DNA of 64,000 nt from Yuukianura sp. NJ FZ-2021 (lineage: Eukaryota): assembly GCA_046563655.1 (NCBI GenBank), contig CM102288.1:248001-312000 (forward strand), given 5' to 3'. Position numbers and translations under genes: made by a program. Below, one piece after another: positions 1 through 64,000 of this stretch; positions within the stretch are counted from its first letter, which is position 1, and every line of letters begins with the position of its first letter. The notes under the pieces are model-generated. The model saw nothing but the letters and a program-made list of their open reading frames with translations, did no database searches and was not told the DNA's origin.

Positions 1-3000
1 CAGCAACTTTTTTAACTTGTGTTGAAGTAAAACTAAAAAAGTGGAATAATGAAAAGGAAAAGTTGTTCTGGACACTTTCACATAAAAAAAGCAACACTTA
101 ATCAAAATAAAAGTCAACTGGAGAAAGTCCATCTCTCTTCATTCTGATTCCACTGCAGATCTTAATACCTGAATTAAAGACAAAAAATCAGTTAACTCAA
201 ATCCCACCAGATTTAAAACTAAAACGTAAATCCACGAAGAGGTCAAAGGTCATTGACCTTTTCCACATTTCAGTTTCAGCAGTCGTTTTAAATTACATGC
301 CTGAATATATATTCTAACTTTGCATGTTCTAACTCTGTCCTTTCCGTAAATCTTAATTTTGTTAAAAGATCCGTCGGAGAAGAATTTTCAAAAAGTAATT
401 GGCAGTGAAGGCACAAAATTTTTCAAAAAACTAAAAATGCCGCTTTTCTGTGAGAAAAGCTAAATATGCGTAATTTCAAAAAGACGGAGGGAAAACGGAA
501 GAGAAAACTTTTTGGAACATAATTTCCTTCTGCAAAAAGTAAAAAAAAAGTTTACGAGTAGGAAATTGGAGCAAGTAAAAGCAAATTTATGAGAACGAGG
601 AAGAGATAGGGCGGACCCCGAGTTAACTCTGCGCCAAATAAGCAAAAAAGAGAACTTTTGAATTGCTACTTTCTCCTACATAACGCCGGGAACTAGCAGA
701 AACATAGCCTTACTTCCCATTAATTTGTACCTTGTTTAGGAGCCTACAAGCAGCTTAACGCTACTTCCAAAAACTACGGCCAAAAACTCCGTGTGTGGTT
801 TAGACAAGAAACAATTGAGGGTCATTAGGCTTCCAGAAAGAGAGTTTCATCTGGTGAAAGCACCGACTTCACATCATTAACCGAACCGTTTCTAGAATTC
901 TCAAACGCTCAACTTCGATTTCTGAATTCCAACTTTCACCAACTCCTACTTTCTCTTTCACTTGAATTCCACATATTTGAAACTCCTTTGTAGTGAAAGT
1001 TGTTTTGTGTTTTGGTGGTGTTGGAAAAGTTGTGTTGTGTAGCGAAGTTGATGGGTTGCATGACAAGGAGTTTATGATCCCTTGACATGCAATCAGACAC
1101 ACTTCAAGTCCCACCTTACTTCCTTGTTTACATTCAAAATAGGATGTTTCCGAGGAAAGGACAAAAGGGCTCGTAAATTGCAAAGACGTTTTACCACACA
1201 CACACACTTCCACTTCAAAGATTTTGTTTCCAGGGTTTACAGATTTTCAAAGGTTTGGAGTGCCAAAGTGAAAGTGAGACTCAATTCAAGCAGAGAAAGC
1301 TGCGTCAACACTTACACAACACAAAAAAATGCTTCGCAGGTTAGAAGCCTTAAGGCGAGCTGCCAGCTCTGCAAATTCTAGAAATTCTAAGCTTTTAAGT
1401 TGAATTTTTAAGAAATTTTGCGTTGAGTTGCATCGACTTTACACTGAAGTTGGTTTTACTGCGAGTGAAAGCGAGCTGCCGCATGCATTTCTTTGTTCTG
1501 CTTTCGACAAAGATAAATTGGGCGTGACAACCTAGGGAAAGAACGCATTTTCCAACATTACGGTGCAGCCAAGGGAGGGATTGAAGCAGAGATCACATTT
1601 ATAGTATGAAGAGATTAACAAACAAAAAGTCATGCAGAATTTTTTAACAAAGTTTAGATTTCTGAACCGTAAGGAGTGATTAGTTTCCTCCAATTTCGTC
1701 AACAGTTTTTCTATTGCTAGAATTTGTTTGTTGAACTTTTGAATTTTGAACTTATTTTGGATAAGACGAGAAAAGAAAGTTATGATGACACTTCTACCCA
1801 TTGAAAGTCTTTTGAATTTTATGAATTTCTACATTTTTGTCCGCAAAGATTCCATTATTTTCCATTTTGCTTTTCAGCGTCTCCTTTGCCTTGGCTGTGG
1901 TGGGCTGCATGTCACATATTTCATTCACTCTTTTTTTCCTTTCTTTCTTCAAATCAAATGAAGTATGACTGCTGCTGCGTTCTGTCGACACAGCACAAAT
2001 TCCTCTTCTAAAAAAATAGTGAAAGTTTTGCATGGGGAAAGTGCAAAGGACATGCAAGGCAGGCAGAGAGAATTTTTTTTCTTTAAATTTGAAAAATGTT
2101 TTTGGCTTGTCTTCTCACCAATTTCGCCAGAATTTGTATCCTTAATGCTTTTTGACAACTTTTCCATTTTTCACTTCCAAAGACAAATGGGGTGTTCAAC
2201 ACAAAACTAATATTTGTTCAAAATTAAAATTGTCTAAAATCAAAAACCAATTTTTCAAAAATGCTGAATTGAAAATAATTTTAGAATGTTTATTGGAATC
2301 TCTAGATTTTCAACTTCTTTGATAGTTTTCATCTTTTCCAAAACTGAACAGTTCGAGTCCTTCTTTTGTCTTGTTCTAAACAATATGCTTTTACAATTTG
2401 TTAAAATTGTCATCTTCAGGATTTCAAAAAGAGGGAATTTTGAACATCTCCAATTCAAAATCCGAACTTTTCGCGCCTCCATGATTTTGAATAGAACAGT
2501 GTGAACAAACACAGGACGAAGAGTGTAGTCTCCCATAAAGACTTTCAATTAAAACCCGTAATTAATTGTCCCTTTCTCCTTTAGCATTTTAGCAGAAGAT
2601 TAATTTCAGTTCGACTACTTTCACTGGGCACTGTGCAGGATTAGTCAAAATTCCTACTAATTTCTAAATTCTCATTTTACAAAACTTGGTCTAAAACAAT
2701 TTTAGAAAACTTTTTGGACAAGAGTTCACCACTTGAAAGCTAAACTTTTGATGTAGTATTTGAACAGAACATTCTGAATTAATTCTAAAGATGTTCGTCT
2801 AACTTGATTACAATCCAATTTTACAGAGTAATCACAACTTTTTGAAATACATAATGTTGAACTTATTGCTGTGGAGTGAAAGTCCATTTTGAGTCTAAGT
2901 AAGTTTGAAGTTGAAAGAAGATTGAGGTCAAGAGGTCACGAGATGAAGATGAAGTTTTTTAAATTAACTTTTTCCTTTCTCCATATTTTCATTAAGCTGA

Positions 3001-6000
3001 ACTCTCCTTATCCTCCCTTGTAAACAAATCCTCATCCATTTTTCAACAAAACAAAGAAAAAGCGGGAGAACGGAAGTTTACAAACAAAATCTTTGAAAAA
3101 ACGAAAAATTTAAAACAAGATCCCTGTTCGAGAAACTTGGAAAACAAGTTTTTAAAAAATATTAAACTTTCTTTTCTTCCAAAAATTTTTCTCCAATTTC
3201 TAGTTTCTCCTTTTTTTCTCATTTTACGAACTTCTAATGTCTTTTACTCCTCGACTTCTCAAAGTTCGAGACTTTAATAATTTAGAAGACTTTTTGGTGT
3301 GTAATGGAGAAAAGGGCGGGAAGAAAGTAGGAAAACATTTCAAATTCAGTTTAGACTTTGGCGGGAGAAAGCAGATGCTCCAACTTTCACAAAGAAGGAG
3401 AAAGCTCTGTCATTTCAAAATGCTCCTCGCTGTCTCGCAAAGTGACAGTCACATAACTGCAACCAGTCACAACCAGACTTTGTACCGACAACCAAGAAAC
3501 GTCAACTCCAAGGACATTGTAGTGCCATCACAATTTGATCAACAGCAAAATCATTAACACCAAAAAGGTCGACGCTTCATTTTTTTCAATCACGGACGAG
3601 TTGATGATCGATGATCTACAAACATTCTTTTGCCGAAATTTCAACAATTTTTTTTTTGGAAACTTAAGTGAAAGTGCGGATCTTGTCAATTTAAGAAGCT
3701 GTACTGAATTATGTATCTTTAAATCGGTGTTACAAATTTCGTTTCTGTTTTTTTTCTTTTGTTTCTTTGACTTATGACTTTTAGCTCTTGTCTGTATAGT
3801 TATAAGATAGGCTTGGTCCAAGGTGTGATGATCCACAGCGAGGACGACTTTGGAGCGGATTCTGTGTCTTATGCTCCTCCTGGGAACTTTCTGCTTTTAC
3901 TTTCCACCGCCTAGGATCAATACTAACCACCTCGGAGGATGACTTTCTCAAAGGACGAAGGTGTGCTTCCAACTTCAGACTCTCATGCTCAGACAACACT
4001 AAACTTTCACCAGGGTTTTAATCCATCCATTTCTGTTCCACTTTAATCAAATAAGTATCAAAAACACATTTTTCACAAAGAATCTTGTCTTGATTTGATA
4101 AAAATCGATTCCCCCAGAAAATTTATTGGCGCCCTTCCCAGCTTCCATAAGAACTTTCTTGTACAAAACTTTCAGAATCTGTCACTTAATGTTATTTGAA
4201 CGAGTGACAGCTAAGGTCAATGACCCCTAGCAATCGCGAGGTCAATGACCTTTGGGATTCACACAATAGAGGAAAGTCGACAATACTAAAGAGTTAGAAA
4301 TGTAGCATCCCCCGAGGGGGAAAGTGGTAAGGTCATTTGGAGAAAGCAAACATACGTCCCCTTCTAACATAGTTCTAGTTCTAGGCAATTCCCTATGTAA
4401 ACTTGTGCGTTTACATTACATTTATCTTCATCCGCCTGACACGTCGTTCTGGGCGTAGCCCCAACTCTGTCTCTTTTTGGACACTTGAAGTCTCCAAGGG
4501 CTCCCATTCCGGAACTTTATTTGGTGGATTTCCAAATAGAGGCCACTATTCCTCTGAATCCAACGGAAACGATCATGCGACACGCAGTGACAACTAGACT
4601 TTGGATTGAACAGGACCAAATTCTGAAAGAAGTGAAAGTTAGAAAACACTCAAGCGTCTCTGCCCATTTCAGTCCTCTGGTGAAGTGGCGAGGGACTGGA
4701 ATTAAGTCGTTCTCATTTGAATAATTCAGGAATTACGCTCACAATGGACTCCACCCGCTCCAAAACGAAAACAAACAAGGAAGGGAGAGAAAGTTGCTTC
4801 AGAGTTCTGGATGACACGACGAGACGGAATTGCGCCCATAAAACCCCACACTCCGAGCCACTTTTTTTAGCGGGAAAACTTTATTTGAATATCGAGAAGA
4901 GAATAGCTACGCCGTCGCCATTTAGGCTACATCCTTGTTCTAAATGTTTTTACACAAAAATTCATTTAGAAAAAACCGACGCCAGACTCGATTAAAAAAG
5001 TCACAAGATACACAAAGTTCATTTACCGGAAAAACTCTTCGAACAAAAACACGACGGATTAAAGTAAAACCGCGAACCACATTTTTGGTTCAAAGCTACA
5101 CCACGCTTGTAAAAACAAGCGATGCATGAAATGGAGCCAAGAGAATTTTGGAAACCGCGGAATTTCGTGGTGAAAGGGCTGTCATGTGATCAAGATAGCT
5201 TTTTGTGGTAACCTTGTAGCGTAATTTATTGAGGTCAAAGGTCAAGTAAAAAGTCGAGGTGAAATGGAGGTCATTGAGACGTGACAAGGACGACAAATTT
5301 CAAAATTTCCCGCCACGAGAAGACTTAGAACGGAATGCGTAGTAATCGTACTAAAAGGTTGGGCGGTCTTTGGACCAAATCAACCGAATAAAAATCATTC
5401 TGCGAGACGTATGCTGTCTGACGCTACTTTTTAACATCCATTTCCCTTACTTTTTAGCTTCTGACTCCACTTTTCCGCATTTCCCTGCTGCGTTTGGCCC
5501 ACAAATTTATGACCTAATCTCCCGTGTCCGAACAACTTCGTGGAAAATTGGCAAACCAAGACGGTTTCTGACAGAGGAAAGGGTGGTGATGGGCCAAATT
5601 TTCAAAATTTCTACAAATAAGAAAAGCTAAAAGTTTGAAGCGTGCAGGAGAAAGTTAAAGTCTCTTGCTCTGAACACATTTCATGGTGCATTGCAGTATA
5701 TCTGTTGGAAAAAACCACAAAAAATTTCAAAATCAAAATTTTGAACAAAACTTTCTCCCATGTTAACTTATTTGTTTTGACACTGTGACAGGAGGAGGAC
5801 AAGACAACGTCGCTCGTTGGTGAAAACATGGTTAGGTGAATGACTTTTGACGCATGACATGTTTGGTGTCGTATTATGACAGGTGACGCACAAGCTATGA
5901 GTTTTTTGATTAACTTTTACTTTTTTAGACGAAAACTTTTGTCTTTTCAAAAATTTAATCAACTTCCCAGGCCATGGGCGCTAATCTTGTGGAACTTGTG

Positions 6001-9000
6001 TGCTTTTATTAACTTTCCAAGTCTACACGACGCTGTAGAGTCTATAGAGAAAGTGAAGTGCAACGTGAGCCTTTTTGATTTTCTTTTTGAAAATTTTTCA
6101 ATTTCAGCTTGAACTGGTTTTGGACCGTTTCGGTTCAAATGTTTCGCGCCTTGGTTGCACAAGAGCAGTTCAAAAGAGAAAATTTCAAAAAAAAAAAAAG
6201 TGAAAGTGAAGCGACATTCTGGAGGTAGGTGATGTATCGAAGTTTTATCAAAAGTAAACAGAACTGATTGAACATTTTTCACGGAAAACTTGGACCAAAG
6301 TTTTTCTATTTCGGTTTAAAATGAAATTTTACTTTCAAATTTCAAAAACCTATGGTTTTCAAATTTTTGAATAAAAATCAATACTTCCATTTCACAGTCT
6401 TACACTCATTTTTCATGTGACACAAGCGCTCGATCATAGTTTTTCAAACTTATCAACTGAAAGTTAACACTTTCATGTTTTATTTTAAATATTTTTGTGC
6501 GTCTTTAGAAATCATTAATCAAAAAGTTGATTTTTCTTGTGATAATCACTTTCACCTGAGCAGTGGATCAACACAAAAAAAAGTTTCGCGCCGGGGTGGA
6601 TCTTCCGGAAGCCACTTTCCATTAAATCCAACTTCTACTTTCTACTTTCTCCACACAACTTTTTCTTTTTCCCACCAAAAGAAAAATTCTCTTCATTTCC
6701 GCCTAGTTTCCTCTTCTCAGAAAATCCGCGAAGATGATCCACCATCTCGGAAACAAAGAAAATTGGAAGAAAAAAAGAAAATGAGACTTTTTGTTAAAAA
6801 AAAGTCATTTTTCTTCCTTCGTTTTTTTTTTCGTGAGTGAAAACGAGAAAAGGAAGAATCCTTAGCTCCTCTCTCTCCATTGTCTCAGTTTGATTTTTTT
6901 TAGGAAAAAAAAGAGAAAGGTAAGAAAAAGTTGCCACTTCCGCGCGGGTTTTCTCTTTTTTTTCTCTCAAAATTTTTCGTTTTCATTTTTATACTTTTCA
7001 CAAAAGCTTAAGAGATGTAGAAATGTGAACTCTACTATTTTCTTGTGGTGGATTTCAATTCCCTCGTGACTCTAACTTTCTTAACTTTTCTTTTTCTAAG
7101 ATCTGATTACATTTTAATCTCTAGGAAACGGCAAATTTCCAACAACTCTTCCTCGCCGTTACCACCCTCCAGGAATCCTTTTTTATTAAAAGTTTCCAGG
7201 AAACTGCTGAATTTATTCAAAATTTGGGCAGAAACTGAATTTCCTTTATAATCCAGAGAGATTTAGAAACAGGCTTTACTGTTATTAAAAACCATAAACA
7301 GGAAATTATCTTTCTTAATTTGTGGCTACATCACTTCCTGGTGAAGAACTCCACAAGGCAAAAAGATCTACAGCAAACTGTTCAACAAACAAAAGACCTA
7401 CATAATAATTTCTTCAGGTTTTTCATATCAGATTCAAAAGAATTACTACGCGGAAACCACACTTTGTTTTGTCATTTTAAATGATTTACATCTTTTGTGT
7501 TTAGAATTCTCACACTTTCCATTTTGTAAAAACTGAACAAAAGCCTTTTTTCGTAATTTATTAAATGCTGAAACAATGGAACTGCTGGGAATGAAATTTT
7601 CAGATTCTCACTCTGACTTGCGAAATTGGACTCTGGAGAAAGCAACTGGAATTAGAAAAAATAAAAAATGGCTTTTTAAAAAGAGAGGGACAAAGAGCTA
7701 TTCAAAGAAAAAAGTTTAAAGTGTTACCAAATTTGTATAAATTTTGAAGTTAAAATTCCACAAAATTTTTATTCTACAGTTGAAAATAAGTTCTAATACC
7801 AAAAAATGTGAAAGTAGGGAAGTAACAAGAGAAATTGATCTTTGCGCCTCTCGTTGGAAATTTGGAAAGTCGTTAGGTCTGCCAAAGCCAAAGCAGAGGA
7901 GTGAAAGGAGAGAAAGTTCATGTAAGTAACCGACGAAAATGGATTGGTTGAACAAGTTTTTTCTCTTGTGCCAAAGTGAAAATTTCGCAGGATAGTTTCG
8001 GTTTTTGGCAAAGTTTCCTCGAGGCGACACGAGCCAAGGCTCAAACCTTGTACAAGGACACTTATTCCAGAAATTGGAGAGATCCAGAGTTGAAAGTGAA
8101 AGTGGGTTAGGCCATACAGTGTTCCCGAAACTAGTGCTATTCATCACCGCCTCCAACATCAGTTCAAACAACACACAATCACCCCTCCCTCCTCACTTTG
8201 TGTAACTCAAGCCAAGAGACAAAGGAAAAGTGATAAATGACTTAATATTACATTTAGCACAAATTCTACTAAGGGTAGACTCAGGTTTAGGTACGACAGA
8301 GTTACTATTTTATGATGAAAAACTCTGATTTTTATGCTTTGGTTTGAATTTGGATTTAGTTGAGGCAAGGAGTACGTGACTTTTGGAAGATTTGAGTTTG
8401 GTAAAAAGGTAAAGATCATGTTCAGGTTTAGCAAATTTTGTTCTGGTTTAGATACAGATTGGTTGTGGGAATTCGGGTTGATGGAAACAAATCGATGAGA
8501 TTCACTTTAGAAATCCATTTCGTAAAGTGGTTAGATTGTTAGTTGACACTGAGATTCCTTATTAATTGAAAGTGTGTCACATGAGGTAACCAAGAGTTGT
8601 GTCACATGTCAAAGGGCAACAAAACTAGTAACTCTAGCTAACTTTTCGATAGCAACATATCCCACACTACAACTTTCTCCACTCTCGCGTCCTGTCATGT
8701 TTCTCCCCCCTCATCCATTTCAATTTGACATAAGATAGACATGGTCCTCACATTCATACGTCTTCTCCACTACAAAATCTAATCTCAACCTAACTTTCAC
8801 TTTCTCCCATCTCTACCTTGTTAACCTAACCATAAAAAGGATCAACCTGACTCTAAAATGGCAAAAAATGACATTAGAGTTGAAGGGGGTCTTCCATTAC
8901 AAGAATGCATAGCATAAGTAGCTACTTTGTGAATGTTCCAATTTCACATGAAAATGTAAAACAAAAGAAAGGAAGATTTGTAAAGCCCTTTCAGAGTCAA

Positions 9001-11354
9001 GACTCTAATCAGATTCGAACTAGTCGAAATGAGATTTCCAAATTTCGAAACAGAAAGTCCAAATGAAGGAGAGAAGATGAGGAAGTCAACTTAAATAAAA
9101 TTAAGTTGAATCCCGGCCCATTATTCTTGTTCTTTCAACATTTCAACTCTACAAATTCCAGTTCAACTTTACTAAAGAAGATTAAGTACCATTTTCCTTA
9201 CCTTGACTTTTGTTCTTCTTCTGAACAAATGACAAATTAAATTCGAAATTTGAACTTTCAGTTTCAACAAATCAACGTTCAGTCAACATTCCAACGAGAT
9301 TCAAAATCCCTGCAAAGAGAAAGTGAACTTTCACGGCCAAACTTAAAATTTAAACTAAAAAGTCCTGCACAGTTGTTAGCTTTTGTTTGTAAAAGAGGAT
9401 GAAACTGTAGTTTTAGTTTTTACTTTTTAAATTTTTTTTTGGTTTTGGAGAAAGGCGGGAGAAAGTGTGCACGAGCCAAGTGCACTCCGAAGACTGGAGG
9501 CCCAGCTGAACTTTCTCCTTGGAAAAAGCTGAGTTTGAGGTTTCTGCCTTGGAGTTTCTGCAGAAAGAGAAAAGATACGTTCGGAGAGAGTCGGAGAAAG
9601 TCGTTTTGTGCAGTTTGTGGAGTTCCCATTTGATGGATTGGAAGCCGTGTTGTGGACTGTTTGGGAAGAAAAGGTCAATGAATTTAGAGGATGTCTTTAT
9701 GGACTTTGAGTCCTGCATCTCTCTGACTTCACTTTGAGATGTGCTGAATGTAAGAAGGAAAGGAGGAAACGCTGGAGCTGATAAACGGAAGGGGAAAGGG
9801 ATATTGGCAATAATGACTCAAACACTCAAGAGACCACTCAACCACAAACCAAGGACCATGTTAACTTCCAAATTGATACCAATTAAAACAACAACACACG
9901 TAATTGTGATAGAAGTAACACGTCTTTACTTTAATTGTCTTCAAATTACACCAAATCCAGTTTTTAGTGCAATTTTTTCATTCGAAAAGACTACTGTTTT
10001 GAAAACTTTTGGAGAAAGTTAAACACCAATAGATTTTGTGTTTATTTATTAAGTTTTTGTAAGACGAAGCTGAAAGGTTAAGCGCTTCGTTTTCCGTAAA
10101 AAAAAAAAAAAAAAAAAAATTTAGTTTCTGATTTCAAAAGTTTTTTTTAACGTTCGTAATTTAAAAACATAATAATCTTCGAAGAAATTCACAAGTACGA
10201 GAACGAGAACAAAACATGTATATAAAAAATAGTAAAATTTATGGCAAAATCAGGAAAAAGTAGCGCGAGACTTTTTCGGATTTTTCGTTTTTGAATTTGT
10301 GAAAAGATCCAATTTCAGATTCTAGTCAGGCAGAACTTTCACTTCCGAAAACGCATGTCAACGCGTTTTTCAGAACATGAAAAGACAAAAGGAAATGGAA
10401 ACGACAAAAAAATTCAAAATTTCTTTTGAGATTGCGGACTCAGGTTTGCACCTTCTTAGTTTTTTCTTTGTTGTAACACATTTATTTTATAATTTATTTG
10501 CTCAAAATTCTTTTTCAAAATTTAAAGTTTTCCTGGGAGTTGTCCAGTTAAGTAAGAGGACTAGACAGGAATTTCGAATTTCTGTTTTATAAAAAAAAGT
10601 TTTCGAACTTTTTATGAAACAACGGCGTTTACTGTGTAATGTCATTTCGATAGAAGCGAAAGCGTTTAGTTTGAAAAGCGAAAAAGTTTTGGACAAAGCG
10701 TAATCCTCTGACTATAAAAGTTGATGAGACGATGGGGTCAAAAAGTCGTTTTGTGGATTCAGATCCACATTTTGCGGATTCCGAGAGGTCAAGAGGTCAT
10801 TTTGTAGATTCGAAGAGGTCAGTCGTAACAAAGTTATCAGCCTAGCGGAAAACGAGGACGAATGTGGAGTGGGGAAAGCTCCGGAGAGAAGAAAAGAGAA
10901 AGTTTCGTTCTAATAAATTCGAAACTTCCCGCTTTCAATTTCAATTTTGTTGGAAACTTTCTCCAGAGATCTCTTGTTCTTCCAGATGAGAATGGGAGAA
11001 GACATGAATTATACTCCTTTGTTCATGCACGTACACTGTGGCCCAAATCTCATTTCTTAATTTTTGGACCAAGTTCAAACAAAAGTTTGACTCATAAATA
11101 AACTTATTCTGGTCCTTACTGTACAAAACATGCAAAGACTTTCACCTTTCTCCTCCAACTTGTGTAAATATTTGAAATAGGAGATTGCCAAAAAGTCTTA
11201 GAAATATTTATAGGCAAATTTTTTCAATAAGTGCTCAAGGCATAAGGTTTCCATTTTTATTGAACAAAAAAGACGAATAAATATTAGATCAGGAGAAAAT
11301 TTCCAAAAATTTGACTTTCAAAATTACGTTTTGAATTTCAGTGAAAGTGAAACG

Positions 11355-14300
11355 TCAAACGGCAGTGTCTTCATCGTCGCTTTCATCGCCTCCGCCAGCA
11401 CATCGGCTCCAAAATTTAACTTTTCTTGCTTCATTTCGATTTACTTTGGGAACTGTCCTAGAACTGGTAGCCTCTAACGGAATTTCTACTAAACCAAAAG
11501 CCTGTGAATTGGTCATTGATGTCCCATCTTCAGCATCTGACCGAAGTTGCCCCGAGGGCCTGTGACCTTGAAAACGAAATTCAGATTCCTTTCGGGCGCG
11601 AAGCATTTCTTGCTTGATGATGATTTCATTTGTAAGATGATTTTCGTGCGAAATTTGTTTTTGAAGTTTCTTCGGAACGTCTGGAATCAAAACTTTGAGA
11701 AGCAGAACACACATGGAGACGATATTCTATACAAAACAAATCGTGTTAAAATGTTCAAGATTTCAAAATTTCAACTTTTTTCAAAATTCAAAATACTGTT
11801 TACTTGAAAAACAAGAACAAAAATGAGGCGAGCCACAATCACTTTCCAGTAGAAGTTGAGGTTTTTGTGTTTGAAATCCTTGGAATGATCTTCGTTGTTG
11901 TCAAAACCGTGATTCCTAAAAGTACAAAATTTTGATAAAAAGTGAAATTTTTTGAAATTGTTTTTTTTTTAAATTGTTGAAATGTTAAACATTACCAGCA
12001 AGTTCCATTGTCCTGAACTTCGTAGTATAAGAGGTCAACTACTTCCGTTGCGTTTAGCCTTTCGACTATTGGTGGGCGTGGTCTCGTTTTGGCATGAAAG
12101 TTTGAAATGTTAAATCGAACGAGAGAATGTTCAAAATATGATTCTCCAGCAGGAAACTCATAGTAGTGAACTACTTTCGGAATGAAGTTGGAAGTGAAGG
12201 CAATGATGAGTGCATTAGAGATGACTGCAATTCTGGAAATTGAGTCCAGAATTCCATACCAAATTCCAATTGACTTTGACCTTTGACCCACCGGACGACG
12301 GTTGTACATGAGCATTTTCGTGGCATCCAGGCGCATTTCCAAAACGTTGTTGATCAGAGCAAAAAGTGGAGCCAGAGGGAAAGCCGCCACGAAAATTGTC
12401 ACAAATCCGTACTGGATGACTGGCAATGGTTTCAAAAAGTTTCAAAATTTCACAAAAAAAAAAGATTTTTAAATTTACTTTTTGTGAAAAAGTTCTTACT
12501 CATCTCCAGATACTCCCCAAAAAGTGACCTTGAGTTCCAGCCTGCCAACTTGTAGTCCTTGGCCCACTGTGTAGTGAAAGCAGGGCGCCGTCTTTTCTGC
12601 GCTTTGCTCCGCATCATCAACTTGATATTTGTGATCCACTTTCCGATGATCCTGAAGTTTTATGAAAAGTGTGGTTTAGAATTTGTGATTTTTAGAATTT
12701 GACCTTTGACCTTTGACTTACGGTTGGGCCATTTCCAGTACTCCACCGATGAACTGCTTTCCAATCATGATGATGACCAACTGAATGCAAAGTTCTGACA
12801 TACATCCTGCCGCTCCACACTGCCGATCAAAATTTCAAGAAAAAAAAATTTCAAAATTTAGAAAGTTTAAATTTTAGATCCCTTGGAGAGAATGTATTGT
12901 TTTTTTAAGAGTAAAGAGTAAATCTACGTTAAATGGCACAACGTAAATTTCAAAATTCAAATTACAATTTTAAAAGCTAAAAATTTTTAATTTTAAATTT
13001 CGAATTTTGAAATTGAAGCTTAAAATTTACCTTCTCTGCACTGAGAAGACTTTGTTCCCTTTCTGGCGTCCTTGCGAAGCGTCCTTTGAAAAAAGCAATG
13101 TAAAATATAGATCCGTAGTAGTTGACAAATTGAAGCATAAAAATTTTGAGCGTCAAAGCGTCATCAAATGCCGTTTGAGTTCGATGCAGCTCCATTTCAG
13201 TAAAATACTGAGCCACGGCTCTGAAAATCTAAAGTCAAAATCGATAATTTCGGATTAAATATCACTTTAAGAAAAGTAGGTCAAAGGTCAAACCAAATTG
13301 AAGATGAAGATGACTATCAAGCTGATCATGGCCGCTGAAGCACTGACTGACATGAGCAGCATACTCTGCTTAGGAATACTTTTGTCCAACACTCCAATCA
13401 TCGTTACACGAAACACAATTATTCCAACAATCACAGCTCCAGCTAAACTCACCTACAAAAAATCAAAAAGGAATTCAATTTACTAAAAAGCTTCAATTTC
13501 TCTTCGTTTTTGGCAAAAATTGGAGAAAGCACACCAGAAAAAATCCATTGAAGCGTGAAATGAAAGAGAGAAATTGTGTTTTGTTTGACGGTGTCACTTT
13601 TTATTGTGAGCCTTACAAGAAAAAGTACTGCGGAGAGGCTGAGTAGCTGGATGGGGACTTTAGTTTTCCAGAAGGAGATGTGTGGTTCCGTGTTGGTATT
13701 CACCACGTCAGTTGCCAGTTTGTTGAGGCGTTTAAGACGTGACAAGTACTCGAGTCGAGGTTGCTCCTCAGAAATGTCAAGAGTTGACAGGTCCCATTTG
13801 TGCGTGATTTTGGCAGAGTAGCGTTTCCAGAATTCCAAGAAAATGGCGGCTGAGGGCCAGAAACAGAGAGAAAGTGAGAGAAAGTTGAATTGAACCAAAC
13901 ATTTTTTGAAAAGAACAAATTTTGAGTTTATAGTTTGAAAAATACCCCAGAAAGACATGATCACAGCAAAGACAATTGTCAAAGTGTTGTCAAAGACGTA
14001 GGTGAATCTGGCAAATCCGCAAGTAGTGTTGAGTCGCCAGTACTGGCACACTTCGCTGCACAGTGGACACATGATATGCTTGTCTCCGTCGTCACAGACT
14101 CTGTTACTGCATTCAGAAAGTCAAATTTTAGCATGAAATGACCGAAGGTCAGTGAATGTTTGAGGTCAAAGGTCACCGGGTCACAATCCTAACCTGTATT
14201 CGTCATTGAAAACTGTTCCGATTCCGTAAATGAAGCAGAAGATTCCCAAGACAGAGGCGGGAATGAGCATGCGCGTGTAGAATCCCAGCCATGCAAAGTA

Positions 14301-15495
14301 CAGTCCAATGTTGACTCCGAAGTACTCCTTGATGTGGTCCAGCGGTTGACACTTGAGGCAGTTTTTGAGCGAAGCCCATTCAGTATACTAAATCACAATT
14401 AATTAATTAGTTAATCATAATTAATTATGATTAATTAATTAGTTAAATCAAGTATAAAAAGAGTAATTTTTGTACCAGAAGTTGACGCTGACCGCCTGGA
14501 ATCCGCAAGTCACCCTAAAAACAAAGTCAACATTTTAAGGTCAGCGGGGTCAACATTTTTTGAAAATCCAACCGCGATACTTAGCAACTCCAAAATTTAG
14601 TTTTAAGTGATGCTGGAACTTACATCATGGAGTGGATATGCTGCGCTGTAGACTTTATCGTTGATGAGCCGTTCAATTCCGAAAGCAAAATCGTCGAACG
14701 GATCGTCCGAAAAGCGTTTTCGACGAATAATGAAATCGACAATACTCGAACGCATGCCTTGTGTAAAGAAATTTTCATCGTCGATATCAAATCTAAAGGA
14801 AAAAAATAGCATCGAAAATTAAAAATTTCTGAAAATGGAAATTTGGAAATTAAAATTCCGTACAAGTAGTCTTTGTCCCGACTGTAGATTGCGGTGAGTC
14901 GTTGATTGAGCGGTGGAAACTTAAATTTGTCGTAATCAAAGTGCTTGCTACACCAATTCACTAATCGACTCCAACGTTTCCGAGTTGACCTCAAAGTCTA
15001 AAAGGTCAAAGGTCACAAAGTTAAAAAGCCAAAATTTTAAGGATCAAAAAATTACTTCATGTCCAGAAGAAGACACCACCTCTGCCGTTGCCTCTTGTTC
15101 AATCTAAAATAAAAAATTGGCCTTCATTAATCAATTAATTTGAGCAGAATTTAAATGAAAGGTCAAAGGTCATTGACCTCCTTCATGGGCATCCGAAGTC
15201 GCATGATCTCTGCATATCTTCTGAGAACCTCCGTAGATGCTTCAATTTTGACAAAATTGAGTCGACTTCCTTCCAGCGATTCTCTCTCCAGCAAAAGCCC
15301 TTCTTCTTCCAAATTCTGTTCAAATATCCTCCGCTTCTCCAGAATTTCACTCTCATGTTCCGCTTTTTTAAAACTCTTTTTCCGTTTTGCACTAAATTCT
15401 TCTTCGTCAGAGTCAAGTTCAGCGTCTTCCTCTTTTGGAGTGCCACTGCGTGATGCTTCCCAAACCAGCACAAAATCAATGTACTTGAGTGACAT
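11355..15495 (-). CDS. Anoctamin/TMEM16 family Ca2+-activated channel/scramblase (multi-exon)
   Basis: Exons give IDFVLVW, YSAAYPLHD, EYFGVNIGLYFAWLGFYT, MCPLCSEVCQYWRL, FMLQFVNYYGSIFYIAFFKG and [38 protein letters not shown] (Ca2+-binding acidic residues intact). GT-AG introns. Start ATG at 15495 is tentative. Confidence 0.95.
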
Positions 15496-15962
15496 TTTTC
15501 CAGAGATGAGCCTAAACTGGGCTTTCACTCCTGGAAATTGTGTCTACCGTTTCCTCATTCAAACTCCAACATTTAATTAGGTTAACTCGTAATTCTCAAC
15601 CGCAAAAAAATTATCGGTTGAAGACTTTTTGCACAATGTTTACAAAAATGGATCCTGCCTTGTGTTGTGTGCGAATTTAAAAATCAATTAAGTCCAAATT
15701 AACAAGCAATTAATTGTTATCTGCCCACAACCACATCCTGTGGGCTACTTGTTCTAGCCGAACACAAAAGTTCCATATCTCTTCATGGAAAAGGTGCGAA
15801 GAAGAGGAAATTAGTTGCAAAAATTTATACTGCCAATACAATTTCAAATTCGGACAATGTTGGTGGAAATGCTGTTTATTCAATGCCAATTCCCAAAGAT
15901 TGGATGAAAACTGCCGATTGATGAAAATATCGAGTTGATGTTTGGAAAAAAATATGATCGGC

Positions 15963-17892
15963 TTAGATCTTGTTGAAGGCGGCGATGTCCACGCTTTGCA
16001 CCTTTTGAAAAAAAAAAAAGTTCGTTAGATTCAGAATTTTGAGAAGAATTCGATAGGTACGGATGAGATTTTTGATCTTGAAGCTGGAATTTGTCTTACA
16101 AAATCTTCAAAGGCCTCGATCTTCTCTGAGAGCTCTTCGACGGAAACCTTGTCATCTTCCACAACAGTCGTGATTTGGAGCTTGTTGATTCCGTAACTGC
16201 AAAGTGATAACATTTGAAAAGCGAACAGTATAGTGCTGGTGAGCAAAAATCCCAAAGATCTTACCCGACTGGGACCAACTTGGAAGTTCCCCAGAGAAGA
16301 CCGTCCATTTGAATGGATCGAACGGCAGCTTCAAGTTCTGCACAAAAACAACAGTTTTGTTAAATCGTTAGTTAATACAAAGTTAGATTATGGTCTGTCT
16401 TCTCACCTTTCATGTCAGTTTCATCATCCCACGGCTTCACCTCCAAGATAACATTGGATTTGGCAACAAGAGCAGGCTCTAAAAAAAATGACATTTGAAA
16501 TTTTGAATCTCTGTGAGATTATGTTGAATTTTAAAATTTTGGTTGCGTACTCTTGGCTTTCTTGGCAGCGTATTCAGCCAATCGCTTCTCTTTGAGAGCA
16601 GCAGCCTCCTTGCTTTCCTCTTCATCTTCCGAACCGAAGAGGTCAACATCGTCATCATCATCGGCCTTCTTGGAGTCGCCAGCAGCGGGTACTGGAGCAG
16701 GAGTTGGTTTGACAGAAGTGGTGGTTGGACAGCAAGGTTTGACGGCCGCCGGGGCAGCTTTGCATCCCGTTTCCAGCTTGGCGACTCGTTCCGTCAGCTG
16801 CTTCACTTGACTCTCGAGCAGTTCCACCTTCTTCTTCAAAATGGCGTTTTCCTCCCTCATTTCTGGATCTTCAGAAGATACTCCACCTGAGGGAAAAGAA
16901 GTGGGAGTAGTAGCAGAGGATTTATAACCTAATGCAGCTTGAATGTGTTCTCGAGCCATGGCAACTTGTTCGGCGAGACTAAGAGTAGTTGTCGATGTAG
17001 ATTCAGCCTTGGAATCGCTGGCAGCGACCGGCGCTGGAGCAGCCTCAGGCACGACTGTTGCCTGGACATGAGTCAATGTCAATTCTTTAGTAGAGGAAGG
17101 AGTAGGAGGTGCAGCAGTTCCATCCCCTTGACCCCGCTTAGCACAGCCTGTTAGACAATTAAGCAAAGACAGGGTAAGGATTAGATTGGCACTTTAAATG
17201 TTGTCGGGAGAGGAGCCTAGACTGAGACAAGACAAAATCACCCGGAAATAAGATCATGCAAAAAAGACAAGATTTACAAGACATTACATTAAATAAATCG
17301 GGGAAAACAAGCAGTAACGCAACGATTTCACAAACGAAAGACTTGGAAACAAATCATAGCCACTGCAGTGCATCTTAACAACATGTATTGAAGCTTTTCA
17401 GCAACAAGAAATGCAAATGAAACTAAAAAGAAACGTCAAATGTCCGAAGAGCCAGCAACGTGAAATGTCAAATATGTCATCGGGAAGTCGGATAGTTTTT
17501 CGCTTCTTGCTTGTTCAAATGTCCAAATGTCGTCAATATCATCCCAAAAGAACAGTTGTCTACTAAAAGGAGAGTCTACTACAGTGTATAGTAGTGTGAG
17601 CGTCAAGGTCAACGAAAGATCTAAATCAACATTACAAGTTAACACCAACCCAAAATTAAATAAAAACACCGTTCAAGCCACTATATCTGCTAAAAAAGAG
17701 AAAATATACAAACACAGATCGTTCGGAGTATCCTGATAGATTGGATCCAGAAGACTCTGGAACGGCAATGAACTTTGAACTTAAATTTTTGAACTTACTC
17801 CGACTTTCCTGGTAATTCCGTTCAGCCTCGGCGTACTTCAAGGAGTCAAGCGTGAAAGCAAACGACTGCAAGATCAGCAACCTATTGTCCAT
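15963..17892 (-). CDS. EEF1D: Translation elongation factor 1-delta (eEF1B-delta)
   Basis: Exon 1 (17799-17892) has [11 protein letters not shown]. Later exons give a leucine-zipper-like [23 protein letters not shown], the acidic [17 protein letters not shown] and the GEF domain [10 protein letters not shown]...[12 protein letters not shown]. Confidence 0.93.
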
Positions 17893-18579
17893 CGATATCC
17901 ACTTGACAAGGTCTTTTAAATGAGAGAATTTATGCAAATTCTCTTACGGTAAATTGGAGATCTTGACACGAAGACGGCGTGAACAGCAGAGACCGGAATC
18001 AAAGTGAAGATGAAACTTGAAACACGCTGTCAATTTTTTCAGAAATTCCTTTAGTTTTTAATTTGCGCATGTCTTTGCATTGCAAAATTCCATAATTTCC
18101 AAAACCACTCCCAAAAGAATGCATACAATCTATCGCAGAAGTGGTTTTAGCTTACTACCCCGATTAATTGGATGTAAATATAGCACAAACTAGTCCCAAT
18201 TTCATTGCATACTTAGTTCAAATCAAATTTATTTGGGATTTATTATCACTTTAATTATATTAATAGCAAATAATATGTTAATTTACATAGGCATGCACTC
18301 CAAAAGTAGACGAGGTAACTGAGGCGCTAAACTGCAGGACACGAAACTTTGAATTTTGAATTTCCCGCGGTTTATTTTGGTGTTTCAAAAATTTGTAAGC
18401 GCTATTTTTAGAAATTGGAACGAGCAGAGTGGAAGTACTTTTGTAACACGCTGTACTTAACCTTAGAATAGGTCGGTATTTTGCTCTTCTCTCGTGAAAG
18501 TAAAAGAAGAATCAGGTGAGAGTTTAGTTGAATTAAATTAATCGATTAGTTGAGTTACTAATTTGTGTTTGGTAGAACA

Positions 18580-19143
18580 ATGGCTTGGGGAGAGTATCAT
18601 CCACTTTACAACCCAAAGGTCCACGGACCATATGACCCAGCAAGATGGTATGGGAAACGTAAGTCCGAAATTCATTTTCGTTTTCTGGGATTTGATCAGC
18701 TGTTTCTTCATTTTCTAATTTCTGTTTCATGTTTTGTAGCGGATACTCCATTTGGACAAGTGAAGTTGGGTGAACTGGGAAAATGGGTTGGACGTCGGAA
18801 CATGTCACCACCGGCTATCGTTTCAGCTCTCAGTCGAAGTAAGTGTACAAGTTACGAAGAAGGAGATAATGTTGCTCCAATCCAATTCTATTTTGTACTT
18901 ATTCCAGGCTGGTGGAGATACCAACATCGCTGGCAAATGCCGCTGAAGCCAAGCATGGCCGGAACGTTTCAGATCGTCTTTGCGTTCATGGGCTTGTTCT
19001 ATTACATGAACTACGAGAAATACCGTAAGTACAACTGCAAATATGGACCTAAAACCTACTTGAAAATGCTTCTGAGATGTTAACTCACTCCTACTCTGGC
19101 TTGTTTTGTAGGAACTCATCGCCTATACAAATACCACTGGTAA
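18580..19143 (+). CDS. ATP5MF: Mitochondrial ATP synthase subunit f
   Basis: Four coding exons: MAWGEYHPLYNPKVHGPYDPARWYGK / DTPFGQVKLGELGKWVGRR / WWRYQHRW / HRLYKYHW*; typical arthropod subunit f motifs. Confidence 0.93.
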
Positions 19144-19487
19144 ACAAGTCAGCTCAAGGTCATAGTTCAATATTAGAACAAAACTCCCTGGATTATTTGC
19201 TGCCACCTTCTGAATGAGTCCTTGAATTCGAATCGTAAAATTGTAGCAAATGGAGATATGTAACCGTAATCCAAGTTCACTAGTAAAAATTACAATAATT
19301 GAGTCTTGTCGTCAGAAAATCTGAATTCATTGGATTTAATTCACCTTAAACCGAAGTTGGATAACCAGATCACAAAATTAATCGGTATTTGTGAGCAGAG
19401 GCACACAATCATGAGTCACTAAATTGTCTATTATTCCCTTCAAGGGAAGAACTGCGATAGAATGCGGGAGTCGGAAGATGGAATCTG

Positions 19488-20408
19488 TTAGGCTTTCCTT
19501 GGTGGGTCTTCTGGACGTTGAGCTGTGGCTGACGAGGGAGGTGGGGCGGGGGCCTGTCCGGGTGGGCATGTACATTTATCCTTATCATCGACTACTTTAA
19601 CAATAATTACTGGGCCTGCAGTACTAGTGGACGTGGTGGGTTCAGGAGTTTTGCCAGAGTCTTGTACTGGTGGCACAATGAAATCGACGGCAGTCCATAG
19701 TAAGTTATTCAACCTGGTGTAGATGGAAACTCCTTCGTCTTCTTTTGTTTGAGTTCTATGATGCTCTGGGATATCATCGGTGTCAATTGAGGTTGGATCG
19801 ATGTAGTGGACAGATGGCACATTAACACGAAGGGCCCGAACTAGTTCCCGAATTTGAGTCTCTTGTTTTGCTTTAGCGAAGTACAGTTCTTTCAATTCTG
19901 ATTGAATACGAGCAAGTTCTTCTTTCCGATCGGCTTCTTTCAAAGATTCCTTCCGCGTTTGTCGAATAAATTCGAAAGTTAAAACGGCTAAAAGAGAGAG
20001 AAATATGAAGTCGAGATTAAACAAAAGTGTTTTGTAATTAGATTTTTCAATCCTTACCTGCAGCAATTGAAAAAATTATTCCCTCTCCTAGTAATTCAGC
20101 GCCTAGCTCGATAGCCATATTTTCGTTTAAAGGAGTTACGTTTACCGGTTTTCCTAAGTTCATCGACCACATTTTCAGCTTCACATCGCACCAATGATAG
20201 ACTATAAATTAAATACTCCAATTAAGTACAGGGAAGTGAAGAATTATTGAATTTGAAACAGTGAGATCTTACATTGTGCTGGAGGCATGCAAATATATGT
20301 CCGGAAGAAAGGGCTGTTTTTGGCTCGGACCTTGACAGCATTTGCCAGTGGTTTTGACATTTGCTTCAACAGAATGGCCCCTAACTTGAAAGCTGGAAAC
20401 GCAACCAT
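19488..20408 (-). CDS. OPA3: OPA3-like protein with long C-terminal extension
   Basis: MVAFPAFKLGAILLKQMSKPLANAVKVRAKNSPFFRTYICMPPAQ, then PLNENMAIELGAELLGEG and a coiled coil. Confidence 0.9.
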
Positions 20409-21821
20409 GGTGACACTGACGTGACGACGACGTTTGCAGTCAGCACTCCAGCAACACTGGTAGTGACTAGATCGTCCGACTAGTCCAATACATGGATCAA
20501 TCCACTTCTTTCGTCTGCTCTTTGTAACTTCGAGGGTTGCTGGAATCGAATACAGAAAGTTTCAGGATCACCATTGACTATTCCTGGACAAGTTGTGTTA
20601 AGGATTAGAGCCTGCATAAAATAAAATACTATGTTTAGTAAAATATTCCAAATAATTTATAAAGTTTTCTGAAGTAATGAGGAAATGCCGGAATTTGAAT
20701 TACCTAAGTTTAAACCCGATTTTCAGCGGAAGAAACTCCGATCTGCGCGATTAATTAATCAATTAATAATCAATTAATTTTTGCTAAAAAAAAACCAATT
20801 TGTTTCTTTGATAAAACTTTGATTTCTCATTTTTTCACTTCAAATTCTGAAAAAAAAGAGAATTTAATTTGAAACAGTGTTTCTCATTCGCGCCACGTTC
20901 TGGAAGACAGATTTCGGGAAACCGCCGCAAGCCAAGTACGGCACCTTCATTTGTGCAATTAATTGAAACGTTAATCACGATTAATTAGTTTGACTTTGAC
21001 TACTTTTTATCACGAAAACCGCGGATTCATTCAAACAGCAAGAATGCCAGGGAATCAAGCAGCCATTGCTGGAAGGGAACAGTACGCATGAGCAAACCGG
21101 AGGTTCAAACAACGCTTGAAAGGTTTGAAATTCCCAGAGATGGCGCCACTGCGTGACTCCTTATAGCCATGAAATTTTTGAAACGAATGACCCCGTGACC
21201 TAGTAACAATTCTCACTCCCTCAGTCAATAATTAGCTAATAAGAGATCTAAACTATCCATTTGGATTAAAAAGAACTCTTTCCCATTGTCTCTTTTACAA
21301 TCTACACCCCTTTTAAGTTCTCTTGTGAATCAAACATGGTGTTATTTTTCGATCATCTCTGCCTTTGGACCATAAACATTCCTGTAATGGTTTCTGACCA
21401 CTACAGGATTTATACTAAACTGCATCAACAACAATCCAAAGGATGCCAAAACCTTTAATGACACACTCAAAACTTAAGCCTAACTTGAATCTTGGATTTA
21501 GTGTTGAATTGGCACTGGCCGAACCAGGATATCGTCACTTTCCACACTTCACGCTACTTTTTGAAATTTCGAAATTAATTTCCTTACGACTTTTCTTGAT
21601 CTGCATCAATTTTTCTTAAGTTTTCCAACTCATTTCCTCGATTGCTATACTTGGAGTGGTGGAGGCTCGTTGACCTTCTACTGGTCAGTTGCCCTTGATC
21701 AGTTTTAATTAAACTTCCGAACTTTTCTTCCTAGAATTACACACAAAATTTACATCAGATCAAAATCAAACAAGTTCCAGAAACGACTTGTTCATTTTCA
21801 GTTACTAAACAAGCGACCAAA

Positions 21822-23170
21822 ATGGTTGTTCAAAATACTAACAAGGAGGCCGAAGCTCTTGTTAAGGTAAGCCTATCGTCATCAATCAACTAACAAAAGT
21901 TGTCGAAATTTTGAAAAGTATAATGTTTTAATCGAATTTGTAGTTTCGATCTCATGTCAAAGATTTATTTGTGGATCCAGAGGACCATTTTTTACTTCGC
22001 TGGTTGAGGGGTAATGCGAGACAATTTTAACTGCAATTTTTTTAAAACTAAAGCCAAAACCATGTTTTAAAAAAGCGTTTTTTATAGCACGTAATTTGGA
22101 TGTGAAGAAAGCTGAAGACATGCTTCGAAATGTAACCTATTATTTTTCGGAATTTCTCTTCTAAAAAGTTCTAAAATTTCAAAACTTTTTTTTTAATTCT
22201 CAAATCTTGCCTGATTTCTGTAGTATGTTGAATGGCGTAAAAACAATGAAGACTTGCGCAATGTTTTGAACTGGTTCCCACGAAAAGCTGTGCTGGATAA
22301 TATCAAATACAAGTTCACAGGATTCGATGGAGAAGGGCGTCCAGGTCAGTTACATGCAAAAAACAAGCAACTTACAAAAAAAATTCGCAATGTTGTGGTT
22401 TTGCGAAATTTCGGGAAAGTTGAACTGCGGAAATTTCAGCAACCAAGAAATTGCAGACATGTGAAAAAACAAAAACTGTTTTTCGTGGTTCTGCGAAATT
22501 TTGGGAAATCCAAAGTTATAAAATGTTGAACGTATTTATATCGCAATTTTGTTTTTGTAAAAGTTCTCTGGCTTCCCATTGGTCGCTGGGAACTCCGGCG
22601 ACTGTTGGCAGAAGGATGTCGTTCAGACTGCATCCGCTACCAATACAAAATCCTTGAAGAAATTTCACTGGCTGTGGAAAAACAACGCCAAATCCATGGG
22701 CTCAACCAATTCGTACTTGTTGCAGACAGTGCGGAACTTACGTTCTGGAAACTCGCAAATTACGAAAGTAATTTCATCAAAATTCAAAAATTGCAACTTT
22801 TGAAATTTTTTGTTGTAATTTCAGCGGTAGAAATCATTCTGAAATTCTTCAAAGAATTCGAATCCTACTTTCCGGAATTGCTTCACAGTTGCTACATTGT
22901 GAACAGTGAGTACTGGGGGTCAATGACCCCTAGAAATATTTCAATTTTTAAATATATTATAAAATAAATAATGTAATATATTAATTAGATCCGATGGTGT
23001 TTTCATACATTTTCAACATTGTGAAACCACTGCTATCGTCTCACACGCTATCCAAAGTTCAACTGTTCGATTGCAACGAATCCAAATGGAAACCGATTCT
23101 TTTGAAAGCGATTCCAGCAGAATCACTGCCAGTGGAATACGGTGGCACAGCTCCACCAGTTCTCTCTTAA
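21822..23170 (+). CDS. SEC14-like CRAL-TRIO lipid-binding protein (short; no GOLD domain seen)
   Basis: Spliced exons give EDHFLLRWLR, RNLDVKKAEDML, GFDGEGRP, FESYFPELLHSCYIVN and IPAESLPVEYGG. Confidence 0.88.
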
Positions 23171-23976
23171 AATTCTTAATTAGTCAATTAGTAATTAACA
23201 CCAGCTAATTAGTTTTCACATTCACAAAATATTCAACAATTCATATGAAAATTTTCAATAAATCTTGTATTTTTGTATCCATTTACATTTCAATTTTCAG
23301 ACCTTGGATTTTTTTAAATTCTTGATTGAAAAAAGTTTTAATTAGAAGTTAATGAACAGGAAAAAGTAATCATGAAGACGCGATGATAGATATTTAGGAT
23401 TCAATCAGAAAAATGATTATTCACACAATTTATGAAAACAAAAGAGTTTGTTTTATTGTTCTCACAAAGCTATTTTTGTGTCAAGGTCATCTAAATTTAC
23501 ACGGTAAAGTTTACACGGTCTGTTTAGTAGGCGTAAAAGTCAAGGTTAGTTCATAACAATGTTCTGCTTCACGCTTATTAATTAATTAATTTGACGTCCT
23601 TCTATTGACAATTAACGCCATTGTTTTATACGTATATTTTATCTGTAGTACAAATACTTTGTTAGAAGTGTTAATTAAGAATTGCGTAACGAAGACGTCT
23701 AATTCAAACCTGGTTCAATGAAAAAGTAAAGTGTTTATTGCATCATCTGTTTTTTGTTTACTGTGCAGCAGTTGCCCAATTTCCGTTGATTTGTCGTACA
23801 GCAAGTTACGATTACCGATTACGATTAGTAATCGTAATAATTCGAGAGTGGAGTGGAGAGTCTTTTGAACGAGTTCTGTGACGCAGGTATGGGTTGGTTG
23901 AATTGAACCGACGGCGTATAAATCATTTAACAAGAAACACTAGTTAATTAAAATTGTAATTAATTACTTACTAAAA

Positions 23977-24980
23977 ATGGCTAATTCTACAGAGGAACGT
24001 TCTGTACAAATTGATGGGTGGAAGAAAATTCAAGATGAACTACGGACACAAGTTATTGCATACGACACGGAAGAGTGGCAACAAGACTTCGGGTAAGTTC
24101 GAGATGGAATCGGAAAAACAATTTTTTTTTATCACAAACGTATCACTTACGCTGTTTTATTTAGAAAACTGAAATATGTCGCCGGGTTGGACATTTCAAC
24201 ACCAAAAGATGGACGAGTTGATGACCAAGGTCACACCGTAGCCTACACTGCAATTGGGATTTACTCATTTCCTAACCTGAAGGTCGTTCATCAAGAAGTT
24301 CAAGCGATTACACTGGATACACCTTACGTTCCAGGTTTGAATTTAAACGATTGATATTCGTTCGTATTACTGACGATACGTTTGTTATACGTTTCTTGTT
24401 TTTATTCAAAGGTTTCCTGGCCTTTCGAGAAGCTCCAGCAGTATGCCGTCTAGTCGAAAAAGTACTTTCGGAAAAACCGCATCTACGGCCAGACGTTCTT
24501 CTCATCGATGGAAACGGGATTCTACATCCGCAGCGATGTGGCCTCGCTTGCCACATCGGCCTCAAACTGAACATTCCTACTATTGGTGTTGCCAAAAATC
24601 TATTTTTCATTGAAGAGCTGGATATCCAAGATAGAAGTTCTGTTCAAGGGATGAACAAAGCCGGAGACTTTATTGAATTGAAGTCACACAACAATGAAGT
24701 ACTTGGAATGGTGAATTCATTTCTTTAAACCATCACAATAATCTGCTCCACGAATGTAACAATAGGTGCTAAATCAATGCAGTTTCAATTTTAGGCCTTG
24801 AAAACGAGTGACCCCTGCAAAAATCCAGTGTATGTCTCCATAGGGCACAAGATCAGTTTGGATACGGCAAGGAAGGTTGTGCTGGCAGTGAGCAAGTATC
24901 GTGTTCCAGAACCAGTTCGACTGGCGGATCGTATTTCGCGGGAAGCAATAGCTGCTGATATTAAGTCTGCTAACAAGTGA
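23977..24980 (+). CDS. ENDOV: Endonuclease V (inosine-specific nuclease)
   Basis: [44 protein letters not shown] and [11 protein letters not shown] motifs across four exons. Confidence 0.95.
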
Positions 24981-25069
24981 ACGATTATTGTTGATTTAAT
25001 ACGAAACATGTACTCAAAAAAATGTTAAGATTGCGTACAAAGGAATGAAGAGAGAAGTGTTACTTGTGA

Positions 25070-25945
25070 TTAATCTGAGTCTGACAGAGTTACAACTTCA
25101 GTTGAGGGTTGACCTTTAGTTTTTCCAGGAGATGACTTTCGTTTGGTAGTGGGACTTCGTGATCCTGTAGAAGTGGAGGTGGAGCCAGTACTTGTGCTGG
25201 GGGCGGATCTAGAACTACTATCTTCCGACTTCCTATTAGCAATGGAATCTTTCTTCCTCTGTTGCTGATCACGGAAATCTAAACAGAGCAGAGTGAATTG
25301 TCACATGATTACTTGAGTAAATGTCGCTATGTATTCTAATAACACTAGTCACTGTGTTATACTAAACTGTTCAGTGAACGAAACAACCAAGACTATCAAT
25401 TTAATCCAAAGGATTTTGGCAGTGACAATCCGATGTTTCATACCGGGACTCCAATTAATTTGCCAGTCAGAAAGGAGAGCAAGCGATATCGTCACAGAAG
25501 CTCAGGTAGCTTCGAGATCAAGTGCTCAGGGTGTGCTGGCTTATCTTCAGTATAAAACAAATCATACTTAGCTTATCAATCAACTTACTCTGGAGTGAGC
25601 GCTTGAGCGGCTCAACAAACATTGGAAAATCCATTTCCTGGACGGCTTCAATCACGTCGGTCCCGTTCATCGTTTTCCGTCCATGTTTAGCAGCCATTGA
25701 TGTAGCTGTACAGAAAAAGTAACAAAAACCGTCAAACATTATTTTTATTACATCAACATTGTAATTAATCAAGTTGTCGATAGTGATTAACCTGTAGCTG
25801 TTGTATAAAGTATGAAAACGGATGCTGTTTTGCAAAGAGCCTTCCTAACTTCAGCAGAGACGATAGTGTTTGGAGGAATTGCTTCATTGATGATCCGACT
25901 AATGACGGCTTGTGGTAGAGCCAAGTCTTCTGGCTTTTCTGCCAT
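25070..25945 (-). CDS. POLE3: DNA polymerase epsilon subunit 3 / CHRAC17 histone-fold protein
   Basis: MAEKPEDLALPQAVISRIINEAIP, RKTMNGTDVIEAVQEMDFPMFVEPLKRSL, and a last exon 25278-25070 beginning (N)FRDQQQRKKDS. Confidence 0.9.
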
Positions 25946-26252
25946 ATCAATAGTAATGGTCAATGTTTTTAAATCGAAATTTAGCACACCGATTTCGTAT
26001 CCTTCTGTTTTTCGTTTTTCCCTTCGAAAACTTCGCAGCTCTTTCCTTCTTACTTCTCTTGGTCTTATTCTCTTGTTTTTCTTTCTTCTCTCAAGAAAAT
26101 TCGAACTTGGCTCCGATAATCCCCGCGTGCTGAAACAGAAAAATCATGTTTCAGAAATCCGTTTCAGAAAACATCAAAATCCCAAGACAGAGGAACAAAT
26201 CGGATAATGTGAAACTAAAATCTGTATTCAGAGTTATTAGACTCTTACTTTT

Positions 26253-27804
26253 TTAATTAAAGTAGACATAGCCAACTCCCTCTACGAGATGAAGGGATTT
26301 AAGGATAGTTTGGAATGGCCCATCACTATCAAATGTCAGCTCCTGTGCAAATTTGACAATTAGGACATGATCTCCGAAGTTCGGAGTTCGAGTAATTAGA
26401 ATCTATAGGTTACTTACGGTTTTTACACAAATGACAATCGGTGGACGAGCATCTCGAGCATGGCGAATTGGTATTTTCCTGGGCGACGGATGGGGCTGAT
26501 AGTGACCGTAGTCGATTTTTCTGGTGTCCACGTCGTAAAATGATACAACTTTAGCTTGATTCTCACTTTTCAGGCTCTTATAAAATCTTCGTCCTAATTT
26601 CCCTGCGTTCCAAATCGAAAACGACTTCCATCTCCGCAAAATCTTGGATTCAAGGCGGTCCAACCTTAATGTTCTGATGCTGTCTCTAAAACAATCACCA
26701 AAGAATCAAAAATTCGGACTTTTAAATTCATGAAACTAAATAACTTACTAAATAACTAATAATAAATAAGTAACTTACTCGTTTACTGAATAAGTAGCAC
26801 CCGAGAAATTAAAGCGATACTTGAGCAACGGTAGGTCAACGCGATATACACTTCCTCCCAGATCCAAGTGCTTGTAAAAGAAGTCCAAGTCCTCTGGAAA
26901 CCCATGCTCTACTTCACTGAATCCGCCAGCCACTTTGTTAAAAACAGAGCGGTGACAAAACCAAGTTGGCATTATAATGGTTGGACCGAAGGAGCAAAAT
27001 ACTTGTGTGGACAATTGATGTTGGGTTAGAGAGTTTGCCCAGTAAGTGTAATTCCTGGTTGAGTCTTCCGGAATTCGCCTGAACTGGGATCCAACAAGCT
27101 AATTCAAACCAAATCAATACCGAGATTGGAGTAGACTGGACACTGGAATAAGCATGAGATTGGAGCACTTACGGCGTCCGGAAATTGTAATGCCAAGTCA
27201 AGTTGTTTGAAAATTCTATCTGGAAGCATCACGTCGTCCTATGCCAGTTGAAACCAATATAAGTCAAGCACTACAACTTGAATGCCAAAAAATCATGATT
27301 ACCGCATCACAGAAGCAGAGAAATTCCCCTGTGGATTGTTCGATAGCACGGTTTTTAGCAAATCCAACTAAAAAAAAAGTGGAAATTAAGTTTTCCATTC
27401 GCAAGGTCTGAACCTGACTTACCTCCTCTTGGTTTGCCGCTGTCGTTTCGCCTAGAAACCACGGAAAACGTAAACCGGTCGAAAGCAACTTGAGGTTCAC
27501 CAGTACAATTCAAATCGAAATCCTGTAAATTTCTTGTCCATGTTTGGATGATTTGTGGCGTAGTATCGGACGAAGCGTCGTCATAAATGGAAACTTGGAT
27601 GTTGAAAGAATGTGCTGTAGATTGTTCCAGTGGTGGTATTCGCTGACCCTTGATTGAATCCAAACATTCCTCCAGAAATGCTTCACCGTTATAAACCGGC
27701 ACAATCACAGAGACAATCACAGGAACGGACGCAGTACCCGCCACGGGCGTTGCTGAGCAGTTTACTAGAAGATCCACTGTAAACAAACACAAACTGTAAA
27801 CCAT
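26253..27804 (-). CDS. B3GNTL1: B3GNTL1-like GT2 glycosyltransferase (queuosine-tRNA galactosyltransferase family)
   Basis: VSVIVPVYNGEAFLEECLDSI, GVGFAKNRAIEQSTGEFLCFCDA, GPTIIMPTWFCHR, PEDLDFFYKHLDLGG, SIWNAGKLGRRFYKSL, PPIVICVK and LKSLHLVEGVGYVYFN*. Start codon uncertain. Confidence 0.9.
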
Positions 27805-27993
27805 TTACGTTTTACATTTAAAAAAAAACGTATCTCATATGCGTTACTTACGTTTGTGGGTCAACGTCAATAGACAACAAGAGTAATATGTATGTACAAT
27901 TCGAAAATCGAAATTAAGTACTTTTAGATTAATTTAAGGTTGATGTTTGTTTACAAAACAAACCCCAAAAAAAAAGTAAACCTTTGTTGAATG

Positions 27994-28306
27994 CACAGGT
28001 GCTAATTGAGTGTAAAAAATTTTACCGCTCCGCTCCCTCGTCCGCATCGCTCCCGCTCCGCTCACAGCGGTCATAAAACTTTAACGACCGCCCGCTCCCG
28101 CTCACTCATGTGTTAACATAGGAGCGGGCGGAGCGAAGAGCGCCGCTCTTCATCAATTTTTGGCTTCGCTCCGCTCCCGCCCGCTCTTTCGCAAAATTTT
28201 TGTGGACCGCTCCGCTCCGCTCTTGGAGCGAAGAGCGGAGCGGTCACCGCTCTTCTAAAGAGCGATCGCTCTCAAAAGAGCGGCGCTCTCTCAATTAGCA
28301 CCAGTG
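27994..28306. mobile_element. 313-bp MITE with 17-bp TIRs and 8-bp TSD (P/hAT-type)
   Basis: TIRs CACAGGTGCTAATTGAG (27994-28010) and CTCAATTAGCACCAGTG (28290-28306), one mismatch. Direct repeat GTTGAATG at 27986-27993 and 28307-28314. GC-rich interior of CCGCTC/GAGCGG repeats. Confidence 0.9.
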
Positions 28307-29173
28307 GTTGAATGCAAAAAAAACTCTAGCTGTTTTTTTAGCTTTTTATTTCGCGCCATATTCAAATTCTGGAACGTTTACGTTTTAAAATGTCAACACT
28401 AAAAATGTTTAAACAAAAAAACCCGTTAAAATAATAAGTTATAATAATGCATATAAAATAATATATGAAAATAATTTTTAAGTAAATCACCACAAAAATC
28501 CACTTTTATTTATATTTTCGTCAGAATTCATAAACTAGACGAAATTCACAATGAAATTGAAGTAAAATTAATTTGCATATACTAAAACAATGTTCCAGCT
28601 GATTGGAACTTTACATTTGACTCCACCATAGAAAGCTACTCACCGTGAATTAAACAATTAGCAGATTAATTAACACATTTTATATAAATCAAAGTTACAC
28701 TATTTAATAAATGTGACTTCATCCAAAACTTATGTCCTTTTAGTCTTTGCCTTTCTTTTGCTTTTAGATTACAAAAGAATCACTTCCGATTTCTACAGTT
28801 CATTCAGTGTGTAAAATGTTCAAAAGTTACAATTGGACACATTACCACATGACCTGTGACCTCTTAAAAGTAATTTCTAAGATTGACATGACATTGCGTT
28901 AACTGTTACATTTTACATTGCACGATTAACTTGGGACAAGACGAATTGAAAATAAAAAGAACGATTAAGTGTCTTGTGTTTTTAATGATGGAGCAAATTG
29001 GAAGTTTTGCGGGACATTTCTAACTGCTTTCAAAAGTTTCGGTTTCTTTCCCACGTGAAAATAGATTGATTTGGCGAAAAGTTATAAATTTTGGGAGGAG
29101 GTGAGAATTTTTCAGTTTGCCGACATGTAGACTATTCTCTCCCGAAAAATTGCGAGTTTGTTGATGGAGATGT

Positions 29174-30412
29174 TTAGCGACGTCGCTTGCGACTGCTGGC
29201 GTCTTTGTCGGCCAAGAGGACGAGGATATGTTTGAAGATTGAAGCCAAGTCCATGAAGAGAGTGAGAGCATGCCAAACGAAGTCACGGTCTCCAATGCGA
29301 AACTTCTCCATGATTAGGTGAGTGTCGTACAGAATGAATGCACTCATCACACACAGTCCCAGCAACACTTGGATCTACATTGTTTAAAATTAAGGAAAAT
29401 TAACACAAATCTAAGCTGAGTAGGTTAAGAAGCTGTGAGTTGTCTTACGTAAGCAATTGACGCCGATCGGATGAAGATGTTCAAGATGGATGCCAAGATC
29501 ATTGTGCTGAGGATAGACATGAGCGGACCACCAAGTGCCAAATACTTTCCTTCTGGAGCAATCAAAGCGCTCACTGAGAAGCATGTGAAGATGACACAAG
29601 TGTAGAGCAGTGCTGAGATGACGATGGATGGATCCATGGCCCAAACGTATTCAATCAGTGGGCCGGTTGACAGTCCTGAAAAAGTCAATCGTTAGAAACT
29701 ATAACTACTACACTGAAATTGTTCCATTTGAAGAAAACGTTTTACCTGTACAGAGAGCCAGGCCGTTCAAGTACAGAAAACGTTTTCCATCCTCCTTTGC
29801 GTCTGAGTTGCGTGAAAAGGCCAAAGCCATTATGAATCCAAAGGAACCAAAAGCACTCAGCAATCCACCTTCCCAAAATCCTAAAAACGAACAAGAATTG
29901 TCAATTAATTTGAAGACGATGATTGTTGAATTCTGACATGACATTACCGTTCATGTGAATCATGGATCCGATGGCGGCAACAAGAGCTGCACTGGCAACT
30001 GAAGCGTACACATTACGCAAGTGGGACCGAATCGGCCCTTCCCTGAAACAAACCAAACATGTTAAGATTCTGTACGCGTCACATTGACATTCGCGAATCT
30101 CCCGGTGTCTGGTCCGGTTGCAATAAAAATGTTACTACATCAGGAAACTCATTGTACCAGTAGAAGATTAAGAGAGGAATATTTGCCTGATAAAACGTTA
30201 TGTTTTAAAGTTGAAAAGATTACACACTTCAAATTATACTGAAGTCGAATGACACAACAACTCACTTCAAGTTGAACTTTCAGCTAATAACCTGCTTGCT
30301 ACAACGCCAAACACCATTCGCATAAATGACGATAGTTTATGATTTATGTTCGTTTGTAAGTAACTTACAATTTGTTGTTCATCAAATTATTGAAGTTGGT
30401 CATGAACTCCAT
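29174..30412 (-). CDS. TMBIM6: Bax inhibitor-1
   Basis: PIRSHLRNVYASVA, GLSTGPLIEYV, IFTCFSVSAL and FILYDTHLIMEKFRIGDRDFVWHALTLFMDLASIFKHILVLLADK; multi-exon. Confidence 0.93.
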
Positions 30413-31210
30413 TTTGTTTCGGTTAAATGTTAAATCTGATTCTTTTGTCTCTTCTTGTTTGAATCGCTGTCACTGTTTCTCGTTTCAGCTGGCCTTCTTA
30501 AATCTTAAGTAAGGTTGTCCTTGTCGTTTCTACAACAAAATAGAACCATACATTCAATAGTTATAGTTAATTGAATAAATTGTTATTTGACCTTCGTCAA
30601 TTACTGTAGTTTTAATGCACTAGTTGCTTGCTAGAAACCAGATACTTCTGCTAAAAACAGAATGTGAAGGAAACCATATGTTTTGCTTACCTTTACTTTT
30701 CGGATTTAGAATGTAAGTCAGGTAATTGTAACTATTAATTGTAATGTAACAATTGAAATTTAGTTTATGACTTACGAGATGAAGTTGAATGTGAATGGAA
30801 TGAACGATAGACCGAGGGATACTAACCGAAATGTGATGTTGGTGGTTGACTGACGATGTGAAAAAGTCCACGTAGAATTGCAGTGGAAACGAAGGGTGAA
30901 AAAAAGAGACAGAAAGTGGGCGGGGTCGTCACCCACTTAACGTGACGCCATCAATCCACTCATCTCAAGTACCAAACAGTGTTTGGACAAATTCAGGAAT
31001 GTTCTGGAACTTAAATTACTAAACTTACACGTAAGTACTAAGCTAACGTAACTTTCCACTTTGAACAACTTTAATTAACTACTAACCAACTGATTTAGCA
31101 AAGTGGTTTGTTTGCAAGCTTGACCTTAAATTGGACAGCTGATGTTGCCGTTGTTCGATATTGGTCAAATGGAACGGAAATGATTTAATTACTTGGAATT
31201 TAGTAAACTG

Positions 31211-31919
31211 TTAATTGACATTTTGATTTAGTTGTGCTGGAGTTGCGGGATTGAGTACTTTGTCTCTGAATTGGAGGATGACACGGACCATGATCCAGTC
31301 ACCACTGGCCAGCATCACCCAGCTCAACCAGTCCGCCGCAAAGTTGTCTCCGAGGAATTTGAGCAGTGGAACTCCAGCAAGGGCACAGTAGAGTACTGGC
31401 ACTACGCCCAGCACAGTGTAGAAACGACTGTACGCCTTCAGCCAACGCTCACAAGCATCCTGCCGTTTCTAAAAAGCCCACTTTCTCTTGAACTTTGACC
31501 TGAATTTTTGGTCATTTATATAACTCCTAAGTTCCTTACCTTGTAAACACCCTCCCGGAGATGCAGTCCGTTTTTGACATTGAGGAACGCCATTCGGACT
31601 TAAGAAGACATAAAAAAAAACATGAATGTTATGAGAATGTTGAGAAAATAGAGCCGAGGTCAAAGGTCAACGAATTACAGAAACAGAGGAGACAAGCGGC
31701 AGTACTTGTCGCTGGACCACGCGGACCATCAATAAAGCACCAAAAGTTCAATCCCATTGCGGAAAGTAGCCGACCAAGTGTAAGAATCTTCAAAAAAGAA
31801 AGAACAGAAATGCTGTGAAATTTTTTTGAGCAGGAATTGGAAAACTGTGACAAACTTACGAAACTTAGCATAACCACACCCTTGGCTCGTTTCTCAAGAA
31901 CGTTCTGAACATCGACCAT
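31211..31919 (-). CDS. Small multi-pass membrane protein of unknown function
   Basis: ATG at 31919, four exons with GT-AG boundaries, several hydrophobic helices; last exon ...WLKAYSRFYTVLGVVPVLYCALAG...GDWIMVRVILQFRDK. Layout loosely resembles the 4-TM genes at 51-57 kb. Confidence 0.6.
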
Positions 31920-32509
31920 CTTCTACGTTGGATTGGAACGAACGAACTTGATACTTAGACTATCAATTGATTACTAATTAAGTAATTATTAATTAGAATT
32001 GCTTGGGCAATTTAACTTTAGCTATGCAAACGACATAAAAATTAACTAAAAAATTGAACAAAGAAGTTGCTTCCATATTTGGTTGAAAGTTTTAAATACA
32101 AAACGTCGCAAAATTTGAAAAACAGCAACGTAGTATCCACGTCATTTTATTCGAAAAGTCTCAAATAAATTAATCGAATATTTTAATCGACTACGTTTTT
32201 AAATTTTATCATTTATAATTTATAATTAATCACTTTTTATTCAGTACAAAAGGATAATTTTGCTTCATGAAGATTCCATAATTGCATTTGATTCGTCTCA
32301 TTCCAATTGGCGGTTTAAATGGATGCGACAACTGTCTTGAAGTAGCGGGAGTTTAAAATCCACTCAAGGCGTTTATAACGGAATGTCTAACGATGGGTGT
32401 CCATTTGAAGATAACTATAGCTTTCTCCTAATTTGCATAGTCAAAAAAGTTTAATTTACCAGAGGCGCCGTACCAGCAGCGGGGAACTGACGCAAATGCA
32501 GAAATGGGC

Positions 32510-32670
32510 AAATAAAATTAATTAAATTAAACAAAACTGAGTTTCAATTAATTTAGCAAATGAAATTAATTAAAATGAAATAAAATTGATTAAAATAAAA
32601 TAAAATTGAATTATCTGAATAAAATTGAATAAAGTAAAAGAAAATTGAATTATTTGAATGAAATTGAATG
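32510..32670. repeat. Degenerate AT-rich minisatellite (TAAAATTGAA-like)
   Basis: Repeated AATAAAATTGA/AAATTGAAT units just upstream of the satellite. Confidence 0.5.
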
Positions 32671-33014
32671 TGCTTAATTTTAGTAAGAACAGATTTAATC
32701 GGATTAAACTAAATCAAAGTGAAATATGAATTTGGAATTACGTTGACTTTCGAGTAAAATTAAATAAAGACTATAACTCAAATTAAGAACTATTGAGATT
32801 TGAATTGTATTAAAATAAGAAACTCCAGAAAACCATATGTGACTAGATTTGTATAGGATGATAAAATTAATAAATTGTATATTAGTATAATTCAAGTTGT
32901 TATGAGTGAATGAAGTTGGTGTTATTTAATTTTAATAAAAGTGGCATTAACTCAGACATGAATAATATAAACTAAAGGAAATAAATTCTTATGAATAATT
33001 CATAAGAATTTATT

Positions 33015-36000
33015 CCCAAAGGGGTACCTTGTCGTGGGTACCCATTCCGCGGTAGCTTTAAGCGGTTAGCACTGTCTCCGCGGTTCTAAACTAAAAAAAA
33101 ACGAGTTTTTTTTTTAGAAAAACCCAATGATGGCCACGCCCTTCAAAATAAAATTTTTTAATTTTTACACAAGGTACCCCAAAGGGGTACCTTGACGTGG
33201 GTACCCATTCCGCAGTAGGTTTAAGCGGTTAGCACTGTCTCCGCGGTTGTAAACTCCAAAAAAACAAGTAATTTTTTTAGGAAAACCCAATGGTGGCCAC
33301 GCACTTCAAAACAAAATTTTCTAATTTTTAAGAAAGGTACCCCAAAGGGGTACCTTGTCGTGGGTACCCATTCCGCGGTAGGTTTAAACGGGTGACAATT
33401 TCTCCGCGGTTATAAACTCCAAAAAAACATGATGTTTTTTGAGAAAAACCCAATGGTGGCCACGCCCTTCTAGACAAAATTTTCAAATTTTTAACAAAGG
33501 TACCCCAAAGGGGTACCTTGTCGTGGGTACCCATTCCGCGGTAGCTTTAAGCGGTTAGCACTGTCTCCGCGGTTCTAAACTCAAAAAAAAACAAGTTTTT
33601 TTTTGAGAAAAACCCAATGATGGCCACGCCCTTCAAAATAAAATTTTTTAATTTTTACACAAGGTACCCCAAAGGGGTACCTTGTCGTGGGTACCCATTC
33701 CGCGGTAGGTTTAAGCGGTTAACAATTTCTCCGCGGTTATAAACTCCAAAAAAACATGATGGTTTTTGAGAAAAACCAAGAACTGGCCACGCCCTTCAAA
33801 ACAAAATTTTCAAATTTTTACACAAGGTACCCCAAAGGGGTACCTTGTCGTGGGTACCCATTCCGGGTAGCTTTAAGCGGTTAGCACTGTCTCCGCGGTT
33901 CTAAACTAAAAAAAAAACAAGTTTTTTTTTGAGAAAAACCCAATGATGGCCACGCCCTTCAAAATAAAATTTTTTAATTTTTACACAAGGTACCCCAAAG
34001 GGGTACCTTGTCGTGGGTACCCATTCCGCGGTAGGTTTAAGCGGTTAACAATTTCTCCGCGGTTATAAACTCCAAAAAAACATGATGGTTTTTGAGAAAA
34101 ACCCAATGGTGGCCACGCCCTTCTTGACAAAATTTTCAAATTTTTAACAAAGGTACCCCAATGGGGTACCTTGACGTGGGTACCCATTCCGCGGTAGGTT
34201 TAAGCGGTTAGCACTGTCTCCGCGGTTGTAAACTCCAAAAAAAACAAGTTTTTTTTTGAGAAAAACCCAATGGTGGCCACGCACTTCAAAACAAAATTTT
34301 CTAATTTTTAAGAAAGGTACCCCAAAGGGGTACCTTGTCGTGGGTACCCATTCCGCGGTAGGTTTAAACGGGTGACAATTTCTCCGCGGTTATAAACTCC
34401 AAAAAAACATGATGGTTTTTGAGAAAAACCAAGAACTGGCCACGCCCTTCAAAACAAAATTTTCAAATTTTTACACAAGGTACCCCAAAGGGGTACCTTG
34501 TCGTGGGTACCCATTCCGCGGTAGCTTTAAGCGGTTAGCACTGTCTCCGCGGTTCTAAACTAAAAAAAAACAAGTTTTTTTTTGAGAAAAACCCAATGAT
34601 GGCCACGCCCTTCAAAATAAAATTTTTTAATTTTTACACAAGGTACCCCAAAGGGGTACCTTGTCGTGGTACCCATTCCGCGGTAGGTTTAAGCGGTTAA
34701 CAATTTCTCCGCGGTTATAAACTCCAAAAAAACATGATGGTTTTTGAGAAAAACCCAATGGTGGCCACGCCCTTCTAGACAAAATTTTCAAATTTTTACA
34801 CAAGGTACCCCAAAGGGGTACCTTGTCGTGGGTACCCATTCCGCGGTAGGTTTAAGCGGTTAACAATTTCTCCGCGGTTATAAACTCCAAAAAAACATGA
34901 TGGTTTTTGAGAAAAACCCAATGGTGGCCACGCCCTTCTAGACAAAATTTTCAAATTTTTAACAAAGGTACCCCAAAGGGGTACCTTGTCGTGGGTAGCC
35001 ATTCCGCGGTAGCTTTAAGCGGTTAACACTGTCTCCGCGGTTCTAAACTCAAAAAAAAACAAGTTTTTTTTTGAGAAAAACCCAATGATGGCCACGCACT
35101 TCAAAACAAAATTTTCAAATTTTTACACAAGGTACCCCTTTGGGGTACCTTGTGTAAAAATTTGAAAATTTTGTTTTGAAGGGCGTGGCCAGTTCTTGGT
35201 TTTTCTCAAAAACCATCATGTTTTTTTTTGAGTTTAGAACCGCGGAGACAGTGTTAACCGCTTAAAGCTACCGCGGAATGGCTACCCACGACAAGGTACC
35301 CCTTTGGGGTACCTTTGTTAAAAATTTGAAAATTTTGTCTAGAAGGGCGTGGCCACCATTGGGTTTTTCTCAAAAAACATCATGTTTTTTTGGAGTTTAT
35401 AACCGCGGAGAAATTGTCACCCGTTTAAACCTACCGCGGAATGGGTACCCACGACAAGGTACCCCTTTGGGGTACCTTTCTTAAAAATTAGAAAATTTTG
35501 TTTTGAAGTGCGTGGCCACCATTGGGTTTTTCTCAAAAAAAAACTTGTTTTTTTTTGAGTTTAGAACCGCGGAGACAGTGCTAACCGCTTAAAGCTACCG
35601 CGGAATGGGTACCCACGACAAGGTACCCCTTTGGGGTACCTTTGTTAAAAATTTGAAAATTTTGTCTAGAAGGGCGTGGCCACCATTGGGTTTTTCTCAA
35701 AAACCATCATGTTTTTTTGGAGTTTATAACCGCGGAGAAATTGTTAACCGCTTAAACCTACCGCGGAATGGGTACCCACGACAAGGTACCCCTTTGGGGT
35801 ACCTTGTGTAAAAATTAAAAAATTTTATTTTGAAGGGCGTGGCCAAGGTTTCTATAGCAACGAAATGCTTTAAGAGGTTTGGCAATAAGTCCTGTTTACA
35901 AAAAAATTCGCTCCAAACAATTTTTTACTCTGATTTTCCTCCAATCCCATTTGATTGCATATAAATCATTACCATAGGAAAGCTCGGTGAGCCAAGTTTT

Positions 36001-37017
36001 GCTAATTTTTAAACAAAATTTAAAACGCTTGAGTTATTGCCTAACCTATTGAAGAAAAAACTATTTTCTTGTTTACAAACCTTGGGCGTGGCCATCATTG
36101 GGTTTTTCTCAAAAAAAAACTTGTTTTCTTTGAGTTTAGAACCGCGGAGACAGTGCTAACCGCTTAAAACTACCGCGGAATGGGTACCCACGACAAGGTA
36201 CCCCTTTGGGGTACCTTGTGTAAAAATTTGAAAATTTTGTTTTGAAGGGCGTGGCCAGTTCTTGGTTTTTCTCAAAAACCATCATGTTTTTTTGGAGTTT
36301 ATAACCGCGGAGAAAATGTTAACCGCTTAAACCTACCGCGGAATGGGTACCACGTCAAGGTACCCCTTTGGGGTACCTTGTGTAAAAATTGGAAAATTTT
36401 GTCTAGAAGGGCGTGGCCACCATTGGGTTTTTCTCAAAAAAAAACTTGTTTTTTTTTAGTTTAGAACCGCGGAGACAGTGCTAACCGCTTAAAGCTACCG
36501 CGGAATGGCTACCCACGACAAGGTACCCCTTTGGGGTACCTTTGTTAAAAATTTGAAAATTTTGTCTAGAAGGGCGTGGCCACCATTGGGTTTTTCTCAA
36601 AAACCATCATGTTTTTTTGGAGTTTATAACCGCGGAGAAATTGTTAACCGCTTAAACTTACCGCGGAATGGGTACCCACGACAAGGTACCCCTTTGGGGT
36701 ACCTTGTGTAAAAATTAAAAAATTTTATTTTGAAGGGCGTGGCCATCATTGGGTTTTTCTCAAAAAAAAACTTGTTTTTTTTTGAGTTTAGAACCGCGGA
36801 GACAGTGCTAACCGCTTAAACCTACCGCGGAATGGATACCCACGACAAGGTACCCCTTTGGGGTACCTTTCTTAAAAATTAGAAAATTTTGTTTTGAAGT
36901 GCGTGGCCACCATTGGGTTTTTCTCAAAAAAAAACTTGTTTTTTTTTTGAGTTTAGAACCGCGCAGACAGTGCTAACCGCTTAAAGCTACCGCGGAATGG
37001 GTACCCACGACAAGGTA
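33015..37017. repeat. ~163-bp tandem satellite arranged as an inverted (foldback) array
   Basis: About 13 monomers in one orientation (33015-35138) and about 10 inverted (35142-37017). Each monomer contains the hairpin AAGGTACCCC-AAA-GGGGTACCTT, two CCGCGG sites and A/T tracts. Confidence 0.97.
35844..36084. mobile_element. 241-bp MITE inserted in the satellite, 8-bp TSD (hAT/P-type)
   Basis: Ends CAAGGTTT...AAACCTTG. GGCGTGGC is duplicated at 35836-35843 and 36085-36092. Removing the insert and one copy restores the monomer sequence GAAGGGCGTGGCCATC. Confidence 0.9.
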
Positions 37018-37050
37018 AGATAAGCGATAAACTATGGCACTAAATTCCAG

Positions 37051-37482
37051 GTTGTGGAGAGAAGCAAAACGTTCCGAGCGGGGAGCCGGGACAGTCGAAT
37101 CCGAACTTATTTTTATGGACGGATCGGTGGGCAAGTTCTGCATCCACATTCGTTCCAAGTGAAACTTTCCGAAGTAATCTACAAAATCGGAAGTCCAGCT
37201 GTTCCATCATCTTGTCTCCCACTGGGCATGAAAGTGGACGAATCCCGAACAAAGTTAGTCCCAGTAACACCGACGACTCAGCAGTTGCTGCATAAACTGC
37301 TCGCAATAAGTTTCGCTTCTGCTGCTGACGAAGACGTAATCCGGAAGAATGTTGCTGGTTACGTCTGTGTGACGGACATTGACGTGGAAAAGGGACGCAT
37401 GACTGTTCTATCGCCGTCACCCGGACCACTCCCCAAGTTACTTCTTCTCCTTTCGGACATTCAGTTTATGGATTCCCAATAA
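37051..37482 (+). CDS. CLP1: CLP1 polyribonucleotide 5'-kinase, terminal exon only (upstream exons not found in window)
   Basis: After acceptor TTCCAG: VVERSKTFRAGSRDSRIRTYFYG...YKIGSPAVPSSCLPLGM...NVAGYVCVTDIDVEKGRMTVLSPSPGPLPK...DIQFMDSQ*, matching the CLP1 C-terminal domain. Confidence 0.88.
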   Translation, partial: VVERSKTFRAGSRDSRIRTYFYGRIGGQVLHPHSFQVKLSEVIYKIGSPAVPSSCLPLGMKVDESRTKLVPVTPTTQQLLHKLLAISFASAADEDVIRKNVAGYVCVTDIDVEKGRMTVLSPSPGPLPKLLLLLSDIQFMDSQ

Positions 37483-39615
37483 CTATTTCTGTTTTTACAT
37501 TAAGAATCAGAATAAGAATTTCGTCAACGTTGTCATTTTAGACTGTCCAAGTGACAACACGCTGATCACTAATTAATTAACTTAAATTAAATTTAATAAT
37601 CATTCACCTTAAGTAATTTAAAAAATACTTTCGATGCCCATATGCGATTTTGCATTGCTTCGGCTGTATGGTATCACGTAAACTGAAAACAGGGTGAAAG
37701 TCCATAGTTAACTATGGGAGAAAGCTATAGATATCTCCAAGTTATTATGGGTTGTCTAACGTAAGTGTTGACAATAACAACTTTAATTACGTATTGTTTA
37801 ATTTTATTTAAGCTAAACCAAGTAATTAAGTTTAGCTTAATTAACTCTGACTCATCACTCATCAACACCATCGCATTCTCATTTCTTTTACAGGTTCTGA
37901 CAGCAGTTGATTGGACTTCTGGAGCCCACTTATCAATCCGATTGGTCCAATTCAACGCTTTTAGCCTTTTAGCCGTTTCTGGAATGTAAGACTTTGAGAT
38001 CCGGGTATTACTTGATGTTATTTTGAGCTCAAAACCTGAAACCAAGGTTGTTTACTTGGAAGGACTAAGAATTTGGACATTTAAAGGCCGTTCCCACAAA
38101 GCAAGCAGGATTTTGTTCACAGGTATACTTTCAATACTAAATTTCAGAGGGATGAATCTTAGAAGAATGCGTTCTTATTATTACAGAGGAGGCTGCAGGC
38201 TACAAAGGCAGGTGAATTCCAAAACAGAGGCAAATCAACGTCTCAAGCACCACACCATACCTGCAATGCAAAGGAAACGATGAAGGTAGCATTTGGTATG
38301 AAGTTCCTTCAGTTCATTTCTAACGTCGTGACGGTAAACACTAAGACTGTGGACATTGGATCTCTCTAAGGTACGATTCTCAGGACTTTCACTTTGTAGT
38401 TTTCAGAATTTCAAGTTGTGTTTCAACCTAACATTTCAGAATTTGAAGTTGACCGTCGTGAAACGGTTGTTAGGATGGTCGGATCCAGTCCAAAAGTGGT
38501 CTTACCGTAACAATCACCTTTGCTTTGTATTTAAAGACGACTTCAATTCGAACGGGCCGGTAGGTATCGAAACAAGTTTTTGGCCAACCCTCTCACATTC
38601 AAGATCTGCACATCTTCGTCCCACAATTTGTGAAGTTTTGAGAGACTATCAAAACCTAAGTTTTAGTGCCTGTGAATTAAACTTGAAACAAGTTTTGAAG
38701 ACTATAAGTTTTATAGTGCTGACGAAGGATTGGAGTCAAAGTGGTTAAGTTTTACCCGGTTGCTCCTTCCTTGTGTTCCTGGCGACGACGTGACTTTTAC
38801 TACCTCATCTTATACTTTTTTTGGTGAAATCAAATGACCGTGGCCAATTGGATTCTTGGTGTGAAAAAGAAGTGGACTTTACCAAGGTTCTGATTACTCT
38901 CTTCCTGGATTTTTTACATTTCAACAATTTAACAATTTAGTTACAAAAATTGAACCTATTGTGTTTCTTTGAGCAGATCGTGTTAAATTTGTGGGCGGAG
39001 CAATAGTTAATCGACTTCCGTAGATCAAGCAATTGGATATATTCAAGTGACACGCAATTTTGTGGACTGGGAATTCAGGGCGATCGAACAAAATACCCGA
39101 AAAAGTGTCCCGCTTTTTTGTTGAAGAAAAAGAGTGAGTGAAAGTATTTTTGTTTCCAAAGTTTTCATCAACAGTCTCGTTTGAGCCGTCAGAGTGGATT
39201 GACCTCTCTTACTACAAAGTGGACTGACCTCTCCACGTAATACTACGGAAACAAAAGTTTAAAAAGCGCAAAAATTCTTGCAAATTAAAACAACTCAAGC
39301 CGGATGCAACTTTTAGTTGGTGTTGAATTTACGATTTCTGCATAACTCCACCTTCTTTGACTCATTTCGTCTTTTTTTTTCTTAGAACAGTGACGATGAA
39401 GTGAATTTTGTGGATGCTGGATGTTACTACAGTGTTAATTACAATTTGTGACCTTGTGATGGAACACAACAATAATCACGGTAACGCCAAACGCAACCTT
39501 GGATCTCTGGATGGACACAAAAACGTCTTAAAAATTGCACAAAAAAGCTTCATTTGACTCTAAAACGCTCTTCAGAAGTTGATTTCTTGTGTTCATTCAT
39601 AAATTGACATTGACA

Positions 39616-42600
39616 ATGAGCAGTAGTGGACCATGGACTGCCCGGAGGCGAGGTCATGACCTCCACTTAACATTATTTTCCTTAACGTGTTGTGCAGTGA
39701 CAGTTTTATTGTTCCTGGAACCATCAAATGCCCATGTTGGCCTCACCTTCCCCCCTGCTAGAAAGTACGACTTGGACTTTTTAGATAATGTTCGAACAAA
39801 ACCACCTTGTGGAATGCCTAAAGGTAAGAGAACATCCACTTTTCAAAATTTAGACGATTTATGAACCTTATTCGAAAAATTCTTTTGTTCAAAGTGACAT
39901 AATTTAGGTAAACTCGGATTTTTAATGTTGAAATTTCAGTAAGAAAAATGAGTTCTGTGGAAGAAGGAAAAAAGGGAGCAGCATTGTACAGAAACTTGAA
40001 AATCAGGATTTTTTGGCACACAAAATCATTGTGAATTGTCAAAAATTTACACCCAAATGACAGTTGCTTGCACCAGTGGTTTTTGCTACTAAAAAGTAAA
40101 GAATCTGATCATTTTAAGGCCAATTTGTAGTCTGGGTCTCCAAAAAGTTCACATTTTATTTGGGTTTTAACCTTACGTTTGACTTCTTTTTTACTCCAAA
40201 TTCTCACATTTTTTTCATCTTTTTAAAACACGTTTCATTGAGAAATTACGATGATCTCATTTTCAGTTGGAAAGAATTAAATTGTAATGCTCACAAAACC
40301 TTCTTTTTATTTTCTACAAAATTGTAGAAAATGGAAAGATTTTTTGAAAAAGAACATTTTGGTAGTTGACAATCATGTTTGTCATTTGACCATTGTAGCA
40401 TTACATAACGGGAATGTAGCAGATGACATTTAAATGTACAAGTAAATAAAAAAAAAAGTAAAGAAAGATCTGTTAAGTTATTCAGGTCATGACAGACAGT
40501 AAGTAGTTCCAAATCGTGTTTTTTGGACACACTTTTTCTACATTTTTGTGTATGACATTTTGCCTTTGTTACAATGTTATACCTGGCAAAGTCTATTTTT
40601 CATTTTACTTTTATTAAAAATTTGAAAAATATTTGCACTATTATTGTTAAAATATTTTTTTATTTATTCACTACTGTCAGATTTTGTTACCTTTGAATTG
40701 ATTTTTGGCTGTGAAGAAACTGATGTGGGATTTTTCTTTTCTGTGGATTTCAATTTTGATTTTGTAGGTTTTAGGAACTGAAATGTTCAAATACTGTTTG
40801 ATTTTGTTGAGCTTTTAAATGAGACATGAATATCGTGGGCTGAAGAAATGTAAATTGTAGAGCAGTAAATGTAAATTTGATCTCTTTATTCCGAGAGTTC
40901 ACCAGATTTGGTGTACAGATTGCCGTTAAAATTGAGAAATTCCGTAAAATTGTGCCCTTTTAACTCACTTTTTATGTCAAAATGCCAAAATTGTGGTAAA
41001 AACTTTATGTTTGAACTTCAATTTCAGGAGTAATTACTTTGATCAATAATTTTGTGCATAAACGTGGTAATTACTTTTGAATTCCAAAAAGGAATTACAA
41101 CAACGTTGTTTCTCACGCATTTAATTCAAAATGAACTCCGATTTAAATTCATGGAAATGAGCAAGAATTTTTTTGGAGCTGTTCGCTATAGCCTGGTGCC
41201 TAAATGTGTCGTCTGACACGCAGCTCAGCCATCTCGAACGCCGTAAATCTCTAAAGCTAAAAAAATTTAGTTTCGTTTACAATGTTGACTGTGTCCTGTG
41301 TCTTTCCTTTACCACAATTCCTTTGTATCAGAATTCCCAAATTACAAAAAATTACAAACTAAAAAACTCGTAAATTTTTTGTGTAAAAAGCATAAAAATA
41401 AAGTTTTAAAGTTAAGCCGACACTCTCGTCTCGGCGTTTACGTTTTGCTAACAACGCCTCCACGCATTAACCGCAACTTACAATTTAATATTCTCACGGA
41501 CCATTTCCCCCTCTCATTGCACAATTACGATTTTGATTTCCTTGATTGCATTTTTGGAAATGTCAAACAATGGGTTGAGTTACGTAAAAGTGGAGTTAAA
41601 AGTTATCCTTGGATTTGGCATTACTCTCATTATGGATCCACTGATGGCAGATTGGCACTTACCATTCATTTTGTTCAATTGTGACCCCCAAGGCCAGGGG
41701 TGATTGTAACACCACAAATTCACAAAAAAAGTAAAATTGGATGTTATGGTACAACTTGAAAGAAAAAATTTAGTACCTACTAACTCTGGGAATTTGAAAA
41801 TGTTCAATCGTTGTTAAATAGTGGGGGCGGTGGTGGATGGTGATGATGTGCACCAAGGCTTAGGATTTGAAATGATTCATGTCATGTAGGAAGTAACTCT
41901 CTTAAGGTCGTGAGATAAAGAAACACTTAATGTGTTGATTTTTTACTAAAAGAACATTTAAAGAAAGAGGATTCAAGATTTTGATTACTTTTTTGCCCGA
42001 ATTTGAGATCCTATCATGATTTTTTCACTTTTTAGTTATTACTGTATTTCCTCGCATATAACATTCACTCGCGTATAATTCGAACCTGCATTTTTTTTCG
42101 ATGAATTTTTTTCGACGTCAATGTCTCACAATTTATGTGTTTAATTTCTGTTTTATTGAAAGTGAAAAGTAAAGAGTTTAAAGCATTAACTGGCGAATCT
42201 GCTTTCTCTTGTGGTCTACAAAGATAGTGAAGAAGGGTGTTAATGAGGAATGTCAACCTTATCCCCCACGTTAACGTGTTAATGTGCCATAAAAGTCTAC
42301 TTCTTTACGTTTTAATTGGTAATGACACACATATTCTCAAGATCATCTTCACACTTGGAAATTGCAATTGCAACTACTACCTACCTTGGGCTGGAATTTA
42401 CATTTCTAAACAAGACAAAGAAATCAATTCCATCAACTAAAAATCTAAATATTTAGAATTTCTTGTGTCAATTTTTAGTAACTCACTATTTTCCTTTTTC
42501 CTTTTTTATTTATTTAACCCAGACAGCACGAGAAGGAGATTTGGTGATAATTAATTTTTAAAACAGTTTGAGAGTTTTTGAAAAAAACGAAATGAATTAA

Positions 42601-45600
42601 TGTTTGGAGTTTGTTTTGGCGTAATGACGTTGGTTGAGATGACTAATTGAGATATAATACGGTAGTGATGGATGGTTGATAAAGTTAAGTTGAGTTAAAT
42701 TTAAGTTAAGGATAAGGTGGAAATAAGTAGTAGTGTGATTGTTTGGTGGTTGGTGTTGCGTGACCTTAAGGGAAACAATGCGTTGTTGAAGGGTGGAGCA
42801 AAGTAACTGATCTGGATCCTCACATTAGAAATTGAAACTAACAAGGAAAGTTAAGTTGGAAACTGTTCACTGCGGGGGTGATGACCTTGGTGTAGTTCAA
42901 GGCATGCATAATTATTCTAATGTATTTATTAATTTTTAATATATTTTTATAGGTTCGATCAAGACGAGTCTTGTGTCGGGATCCCTCGTGAATGTCACTT
43001 GGCATCTCTCGTACCCTCATCAGGTGAGGAACATGACAGCTTAATTTTAAATGTTAATTAACTTTTGTTAATTGAAGATTGCTTAAATGTTATTCCAGGG
43101 TGGGTATCGCCTGGAGCTGATGGATGCTCAGGAAAAAGAGATTCTGGACTTGACTCCAAGGAGGGGCAGTGACGACTACGTTCGTGGAGATCCAACGTAA
43201 GAATCAAAACTCATTTTCAAAATTATTAAAAACGAAAACAAAATTTCTCTAATTAACATAATACGCACTCACTTCACGTTCACCGCTAAAAGTTTCAGTA
43301 GGATTTTTAGTTTCTAATTCGGCGAAAAATCTGTGTAACTATCAGAAAATAGCAGAATGCACTATTATGGATTTTTTCATAATTTTTTGACCAGTTGTCA
43401 AACTCTTTTAAAATTCAGTTGAAATTCGGTGTTTTCGGTTCTGGAGAAATCCAGTTCCGAATAATTTCAGTTTTGTTTGAATTAATTGCGATGTGGCAGT
43501 TTTGTTGTTGATTGAAGCACTGTCGACTCATTTGCCGTGATGACTATTTGCGGAAAAACTAAAATTGATGATGTGTTGTGGGTAGGGCTAAGGATTGCCC
43601 ATAGATTGAACAAAATGATTGATGTACTTGGTGGAGGGAGTCTTGTGATTTAAGTTTGCACATTTCATCCATAGCCCAACACAGGAATTTCATCCTGTAG
43701 GAACAACAGGAATTTAATCCTGCACTACAGGAATTCTGATAGTTTGTAATTCGGTGAATAATTGGAAATGATGATGATTTGGCGGTTTATTATTGTCATT
43801 GGGAGAATTGTGAGTGAAGATGAATGGATTTTGGTTGAGTGTGAGTAGGAAGTGTAATTGAATTGGGGATTTAAATAGGTTTTTACTGTTAGGTCCAAAG
43901 TGACAAGAATAAATATTAAGCAGAAGCATTTGAGCACCTTCACTCCAATGCTGCTGTGAGTTGCAGAAGAAGTGAATCTTAATTTAGAGGAAGGTGCAGA
44001 GTAGTTTAAGTTTGGATCGATCGATGACCTCCTTACCTCAATTGACCCAAACTTTACTTCTATTCTTGTTTCTAAAAAGAAAAGAGAGAATTAGGTTATG
44101 CTAAAAGCAAATCCTTTTGTTAGCGCCGATTCCCCAATAATTGACAACTTTGACACCAATTGGGAATTTTCGGAACTTGACTTTTCAGTTAGCTAAAAAC
44201 ATGACCAATTAGATACATAATCCAGCTTTTTTCGGTCTCTCTTGTATTTTCCAGAAAATAATTTATAATTTAAATATAATGATATAGTATGAAATTAAAT
44301 ATTAATTATATTATATTATTGCATTATTGCATGAATTAGTCGACGTTTTGCATCTGCTTTTGTTTTGGTGTTTGGGAATTGTGAAATTCCCAACAAACGA
44401 AGAATTGCATAATTCGAGTGAATTTGAGATTTGAGAGGAAGGAGAGGTGTGAACTGTGAGTTGAAATTCTGTAAAGTGGAGAGGATGCGACAGAGGTTGC
44501 TCTGAAAAGTGTATAATTACATGTTAATTTAATTGAGATTACGCAACTAACGTTTCTTTAAAGTAAAGAAAGTCCCCTTTAATTACTGCCTTTTAGGCCG
44601 AACTGTATCACATTTAAAGGGCCCCACGTCCATCATCATTCATCTTCTCCCGTCCTTCACAACTCACATGTACTTAACTTCACAAATCACAGTCATTCAT
44701 CATCTTAGTCCTTTAAAATGTTTCATTTTGTGCAAATGTGCAAAATGATCTTTAATCATTTAAATGGGTGTACAATTATTTTAATTTGACGGTTTTGACA
44801 AAGTCACGCTTTTGTCACTCTGCTTTATGGGAAATATTTAAGTCCGGAATTGGCTACACGGGGACCAATTTTAAGTTTAAAGTTTAGGAAGTTGCGAATT
44901 GGGATGCAACTTTAAAAAGTGTAACAATGAGGGAACAATGCGTGTGACGTGAGATATGGTGTAACCTGTAACAATGAGACTTTGTGTGTACATGTCCCCC
45001 CATTGTTTCCAAATCCAGATCACCTGTTGTTATTGTTGTTTTTTATTAAAATAAGCTCAGATTGTTAAAGTTGATGTGGATTGTTACAGTTAATTATGTT
45101 TTATTGACATGATATGGTTAAGCGACATTTGTGAAAGCATAATGAGGCGTAGCATACTAATGTCAAGTCAATTTGGCATGGTCGTAAGTGGTTGCAGTAG
45201 GTAGACACAAGGACCTTGGCCCATTGTTCAACATTTTTCACTAAAAAGTTGACAAGTTTAGTAGATGTGAGAAATTACTGTTTCTGTTCCTTATTTTTGG
45301 GTTTTACTGTAAAAGTGTGTCGTGGGAAGTTGGGTGTGATTCGTTATTTGGATGAGCTCACATTTTGTCTTTAGATTTAGACTGAATTTGAAAAAATGGG
45401 CCAACGACCGCGTGTATTTGCTTTTCCAAAAAATCAGAATTTATAAGTACATGGTGCATGTTGGAGATTTCCAGGTCATCGATTCTGGATTTTCTGGACA
45501 GGAATTGTGAAAGTGACTTTTGTTAAAAAGTAGGTGAAGAAGATGAATAATTGAATCCAATTTGGTTTGTTTTATGTTTTAGGGCGCAGTCTTTCCAGGT

Positions 45601-48600
45601 CAAGCTGCCACCGAGTTTCACTTGTGAAGATTGTACAATTCGGTTGCTAAGAGAAGCTTCTGAGTGGTCAGGAAAATATCGGTTTTGGTCATGCGCAGAC
45701 GTCAGTATCGTTCAACTGGAGGCGTACAAAGAATCCTGTTCTGGACATGGGCGACCGATAGCTGGAAGATGCATTTGTAACAAAGGTGAGCACGATTTTT
45801 TCAAAAACGTTAGTTTTTTTGAATTTTTTAGTAAAATTTTGATTCCTTAGGATTCTGGGGTCATCGCTGTCAGTATGAAGATGAATGTGAGACGCAGAAG
45901 GAGTGTGGGAATGGAAACGGCCAGTGCATTGACCTCGGTGGAACGGCGCTCCCCAGAAAACAGTGTTTTTGCAATCCTGGATTTCACGGTGAAAAGTGTT
46001 TGAAACGCAACTTGGTTCGATTGGCGGATGGAAAGAAACCGCTAGATTTGACTCAACACAAGAAACGAATTTTGTCTGAACGCATGACACTTTACTACAA
46101 AGTAGTTCCAGCTAAAAACGCTGAAAATAATGAAATGGAGTTTGTGCTGGAGATTGAAGGGACTTCGTACGGAGCCCTTGGGTGGCGTCCTGCCAGTTTC
46201 ACCAAAACTTGTCAACGGTGGCCGTTCATTGCCGGTTCAACACCAGATCGACAGGGCAAGGGAATCGCTGTCAGTGGATCGTAAGTCAAATCAGAAAAAC
46301 GTTTGAACTCATATTAAATTTCTAGGTTTTTGAAATTTGGAATTTTCCTTATATTAGTTTACTCTTTTAAAAAAATACTTAAAAAAATTGTTACTATTTT
46401 TTCTCACAGGGATAAAGTTTCGGTAGCTGCTGAACCGGAACCGAAACCGGAAGGAGAACCGGAACCGTCTGCTGAAGGAGAACCTTCGGCTGAAGGTGAA
46501 CCGTCCGGAGAACCATCGGCTTCGAAAGAAGTTCACTCGAAGCGCGGTCAAGCAGAAGCCGAACCAGCATCAGAACCGGAACCGAAACCAGAGGGCCAAA
46601 GCGAACCTGAACCGGCGTCTGGTAAGCCAATTGCCAATTTTTTTTAAAATTTCCAAATGGTGAACTTTTTATTTATTGTTAGAACCAGAACCGTCAACTT
46701 CATCTGCCCCAAAAACAAACGCGGGCAAGCTGAAATCCAAGATCCGTCCGAAACCGAAGTTGCTAAGCGACGGAGAAGACGTTAACCTCGAATCGTCTGC
46801 TATCACAGTCACTCGTGCCTCTACCAGGAAACAGCGATCGCCTGAACCAGAAGCCGAATCGGAACCACAATCCGAACCAGAACCCAATTCCGAACCAGAA
46901 CCAGAAGGAGAGCCAAGTTCTGCCGCTGAACCAGAAGCTGTACCAGAAGGCGAGCCAGAACCAGAAAGTCCTTCTGCTGGACACGATTACAATCCAAGCG
47001 AACTTCAAGCTCATGAGGTTCGTTTTTTACAAAATCACATACATTTTTGTCATAAACTTAAACTTTGAGCTATGAAAAATTATGCTTGACCTTCGTATTT
47101 TCTTTTTGCAGTGGTCACCACGCAATGACTTCCACGCAATGGATTGTATCGAGTAAGTCACGAAACAAACCGTTTAGCAGCTTTCACTTACTGTTTTTTA
47201 AAAGCGGAAGTTGTAAAAATGAAGTTTTATGATTTTGACTTTTTATGAAATCAGTCTCGTGATGGGGGCAGCTAGAGGTCAACTGTCAAGAATCCTGGAT
47301 TACTACACACGAGACAGATCTACTCCTAGACTGGACTCTTTTTGGGGTGGGAAAGACGATATAACGTCTGCCACTGGATGGGAAAACGACAAGAAAACGA
47401 CTTTGATCTTTCGACGTCGTGTCAGATCCACTGACGGTTCGGATCATTCTTTGGATTCGGGTGAAATGCATGTCATTTGGGCCAGAGGTCAAGAACAAGG
47501 AGATTATGTCCACAAACCACAATCCGGTAAGAGTCTAGAAATCAGGAGTCACAATGATTCTTGACTCACGCGAGTCAAAAGTGACTCATCATTGGATTTG
47601 TTTTTAGGTCTTGAGAAAGAAGGCCATATGCCTTCAGTTCCGAAGTTTTATGCTCCAGACGAAATTAAGTACCATGGGCATGGAGCTCAGAGAGGGAAAA
47701 CGCGTATTAACTTTTTTGAAAAAGCGGCGTCCAGTGCTAATCAAGGGAAGAACGAAGATAAATGTGAAGATGGTTGGAGTCATCCGCCGGGATGTTCAAA
47801 CGAAGATCCAAAAATGCCTTGCAGTTACACTGCTCGGTGGCGATACATTCCCAATATCGACTCTGTCCAGTTTACAATTCAGAGCAGGAAGGCCGAACGT
47901 TGGACTGGAATTGGTTTTGGTCAGTGTCATTTTTCAAAAAAAGTCAACAAATTTTGAACTTTTTAAAATTTTTAATTTTTATTAACTTTTTGAATTGTGA
48001 TTTAGGTGACAGTCCGACCATGAGAAATTCTGATGCTGTTTTGGGCTACGTGACGCCCGGTGGCGGCTCGTTTGTGTGGGACGCTTACATGGCCTCTTAC
48101 ATCATCCCGTCTCTAGATGCTGTCCAGGTACTAGTTACCGAGTTACCAAAAATGTTGAAATTCAAAATTTGGAAATAAAATTTTGAATTTTTTTTTAGAA
48201 TTTGAAGAACGAAAGTGGAAGTTACACTGATGGTGTCGTCACAATTTCGTTCATCCGTCCCGTTGAGTCGACGGATCCCGAAGACGTGTCGTTGGACAAA
48301 TGTCGGTTTTTCATTTTTCCAATCGAAGGAGGAAACTACAACGCTGTTTCAAAGAAAATTGGAAAACACATTCAGACTCCTTTGACTTCGGCTGAGCGTG
48401 TTTGTATTCCCAGAACATGTCGTACCGTCAAACCGAAAAAACCGGACGAACTCCGGTACGCTTTTGACATCAAGTTGGTTGGTGGTTTTGCCAATAGTTG
48501 GCAACCACCGAAACCCGGCACGAGAGAATTTGATGACCTGAACAATCGGCTTCGGCGTGACCTTGAAGCACAACTCAAAAGTATCGACGGATTTAGAAGT

Positions 48601-49955
48601 TTGGGGCTCACTGATATCAAAAAGTAACAAATTCTGAAACTCAAATGAAAAGTTTAGTTTAAAAAACAGTTTTTTGACAGTTTTTGATTTTTTTTAGAGT
48701 TGGATCGGAAGCTGTTGCCAGTTTGGAACTGATGGTAAATCCCAACAGTGAACTTGCTAAGAAGGATCGAGTGAGCAGAGCCCTTAAGGAAACAATTTCC
48801 AGCGGAAAAGCTGGACAACTCCAAGTGGATCCAACGTTTTTGGCTCTAAGTGCTCCAGAACTGAGGAAATCCACGAATGACGAAGAAGGAGAAAATGAAG
48901 TTGTGTTTCCAGCGCTGATTGGAACGAGACTTTGGATTGTCATTGGTTGTGTTGCAGCACTCATTGTACTAGCACTTGTCCAAGCTATTCTCACAATCTA
49001 CAAATCATCCGGAAAAACATCTTCACACAAAGTAAGTTTTGAAATTTCAATAAGTTTTTGAAATTTTGAAAAATCTAACTCTGTTTACTTTCTCTCTGCT
49101 TTCTCTTCAAAATCTTCAATTTCTATCTTCTGCTGCCCTGCTGAAGGTGACTCCAAACGGAGTGGAGTTGAGCCCAAAAGCAGCCTTTCCGAAAACTCCA
49201 TAAAATTTTCAAAAAAAAAAGTTTTCTGAAATACACTCTTTTCGAAAATTTTAAGAATCCTTTTTGAACTACGCGATGTGTGTAAGCTCTCAAATTTTCT
49301 GAACACACGCACCTTACACGTAGTAGTCGCTTTTGCACAAAATCATTGAAATCTGGTTTTGCTTATAATTTTAAAATTTCGTTTTTAAAAGGACTTTTTT
49401 CAAATGACTTCAAAAATGCAACTTTTCTACTTTTTCCTATGAATTTTGGAGTTGACTAAATTTGTATCTGTTTTCCAGGATTCCCCGTCGAGTGGTTCTG
49501 GAATGGCCTGGAGAGACTACTCGGAGACGAACTTTGCATATGACGGTTATGACGAAAAGGGTTACCATGGGAACGGAAACACAATGCCACTCAGATCCAC
49601 TCCAACGCATTACAACGGACACTCTCAGTATCACTACAATGGTGGTGGTGGGGCACAGTCCCACATGACCAACATGTCACTGCCCAGGCCTCAGAGTCAG
49701 TCCAGAACCAATGGTGGGGCAGCTCATCACCCCCATCGTCATAGCAACAGTCACTTGGTCACCTCTCCAAGTACATCCACTTCCTACAACAATGGACACA
49801 GCTCAAATTCACACGGTGGGGCCGGTGGAGGATATGGTGGTGGGACAGGGGCGGGGCTGAGTCAAAACAATCCAGACTTTTACTTTATGCCGTCCCAACG
49901 GAAGTACTCGGGTGAAGTCGTGCGTGTATATGTTGATCATAACAACAAACGATGA
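39616..49955 (+). CDS. nahoda: Type-I membrane protein: signal peptide, His-brace LPMO-like domain, EGF repeats, two DOMON domains, SEA-like domain, TM helix, cytoplasmic tail (nahoda-like)
   Basis: Exons joined in frame by GT-AG phase: 39616-39823, 42953-43023, 43099-43196, 45583 onward. Motifs CSGHGRPIAGRCIC, YGALGWRP...AMDCIDLVMG, RWTGIGFG..PTMRNSDAVLG and TM LWIVIGCVAALIVLALVQAILTIY. Gene name is recalled similarity to Drosophila nahoda, not a search result. Confidence 0.85.
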
Positions 49956-51501
49956 GAATCCTTGTTTTTTAGAAACATTTCTAAAAAGTACGTAAAATTT
50001 CGTCAACTGGGCGGAGCTAACGTATGTCACGCCCAGTTGACGCCTTTTGAGTTTTCAATTGATCGCTTCATGCGATGTCCCCATGCTGCTTCCTGCGAAC
50101 TGAATTACATATCCTTAATATTTAAACGAAATTTTGATTAAATAGTCGTAAATCTACTTAATCTAAAACTGATTCTACAAGTTGAACAAATTAATGATAA
50201 GTTAAGTTATCATGAATTTAGATAACTTTAGAATTTTAGTGAATTAATAATCATTGGTTAGAAATGAGAATAGTTGTGGATCATTCCCACAAGAAAAAAT
50301 GCAACTTTTAGAATCTAAACTTACAAATGAAAGTTTTAGTTTTCACGGAAGTTTTATAGTCTTGAGGACGTAATGTATCAATTTATAATTCAATTCAACT
50401 TTAATTTGTAATTTTTAGACAAATTTTAATTTTAGATTTCTAGAACACGTAGTTCTATAAGGTATTCCTAATTTATAATTTTATTGTCACTTTGGACAAA
50501 ACTTGTAAAATAAAAAGTAAAAATTGTGAGAATCAAAACGCAATGGTTCATATTAAATCCGTTTAATTAAAAATGTTGGCCAAACAATACTTACAGTCAA
50601 TGATTCTCGTCGTCTGAGCTGACCTTGACCTTTGACCCTGACCCTACCAGAAGCTTCATTTCTTCAAACTACTACAGATCTAACAAAGTTACCGCAAGTT
50701 GCATTCCATTTTTAGAAATCTGGCACAAATCCCCTTGGGGTACATAATAATAATTAACTTAAATCTAATGAGAAAATTTACTGCGATTACTGTGACTTTT
50801 GCGAGTGTTTAAGCTTTAAACATAATTTAAGCTAACGTTAACGTAGTTAGTTAACTTAAGTATGGAAGCGGTAATCGTTGTACTGTACAATATACCCTTT
50901 ATAGTAGAATTTTTTTCAAATTTTCCAAATTCTTAATTATTTACACATTTTTAATTTAGTTTTTAAAAGTTTAGAAAAAGTTCTGTCAAGGTTGGATTAA
51001 TATCATTCCAGTGTGGCACAACCCCTTACGTTTTCCGTACAAGGACCTCAGCTGCTAAAACTATTCAAAACTTTTACATAAATTACAGTATAACAACAAC
51101 TAATTCATATATTATAATTACTTATTTCCTAATTTACATATTATATTAATATGTAATAACTATTTTATGTAGAAATATTCTAATGGTTTGAGACAGACGT
51201 TTTTTGATCTCACATTTTCACAACTCTTAAAAATGTTTAGATAGGAAAGTGGTGATTGTTTTTTGTTTTGATTTTTTTTTTAGAAAACTTTTCAAAAATT
51301 CACCGTAAAAATGAAGGCATGCAAAAGATTTTGGCGTGAGTATAAACGTATCTCGTCCGTTTTTTCTGAACATTGAACATGATTGTTCCTTGAAAATGAC
51401 TTGGACAAGTTGTAAATGGATGGTTAACAACAGAGCTTCAGCGGAGCCACGAGGTTTTGGTGGGGCCGATGGAGTGGCAAGCGTTGTGGTGGGACTGGAA
51501 G

Positions 51502-52333
51502 TTAGTGGGCGTAGTGCATGGTGCCTTGAGCGAACTGTCTGGCAGTGGTGGTGGGTTGGTCTTCGTAGTAAGGTTGACTGTACTGGACTTGTGCGTACTG
51601 TGCTTGTGCTGCTTGTTGCTGTGCCAGTGAAGGCAGCAAGTACCGAATTTCAATCATGAATGTGCGAACGACGTAGAGAGAGTAGACTCGGTAGGCGAGG
51701 AAGATGAAACTAGGAATGTGGACAGTGATTAACTTGGGATTGAGAACTAGCGTAGCCAGCACTACGAACACTTGGAGAGCACATGTGATACAGTTAATGA
51801 CGAGCCACAGCATCAGTCTTCCAATACTCCGCTAAACAAAACGACACAAAAACGTTTAGGATATTTTGAATTTTGAAAATAGTTAAGTTGAATTCTTTTA
51901 TGTTGCTTACATCTTTGGCCCCAATGTAGAGAAGTATGACAATGATGAGCCAGACAAGCAGCACAATTACTGGAAATTACATAAGTTACATAGTTACATA
52001 AATTAAACAAGTGTGAAGTGAGATGGACTTTGATGACTTACCGACACAAGCAGCGACGATTGCAATAAGAATTCCAAGCTGTGACTTGAGTTGAGCCCTC
52101 ATGTCTGGATTTGGCTCTTTTTCCATTAAAATAGAGTCAATGTACACTGACGGAAGACATATTACTACCACGGCTCCAAGCACACCCAACACGAACAAAA
52201 TCTGGACACAAATGCATTTGCAACATGAACTAAAAAGTAACAAATATTTGTACTTGACTGATTGGTTCATGAAATTAAGTTTGCGTACCACTTCTACATA
52301 AACTACTACCCGAGTCTGCAATTCAGCCTTCAT
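51502..52333 (-). CDS. Four-TM protein (LAPTM/DUF4728-like layout), paralog A
   Basis: Four exons with four hydrophobic segments; LWLVIN...FLAYRVYSLYVVRTF; Gln/Tyr-rich tail. Start may lie further upstream. Confidence 0.75.
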
Positions 52334-54061
52334 TGTAGCTTTTATGCAGTACTTTCTTTGTTTTTCTTGGCTTTTGGAGCAATGAGTAACCCTGTCCCAG
52401 AAAGTTGAAAGTTGATGAACGGCTTTGCGAAGATTATTTTCGTAATTTGCTAAATTGGTCTCCGCTTAGTCACTAAAGTTGGTTCCATCATTTGATGTCT
52501 CAATGGCACTTGTTTGACGACCAACTAAATACTTATTTAAAAATCGAAATTAATGGACGTTTAGTGGCGAGTCCTGAAGGAGAGATTCCTTAGGTCATTC
52601 CCCCGAACACGTTTCGGCGGAAAGTTGGCAGTGTGACCGTAACTGTTGATGTCGGATCCAATTTCATTCAACACTGCGACTTGTTTCCGATTTTGAACTT
52701 CAGAAGATCCATGATTCCATTCAGATTAATTCATTTTGTCTCTATAATAAAAAATACAAGATTTAATTAGTTAAGATTCCGAGTCACACTTTTAATCAAT
52801 CGTGAAACAACACTTACGAATTGAAATCTGGAATCATGTCAGTGTCACTCAATGACTCACGCTAAGAATATATCCAGCTCCTTGAGCACGATATAACCCC
52901 AGTGCAAAACAGAGGTGAGGTTTTTAGGGATTGGTCACCTTTTTACATGCAAAATTCCTCTTCTCGGTCTTCCTTCGTCCCCCACCACTTTAGACTGTAA
53001 ACAAACTACCCTCTTCCACCGAGACCGAATTGCAATTAGCTAAACGGAAGTGTAATTAACTTAATTACTACAATGATTGATCATGGTATCAGTAATTAAA
53101 ACAGTATTTGAAAAAAGTAAGTGAAATGAAGAAGAGGGGAAGAGGAAATGTATTGATTAATTTTGAACAGAGAGATCACTCCTTTTTTTTGTCTCATCTT
53201 CATCTCTGAAAACTGGATGTCTGTAGCATCTAATACATTAATCATGTGTCAAAAGGTCAAAGGTCAACTTTCAAACTTACTCAGAATATAATAACTTTTA
53301 CATAATATTTTATTTAAGTTTTTATAAAATACAAATAATTTAACATTAACTTTTTGAAAACTCTTGAAGATTCTTTTGCAGCCACTCCATTTTCGAAATT
53401 CTTACCGTGTTTTTGCTTTTCCAATTAAATTAATGTCCTCAAATGGTCATATTTATGTTTTACAATCTTTTAATTGTAATTAACTTATAGCATATTTGTA
53501 GTAAGTAACATTTGTTCTTTGTGTTTAACTTTAGTTAATATTACAGTTCAGATATGGAGACGTTTGCAGTAAGCCCTTTAATTTTTTCTAATCTTAATTT
53601 TAATATTCTAAAGTACAATTAAAAAATTAAAACATTTTAAATTTACTTCGTTCACTCACATCAATTGATCAATTCGCTTTCTGCTGCTTCCTTAAACACT
53701 ACACAGTATCATCGAATCATCATTCATTTACAACTTGAAGAGATGAATTGACCATTATGTAAACAGTTTGGCAAAATACAAAATGACCTGCAATTCTATT
53801 CTTGGTTCTTTTCAAGTTTAAATTAAATTTTCACTTTAAATAAACTTTTCAAAAATGTTGTCCTAAAAAATAAAATTATATAAAATTTAAAAACCACTTA
53901 CAGAACACCCTGAGCTGTTACGTTGATTATGTGTTTTTAAGGAATTTGAGTATACAGAAGAACCCCTCTTTTAGCAAATCACTGTCATTGGAATTTTCAA
54001 GTTTTAGAACAATCCAATCTACTTTTTTTGAAAAGTGAGTTGTTTGTATTAAAAAGTGAGT

Positions 54062-55122
54062 TTAAGTGAGTCGTACGTTTGCGTCGATGGGTTCGAATCG
54101 AGTTCTGCAGAGACTCTGCCCCCTGTCGTCGTCATCACAGTCGAAAGTGTTGAGGTTGTTGTTGTGGTTGTGGTTGGACAGTATGATGTAGTACAAAATG
54201 ACATAGAGTGAGTAGCAGGTCATCAGCAAGAGGTCAACAGTGTGCGCAGTCGCAAAGGCAGAACTGAAGTCCCCCAACAGGGACCCTTCCGACACACTGA
54301 GCCCTTTGCCCGGAATGGCAATGAACATAGGGTAAGTCAATACGAGACCAATCAGAATGGAGATGGACATGAACAGGATCACTGGCAATCTCCTAGCACG
54401 CTCTTCCTGAAATATGTTAAATATATTATATTAATATATTTTAATAGATTTTAATATACTTACACTGCAGACTGAGTAGAGTAGGTAGACGAGGCCCAGG
54501 AGCCGACAGAGCCCCACCAGCACCAGGAGCCACCCGGCCCCACGCAATTTGCTCAACTGCCGCAGACCGAGGTTGGATCCCTCTTCTATGATTGGCTGCA
54601 AACAGCAGGACGATTCCGTCAGAAGCCAAATACCCATCGAAACGTCCCAAACTGAGAAAACCTGCCCGCCAAAGTTTAAAAAATCAAAACGTTTTTTTAA
54701 GAGTGCAAATCGTTTGAAACGTTCATCAATTTCAATTTCAAGGTCAAATAACTCCAAGTATGGAATTTGGCAACAAGTTGAGAATTCTGAATCTGAATTT
54801 CAGATTCTCTCATAAAATATTTGCTGCTGGACATCATTGAACTTTTGTCTTGTTTACTACCAATGTTTTATCAAAAAAGTAAAAATCGTTTTGAAATTTT
54901 GAGTATTTTTTGAAAAAAGGAACTTACAATGGCAATCCATACGACTGCTTTGACTGCGTATGTGATCGGGAGGAGTCCACAGCAGCAGCAGACTGGTGAG
55001 CAATTGGTGTTGGGATTACAAAAGGCGTCTCGGATGACTGAAGTGTGGACCCGCCTTGGTGGGGCAGAGTCATCAGCCCCACCATCCCCACCGTCATAAC
55101 TGAACTGGATCCGTGGCATCAT
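54062..55122 (-). CDS. Four-TM protein with Cys cluster before TM1 (LAPTM-like layout)
   Basis: Three exons: CCCCGLLPITYAVKAVVWIAI / VFSVWDVSMGIWLL...LLGLVYLLYSVCS / ...CYSLYVILYYI. Confidence 0.72.
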
Positions 55123-56368
55123 TGTGAGGGTCACTTGACCTTGACCCCTTGACCTCCCACTTCTACTGCTACCATGGTCTAACTCCTGTTTCTACTCCAA
55201 AAGCAACAATTTGTTCCTGGATAGAAGAGACAGGAAGATCGAAGAGGGATTAAAAATTCAACATCCGCCGACAGTCGGGTGCATCCGACTTTCTCCTCAA
55301 CTAGTTCTGCAACACACAGACGCATTTCAACAAAAACAAACTTTCAAGAACTTCAAAATTTTAAAAAAAAAATTGAAAATTGAAAATAACAAAGTTCCTG
55401 TCTGCAAACTACAAACAGTTGAACTTAACTTGTGCATAGCTTTCGTTTGTTTTCAAAAGCGAATGGAAATTTTTCTTAAGGCGTTTAATTCTGTAACACG
55501 GTTAGTTTTTCAGTTTTGGCTGCTAGCACCTTTATTATTTTCTATAATTTTAGTGTCTTCTTAATTAGTAAAATTTCACTTAAGTTTAAAGTAAATGAGC
55601 AATCCACATCTTAAAAACACAATTTTCTCAAGTATTACAGCTAGAGAGTAGAGCTTAATAGTCGTAAAAACGAAACAATGCAAAATTTAAACCAAAATTA
55701 TTACCACAAAGTTCAGAAATACCTAATTGTACATTAGTTAAAAATGAAAAACTTGACAAAAAGGTGAAAATTTCAACATGGAATCCAACGCTAAGAATTT
55801 TTTGCTAAGCGTTTAGTATCGGAAAACATTTCAGTCTTCGCTTGACCAACGCAATTCGACACCGTTTTGACCAAATCTCCAGTGAAGTTAAAATTATTGT
55901 TCAATAACTCAAATTTCAATCATTAGCTTTTTAAAAAAAACTTTGGCGTACGGTTCGACTACGACTTTAGTCGATTCTGAGTATTGTTGGATTTTTGAGT
56001 TGAAAATGGAAGCAGACTTGAGTTGAGTACTTTTTTAAAACAACATTTAAAAAACAGACTAAACTGAGAGACAGACTCAAATGGAATGAAACATTTTGAG
56101 GTCAAAGGTCAAACTCTAACTTTAATCTTAAATCTTAAGATATTGTGGTGCCTAGATTGATTGGAAAACTTTCTTTTACTTTTTTTAAACTTTTTTTAAA
56201 AACTCTTCTTGTAATTTCACCCAATTTCTAAAAAATGTCGAACCGATTTCTGCGTCTGCGCGTTTTCACTTGAACCTTTGCACCTCTTGCTGACTAAATT
56301 GACTTCTACCAAATAGTATGTTGAGCAGAGTCAAGTATTTCTATGGCGACATTTGAAATGTCGCCATT

Positions 56369-57276
56369 TTAAGAAGGGCAGTGGGGATGAGGTGTGCTGT
56401 GGGTGGAGTAGCTGCGTGAATGTCGCTGATGCAGTGCGTGGAAGTTGTCTGGAGGTCCAGCTCGTTTGATATCCTTGCGGAGTCTGCGCACAACCCAAAG
56501 TGACCAGAGCTTGTAGAGGAGGAAGATGATAGCTGGGACATAGACTGACGCCGTGTCAGGATTCACGACCACCGCCGCCGTCACCGCCGCGATTCCAGCA
56601 GCAGTCGGAATCGTGTTGATCACAAGCCACATCGTCAGTCGCGGCGGACTTATCTGTTTCAACAAAATCAAAATCTTGTCAAAGGTCCAAAAGGTCAAAA
56701 AAGTAAAGAAAATGTAGGTAAAGGTCATTGACCTTTCAAAAAAATGTCAGAAGACGTGTACTCACCCCTCTGACGCCTTGACATAGCGTTAGAACCACGA
56801 TTAGCCAAGCGAGTAAAGCAATTGCTAAGACAAAAAAAAATTTTTTTGAAAGTGTCAAAGGTCACTTGTGTTAAGTATATTGAGGTCAAAGGTCACGATT
56901 TTTGCGTGACCTCTTACCGATCACAGCCGACCCCAAAGTAGTTAATGTTCCCAATTCAGCTCTCAAATGTTCACGTTTTCCAGCATCTGAAACTTCCTGG
57001 AGAATTACGTCCAGGAAAAACTGTGGAAACAAAACCAGGATTCCAGCCACCATTGTCCCCAGACCCAGAAAGCCCTGAAACATTCGAAATTTTTCAAGTT
57101 TTGAACAATGAACCTTAAAATTTCAAGTCCTGAATTTCTTTAGACTGGAAAAATCTCGACCCTTGACATTTCACTTTTGAAAAGAGTTGATTTGAAAGTT
57201 TTTTCGGATTAAATTGAAAAGTGTGACTTACAAATTCGATGTAGACTACAATTTTGGCCTGTTCTGAGCTACACAT
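56369..57276 (-). CDS. Four-TM protein, paralog of 51502-52333
   Basis: Same four-exon structure; AKIVVYIEF, LLAWLIVVLTL and MWLVINT...FLLYKLWSLWVVRRL. An in-frame upstream ATG at 57459 is possible. Confidence 0.75.
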
Positions 57277-57952
57277 CGTTCTAACTGTGAATTTCCACTT
57301 TTTCAGTAACTGTTTGAGCTTGACATGTCTCCCTTTGGAAGCCCTGCTGGAAGAGTAAGTGGGGCAATGACTTTCCTGTGATGAAGGGCTGCCTATTGAT
57401 CGCAAACGCAAAAGTCGGACTTTAAGAGCCGAAACTCCCCGAAGTCTCCGTTTGTGCATCTTCTATCCCAAAGGAATTCCATTCAAAAGTACCACTCTCC
57501 AAATTCGCGCAAGCAAAATCCACTTTCTCCTGTTACTTTTTCACTTTCACTACAACTTTCACCAAAAATATTTAACTCGGTGACGTCAGAGGTCAACTTG
57601 ATTTGACACGGAAAGGAACAAAAAAGTTGAACTCGAGGACTCTGTCACGCACCGGTTTCGGAAAATAAATAAGCAAGAGGTGGCACAAGTTCAAACTTTT
57701 AAAAACCTCCCCCTCTTCTGTATATGATATTCGGGTTTTCACCGAATTCGGTTTCTGTGAACACAAAAAACACCGAAGTTGACCCAGCCCAACCTTTCTC
57801 ATATCTAGCACGCACACGCACGCCAGTCACGCACACGGCTCAGTCCTACAAACACCAATTTTATTTCCAAACACAAAATTCTTCAACAGAAAAACTTAAA
57901 ATTTGGAAACTTAAAACCTCAAAATCAAAATTTTACTAAAATTTCCTCTAAT

Positions 57953-59414
57953 TCAAAATTTTTGGTTTTGTTTGTAGCCAACAATGATACTGATGCTGTT
58001 GTCGAGAACGAAGCTGAACATGTTAGGGATTGTGAGTGAGTTTACGACATACAGACCACCAATGTCCCACTCCAGAGGACGCATAGAGCGCAGAAGCATT
58101 CGTTCCCTTTTGACCTTGACACTTTGGCCGTGACCTAGGTTTGTTTCAGCACCCTTCAACACTTGCCTTGTGACCTCTGACATTCCACTCCCAACTTGCA
58201 TGCAGTAGATCATTGCAGTTACAGTGATGACAGATACAAGTATGACAAGAAGGAATGTCGTTAGGCCCAGTTCTGCATTGAACAGAACGAGAACAGACAG
58301 CGACATGATCATCAGAAACATGGCCATTCCTGTGATTATTGGTAGTGTCATGCGCAGCACTTCTGTGGCGACGCAATGAAACACTTCATGACCTCTGTAC
58401 AGCATCAGAGCGTCGTCTACAGTTAGCACCCCTGAGGAAATTGCGCTAAACACACAAAAAAAATACCAAAAATATCAGATTTCTATAAAATTACTTGATT
58501 TGGCTAGAGATATTTCGACGGTGGAATTTGACTGGTTGGCTCCAGCCCATCTGAAAGCTGATTGGTCAGTTGTAGACCAATGAGAATCAACCTTTGAGTA
58601 GAACACTATGTACATACCTAAGGGTGGTTTTCATGGCTCGAGTAACAAAGTCGACGTGAATGGCAATTTCAAAGATGCTGCCCATAATGAAGAAAACGTC
58701 ACTGGAGTAGTAGAGAGAGCAGGCACAGGCGACCATCGTGTCCAAGCAGATGTCGCCAGTTGCGAGTCCAGACATGACGGCCATTTTGAAATAGCACTGG
58801 GCAAGGAGGTACACAGGACCAGTCGTAACTCCCACCACAACACCAAAACTCAACATTATCCTAACGAATGTAACAAATTCCTTGTCTCGAATTTCATAAA
58901 TTTTCTTCTCTTTGAAAAATTTAGCTGCAATGAAATCCAAAATTTACAAACTTTTAAGTCGAAAAAAGTCCACTTGAAGTTCGAAATTTGAGAAAAAAGT
59001 CATAGTTTGAAACTAACCTTGGGCGTGGCTCATGGAGTACAACGAATTGAAGTAAGAACCAACTCGAAATGGTTGCAAAAAGAAATGCAAATGTGAAATA
59101 AGAGATTGAAAAATAAGTGCAACGAGATACATCACTTGCAAACCAACTTGCGGACTCTGAACATTGTCCCGTTGGATTTGACCTCTCCAGAATATGAGTA
59201 GACCAAGTCGTAAGAGAAGGTGAGCTGTGCAAATGACCTTGTAGAAGGTCAAATGACTTACAAAAGGTCGCTGACCTTGGTGACCTCTGCAGTACACTAC
59301 AGTCCACCGTGTGTTGTCATCAGGAGACACTTCAAATTTCCATGGAAAGCATCCCACAAGGTAACCGAAGTTTATAAACTTGGACAAAAGGGCCATAACC
59401 CGCTCTTCCAACAT
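57953..59414 (-). CDS. Divergent gustatory-receptor-like 7TM chemoreceptor
   Basis: Three exons with many TM helices; N-terminal GYLVGCFPW; C-terminal RSMRPLEWDIGGLYVVNSLTIPNMFSFVLDNSISIIVGY resembles the GR/OR TM7 region. Confidence 0.6.
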
Positions 59415-59793
59415 TTTGTTCACTTCTGCCAAATTTTACCTAGAAAATTACGTATTCTTTGTTTCTCTTGTGGTTGACTTTGTGATTTGTTTATTATTCT
59501 TTTGACTTTGAGCAAATAAAATGCTCATAAAATTGAACCTTTTGTGTGTTTTCACCATTTTGTGAATATTTCTTGCAATTGATAGTCCATTTAGTGGCAA
59601 AGGCATAATCACGAAATGCAGGTACGAGAGACGTTCGTGCTTATTTTTGAAATTTTAAAACTATGTCCTATGTCAAACAAATTTCCCAAATGGCAGTAGC
59701 AGGAGTGGTTGGTTCCAAATAATTCAAATAAAACAACTAAATTTTACTCAATTGCAGTTAAAGTTAAGATAAATTTAAGTTTACTGTCCGCCT

Positions 59794-61598
59794 TCACTCA
59801 AGATCCTCTTCGTTGAGTTCATGCAGAAGATGATTGACTCTGCTTTGTGGCCTCGCACTTGCCTCCCCCTGGCGGCGACCTCGCAACTTATTCGTAGTTG
59901 GACGTCCGCTTTGTCTCCCCGACTCCACTCCAATTCTTCCATTCGAGCTGTAGCGGGGATCCGGCCGAAGTGGCTTCGTCAGAGAGTCTCCGCCATCGGC
60001 TGGTCCACCACCTTTGACCTTGGCTGACCCCGTCAACATCGGTCGGCTCACCATTTGAACGTAGGGGTCATCCAGCACATCTTCATCTCCAGTACTCAGA
60101 CTCTGCATTAAGTTCCGCTCATTTTGGGACGGAATTGGATGAGTCGATCCACGAACACGCGGAGCTTCCGGCTCCTTGTTTCCATACGGACCGTTTCTCC
60201 TGAAACAGAATTTGAAGGTTTTTAAACTTTCAAAATTTTGAAATCAAAAGTGGTATAGTCAGTTTTTTCAAAATTTTGATTTACATTGACAACATGATGT
60301 CGACATCGTCGTCCATGTCGGATCCAAGGTCAGAGTTGTCGCCGTCAATAAGAACCATGTCAGTTTCTGACTCTGACTCCTCCTCCTCCAGTCCTCCATA
60401 CATGTTCACCCTCTGCGCACCGCTTTTACCACGACTTGACCTCCCGCGCATGCCCTGATCTGCGCCGACTCCTTTGACCTTGACCTTATCCTCACGACCA
60501 AGCTGTTCCAAACTCATTTCCAGCGATTCCTCTTCCTCCGATCCCGACAGCTCATCCAATTGCGACGAATAGGCATTAGTTGAGCCCAGTTTGGCCGATC
60601 GCTGACTCTCCTGCACTCCCATCTCTTCCATTTGATGCTGAAGATGAGCCAGAATTCGAAATCTTTCGACATACTGAGTGTACAAATCCTCGAGTTCCCT
60701 TGTGACCTTGTCAAGGTCATCCATGTACGCTGGTCTCACTTTGGCCATGGTCTGCAACCGCTGCTGACTCCTCTCCAGCTCCTGACGCTTCTTTTCAATC
60801 TTGAGGTCAAGTGACCCCTGTGTCTGCACAGCCGAATCTACTGAGCTGCGCAGTCGCTTCTCTTCTTTTTTCATGGCCTCAGTTGCTTTGGCCAAAATGG
60901 AGTCGTAGTCACGCAGTTCAAAAGGTTTGGCCAACAACGTGTCTCTGGCTGAACCAATCCAGGCTTCTTTTGTGACGAGGTCAAAGAAAGTGACGCCTTT
61001 GTCCGTGAGAGAGGCAGAGAGGTCACGAGTGACCTTGACCTTGTGTAGAGATGGCTGAAGTTGGTAGAACTGGGTGAGGTGGTCCTTTTGTCCAGTTTGT
61101 CCAGTGTCACTGTCTTTGTCCAGTTCCTTCTTTGCAGTGGAGTAGAATTGAATCAACTTGGCTATTTCTTTGACGGCGTACCCGTCTGCCTGGTACAATC
61201 TTCTCCCGTTTAGCCGCACTCCAGTTTTCCTAAGCTGAATCATCAATTTGATCATCATTTTACTCATCATCATCATACTCATACTCATCATCACTTACAA
61301 TGTTCTGGACAAAGTATCTGATGAAGTTCACCCGACCAGCCTCCGTGCCAAGGTCACTCGGTGTGTCCGAGATGGAGGTGGGGTCATGTCGTTTTAAAAA
61401 CCACCGAAGTATGTCTCCTAGCAACTGGAAGTTTGGCGTACGAAAACTCTCCAAGGAAATTAGCCTAGGATAGCCCATTCGACGCAGCACATCAGTCACA
61501 TCTAAGTCAAAAAATAATTAATTGGTAATACATGGTTTATTTAGTTTTAAGAAAAACTTGAAACTTATTTAATTACTTTTGATTTCTCGATAAGACAT
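59794..61598 (-). CDS. CLUAP1: Clusterin-associated protein 1 (IFT38)
   Basis: MSYREIK, LRRMGYPRLISLESFRTPNFQL, RLYQADGYAVKE, KIEKKRQELERSQQRLQTMAKVRPAYMD and an acidic tail; last exon splices in frame to the stop at 59794. Confidence 0.95.
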
Positions 61599-61784
61599 TC
61601 TGCTTTCACTGCTACAGACTGCTCAAATCCAAAACACAAAAGCAGCAGGGTTCGCACTGACTTGACTCAGAATTTTCACTATTTTTCCGTTTTTTTTTTT
61701 TAGTTTTGGAACACCGATTTCAAAAAATGGAATTTTTAAATTAGTGTTTTGAAGTAAGCCGGAGTTTGTTGAATATTAGACACT

Positions 61785-61798
61785 GTTGCCTTGGTAAC
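61785..61798. promoter_or_regulatory. RFX X-box upstream of the ciliary gene CLUAP1
   Basis: GTTGCCTTGGTAAC fits the X-box consensus GTTNCC-NN-GGNAAC, ~190 bp upstream of the CLUAP1 ATG. Confidence 0.75.
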
Positions 61799-61967
61799 GA
61801 TAAACTCACAACAAGAGGAATTGGCAATCGATGCGGATGAAAAATGAAGAAGTTGAAAATATTCTGAAAGGATTTTGACAGCTTTTTATTAATTTTAATT
61901 TTAGTATCTTATTATTATTATTTTAGTATTTTATTTACTTTTATATTTTTTGTAATATTTTATTGAA

Positions 61968-62381
61968 TCATAGTTTTGCGTTGGCCACTGCCAGATCCAC
62001 CATTGGTTTCATTTCGTTGACCTTCGTCGTGAGTCTGCGCATTGCCTCCACTTTTGTAATGTTCCCAAGTGCTTCCCACGTTTGCTTTTCACGCGTGTTC
62101 ATGTCCTCTTTTTCCGCTTGCGGAGCAGCTCGAAATGCTCCGTGAGCAGAGTGCTTCAAAAGGGCTTTGAACTGTCGCTTCTGCTCCTCAGACAACTTGT
62201 ACGGATGATCTGTCAAAAAATTTCCAAATTTTATTTTGCCACTTTACTCAAAATTTGAACAATTTGGTTTTCAAAGGCATCTTTGACTTTTGAAAAGTCA
62301 GTTACCTGCTGCTGCTTTGAGGTTTTCCAGGAAAACGACAGCTTCTTCATAGTTTCGTTGCTGCTCTTGAAGTGTCCCCAT
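61968..62381 (-). CDS. Divergent acyl-CoA-binding protein (ACBP)-like
   Basis: Two exons: MGTLQEQQRNYEEAVVFLENL / LSEEQKRQFKALLKHSAHG...REKQTWEALGNITKVEAMRRL; ACBP spacing with substituted residues. Confidence 0.7.
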
Positions 62382-63347
62382 TTTCTAAAATTTTCAACTT
62401 CAAAGAAACTGAAATTCTCCAGAAACTAGGGATACTTTTAGGGATTTTTTATTAGTTTGAATTGTAATCGTATTCTAATAAGTTGCAAAATTCCACGGCT
62501 TGATCAAGTTCTTACCAAACCGGAACTCACCAATCCAAATCCCTTTTACTTTGAAAAAGACAAGGAAACATGGCACTAAAAGGAATAAAAATAGCTTTGG
62601 GAATTTTGAGTGGGAGTGTGCCAAAATCAGCAGATGACATGAATTTAGTTTTCAGTTGAAACAGACTTCAAATGATCTGTTTCAGTTCGTATTTTTCTCA
62701 ATTTAATTCTGCGTTTGAAAAATTTAGCAAAAAAAGAACATTTCAAGTCTTTCAACTTTTTCCTCACACAATTTGTGTCTACCCACTCAAAGGAACAAAT
62801 TTTTGAGAGTGCTGGCACAAATTAAACAAGATTTATTTTCTGAAAATTATTGTGTATTTTATATAACCTTAGCTTTCTCACGAAAATAAAGATTTTTATC
62901 AAACTTTAGCTCTCTCGTCAAAAATAAAAATGTAAACTGCATATCCCAAAATCCTAAAAGAAAAAAAATTCGCGTGTAAAGTAGCACGTTTTTTGGATTC
63001 TCACTTTCTTTAATTAAAATTTTCAGTTTTGGGTATGGAATTTCTGACATAAATTGTGTTTGATTCTACGAAACAGAATTCACATACTACGTCAAAATAA
63101 CTCAAGTTGAGTTAGCATCTCTCCCATTGTGCAACTTCCACTCTTAATGACTTGCATTTTTGGGATAAAATTTCGGAAACTACACGAGTTCAATTGCAAA
63201 TTGGACAAAAATTCTCAACACGCGTTTGATTTTTCAAAGTGATTTTTGTTCAAACTTTACTATAAAAACACAACTTTACTAATTAAAATTGAATAGTCTA
63301 CTGCTGAAACTTAGCAGACAAAAAAGAGACTAAAACGTTGTTGAATT

Positions 63348-64000
63348 ATGGTATTCATTGAGCGTGTCAAAGAAATCAGTTTCTTTTTCCTTGCTTCCTT
63401 ATGTGCACTAATATTCTCCCCGATTTGGATTTTCTTTTGGATTTGGAAAACAATTGTAAAAAGTTTGATTTACATTTTCTATAGCGAATTGGATTTAACC
63501 TTTCTGAGTGTTGCGGACTCGTACATGTATGGGCTTGAAGGACGAGACGACTTTTGCCTAAATCCGAAAATATGCGTTGTAGGGATACTGGTTCTGGAAG
63601 GTCATTTGGGTCAAGATGAAGTTCGGACTAAATTTCAAAAGGAAGTTATTGAGGGGTCAAGGACGTTCGGAAGACTTAGGAAACGGATTTTCAAAAAATT
63701 TGGTTACGTCTTTTTTGGTTGGGATAAAAATTTTGACATTGCAAATCACATCTACGAAGTTCAAATTCCTCTAAATCAGGAGTCGCTGCAAGATTTTGTG
63801 GTCCAGCGATACAGAGCTCCATTTCAGCCGGATTCCCCCATGTGGGAAATCCTGCTGATTCAAAAGTACAATGGACAAAACAAAACTTTGCTTTTGATTC
63901 GAATGCATCATTTGGTCATGGATGGTTTCAGTGCAATCCATTTCCTAAAGGCATGCGCAACCGAAATACCGGAATCGACTCAATGCCGGGAAACCGGAAT
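63348..64000 (+). CDS. WS/DGAT-like (wax ester synthase-like) acyltransferase, 5' part, runs off window
   Basis: Uninterrupted frame from ATG 63348: N-terminal hydrophobic helix, FDIANHI, PFQPDSPMWEILLI and catalytic-type IRMHHLVMDG (HHxxxDG). Absent from the ORF track, presumably because no stop is reached. Confidence 0.82.
   Translation, partial: MVFIERVKEISFFFLASLCALIFSPIWIFFWIWKTIVKSLIYIFYSELDLTFLSVADSYMYGLEGRDDFCLNPKICVVGILVLEGHLGQDEVRTKFQKEVIEGSRTFGRLRKRIFKKFGYVFFGWDKNFDIANHIYEVQIPLNQESLQDFVVQRYRAPFQPDSPMWEILLIQKYNGQNKTLLLIRMHHLVMDGFSAIHFLKACATEIPESTQCRETG

Follow-up and report, generated by a model that had tools for sequence, protein, structure and literature searches.

Does one animal surface protein carry both an extracellular copper site and the hemes that could reduce it? 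The question is raised by a locus in a window of 64,000 nucleotides from Yuukianura sp. NJ FZ-2021, where an earlier note had read a copper His-brace domain fused to two heme-type DOMON domains over 39616–48630. Splicing by coordinates gave 14 predicted exons on the forward strand (39616–49955), every one with GT donors and AG acceptors, which join into a single open frame of 1179 amino acids closed by a TGA stop (49953–49955). The gene extends beyond the stretch described in the note, adding a SEA-like domain, a transmembrane helix and a 170-residue tail. Since tblastn with orthologues matched the same exons, and since the junctions at residues 94, 126, 194, 533 and 728 fall inside ungapped conserved blocks, the exon model, as predicted from sequence, is confirmed as real rather than a product of chance. 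A Pfam match of exon 2 to Toxin_GhoT_OrtT (E 0.05) was dismissed as chance.

The predicted protein begins with a signal peptide and a His-first domain, followed by two EGF-like repeats, two DOMONs, the SEA-like domain, one transmembrane helix and the tail. The EGF-like repeats (residues 178–244; 45737–46002) were assigned with Pfam EGF models, which score below cut-off on single Yuukianura exons and above it in homologues. The SEA-like domain (residues ~853–961; 48451–48851) rests on a family profile that matches SEA structures 8VIS and 2E7V; Pfam SEA passed its cut-off in 5 of 45 homologues and gave no match on the Yuukianura exons themselves (13 of 14 scanned). The single helix (residues ~986–1011; 48924–49001) reaches a hydropathy of 2.9. 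The predicted cytoplasmic tail (49002–49955), encoded from late exon 13 through exon 14 (49479–49955), carries near its end the motif F-Y-F-M-P-S-Q-R, present in 74 of 343 collected proteins, many of the others being fragments or tail-less forms.

Over about 1200 columns of full-length, colinear alignment the protein is 35–39% identical to insect proteins, several of them named nahoda. A FastTree tree put it with sequences from Orchesella at a support of 1.0, within an arthropod clade supported at 0.95, and we assign the gene, by sequence, as the orthologue of Drosophila nahoda. We found fly nahoda in print only in expression lists, as a marker of accessory-gland secondary cells, with no function; for this conserved, unstudied fly gene the copper–heme reading offers a concrete biochemical hypothesis. 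Beyond arthropods, members of this head–EGF–DOMON family are present in echinoderms, hemichordates, Mesostigma, Pyramimonas and Rhodelphis; vertebrate names are absent among the named homologue matches, which does not establish that vertebrates lack the family. All 51 representatives of at least 400 residues hold the start of DOMON1, and 49 of them a further DOMON part too, so that pairing of head domain and DOMON is obligate in the family. Of the LPMO_10/DOMON/EGF pairing we found one passing mention in print (PMC6950343).

The signal peptide (residues 1–39, exon 1; 39616–39732) has a hydrophobic core (8-residue KD 2.96), with Ser at −3 and Ala at −1. It is followed directly, after S-N-A, by His40 (39733–39735), as the earlier note had proposed. 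Judged by the −3/−1 rule and the hydrophobic core across 261 sequences, the first His would generally become the mature N terminus: a small residue precedes it in 254, and a hydrophobic core lies upstream in 254. The column holds His in 114 of 124 homologues (nine gaps, one other residue). The domain that starts here (residues 40–168; 39733–45709) is indeed split over four exons (39733–39823, 42953–43023, 43099–43196 and 45583–45709).

Its fold was assessed on models of two homologues, whose domains are 66% and 55% identical to the Yuukianura head domain. The best non-DOMON structure matches were all His-brace LPMO-fold proteins, with TdAA15A first (Z 14.1, rmsd 2.3, 128 aligned for one model; Z 11.9 for the other). 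A homologue model also matched an AA16 LPMO-like protein (Z 11.8) and LaX325 (Z 11.4), and the family profile searched against the PDB hit 5MSZ (TdAA15A; E 3e-4). The first His of a modelled homologue aligned to position 1 of LPMO chains. In the alignments to TdAA15A (HMMER, to 5MSZ, for the second His), His1, His91 and Tyr184, whose roles at the copper site are described in PMC5823890, correspond to Yuukianura His40, His92 and Phe160. His92 (43018–43020, within Tyr90-Pro-His92, 43012–43020), proposed at this position from the start, is conserved in 120/124 rows of one alignment and 122/133 of another. Phe160 (45683–45685) lies in Glu153...Tyr158-x-Phe160-W-S-Cys163 (45662–45694), in a column that is Phe in 104/112. 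The FWSCAD part of this strand sits where it had been reported (45683–45700), but the C..CTIRL part given with it starts at 45623. All three (His1, the second brace His and the axial Phe) are kept from sponges to insects, and also in algae. His87, the first His of WHLSYPH, was ruled out as a third ligand, since its column is His in 86 of the 124 rows that have a residue there. By modelled fold, predicted His1 and second His, the head domain thus classes with the His-brace LPMO-fold superfamily, and it very probably binds copper.

It nevertheless falls outside AA15. Both are animal, secreted proteins, and beyond the top fold match their His1, x-P-H-x-G second His, axial aromatic, C-x-x-C strand and C-A-D end align. 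However, AA15 domains have about 195 residues, ten conserved cysteines (five disulfides) and CBM or GH18/19 partners (PMC5823890), whereas the Yuukianura domain has 129 residues and four cysteines (65, 140, 143 and 163), is invariably followed in the nahoda family by EGF-EGF-DOMON, and belongs to a membrane-anchored protein. In addition, Tyr90 occupies the position of TdAA15A Ala89, and Tyr158 stands opposite Glu182. Its length, its four cysteines and these two tyrosines place the domain, by sequence, outside AA15.

The tyrosines alter the second sphere. According to excerpts of PMC10472438, more than 96% of AA9/10/11 conserve a Gln/Glu at one of two backbone positions, one of which lies two residues ahead of the axial aromatic, and in SmAA10A Glu60 fills this role from another position. 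In the Yuukianura protein the residue two before the axial aromatic is Tyr, not Gln/Glu (column Tyr in 95/110), and the residue two before the second His is Tyr in 121/124 homologues (Tyr 101 and Phe 11 of 130 in the other alignment). Asp54 (39775–39777), invariant in all 106 rows with a residue, is a candidate second-sphere or fourth-ligand residue; either it or Glu153 (Glu in 105/114) may stand in for the Gln/Glu. The predicted copper site thus has an unusual, Tyr-rich second sphere.

Homologues scored 19–27 bits with Pfam LPMO_10 (PF03067; cut-off 23), over profile positions 82–183 only, and single Yuukianura exons were unmatched. The closest profile was NCBIfam SCE4755 (NF043005), a bacterial, uncharacterised polysaccharide monooxygenase-like family: 10 of 10 homologues matched most of the model (25–50 bits, best E 3.5e-13), though below its 75-bit cut-off, and an Atlas search also placed an SCE4755-type protein near (score 0.86–0.87), as a lead only. 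Matches to Pfam BIM1-like were weak, and only P0226, P0300 and P0206 passed the cut-off, narrowly.

These last matches bear on a different use of the same parts, in which the protein would trap copper itself and serve as a cupric reductase on the cell surface: the brace would capture Cu(II) as Bim1 does, the hemes would reduce it, and Cu(I) would pass to a Ctr-type importer. X325/Bim1 proteins (LaX325, 6IBH) are likewise small, surface-anchored LPMO-fold domains with a His brace, and Asp54 could be the fourth ligand as in X325. Anchors, transmembrane or GPI-like, occur in 32 of the 51 long representatives, the family's distribution tracks no single polysaccharide, and the plant CYBDOM HYP1 reduces Cu(II) besides carrying ascorbate-dependent trans-membrane currents (reported in excerpts of PMC10784544). 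Yet AA15 matches the fold better than X325 does, the head domain retains the LPMO axial aromatic as Phe, the nahoda family has heme-type DOMONs that X325/Bim1 proteins do not, and Bim1, with its Asp on a Gly-rich loop, is not redox active (PMC7529816). Few BIM1-like matches are above cut-off, and we consider copper capture unlikely.

The two DOMONs each offer a Met and a late His, as had been noted: Met529 (47139–47141) and His646 (47673–47675) in DOMON1 (residues ~262–661; 46054–47720; exon 9 matches Pfam DOMON at E 3.7e-11), and Met733 (48020–48022) and His825 (48367–48369) in DOMON2 (residues ~676–842; 47763–48420; recognized by Pfam in pieces). Both DOMON1 ligands are kept in 114 of 124 homologues; for DOMON2 the counts are 111 for Met and 108 for His, all remaining rows being gaps. 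With the conservation of His1 and the second His, every predicted copper and heme ligand pair of the earlier note therefore held across homologues. A DOMON1 homologue model matched heme-b cytochrome domains (Z 10.6–11.4; CDH cytochrome 1D7C, Z 11.0) as well as the DBH DOMON (Z 12.3), and the DOMON2 Met takes the place of a Leu in non-heme DBH, in line with the Met/His rule for heme-type DOMONs (PMC10691727). By fold and conserved residues both are of the Met/His heme-ligand type, and they very likely bind heme. Some homologues have 7–8 DOMONs, with Met and His present in most.

DOMON1 is interrupted just before Met529 by a Glu/Pro-rich insertion of ~205 residues (~46219–47126). A furin-type site lies in this insertion in 103 of 144 homologues; the Yuukianura protein lacks the full motif, and we therefore make no claim of cleavage. 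The model of one compact homologue reached pLDDT 92.6 and pTM 0.86, which suggests that head, EGF pair and DOMON1 keep a fixed position to one another. Joining in one chain makes heme-to-copper transfer directly testable with a 400-residue construct of head, EGF pair and DOMON1.

Such transfer has a precedent in fungi, where the heme b of CDH reduces LPMO copper (excerpts of PMC13353379). As predicted for the Yuukianura protein, a Met/His heme b of DOMON type there works beside a His-brace copper, but CDH and LPMO are two separate secreted proteins with a flavin electron source, and the Yuukianura protein is one anchored chain. The CDH heme is fed from its flavin domain. In the Yuukianura protein Pfam found neither a flavin domain nor a cytochrome b561 (13 of 14 exons), and only one transmembrane helix is present; the chain is therefore a relay and a copper site that need a donor, not the self-contained system first suggested. 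Nor did tblastn with the algal b561 parts find anything below E 0.5 in the 64-kb window.

What the source can be is indicated by two green algae. Cytochrom_B561 was above cut-off in 2 of the 45 homologues scanned with Pfam (P0247 and P0252), from Bryopsis and Mesostigma, in which the same head–EGF–DOMON chain ends in a cytochrome b561, with four His common to both b561 domains. None of 120 animal matches had the fusion. This natural fusion would supply the electron source absent from the animal protein; in the literature we found neither the b561 fusion nor a functional study of nahoda-type head–DOMON proteins. The algal proteins resemble CYBDOMs (plant HYP1/CRR, insect CG8399, human FRRS1/SDR2) in combining Met/His DOMON hemes with a b561, but known CYBDOMs lack the copper head (animal ones have a reeler domain), and the Yuukianura protein lacks the b561. 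The two fusions fall apart in the FastTree tree, which is in effect unrooted and weak at deep nodes, so that an ancestral fusion and two origins are not separable in it. Querying the Atlas with the Mesostigma protein yielded nothing usable, and phmmer of homologue P0315 against the PDB gave low-complexity matches only. The algal form points to an electron chain from the cell interior to an outside copper site, and expressing the Mesostigma or Bryopsis protein would make this full trans-membrane chain testable in oocytes.

We propose that the Yuukianura protein is a type I membrane protein. Its mature N-terminal His would join with His92 to hold one copper in an LPMO-type brace, and its two DOMONs would each carry a Met/His-bound b-heme and pass single electrons to this copper. 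Heme-to-copper transfer of this kind is probable. The electrons would cross the membrane from cytosolic ascorbate via a cytochrome b561, which some algae have in the same chain; animals may draw instead on a second protein (such as a CYBDOM of the CG8399/FRRS1 type) or on an extracellular reductant. It is a little better than an even bet that these proteins form an undescribed pan-eukaryotic His-brace copper family wired in this way to the cytosol. If so, they would make up a new LPMO-like family that brings its own electron relay: some green algae would have the whole of it in a single chain, and the animal members would rely on a b561 partner. Two questions, what donates electrons to animal LPMO-type enzymes physiologically and what accepts them from the DOMON hemes of CYBDOMs, would then be joined in one chain, and the electron supply of an animal LPMO-type copper site explained.

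As the end reaction, the reduced copper would, with O2 or H2O2, oxidize an extracellular-matrix glycan beside the cell, chitin being the first candidate in arthropods and other glycans elsewhere. For this speak the LPMO fold and TdAA15A ligand mapping, His1 behind its hydrophobic core, the DOMON pairing, the algal b561 and the HYP1 and CDH precedents. Against it stand the Tyr in place of the second-sphere Gln/Glu and at the small Ala89 position, the redox-inactive Bim1 with the same fold and brace, the restriction of the fusion to two proteins, and the lack of any carbohydrate-binding or hydrolase domain in the 45 homologues scanned with Pfam, unlike AA15. The family also reaches lineages (Rhodelphis, Pyramimonas, Mesostigma and echinoderms) whose main surface polymer is neither crystalline chitin nor crystalline cellulose, and accessory-gland secondary cells, marked by fly nahoda, are not an obvious cuticle site. 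We thus hold glycan oxidation tentatively, at somewhat under an even chance, and the whole scheme from b561 to matrix glycan likewise at slightly less than even.

The altered second sphere and the missing CBM partners would also suit a surface oxidase, a functional NOX/DUOX analogue whose copper would turn O2 into H2O2 or superoxide, used to cross-link the matrix or to signal, and would have no polymer as its substrate. LPMOs without substrate do reduce O2 (excerpts of PMC10952591), a steady b561 supply fits an oxidase, and the AA16 LPMO-like protein is among the fold matches. But excerpts of PMC10472438 report low oxidase rates for Glu/Phe-type sites, and the strongly conserved surface motifs round the brace suggest a specific partner or substrate, which leaves the oxidase a distinctly unlikely reading. 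Still less probable, in our estimate, is a receptor, sensor or adhesion protein whose metal and heme sites would act as sensors of redox state, of copper or of a ligand, with signalling via the tail, or whose domains work independently with no electron transfer. The EGF, SEA-like and mucin-like parts, the helix with its conserved tail motif, and divergent nematode and tardigrade paralogues without second-sphere residues would fit such a role, but many homologues finish with a GPI-like signal or without a tail, and the b561 fusion and the multiplication of hemes indicate electron flow.

Reading the window from 39000 to 50000 and testing donor and acceptor sites, we found that the nahoda orthologue is assembled from 14 exons (39616-39823, 42953-43023, 43099-43196, 45583-45785, 45851-46280, 46410-46621, 46683-47017, 47112-47152, 47255-47526, 47608-47919, 48006-48127, 48199-48623, 48698-49031 and 49479-49955) into one open frame of 1179 aa, with GT-AG introns throughout. 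The splicing is predicted from sequence and homology: three arthropod orthologues covered the same exons in tblastn, and junctions within conserved domains aligned without gaps. An earlier note had described 39616-48630 as a copper His-brace head joined to two heme-type DOMONs, forming a possible self-contained redox system. Each residue that it named lies at the position given in the spliced translation, and the observation is real; the gene is longer than that span, with an additional SEA-like domain, TM helix and tail.

Exon 4 as query returned 8 matches, and the head domain of a homologue, P0008, returned 120 long proteins, many of them labelled nahoda. Their sources are insects, crustaceans, chelicerates, a millipede, an annelid, molluscs, a tunicate, a hemichordate and a sea cucumber. 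With its best 25 homologues the window protein shares 35-39% identity over ~1200 columns, and in a FastTree tree of 39 sequences it clustered with Orchesella sequences (support 1.0), which makes a springtail the probable source. Against 1.84 billion representatives, the family profile found 1423 proteins (E<=0.001); family-wide tallies from this search concern the best 150 of them. Sources seen among 30 of these 150 included sponges, nematodes, tardigrades, a priapulid, a nematomorph and echinoderms, as well as the non-animals Bryopsis, Mesostigma, Pyramimonas, Chara, Rhodelphis and Prymnesium. Some family fragments carry the UniRef label 'Chitin-binding type-4 domain'.

The head fold was read from two homologues used as proxies, 66% and 55% identical to the window head domain, whose AlphaFold2 models had pLDDT of 85.5 and 92.6. 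All Foldseek matches listed for a proxy head, to E 1.2e-3, were LPMO or LPMO-like chains. A wide structure search placed the AA15 enzyme TdAA15A (PDB 5MSZ) first (Z 11.9, rmsd 3.4, 132 aligned; for the other proxy Z 14.1, rmsd 2.3, 128 aligned), ahead of AA10, AA11, AA16, AA13 and the X325 protein LaX325, which scored Z 10-12. 5MSZ was the sole LPMO match of the family profile in the PDB (E 3e-4), and the profile alignment pairs His92, Tyr90, Phe160 and Tyr158 with TdAA15A His91, Ala89, Tyr184 and Glu182. His40, the putative mature His1, is kept in 114 of 124 homologues (9 gaps, 1 other residue) and His92 in 120 (1 gap, 3 other). A second count used 158 domain rows from the best 150 representatives, the denominators being rows without a gap at that position: His1 was found in 104/104 (54 gaps; local alignment may hide a terminal mismatch), Asp54 in 106/106, His92 in 122/133, Phe160 in 104/112, Tyr158 in 95/110, Glu153 in 105/114 and His87 in 86/124. 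Of 337 sequences (near-identical isoforms included), 261 begin with Met and contain the His motif; 254 of these 261 have Gly, Ala, Ser or Cys directly before the His, and 254 have a hydrophobic core upstream of it. The fold matches, the conservation of His1 and His92 and the signal-peptide pattern together make a His brace in the window protein very likely, and the structural reading of the earlier note (LPMO-like fold, His directly after the signal peptide, conserved second His) holds. One-DOMON paralogues (P0113 of Orchesella; P0253, P0270 and P0274 of nematode and tardigrade) retain both brace His, with Tyr90, Glu153 or Tyr158 altered.

DOMON1 of the window protein is interrupted by a Glu/Pro-rich insertion. 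In the model of a compact homologue, P0194, DOMON1 folds as a single domain matching the DOMON of DBH (Z 12.3) and, at Z 10.6-11.4, heme-b cytochrome domains from pyranose dehydrogenase, ethylbenzene dehydrogenase and CDH. The DBH domain binds no heme, according to PMC10691727, and aligns a Leu opposite the DOMON2 Met. Both Met/His pairs are conserved. Met529 and His646 of DOMON1 are each kept in 114 of 124 homologues; for Met733 and His825 of DOMON2 the counts are 111 and 108, all other rows having gaps there. The pTM of the P0194 model (0.86) suggests that head, EGF and DOMON1 form a rigid unit, and is silent on the copper-heme distance. The insertion site ahead of the DOMON1 Met (46219-47126; noted also in P0108, P0119, P0208 and P0226) is expandable, measuring 24-737 aa in 144 homologues; it is Glu/Pro-rich in arthropods, and in an annelid and in molluscs complete extra DOMONs are nested within it. 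P0213 has 7 DOMONs. P0218 (Haliotis) has 8, each with a Met/His pair, in alternation with 7 SEA domains; such series could possibly form a long multi-heme chain.

In representatives of at least 400 aa, the head is followed by a DOMON1 start in 51/51, the EGF pair in 50/51 and a further DOMON part in 49/51. Pfam searches of 45 new representatives gave EGF, DOMON, SEA, TIL and repeats, no CBM and no hydrolase domain, and a C-terminal Cytochrom_B561 in two, P0247 (Bryopsis; 30.2 bits) and P0252 (Mesostigma; 33.7 bits; cut-off 23). Both retain the two brace His and Met/His DOMONs, and four His are common to their b561 domains. A single predicted chain in P0247 and in P0252/P0315 (Mesostigma viride) contains His-brace head, EGF pair, 2-3 DOMONs and cytochrome b561. 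A gene-prediction artefact is unlikely, because the two gene models are independent and come from distant green lineages. The plant DOMON-b561 protein HYP1 takes electrons from ascorbate in the cytosol and delivers them to ferric and cupric acceptors (PMC10784544); given this precedent, the fusion is the strongest sign that the DOMON hemes serve the copper head. Cytochrom_B561 was among the listed domain families of none of the 120 animal homologues. The animal protein, with its single TM helix, lacks the electron source that b561 supplies in the algal fusions, and for it 'self-contained' has to be dropped.

Most likely, electrons would pass from a donor through the DOMON2/DOMON1 hemes to the brace, reducing Cu(II) to Cu(I), which would then react with O2 or H2O2. 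Of these steps the end reaction is the least secure. A reasonable but tentative candidate for it is that the brace copper oxidises a matrix glycan, against which count the unusual second sphere of the brace and the lack of CBMs in the homologues scanned. The family also occurs in lineages without obvious crystalline polysaccharide, which counts against it too. So do the redox-inactive example of Bim1 (PMC7529816) and the expression of fly nahoda in accessory-gland secondary cells (PMC10627254; bioRxiv 2021.06.13.448152). That the copper is reduced at the brace and then handed off is unlikely, though worth keeping in mind; H2O2 production as the end reaction is less probable still, and sensing or adhesion with no electron transfer is the most doubtful. 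On the preferred path through the DOMON hemes to copper, the protein would work in a like manner to the CDH-cytochrome/LPMO pair.

The window protein resembles CYBDOM plus a copper head, and lies outside both CYBDOM and AA15. Compared with AA15 as described in PMC5823890, its head is smaller and has 4 Cys instead of 10; it has Tyr where TdAA15A has Ala89 and Glu182. One paper (PMC6950343) briefly notes LPMO_10 together with DOMON and EGF, and in a preprint the LPMO candidates left unassigned include DOMON and BIM1-like domains. In the literature searched (subscription journals mostly outside it, CAZy not covered), neither a study of what nahoda does nor a published description of the head-DOMON-b561 fusion came to light.

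Elsewhere in the window, a 163-bp unit (327-bp dimer) is repeated about 23 times in an array of three blocks at 33015-37017, immediately before an exon with a Clp1 C-terminal domain (37024-37479). The neighbouring genes at 11995-31500 and 61263-62243 are of ordinary kinds: anoctamin, EF-1 beta/delta, ATP synthase f, OPA3, a GT2 glycosyltransferase, Bax inhibitor-1, Cluap1 and an ACBP-like gene. None of the 26 frames scanned encodes a recognisable redox partner. Two long hydrophobic open frames on the minus strand (58590-59435) had no Pfam match and may, as a guess, encode a chemoreceptor-like membrane protein.
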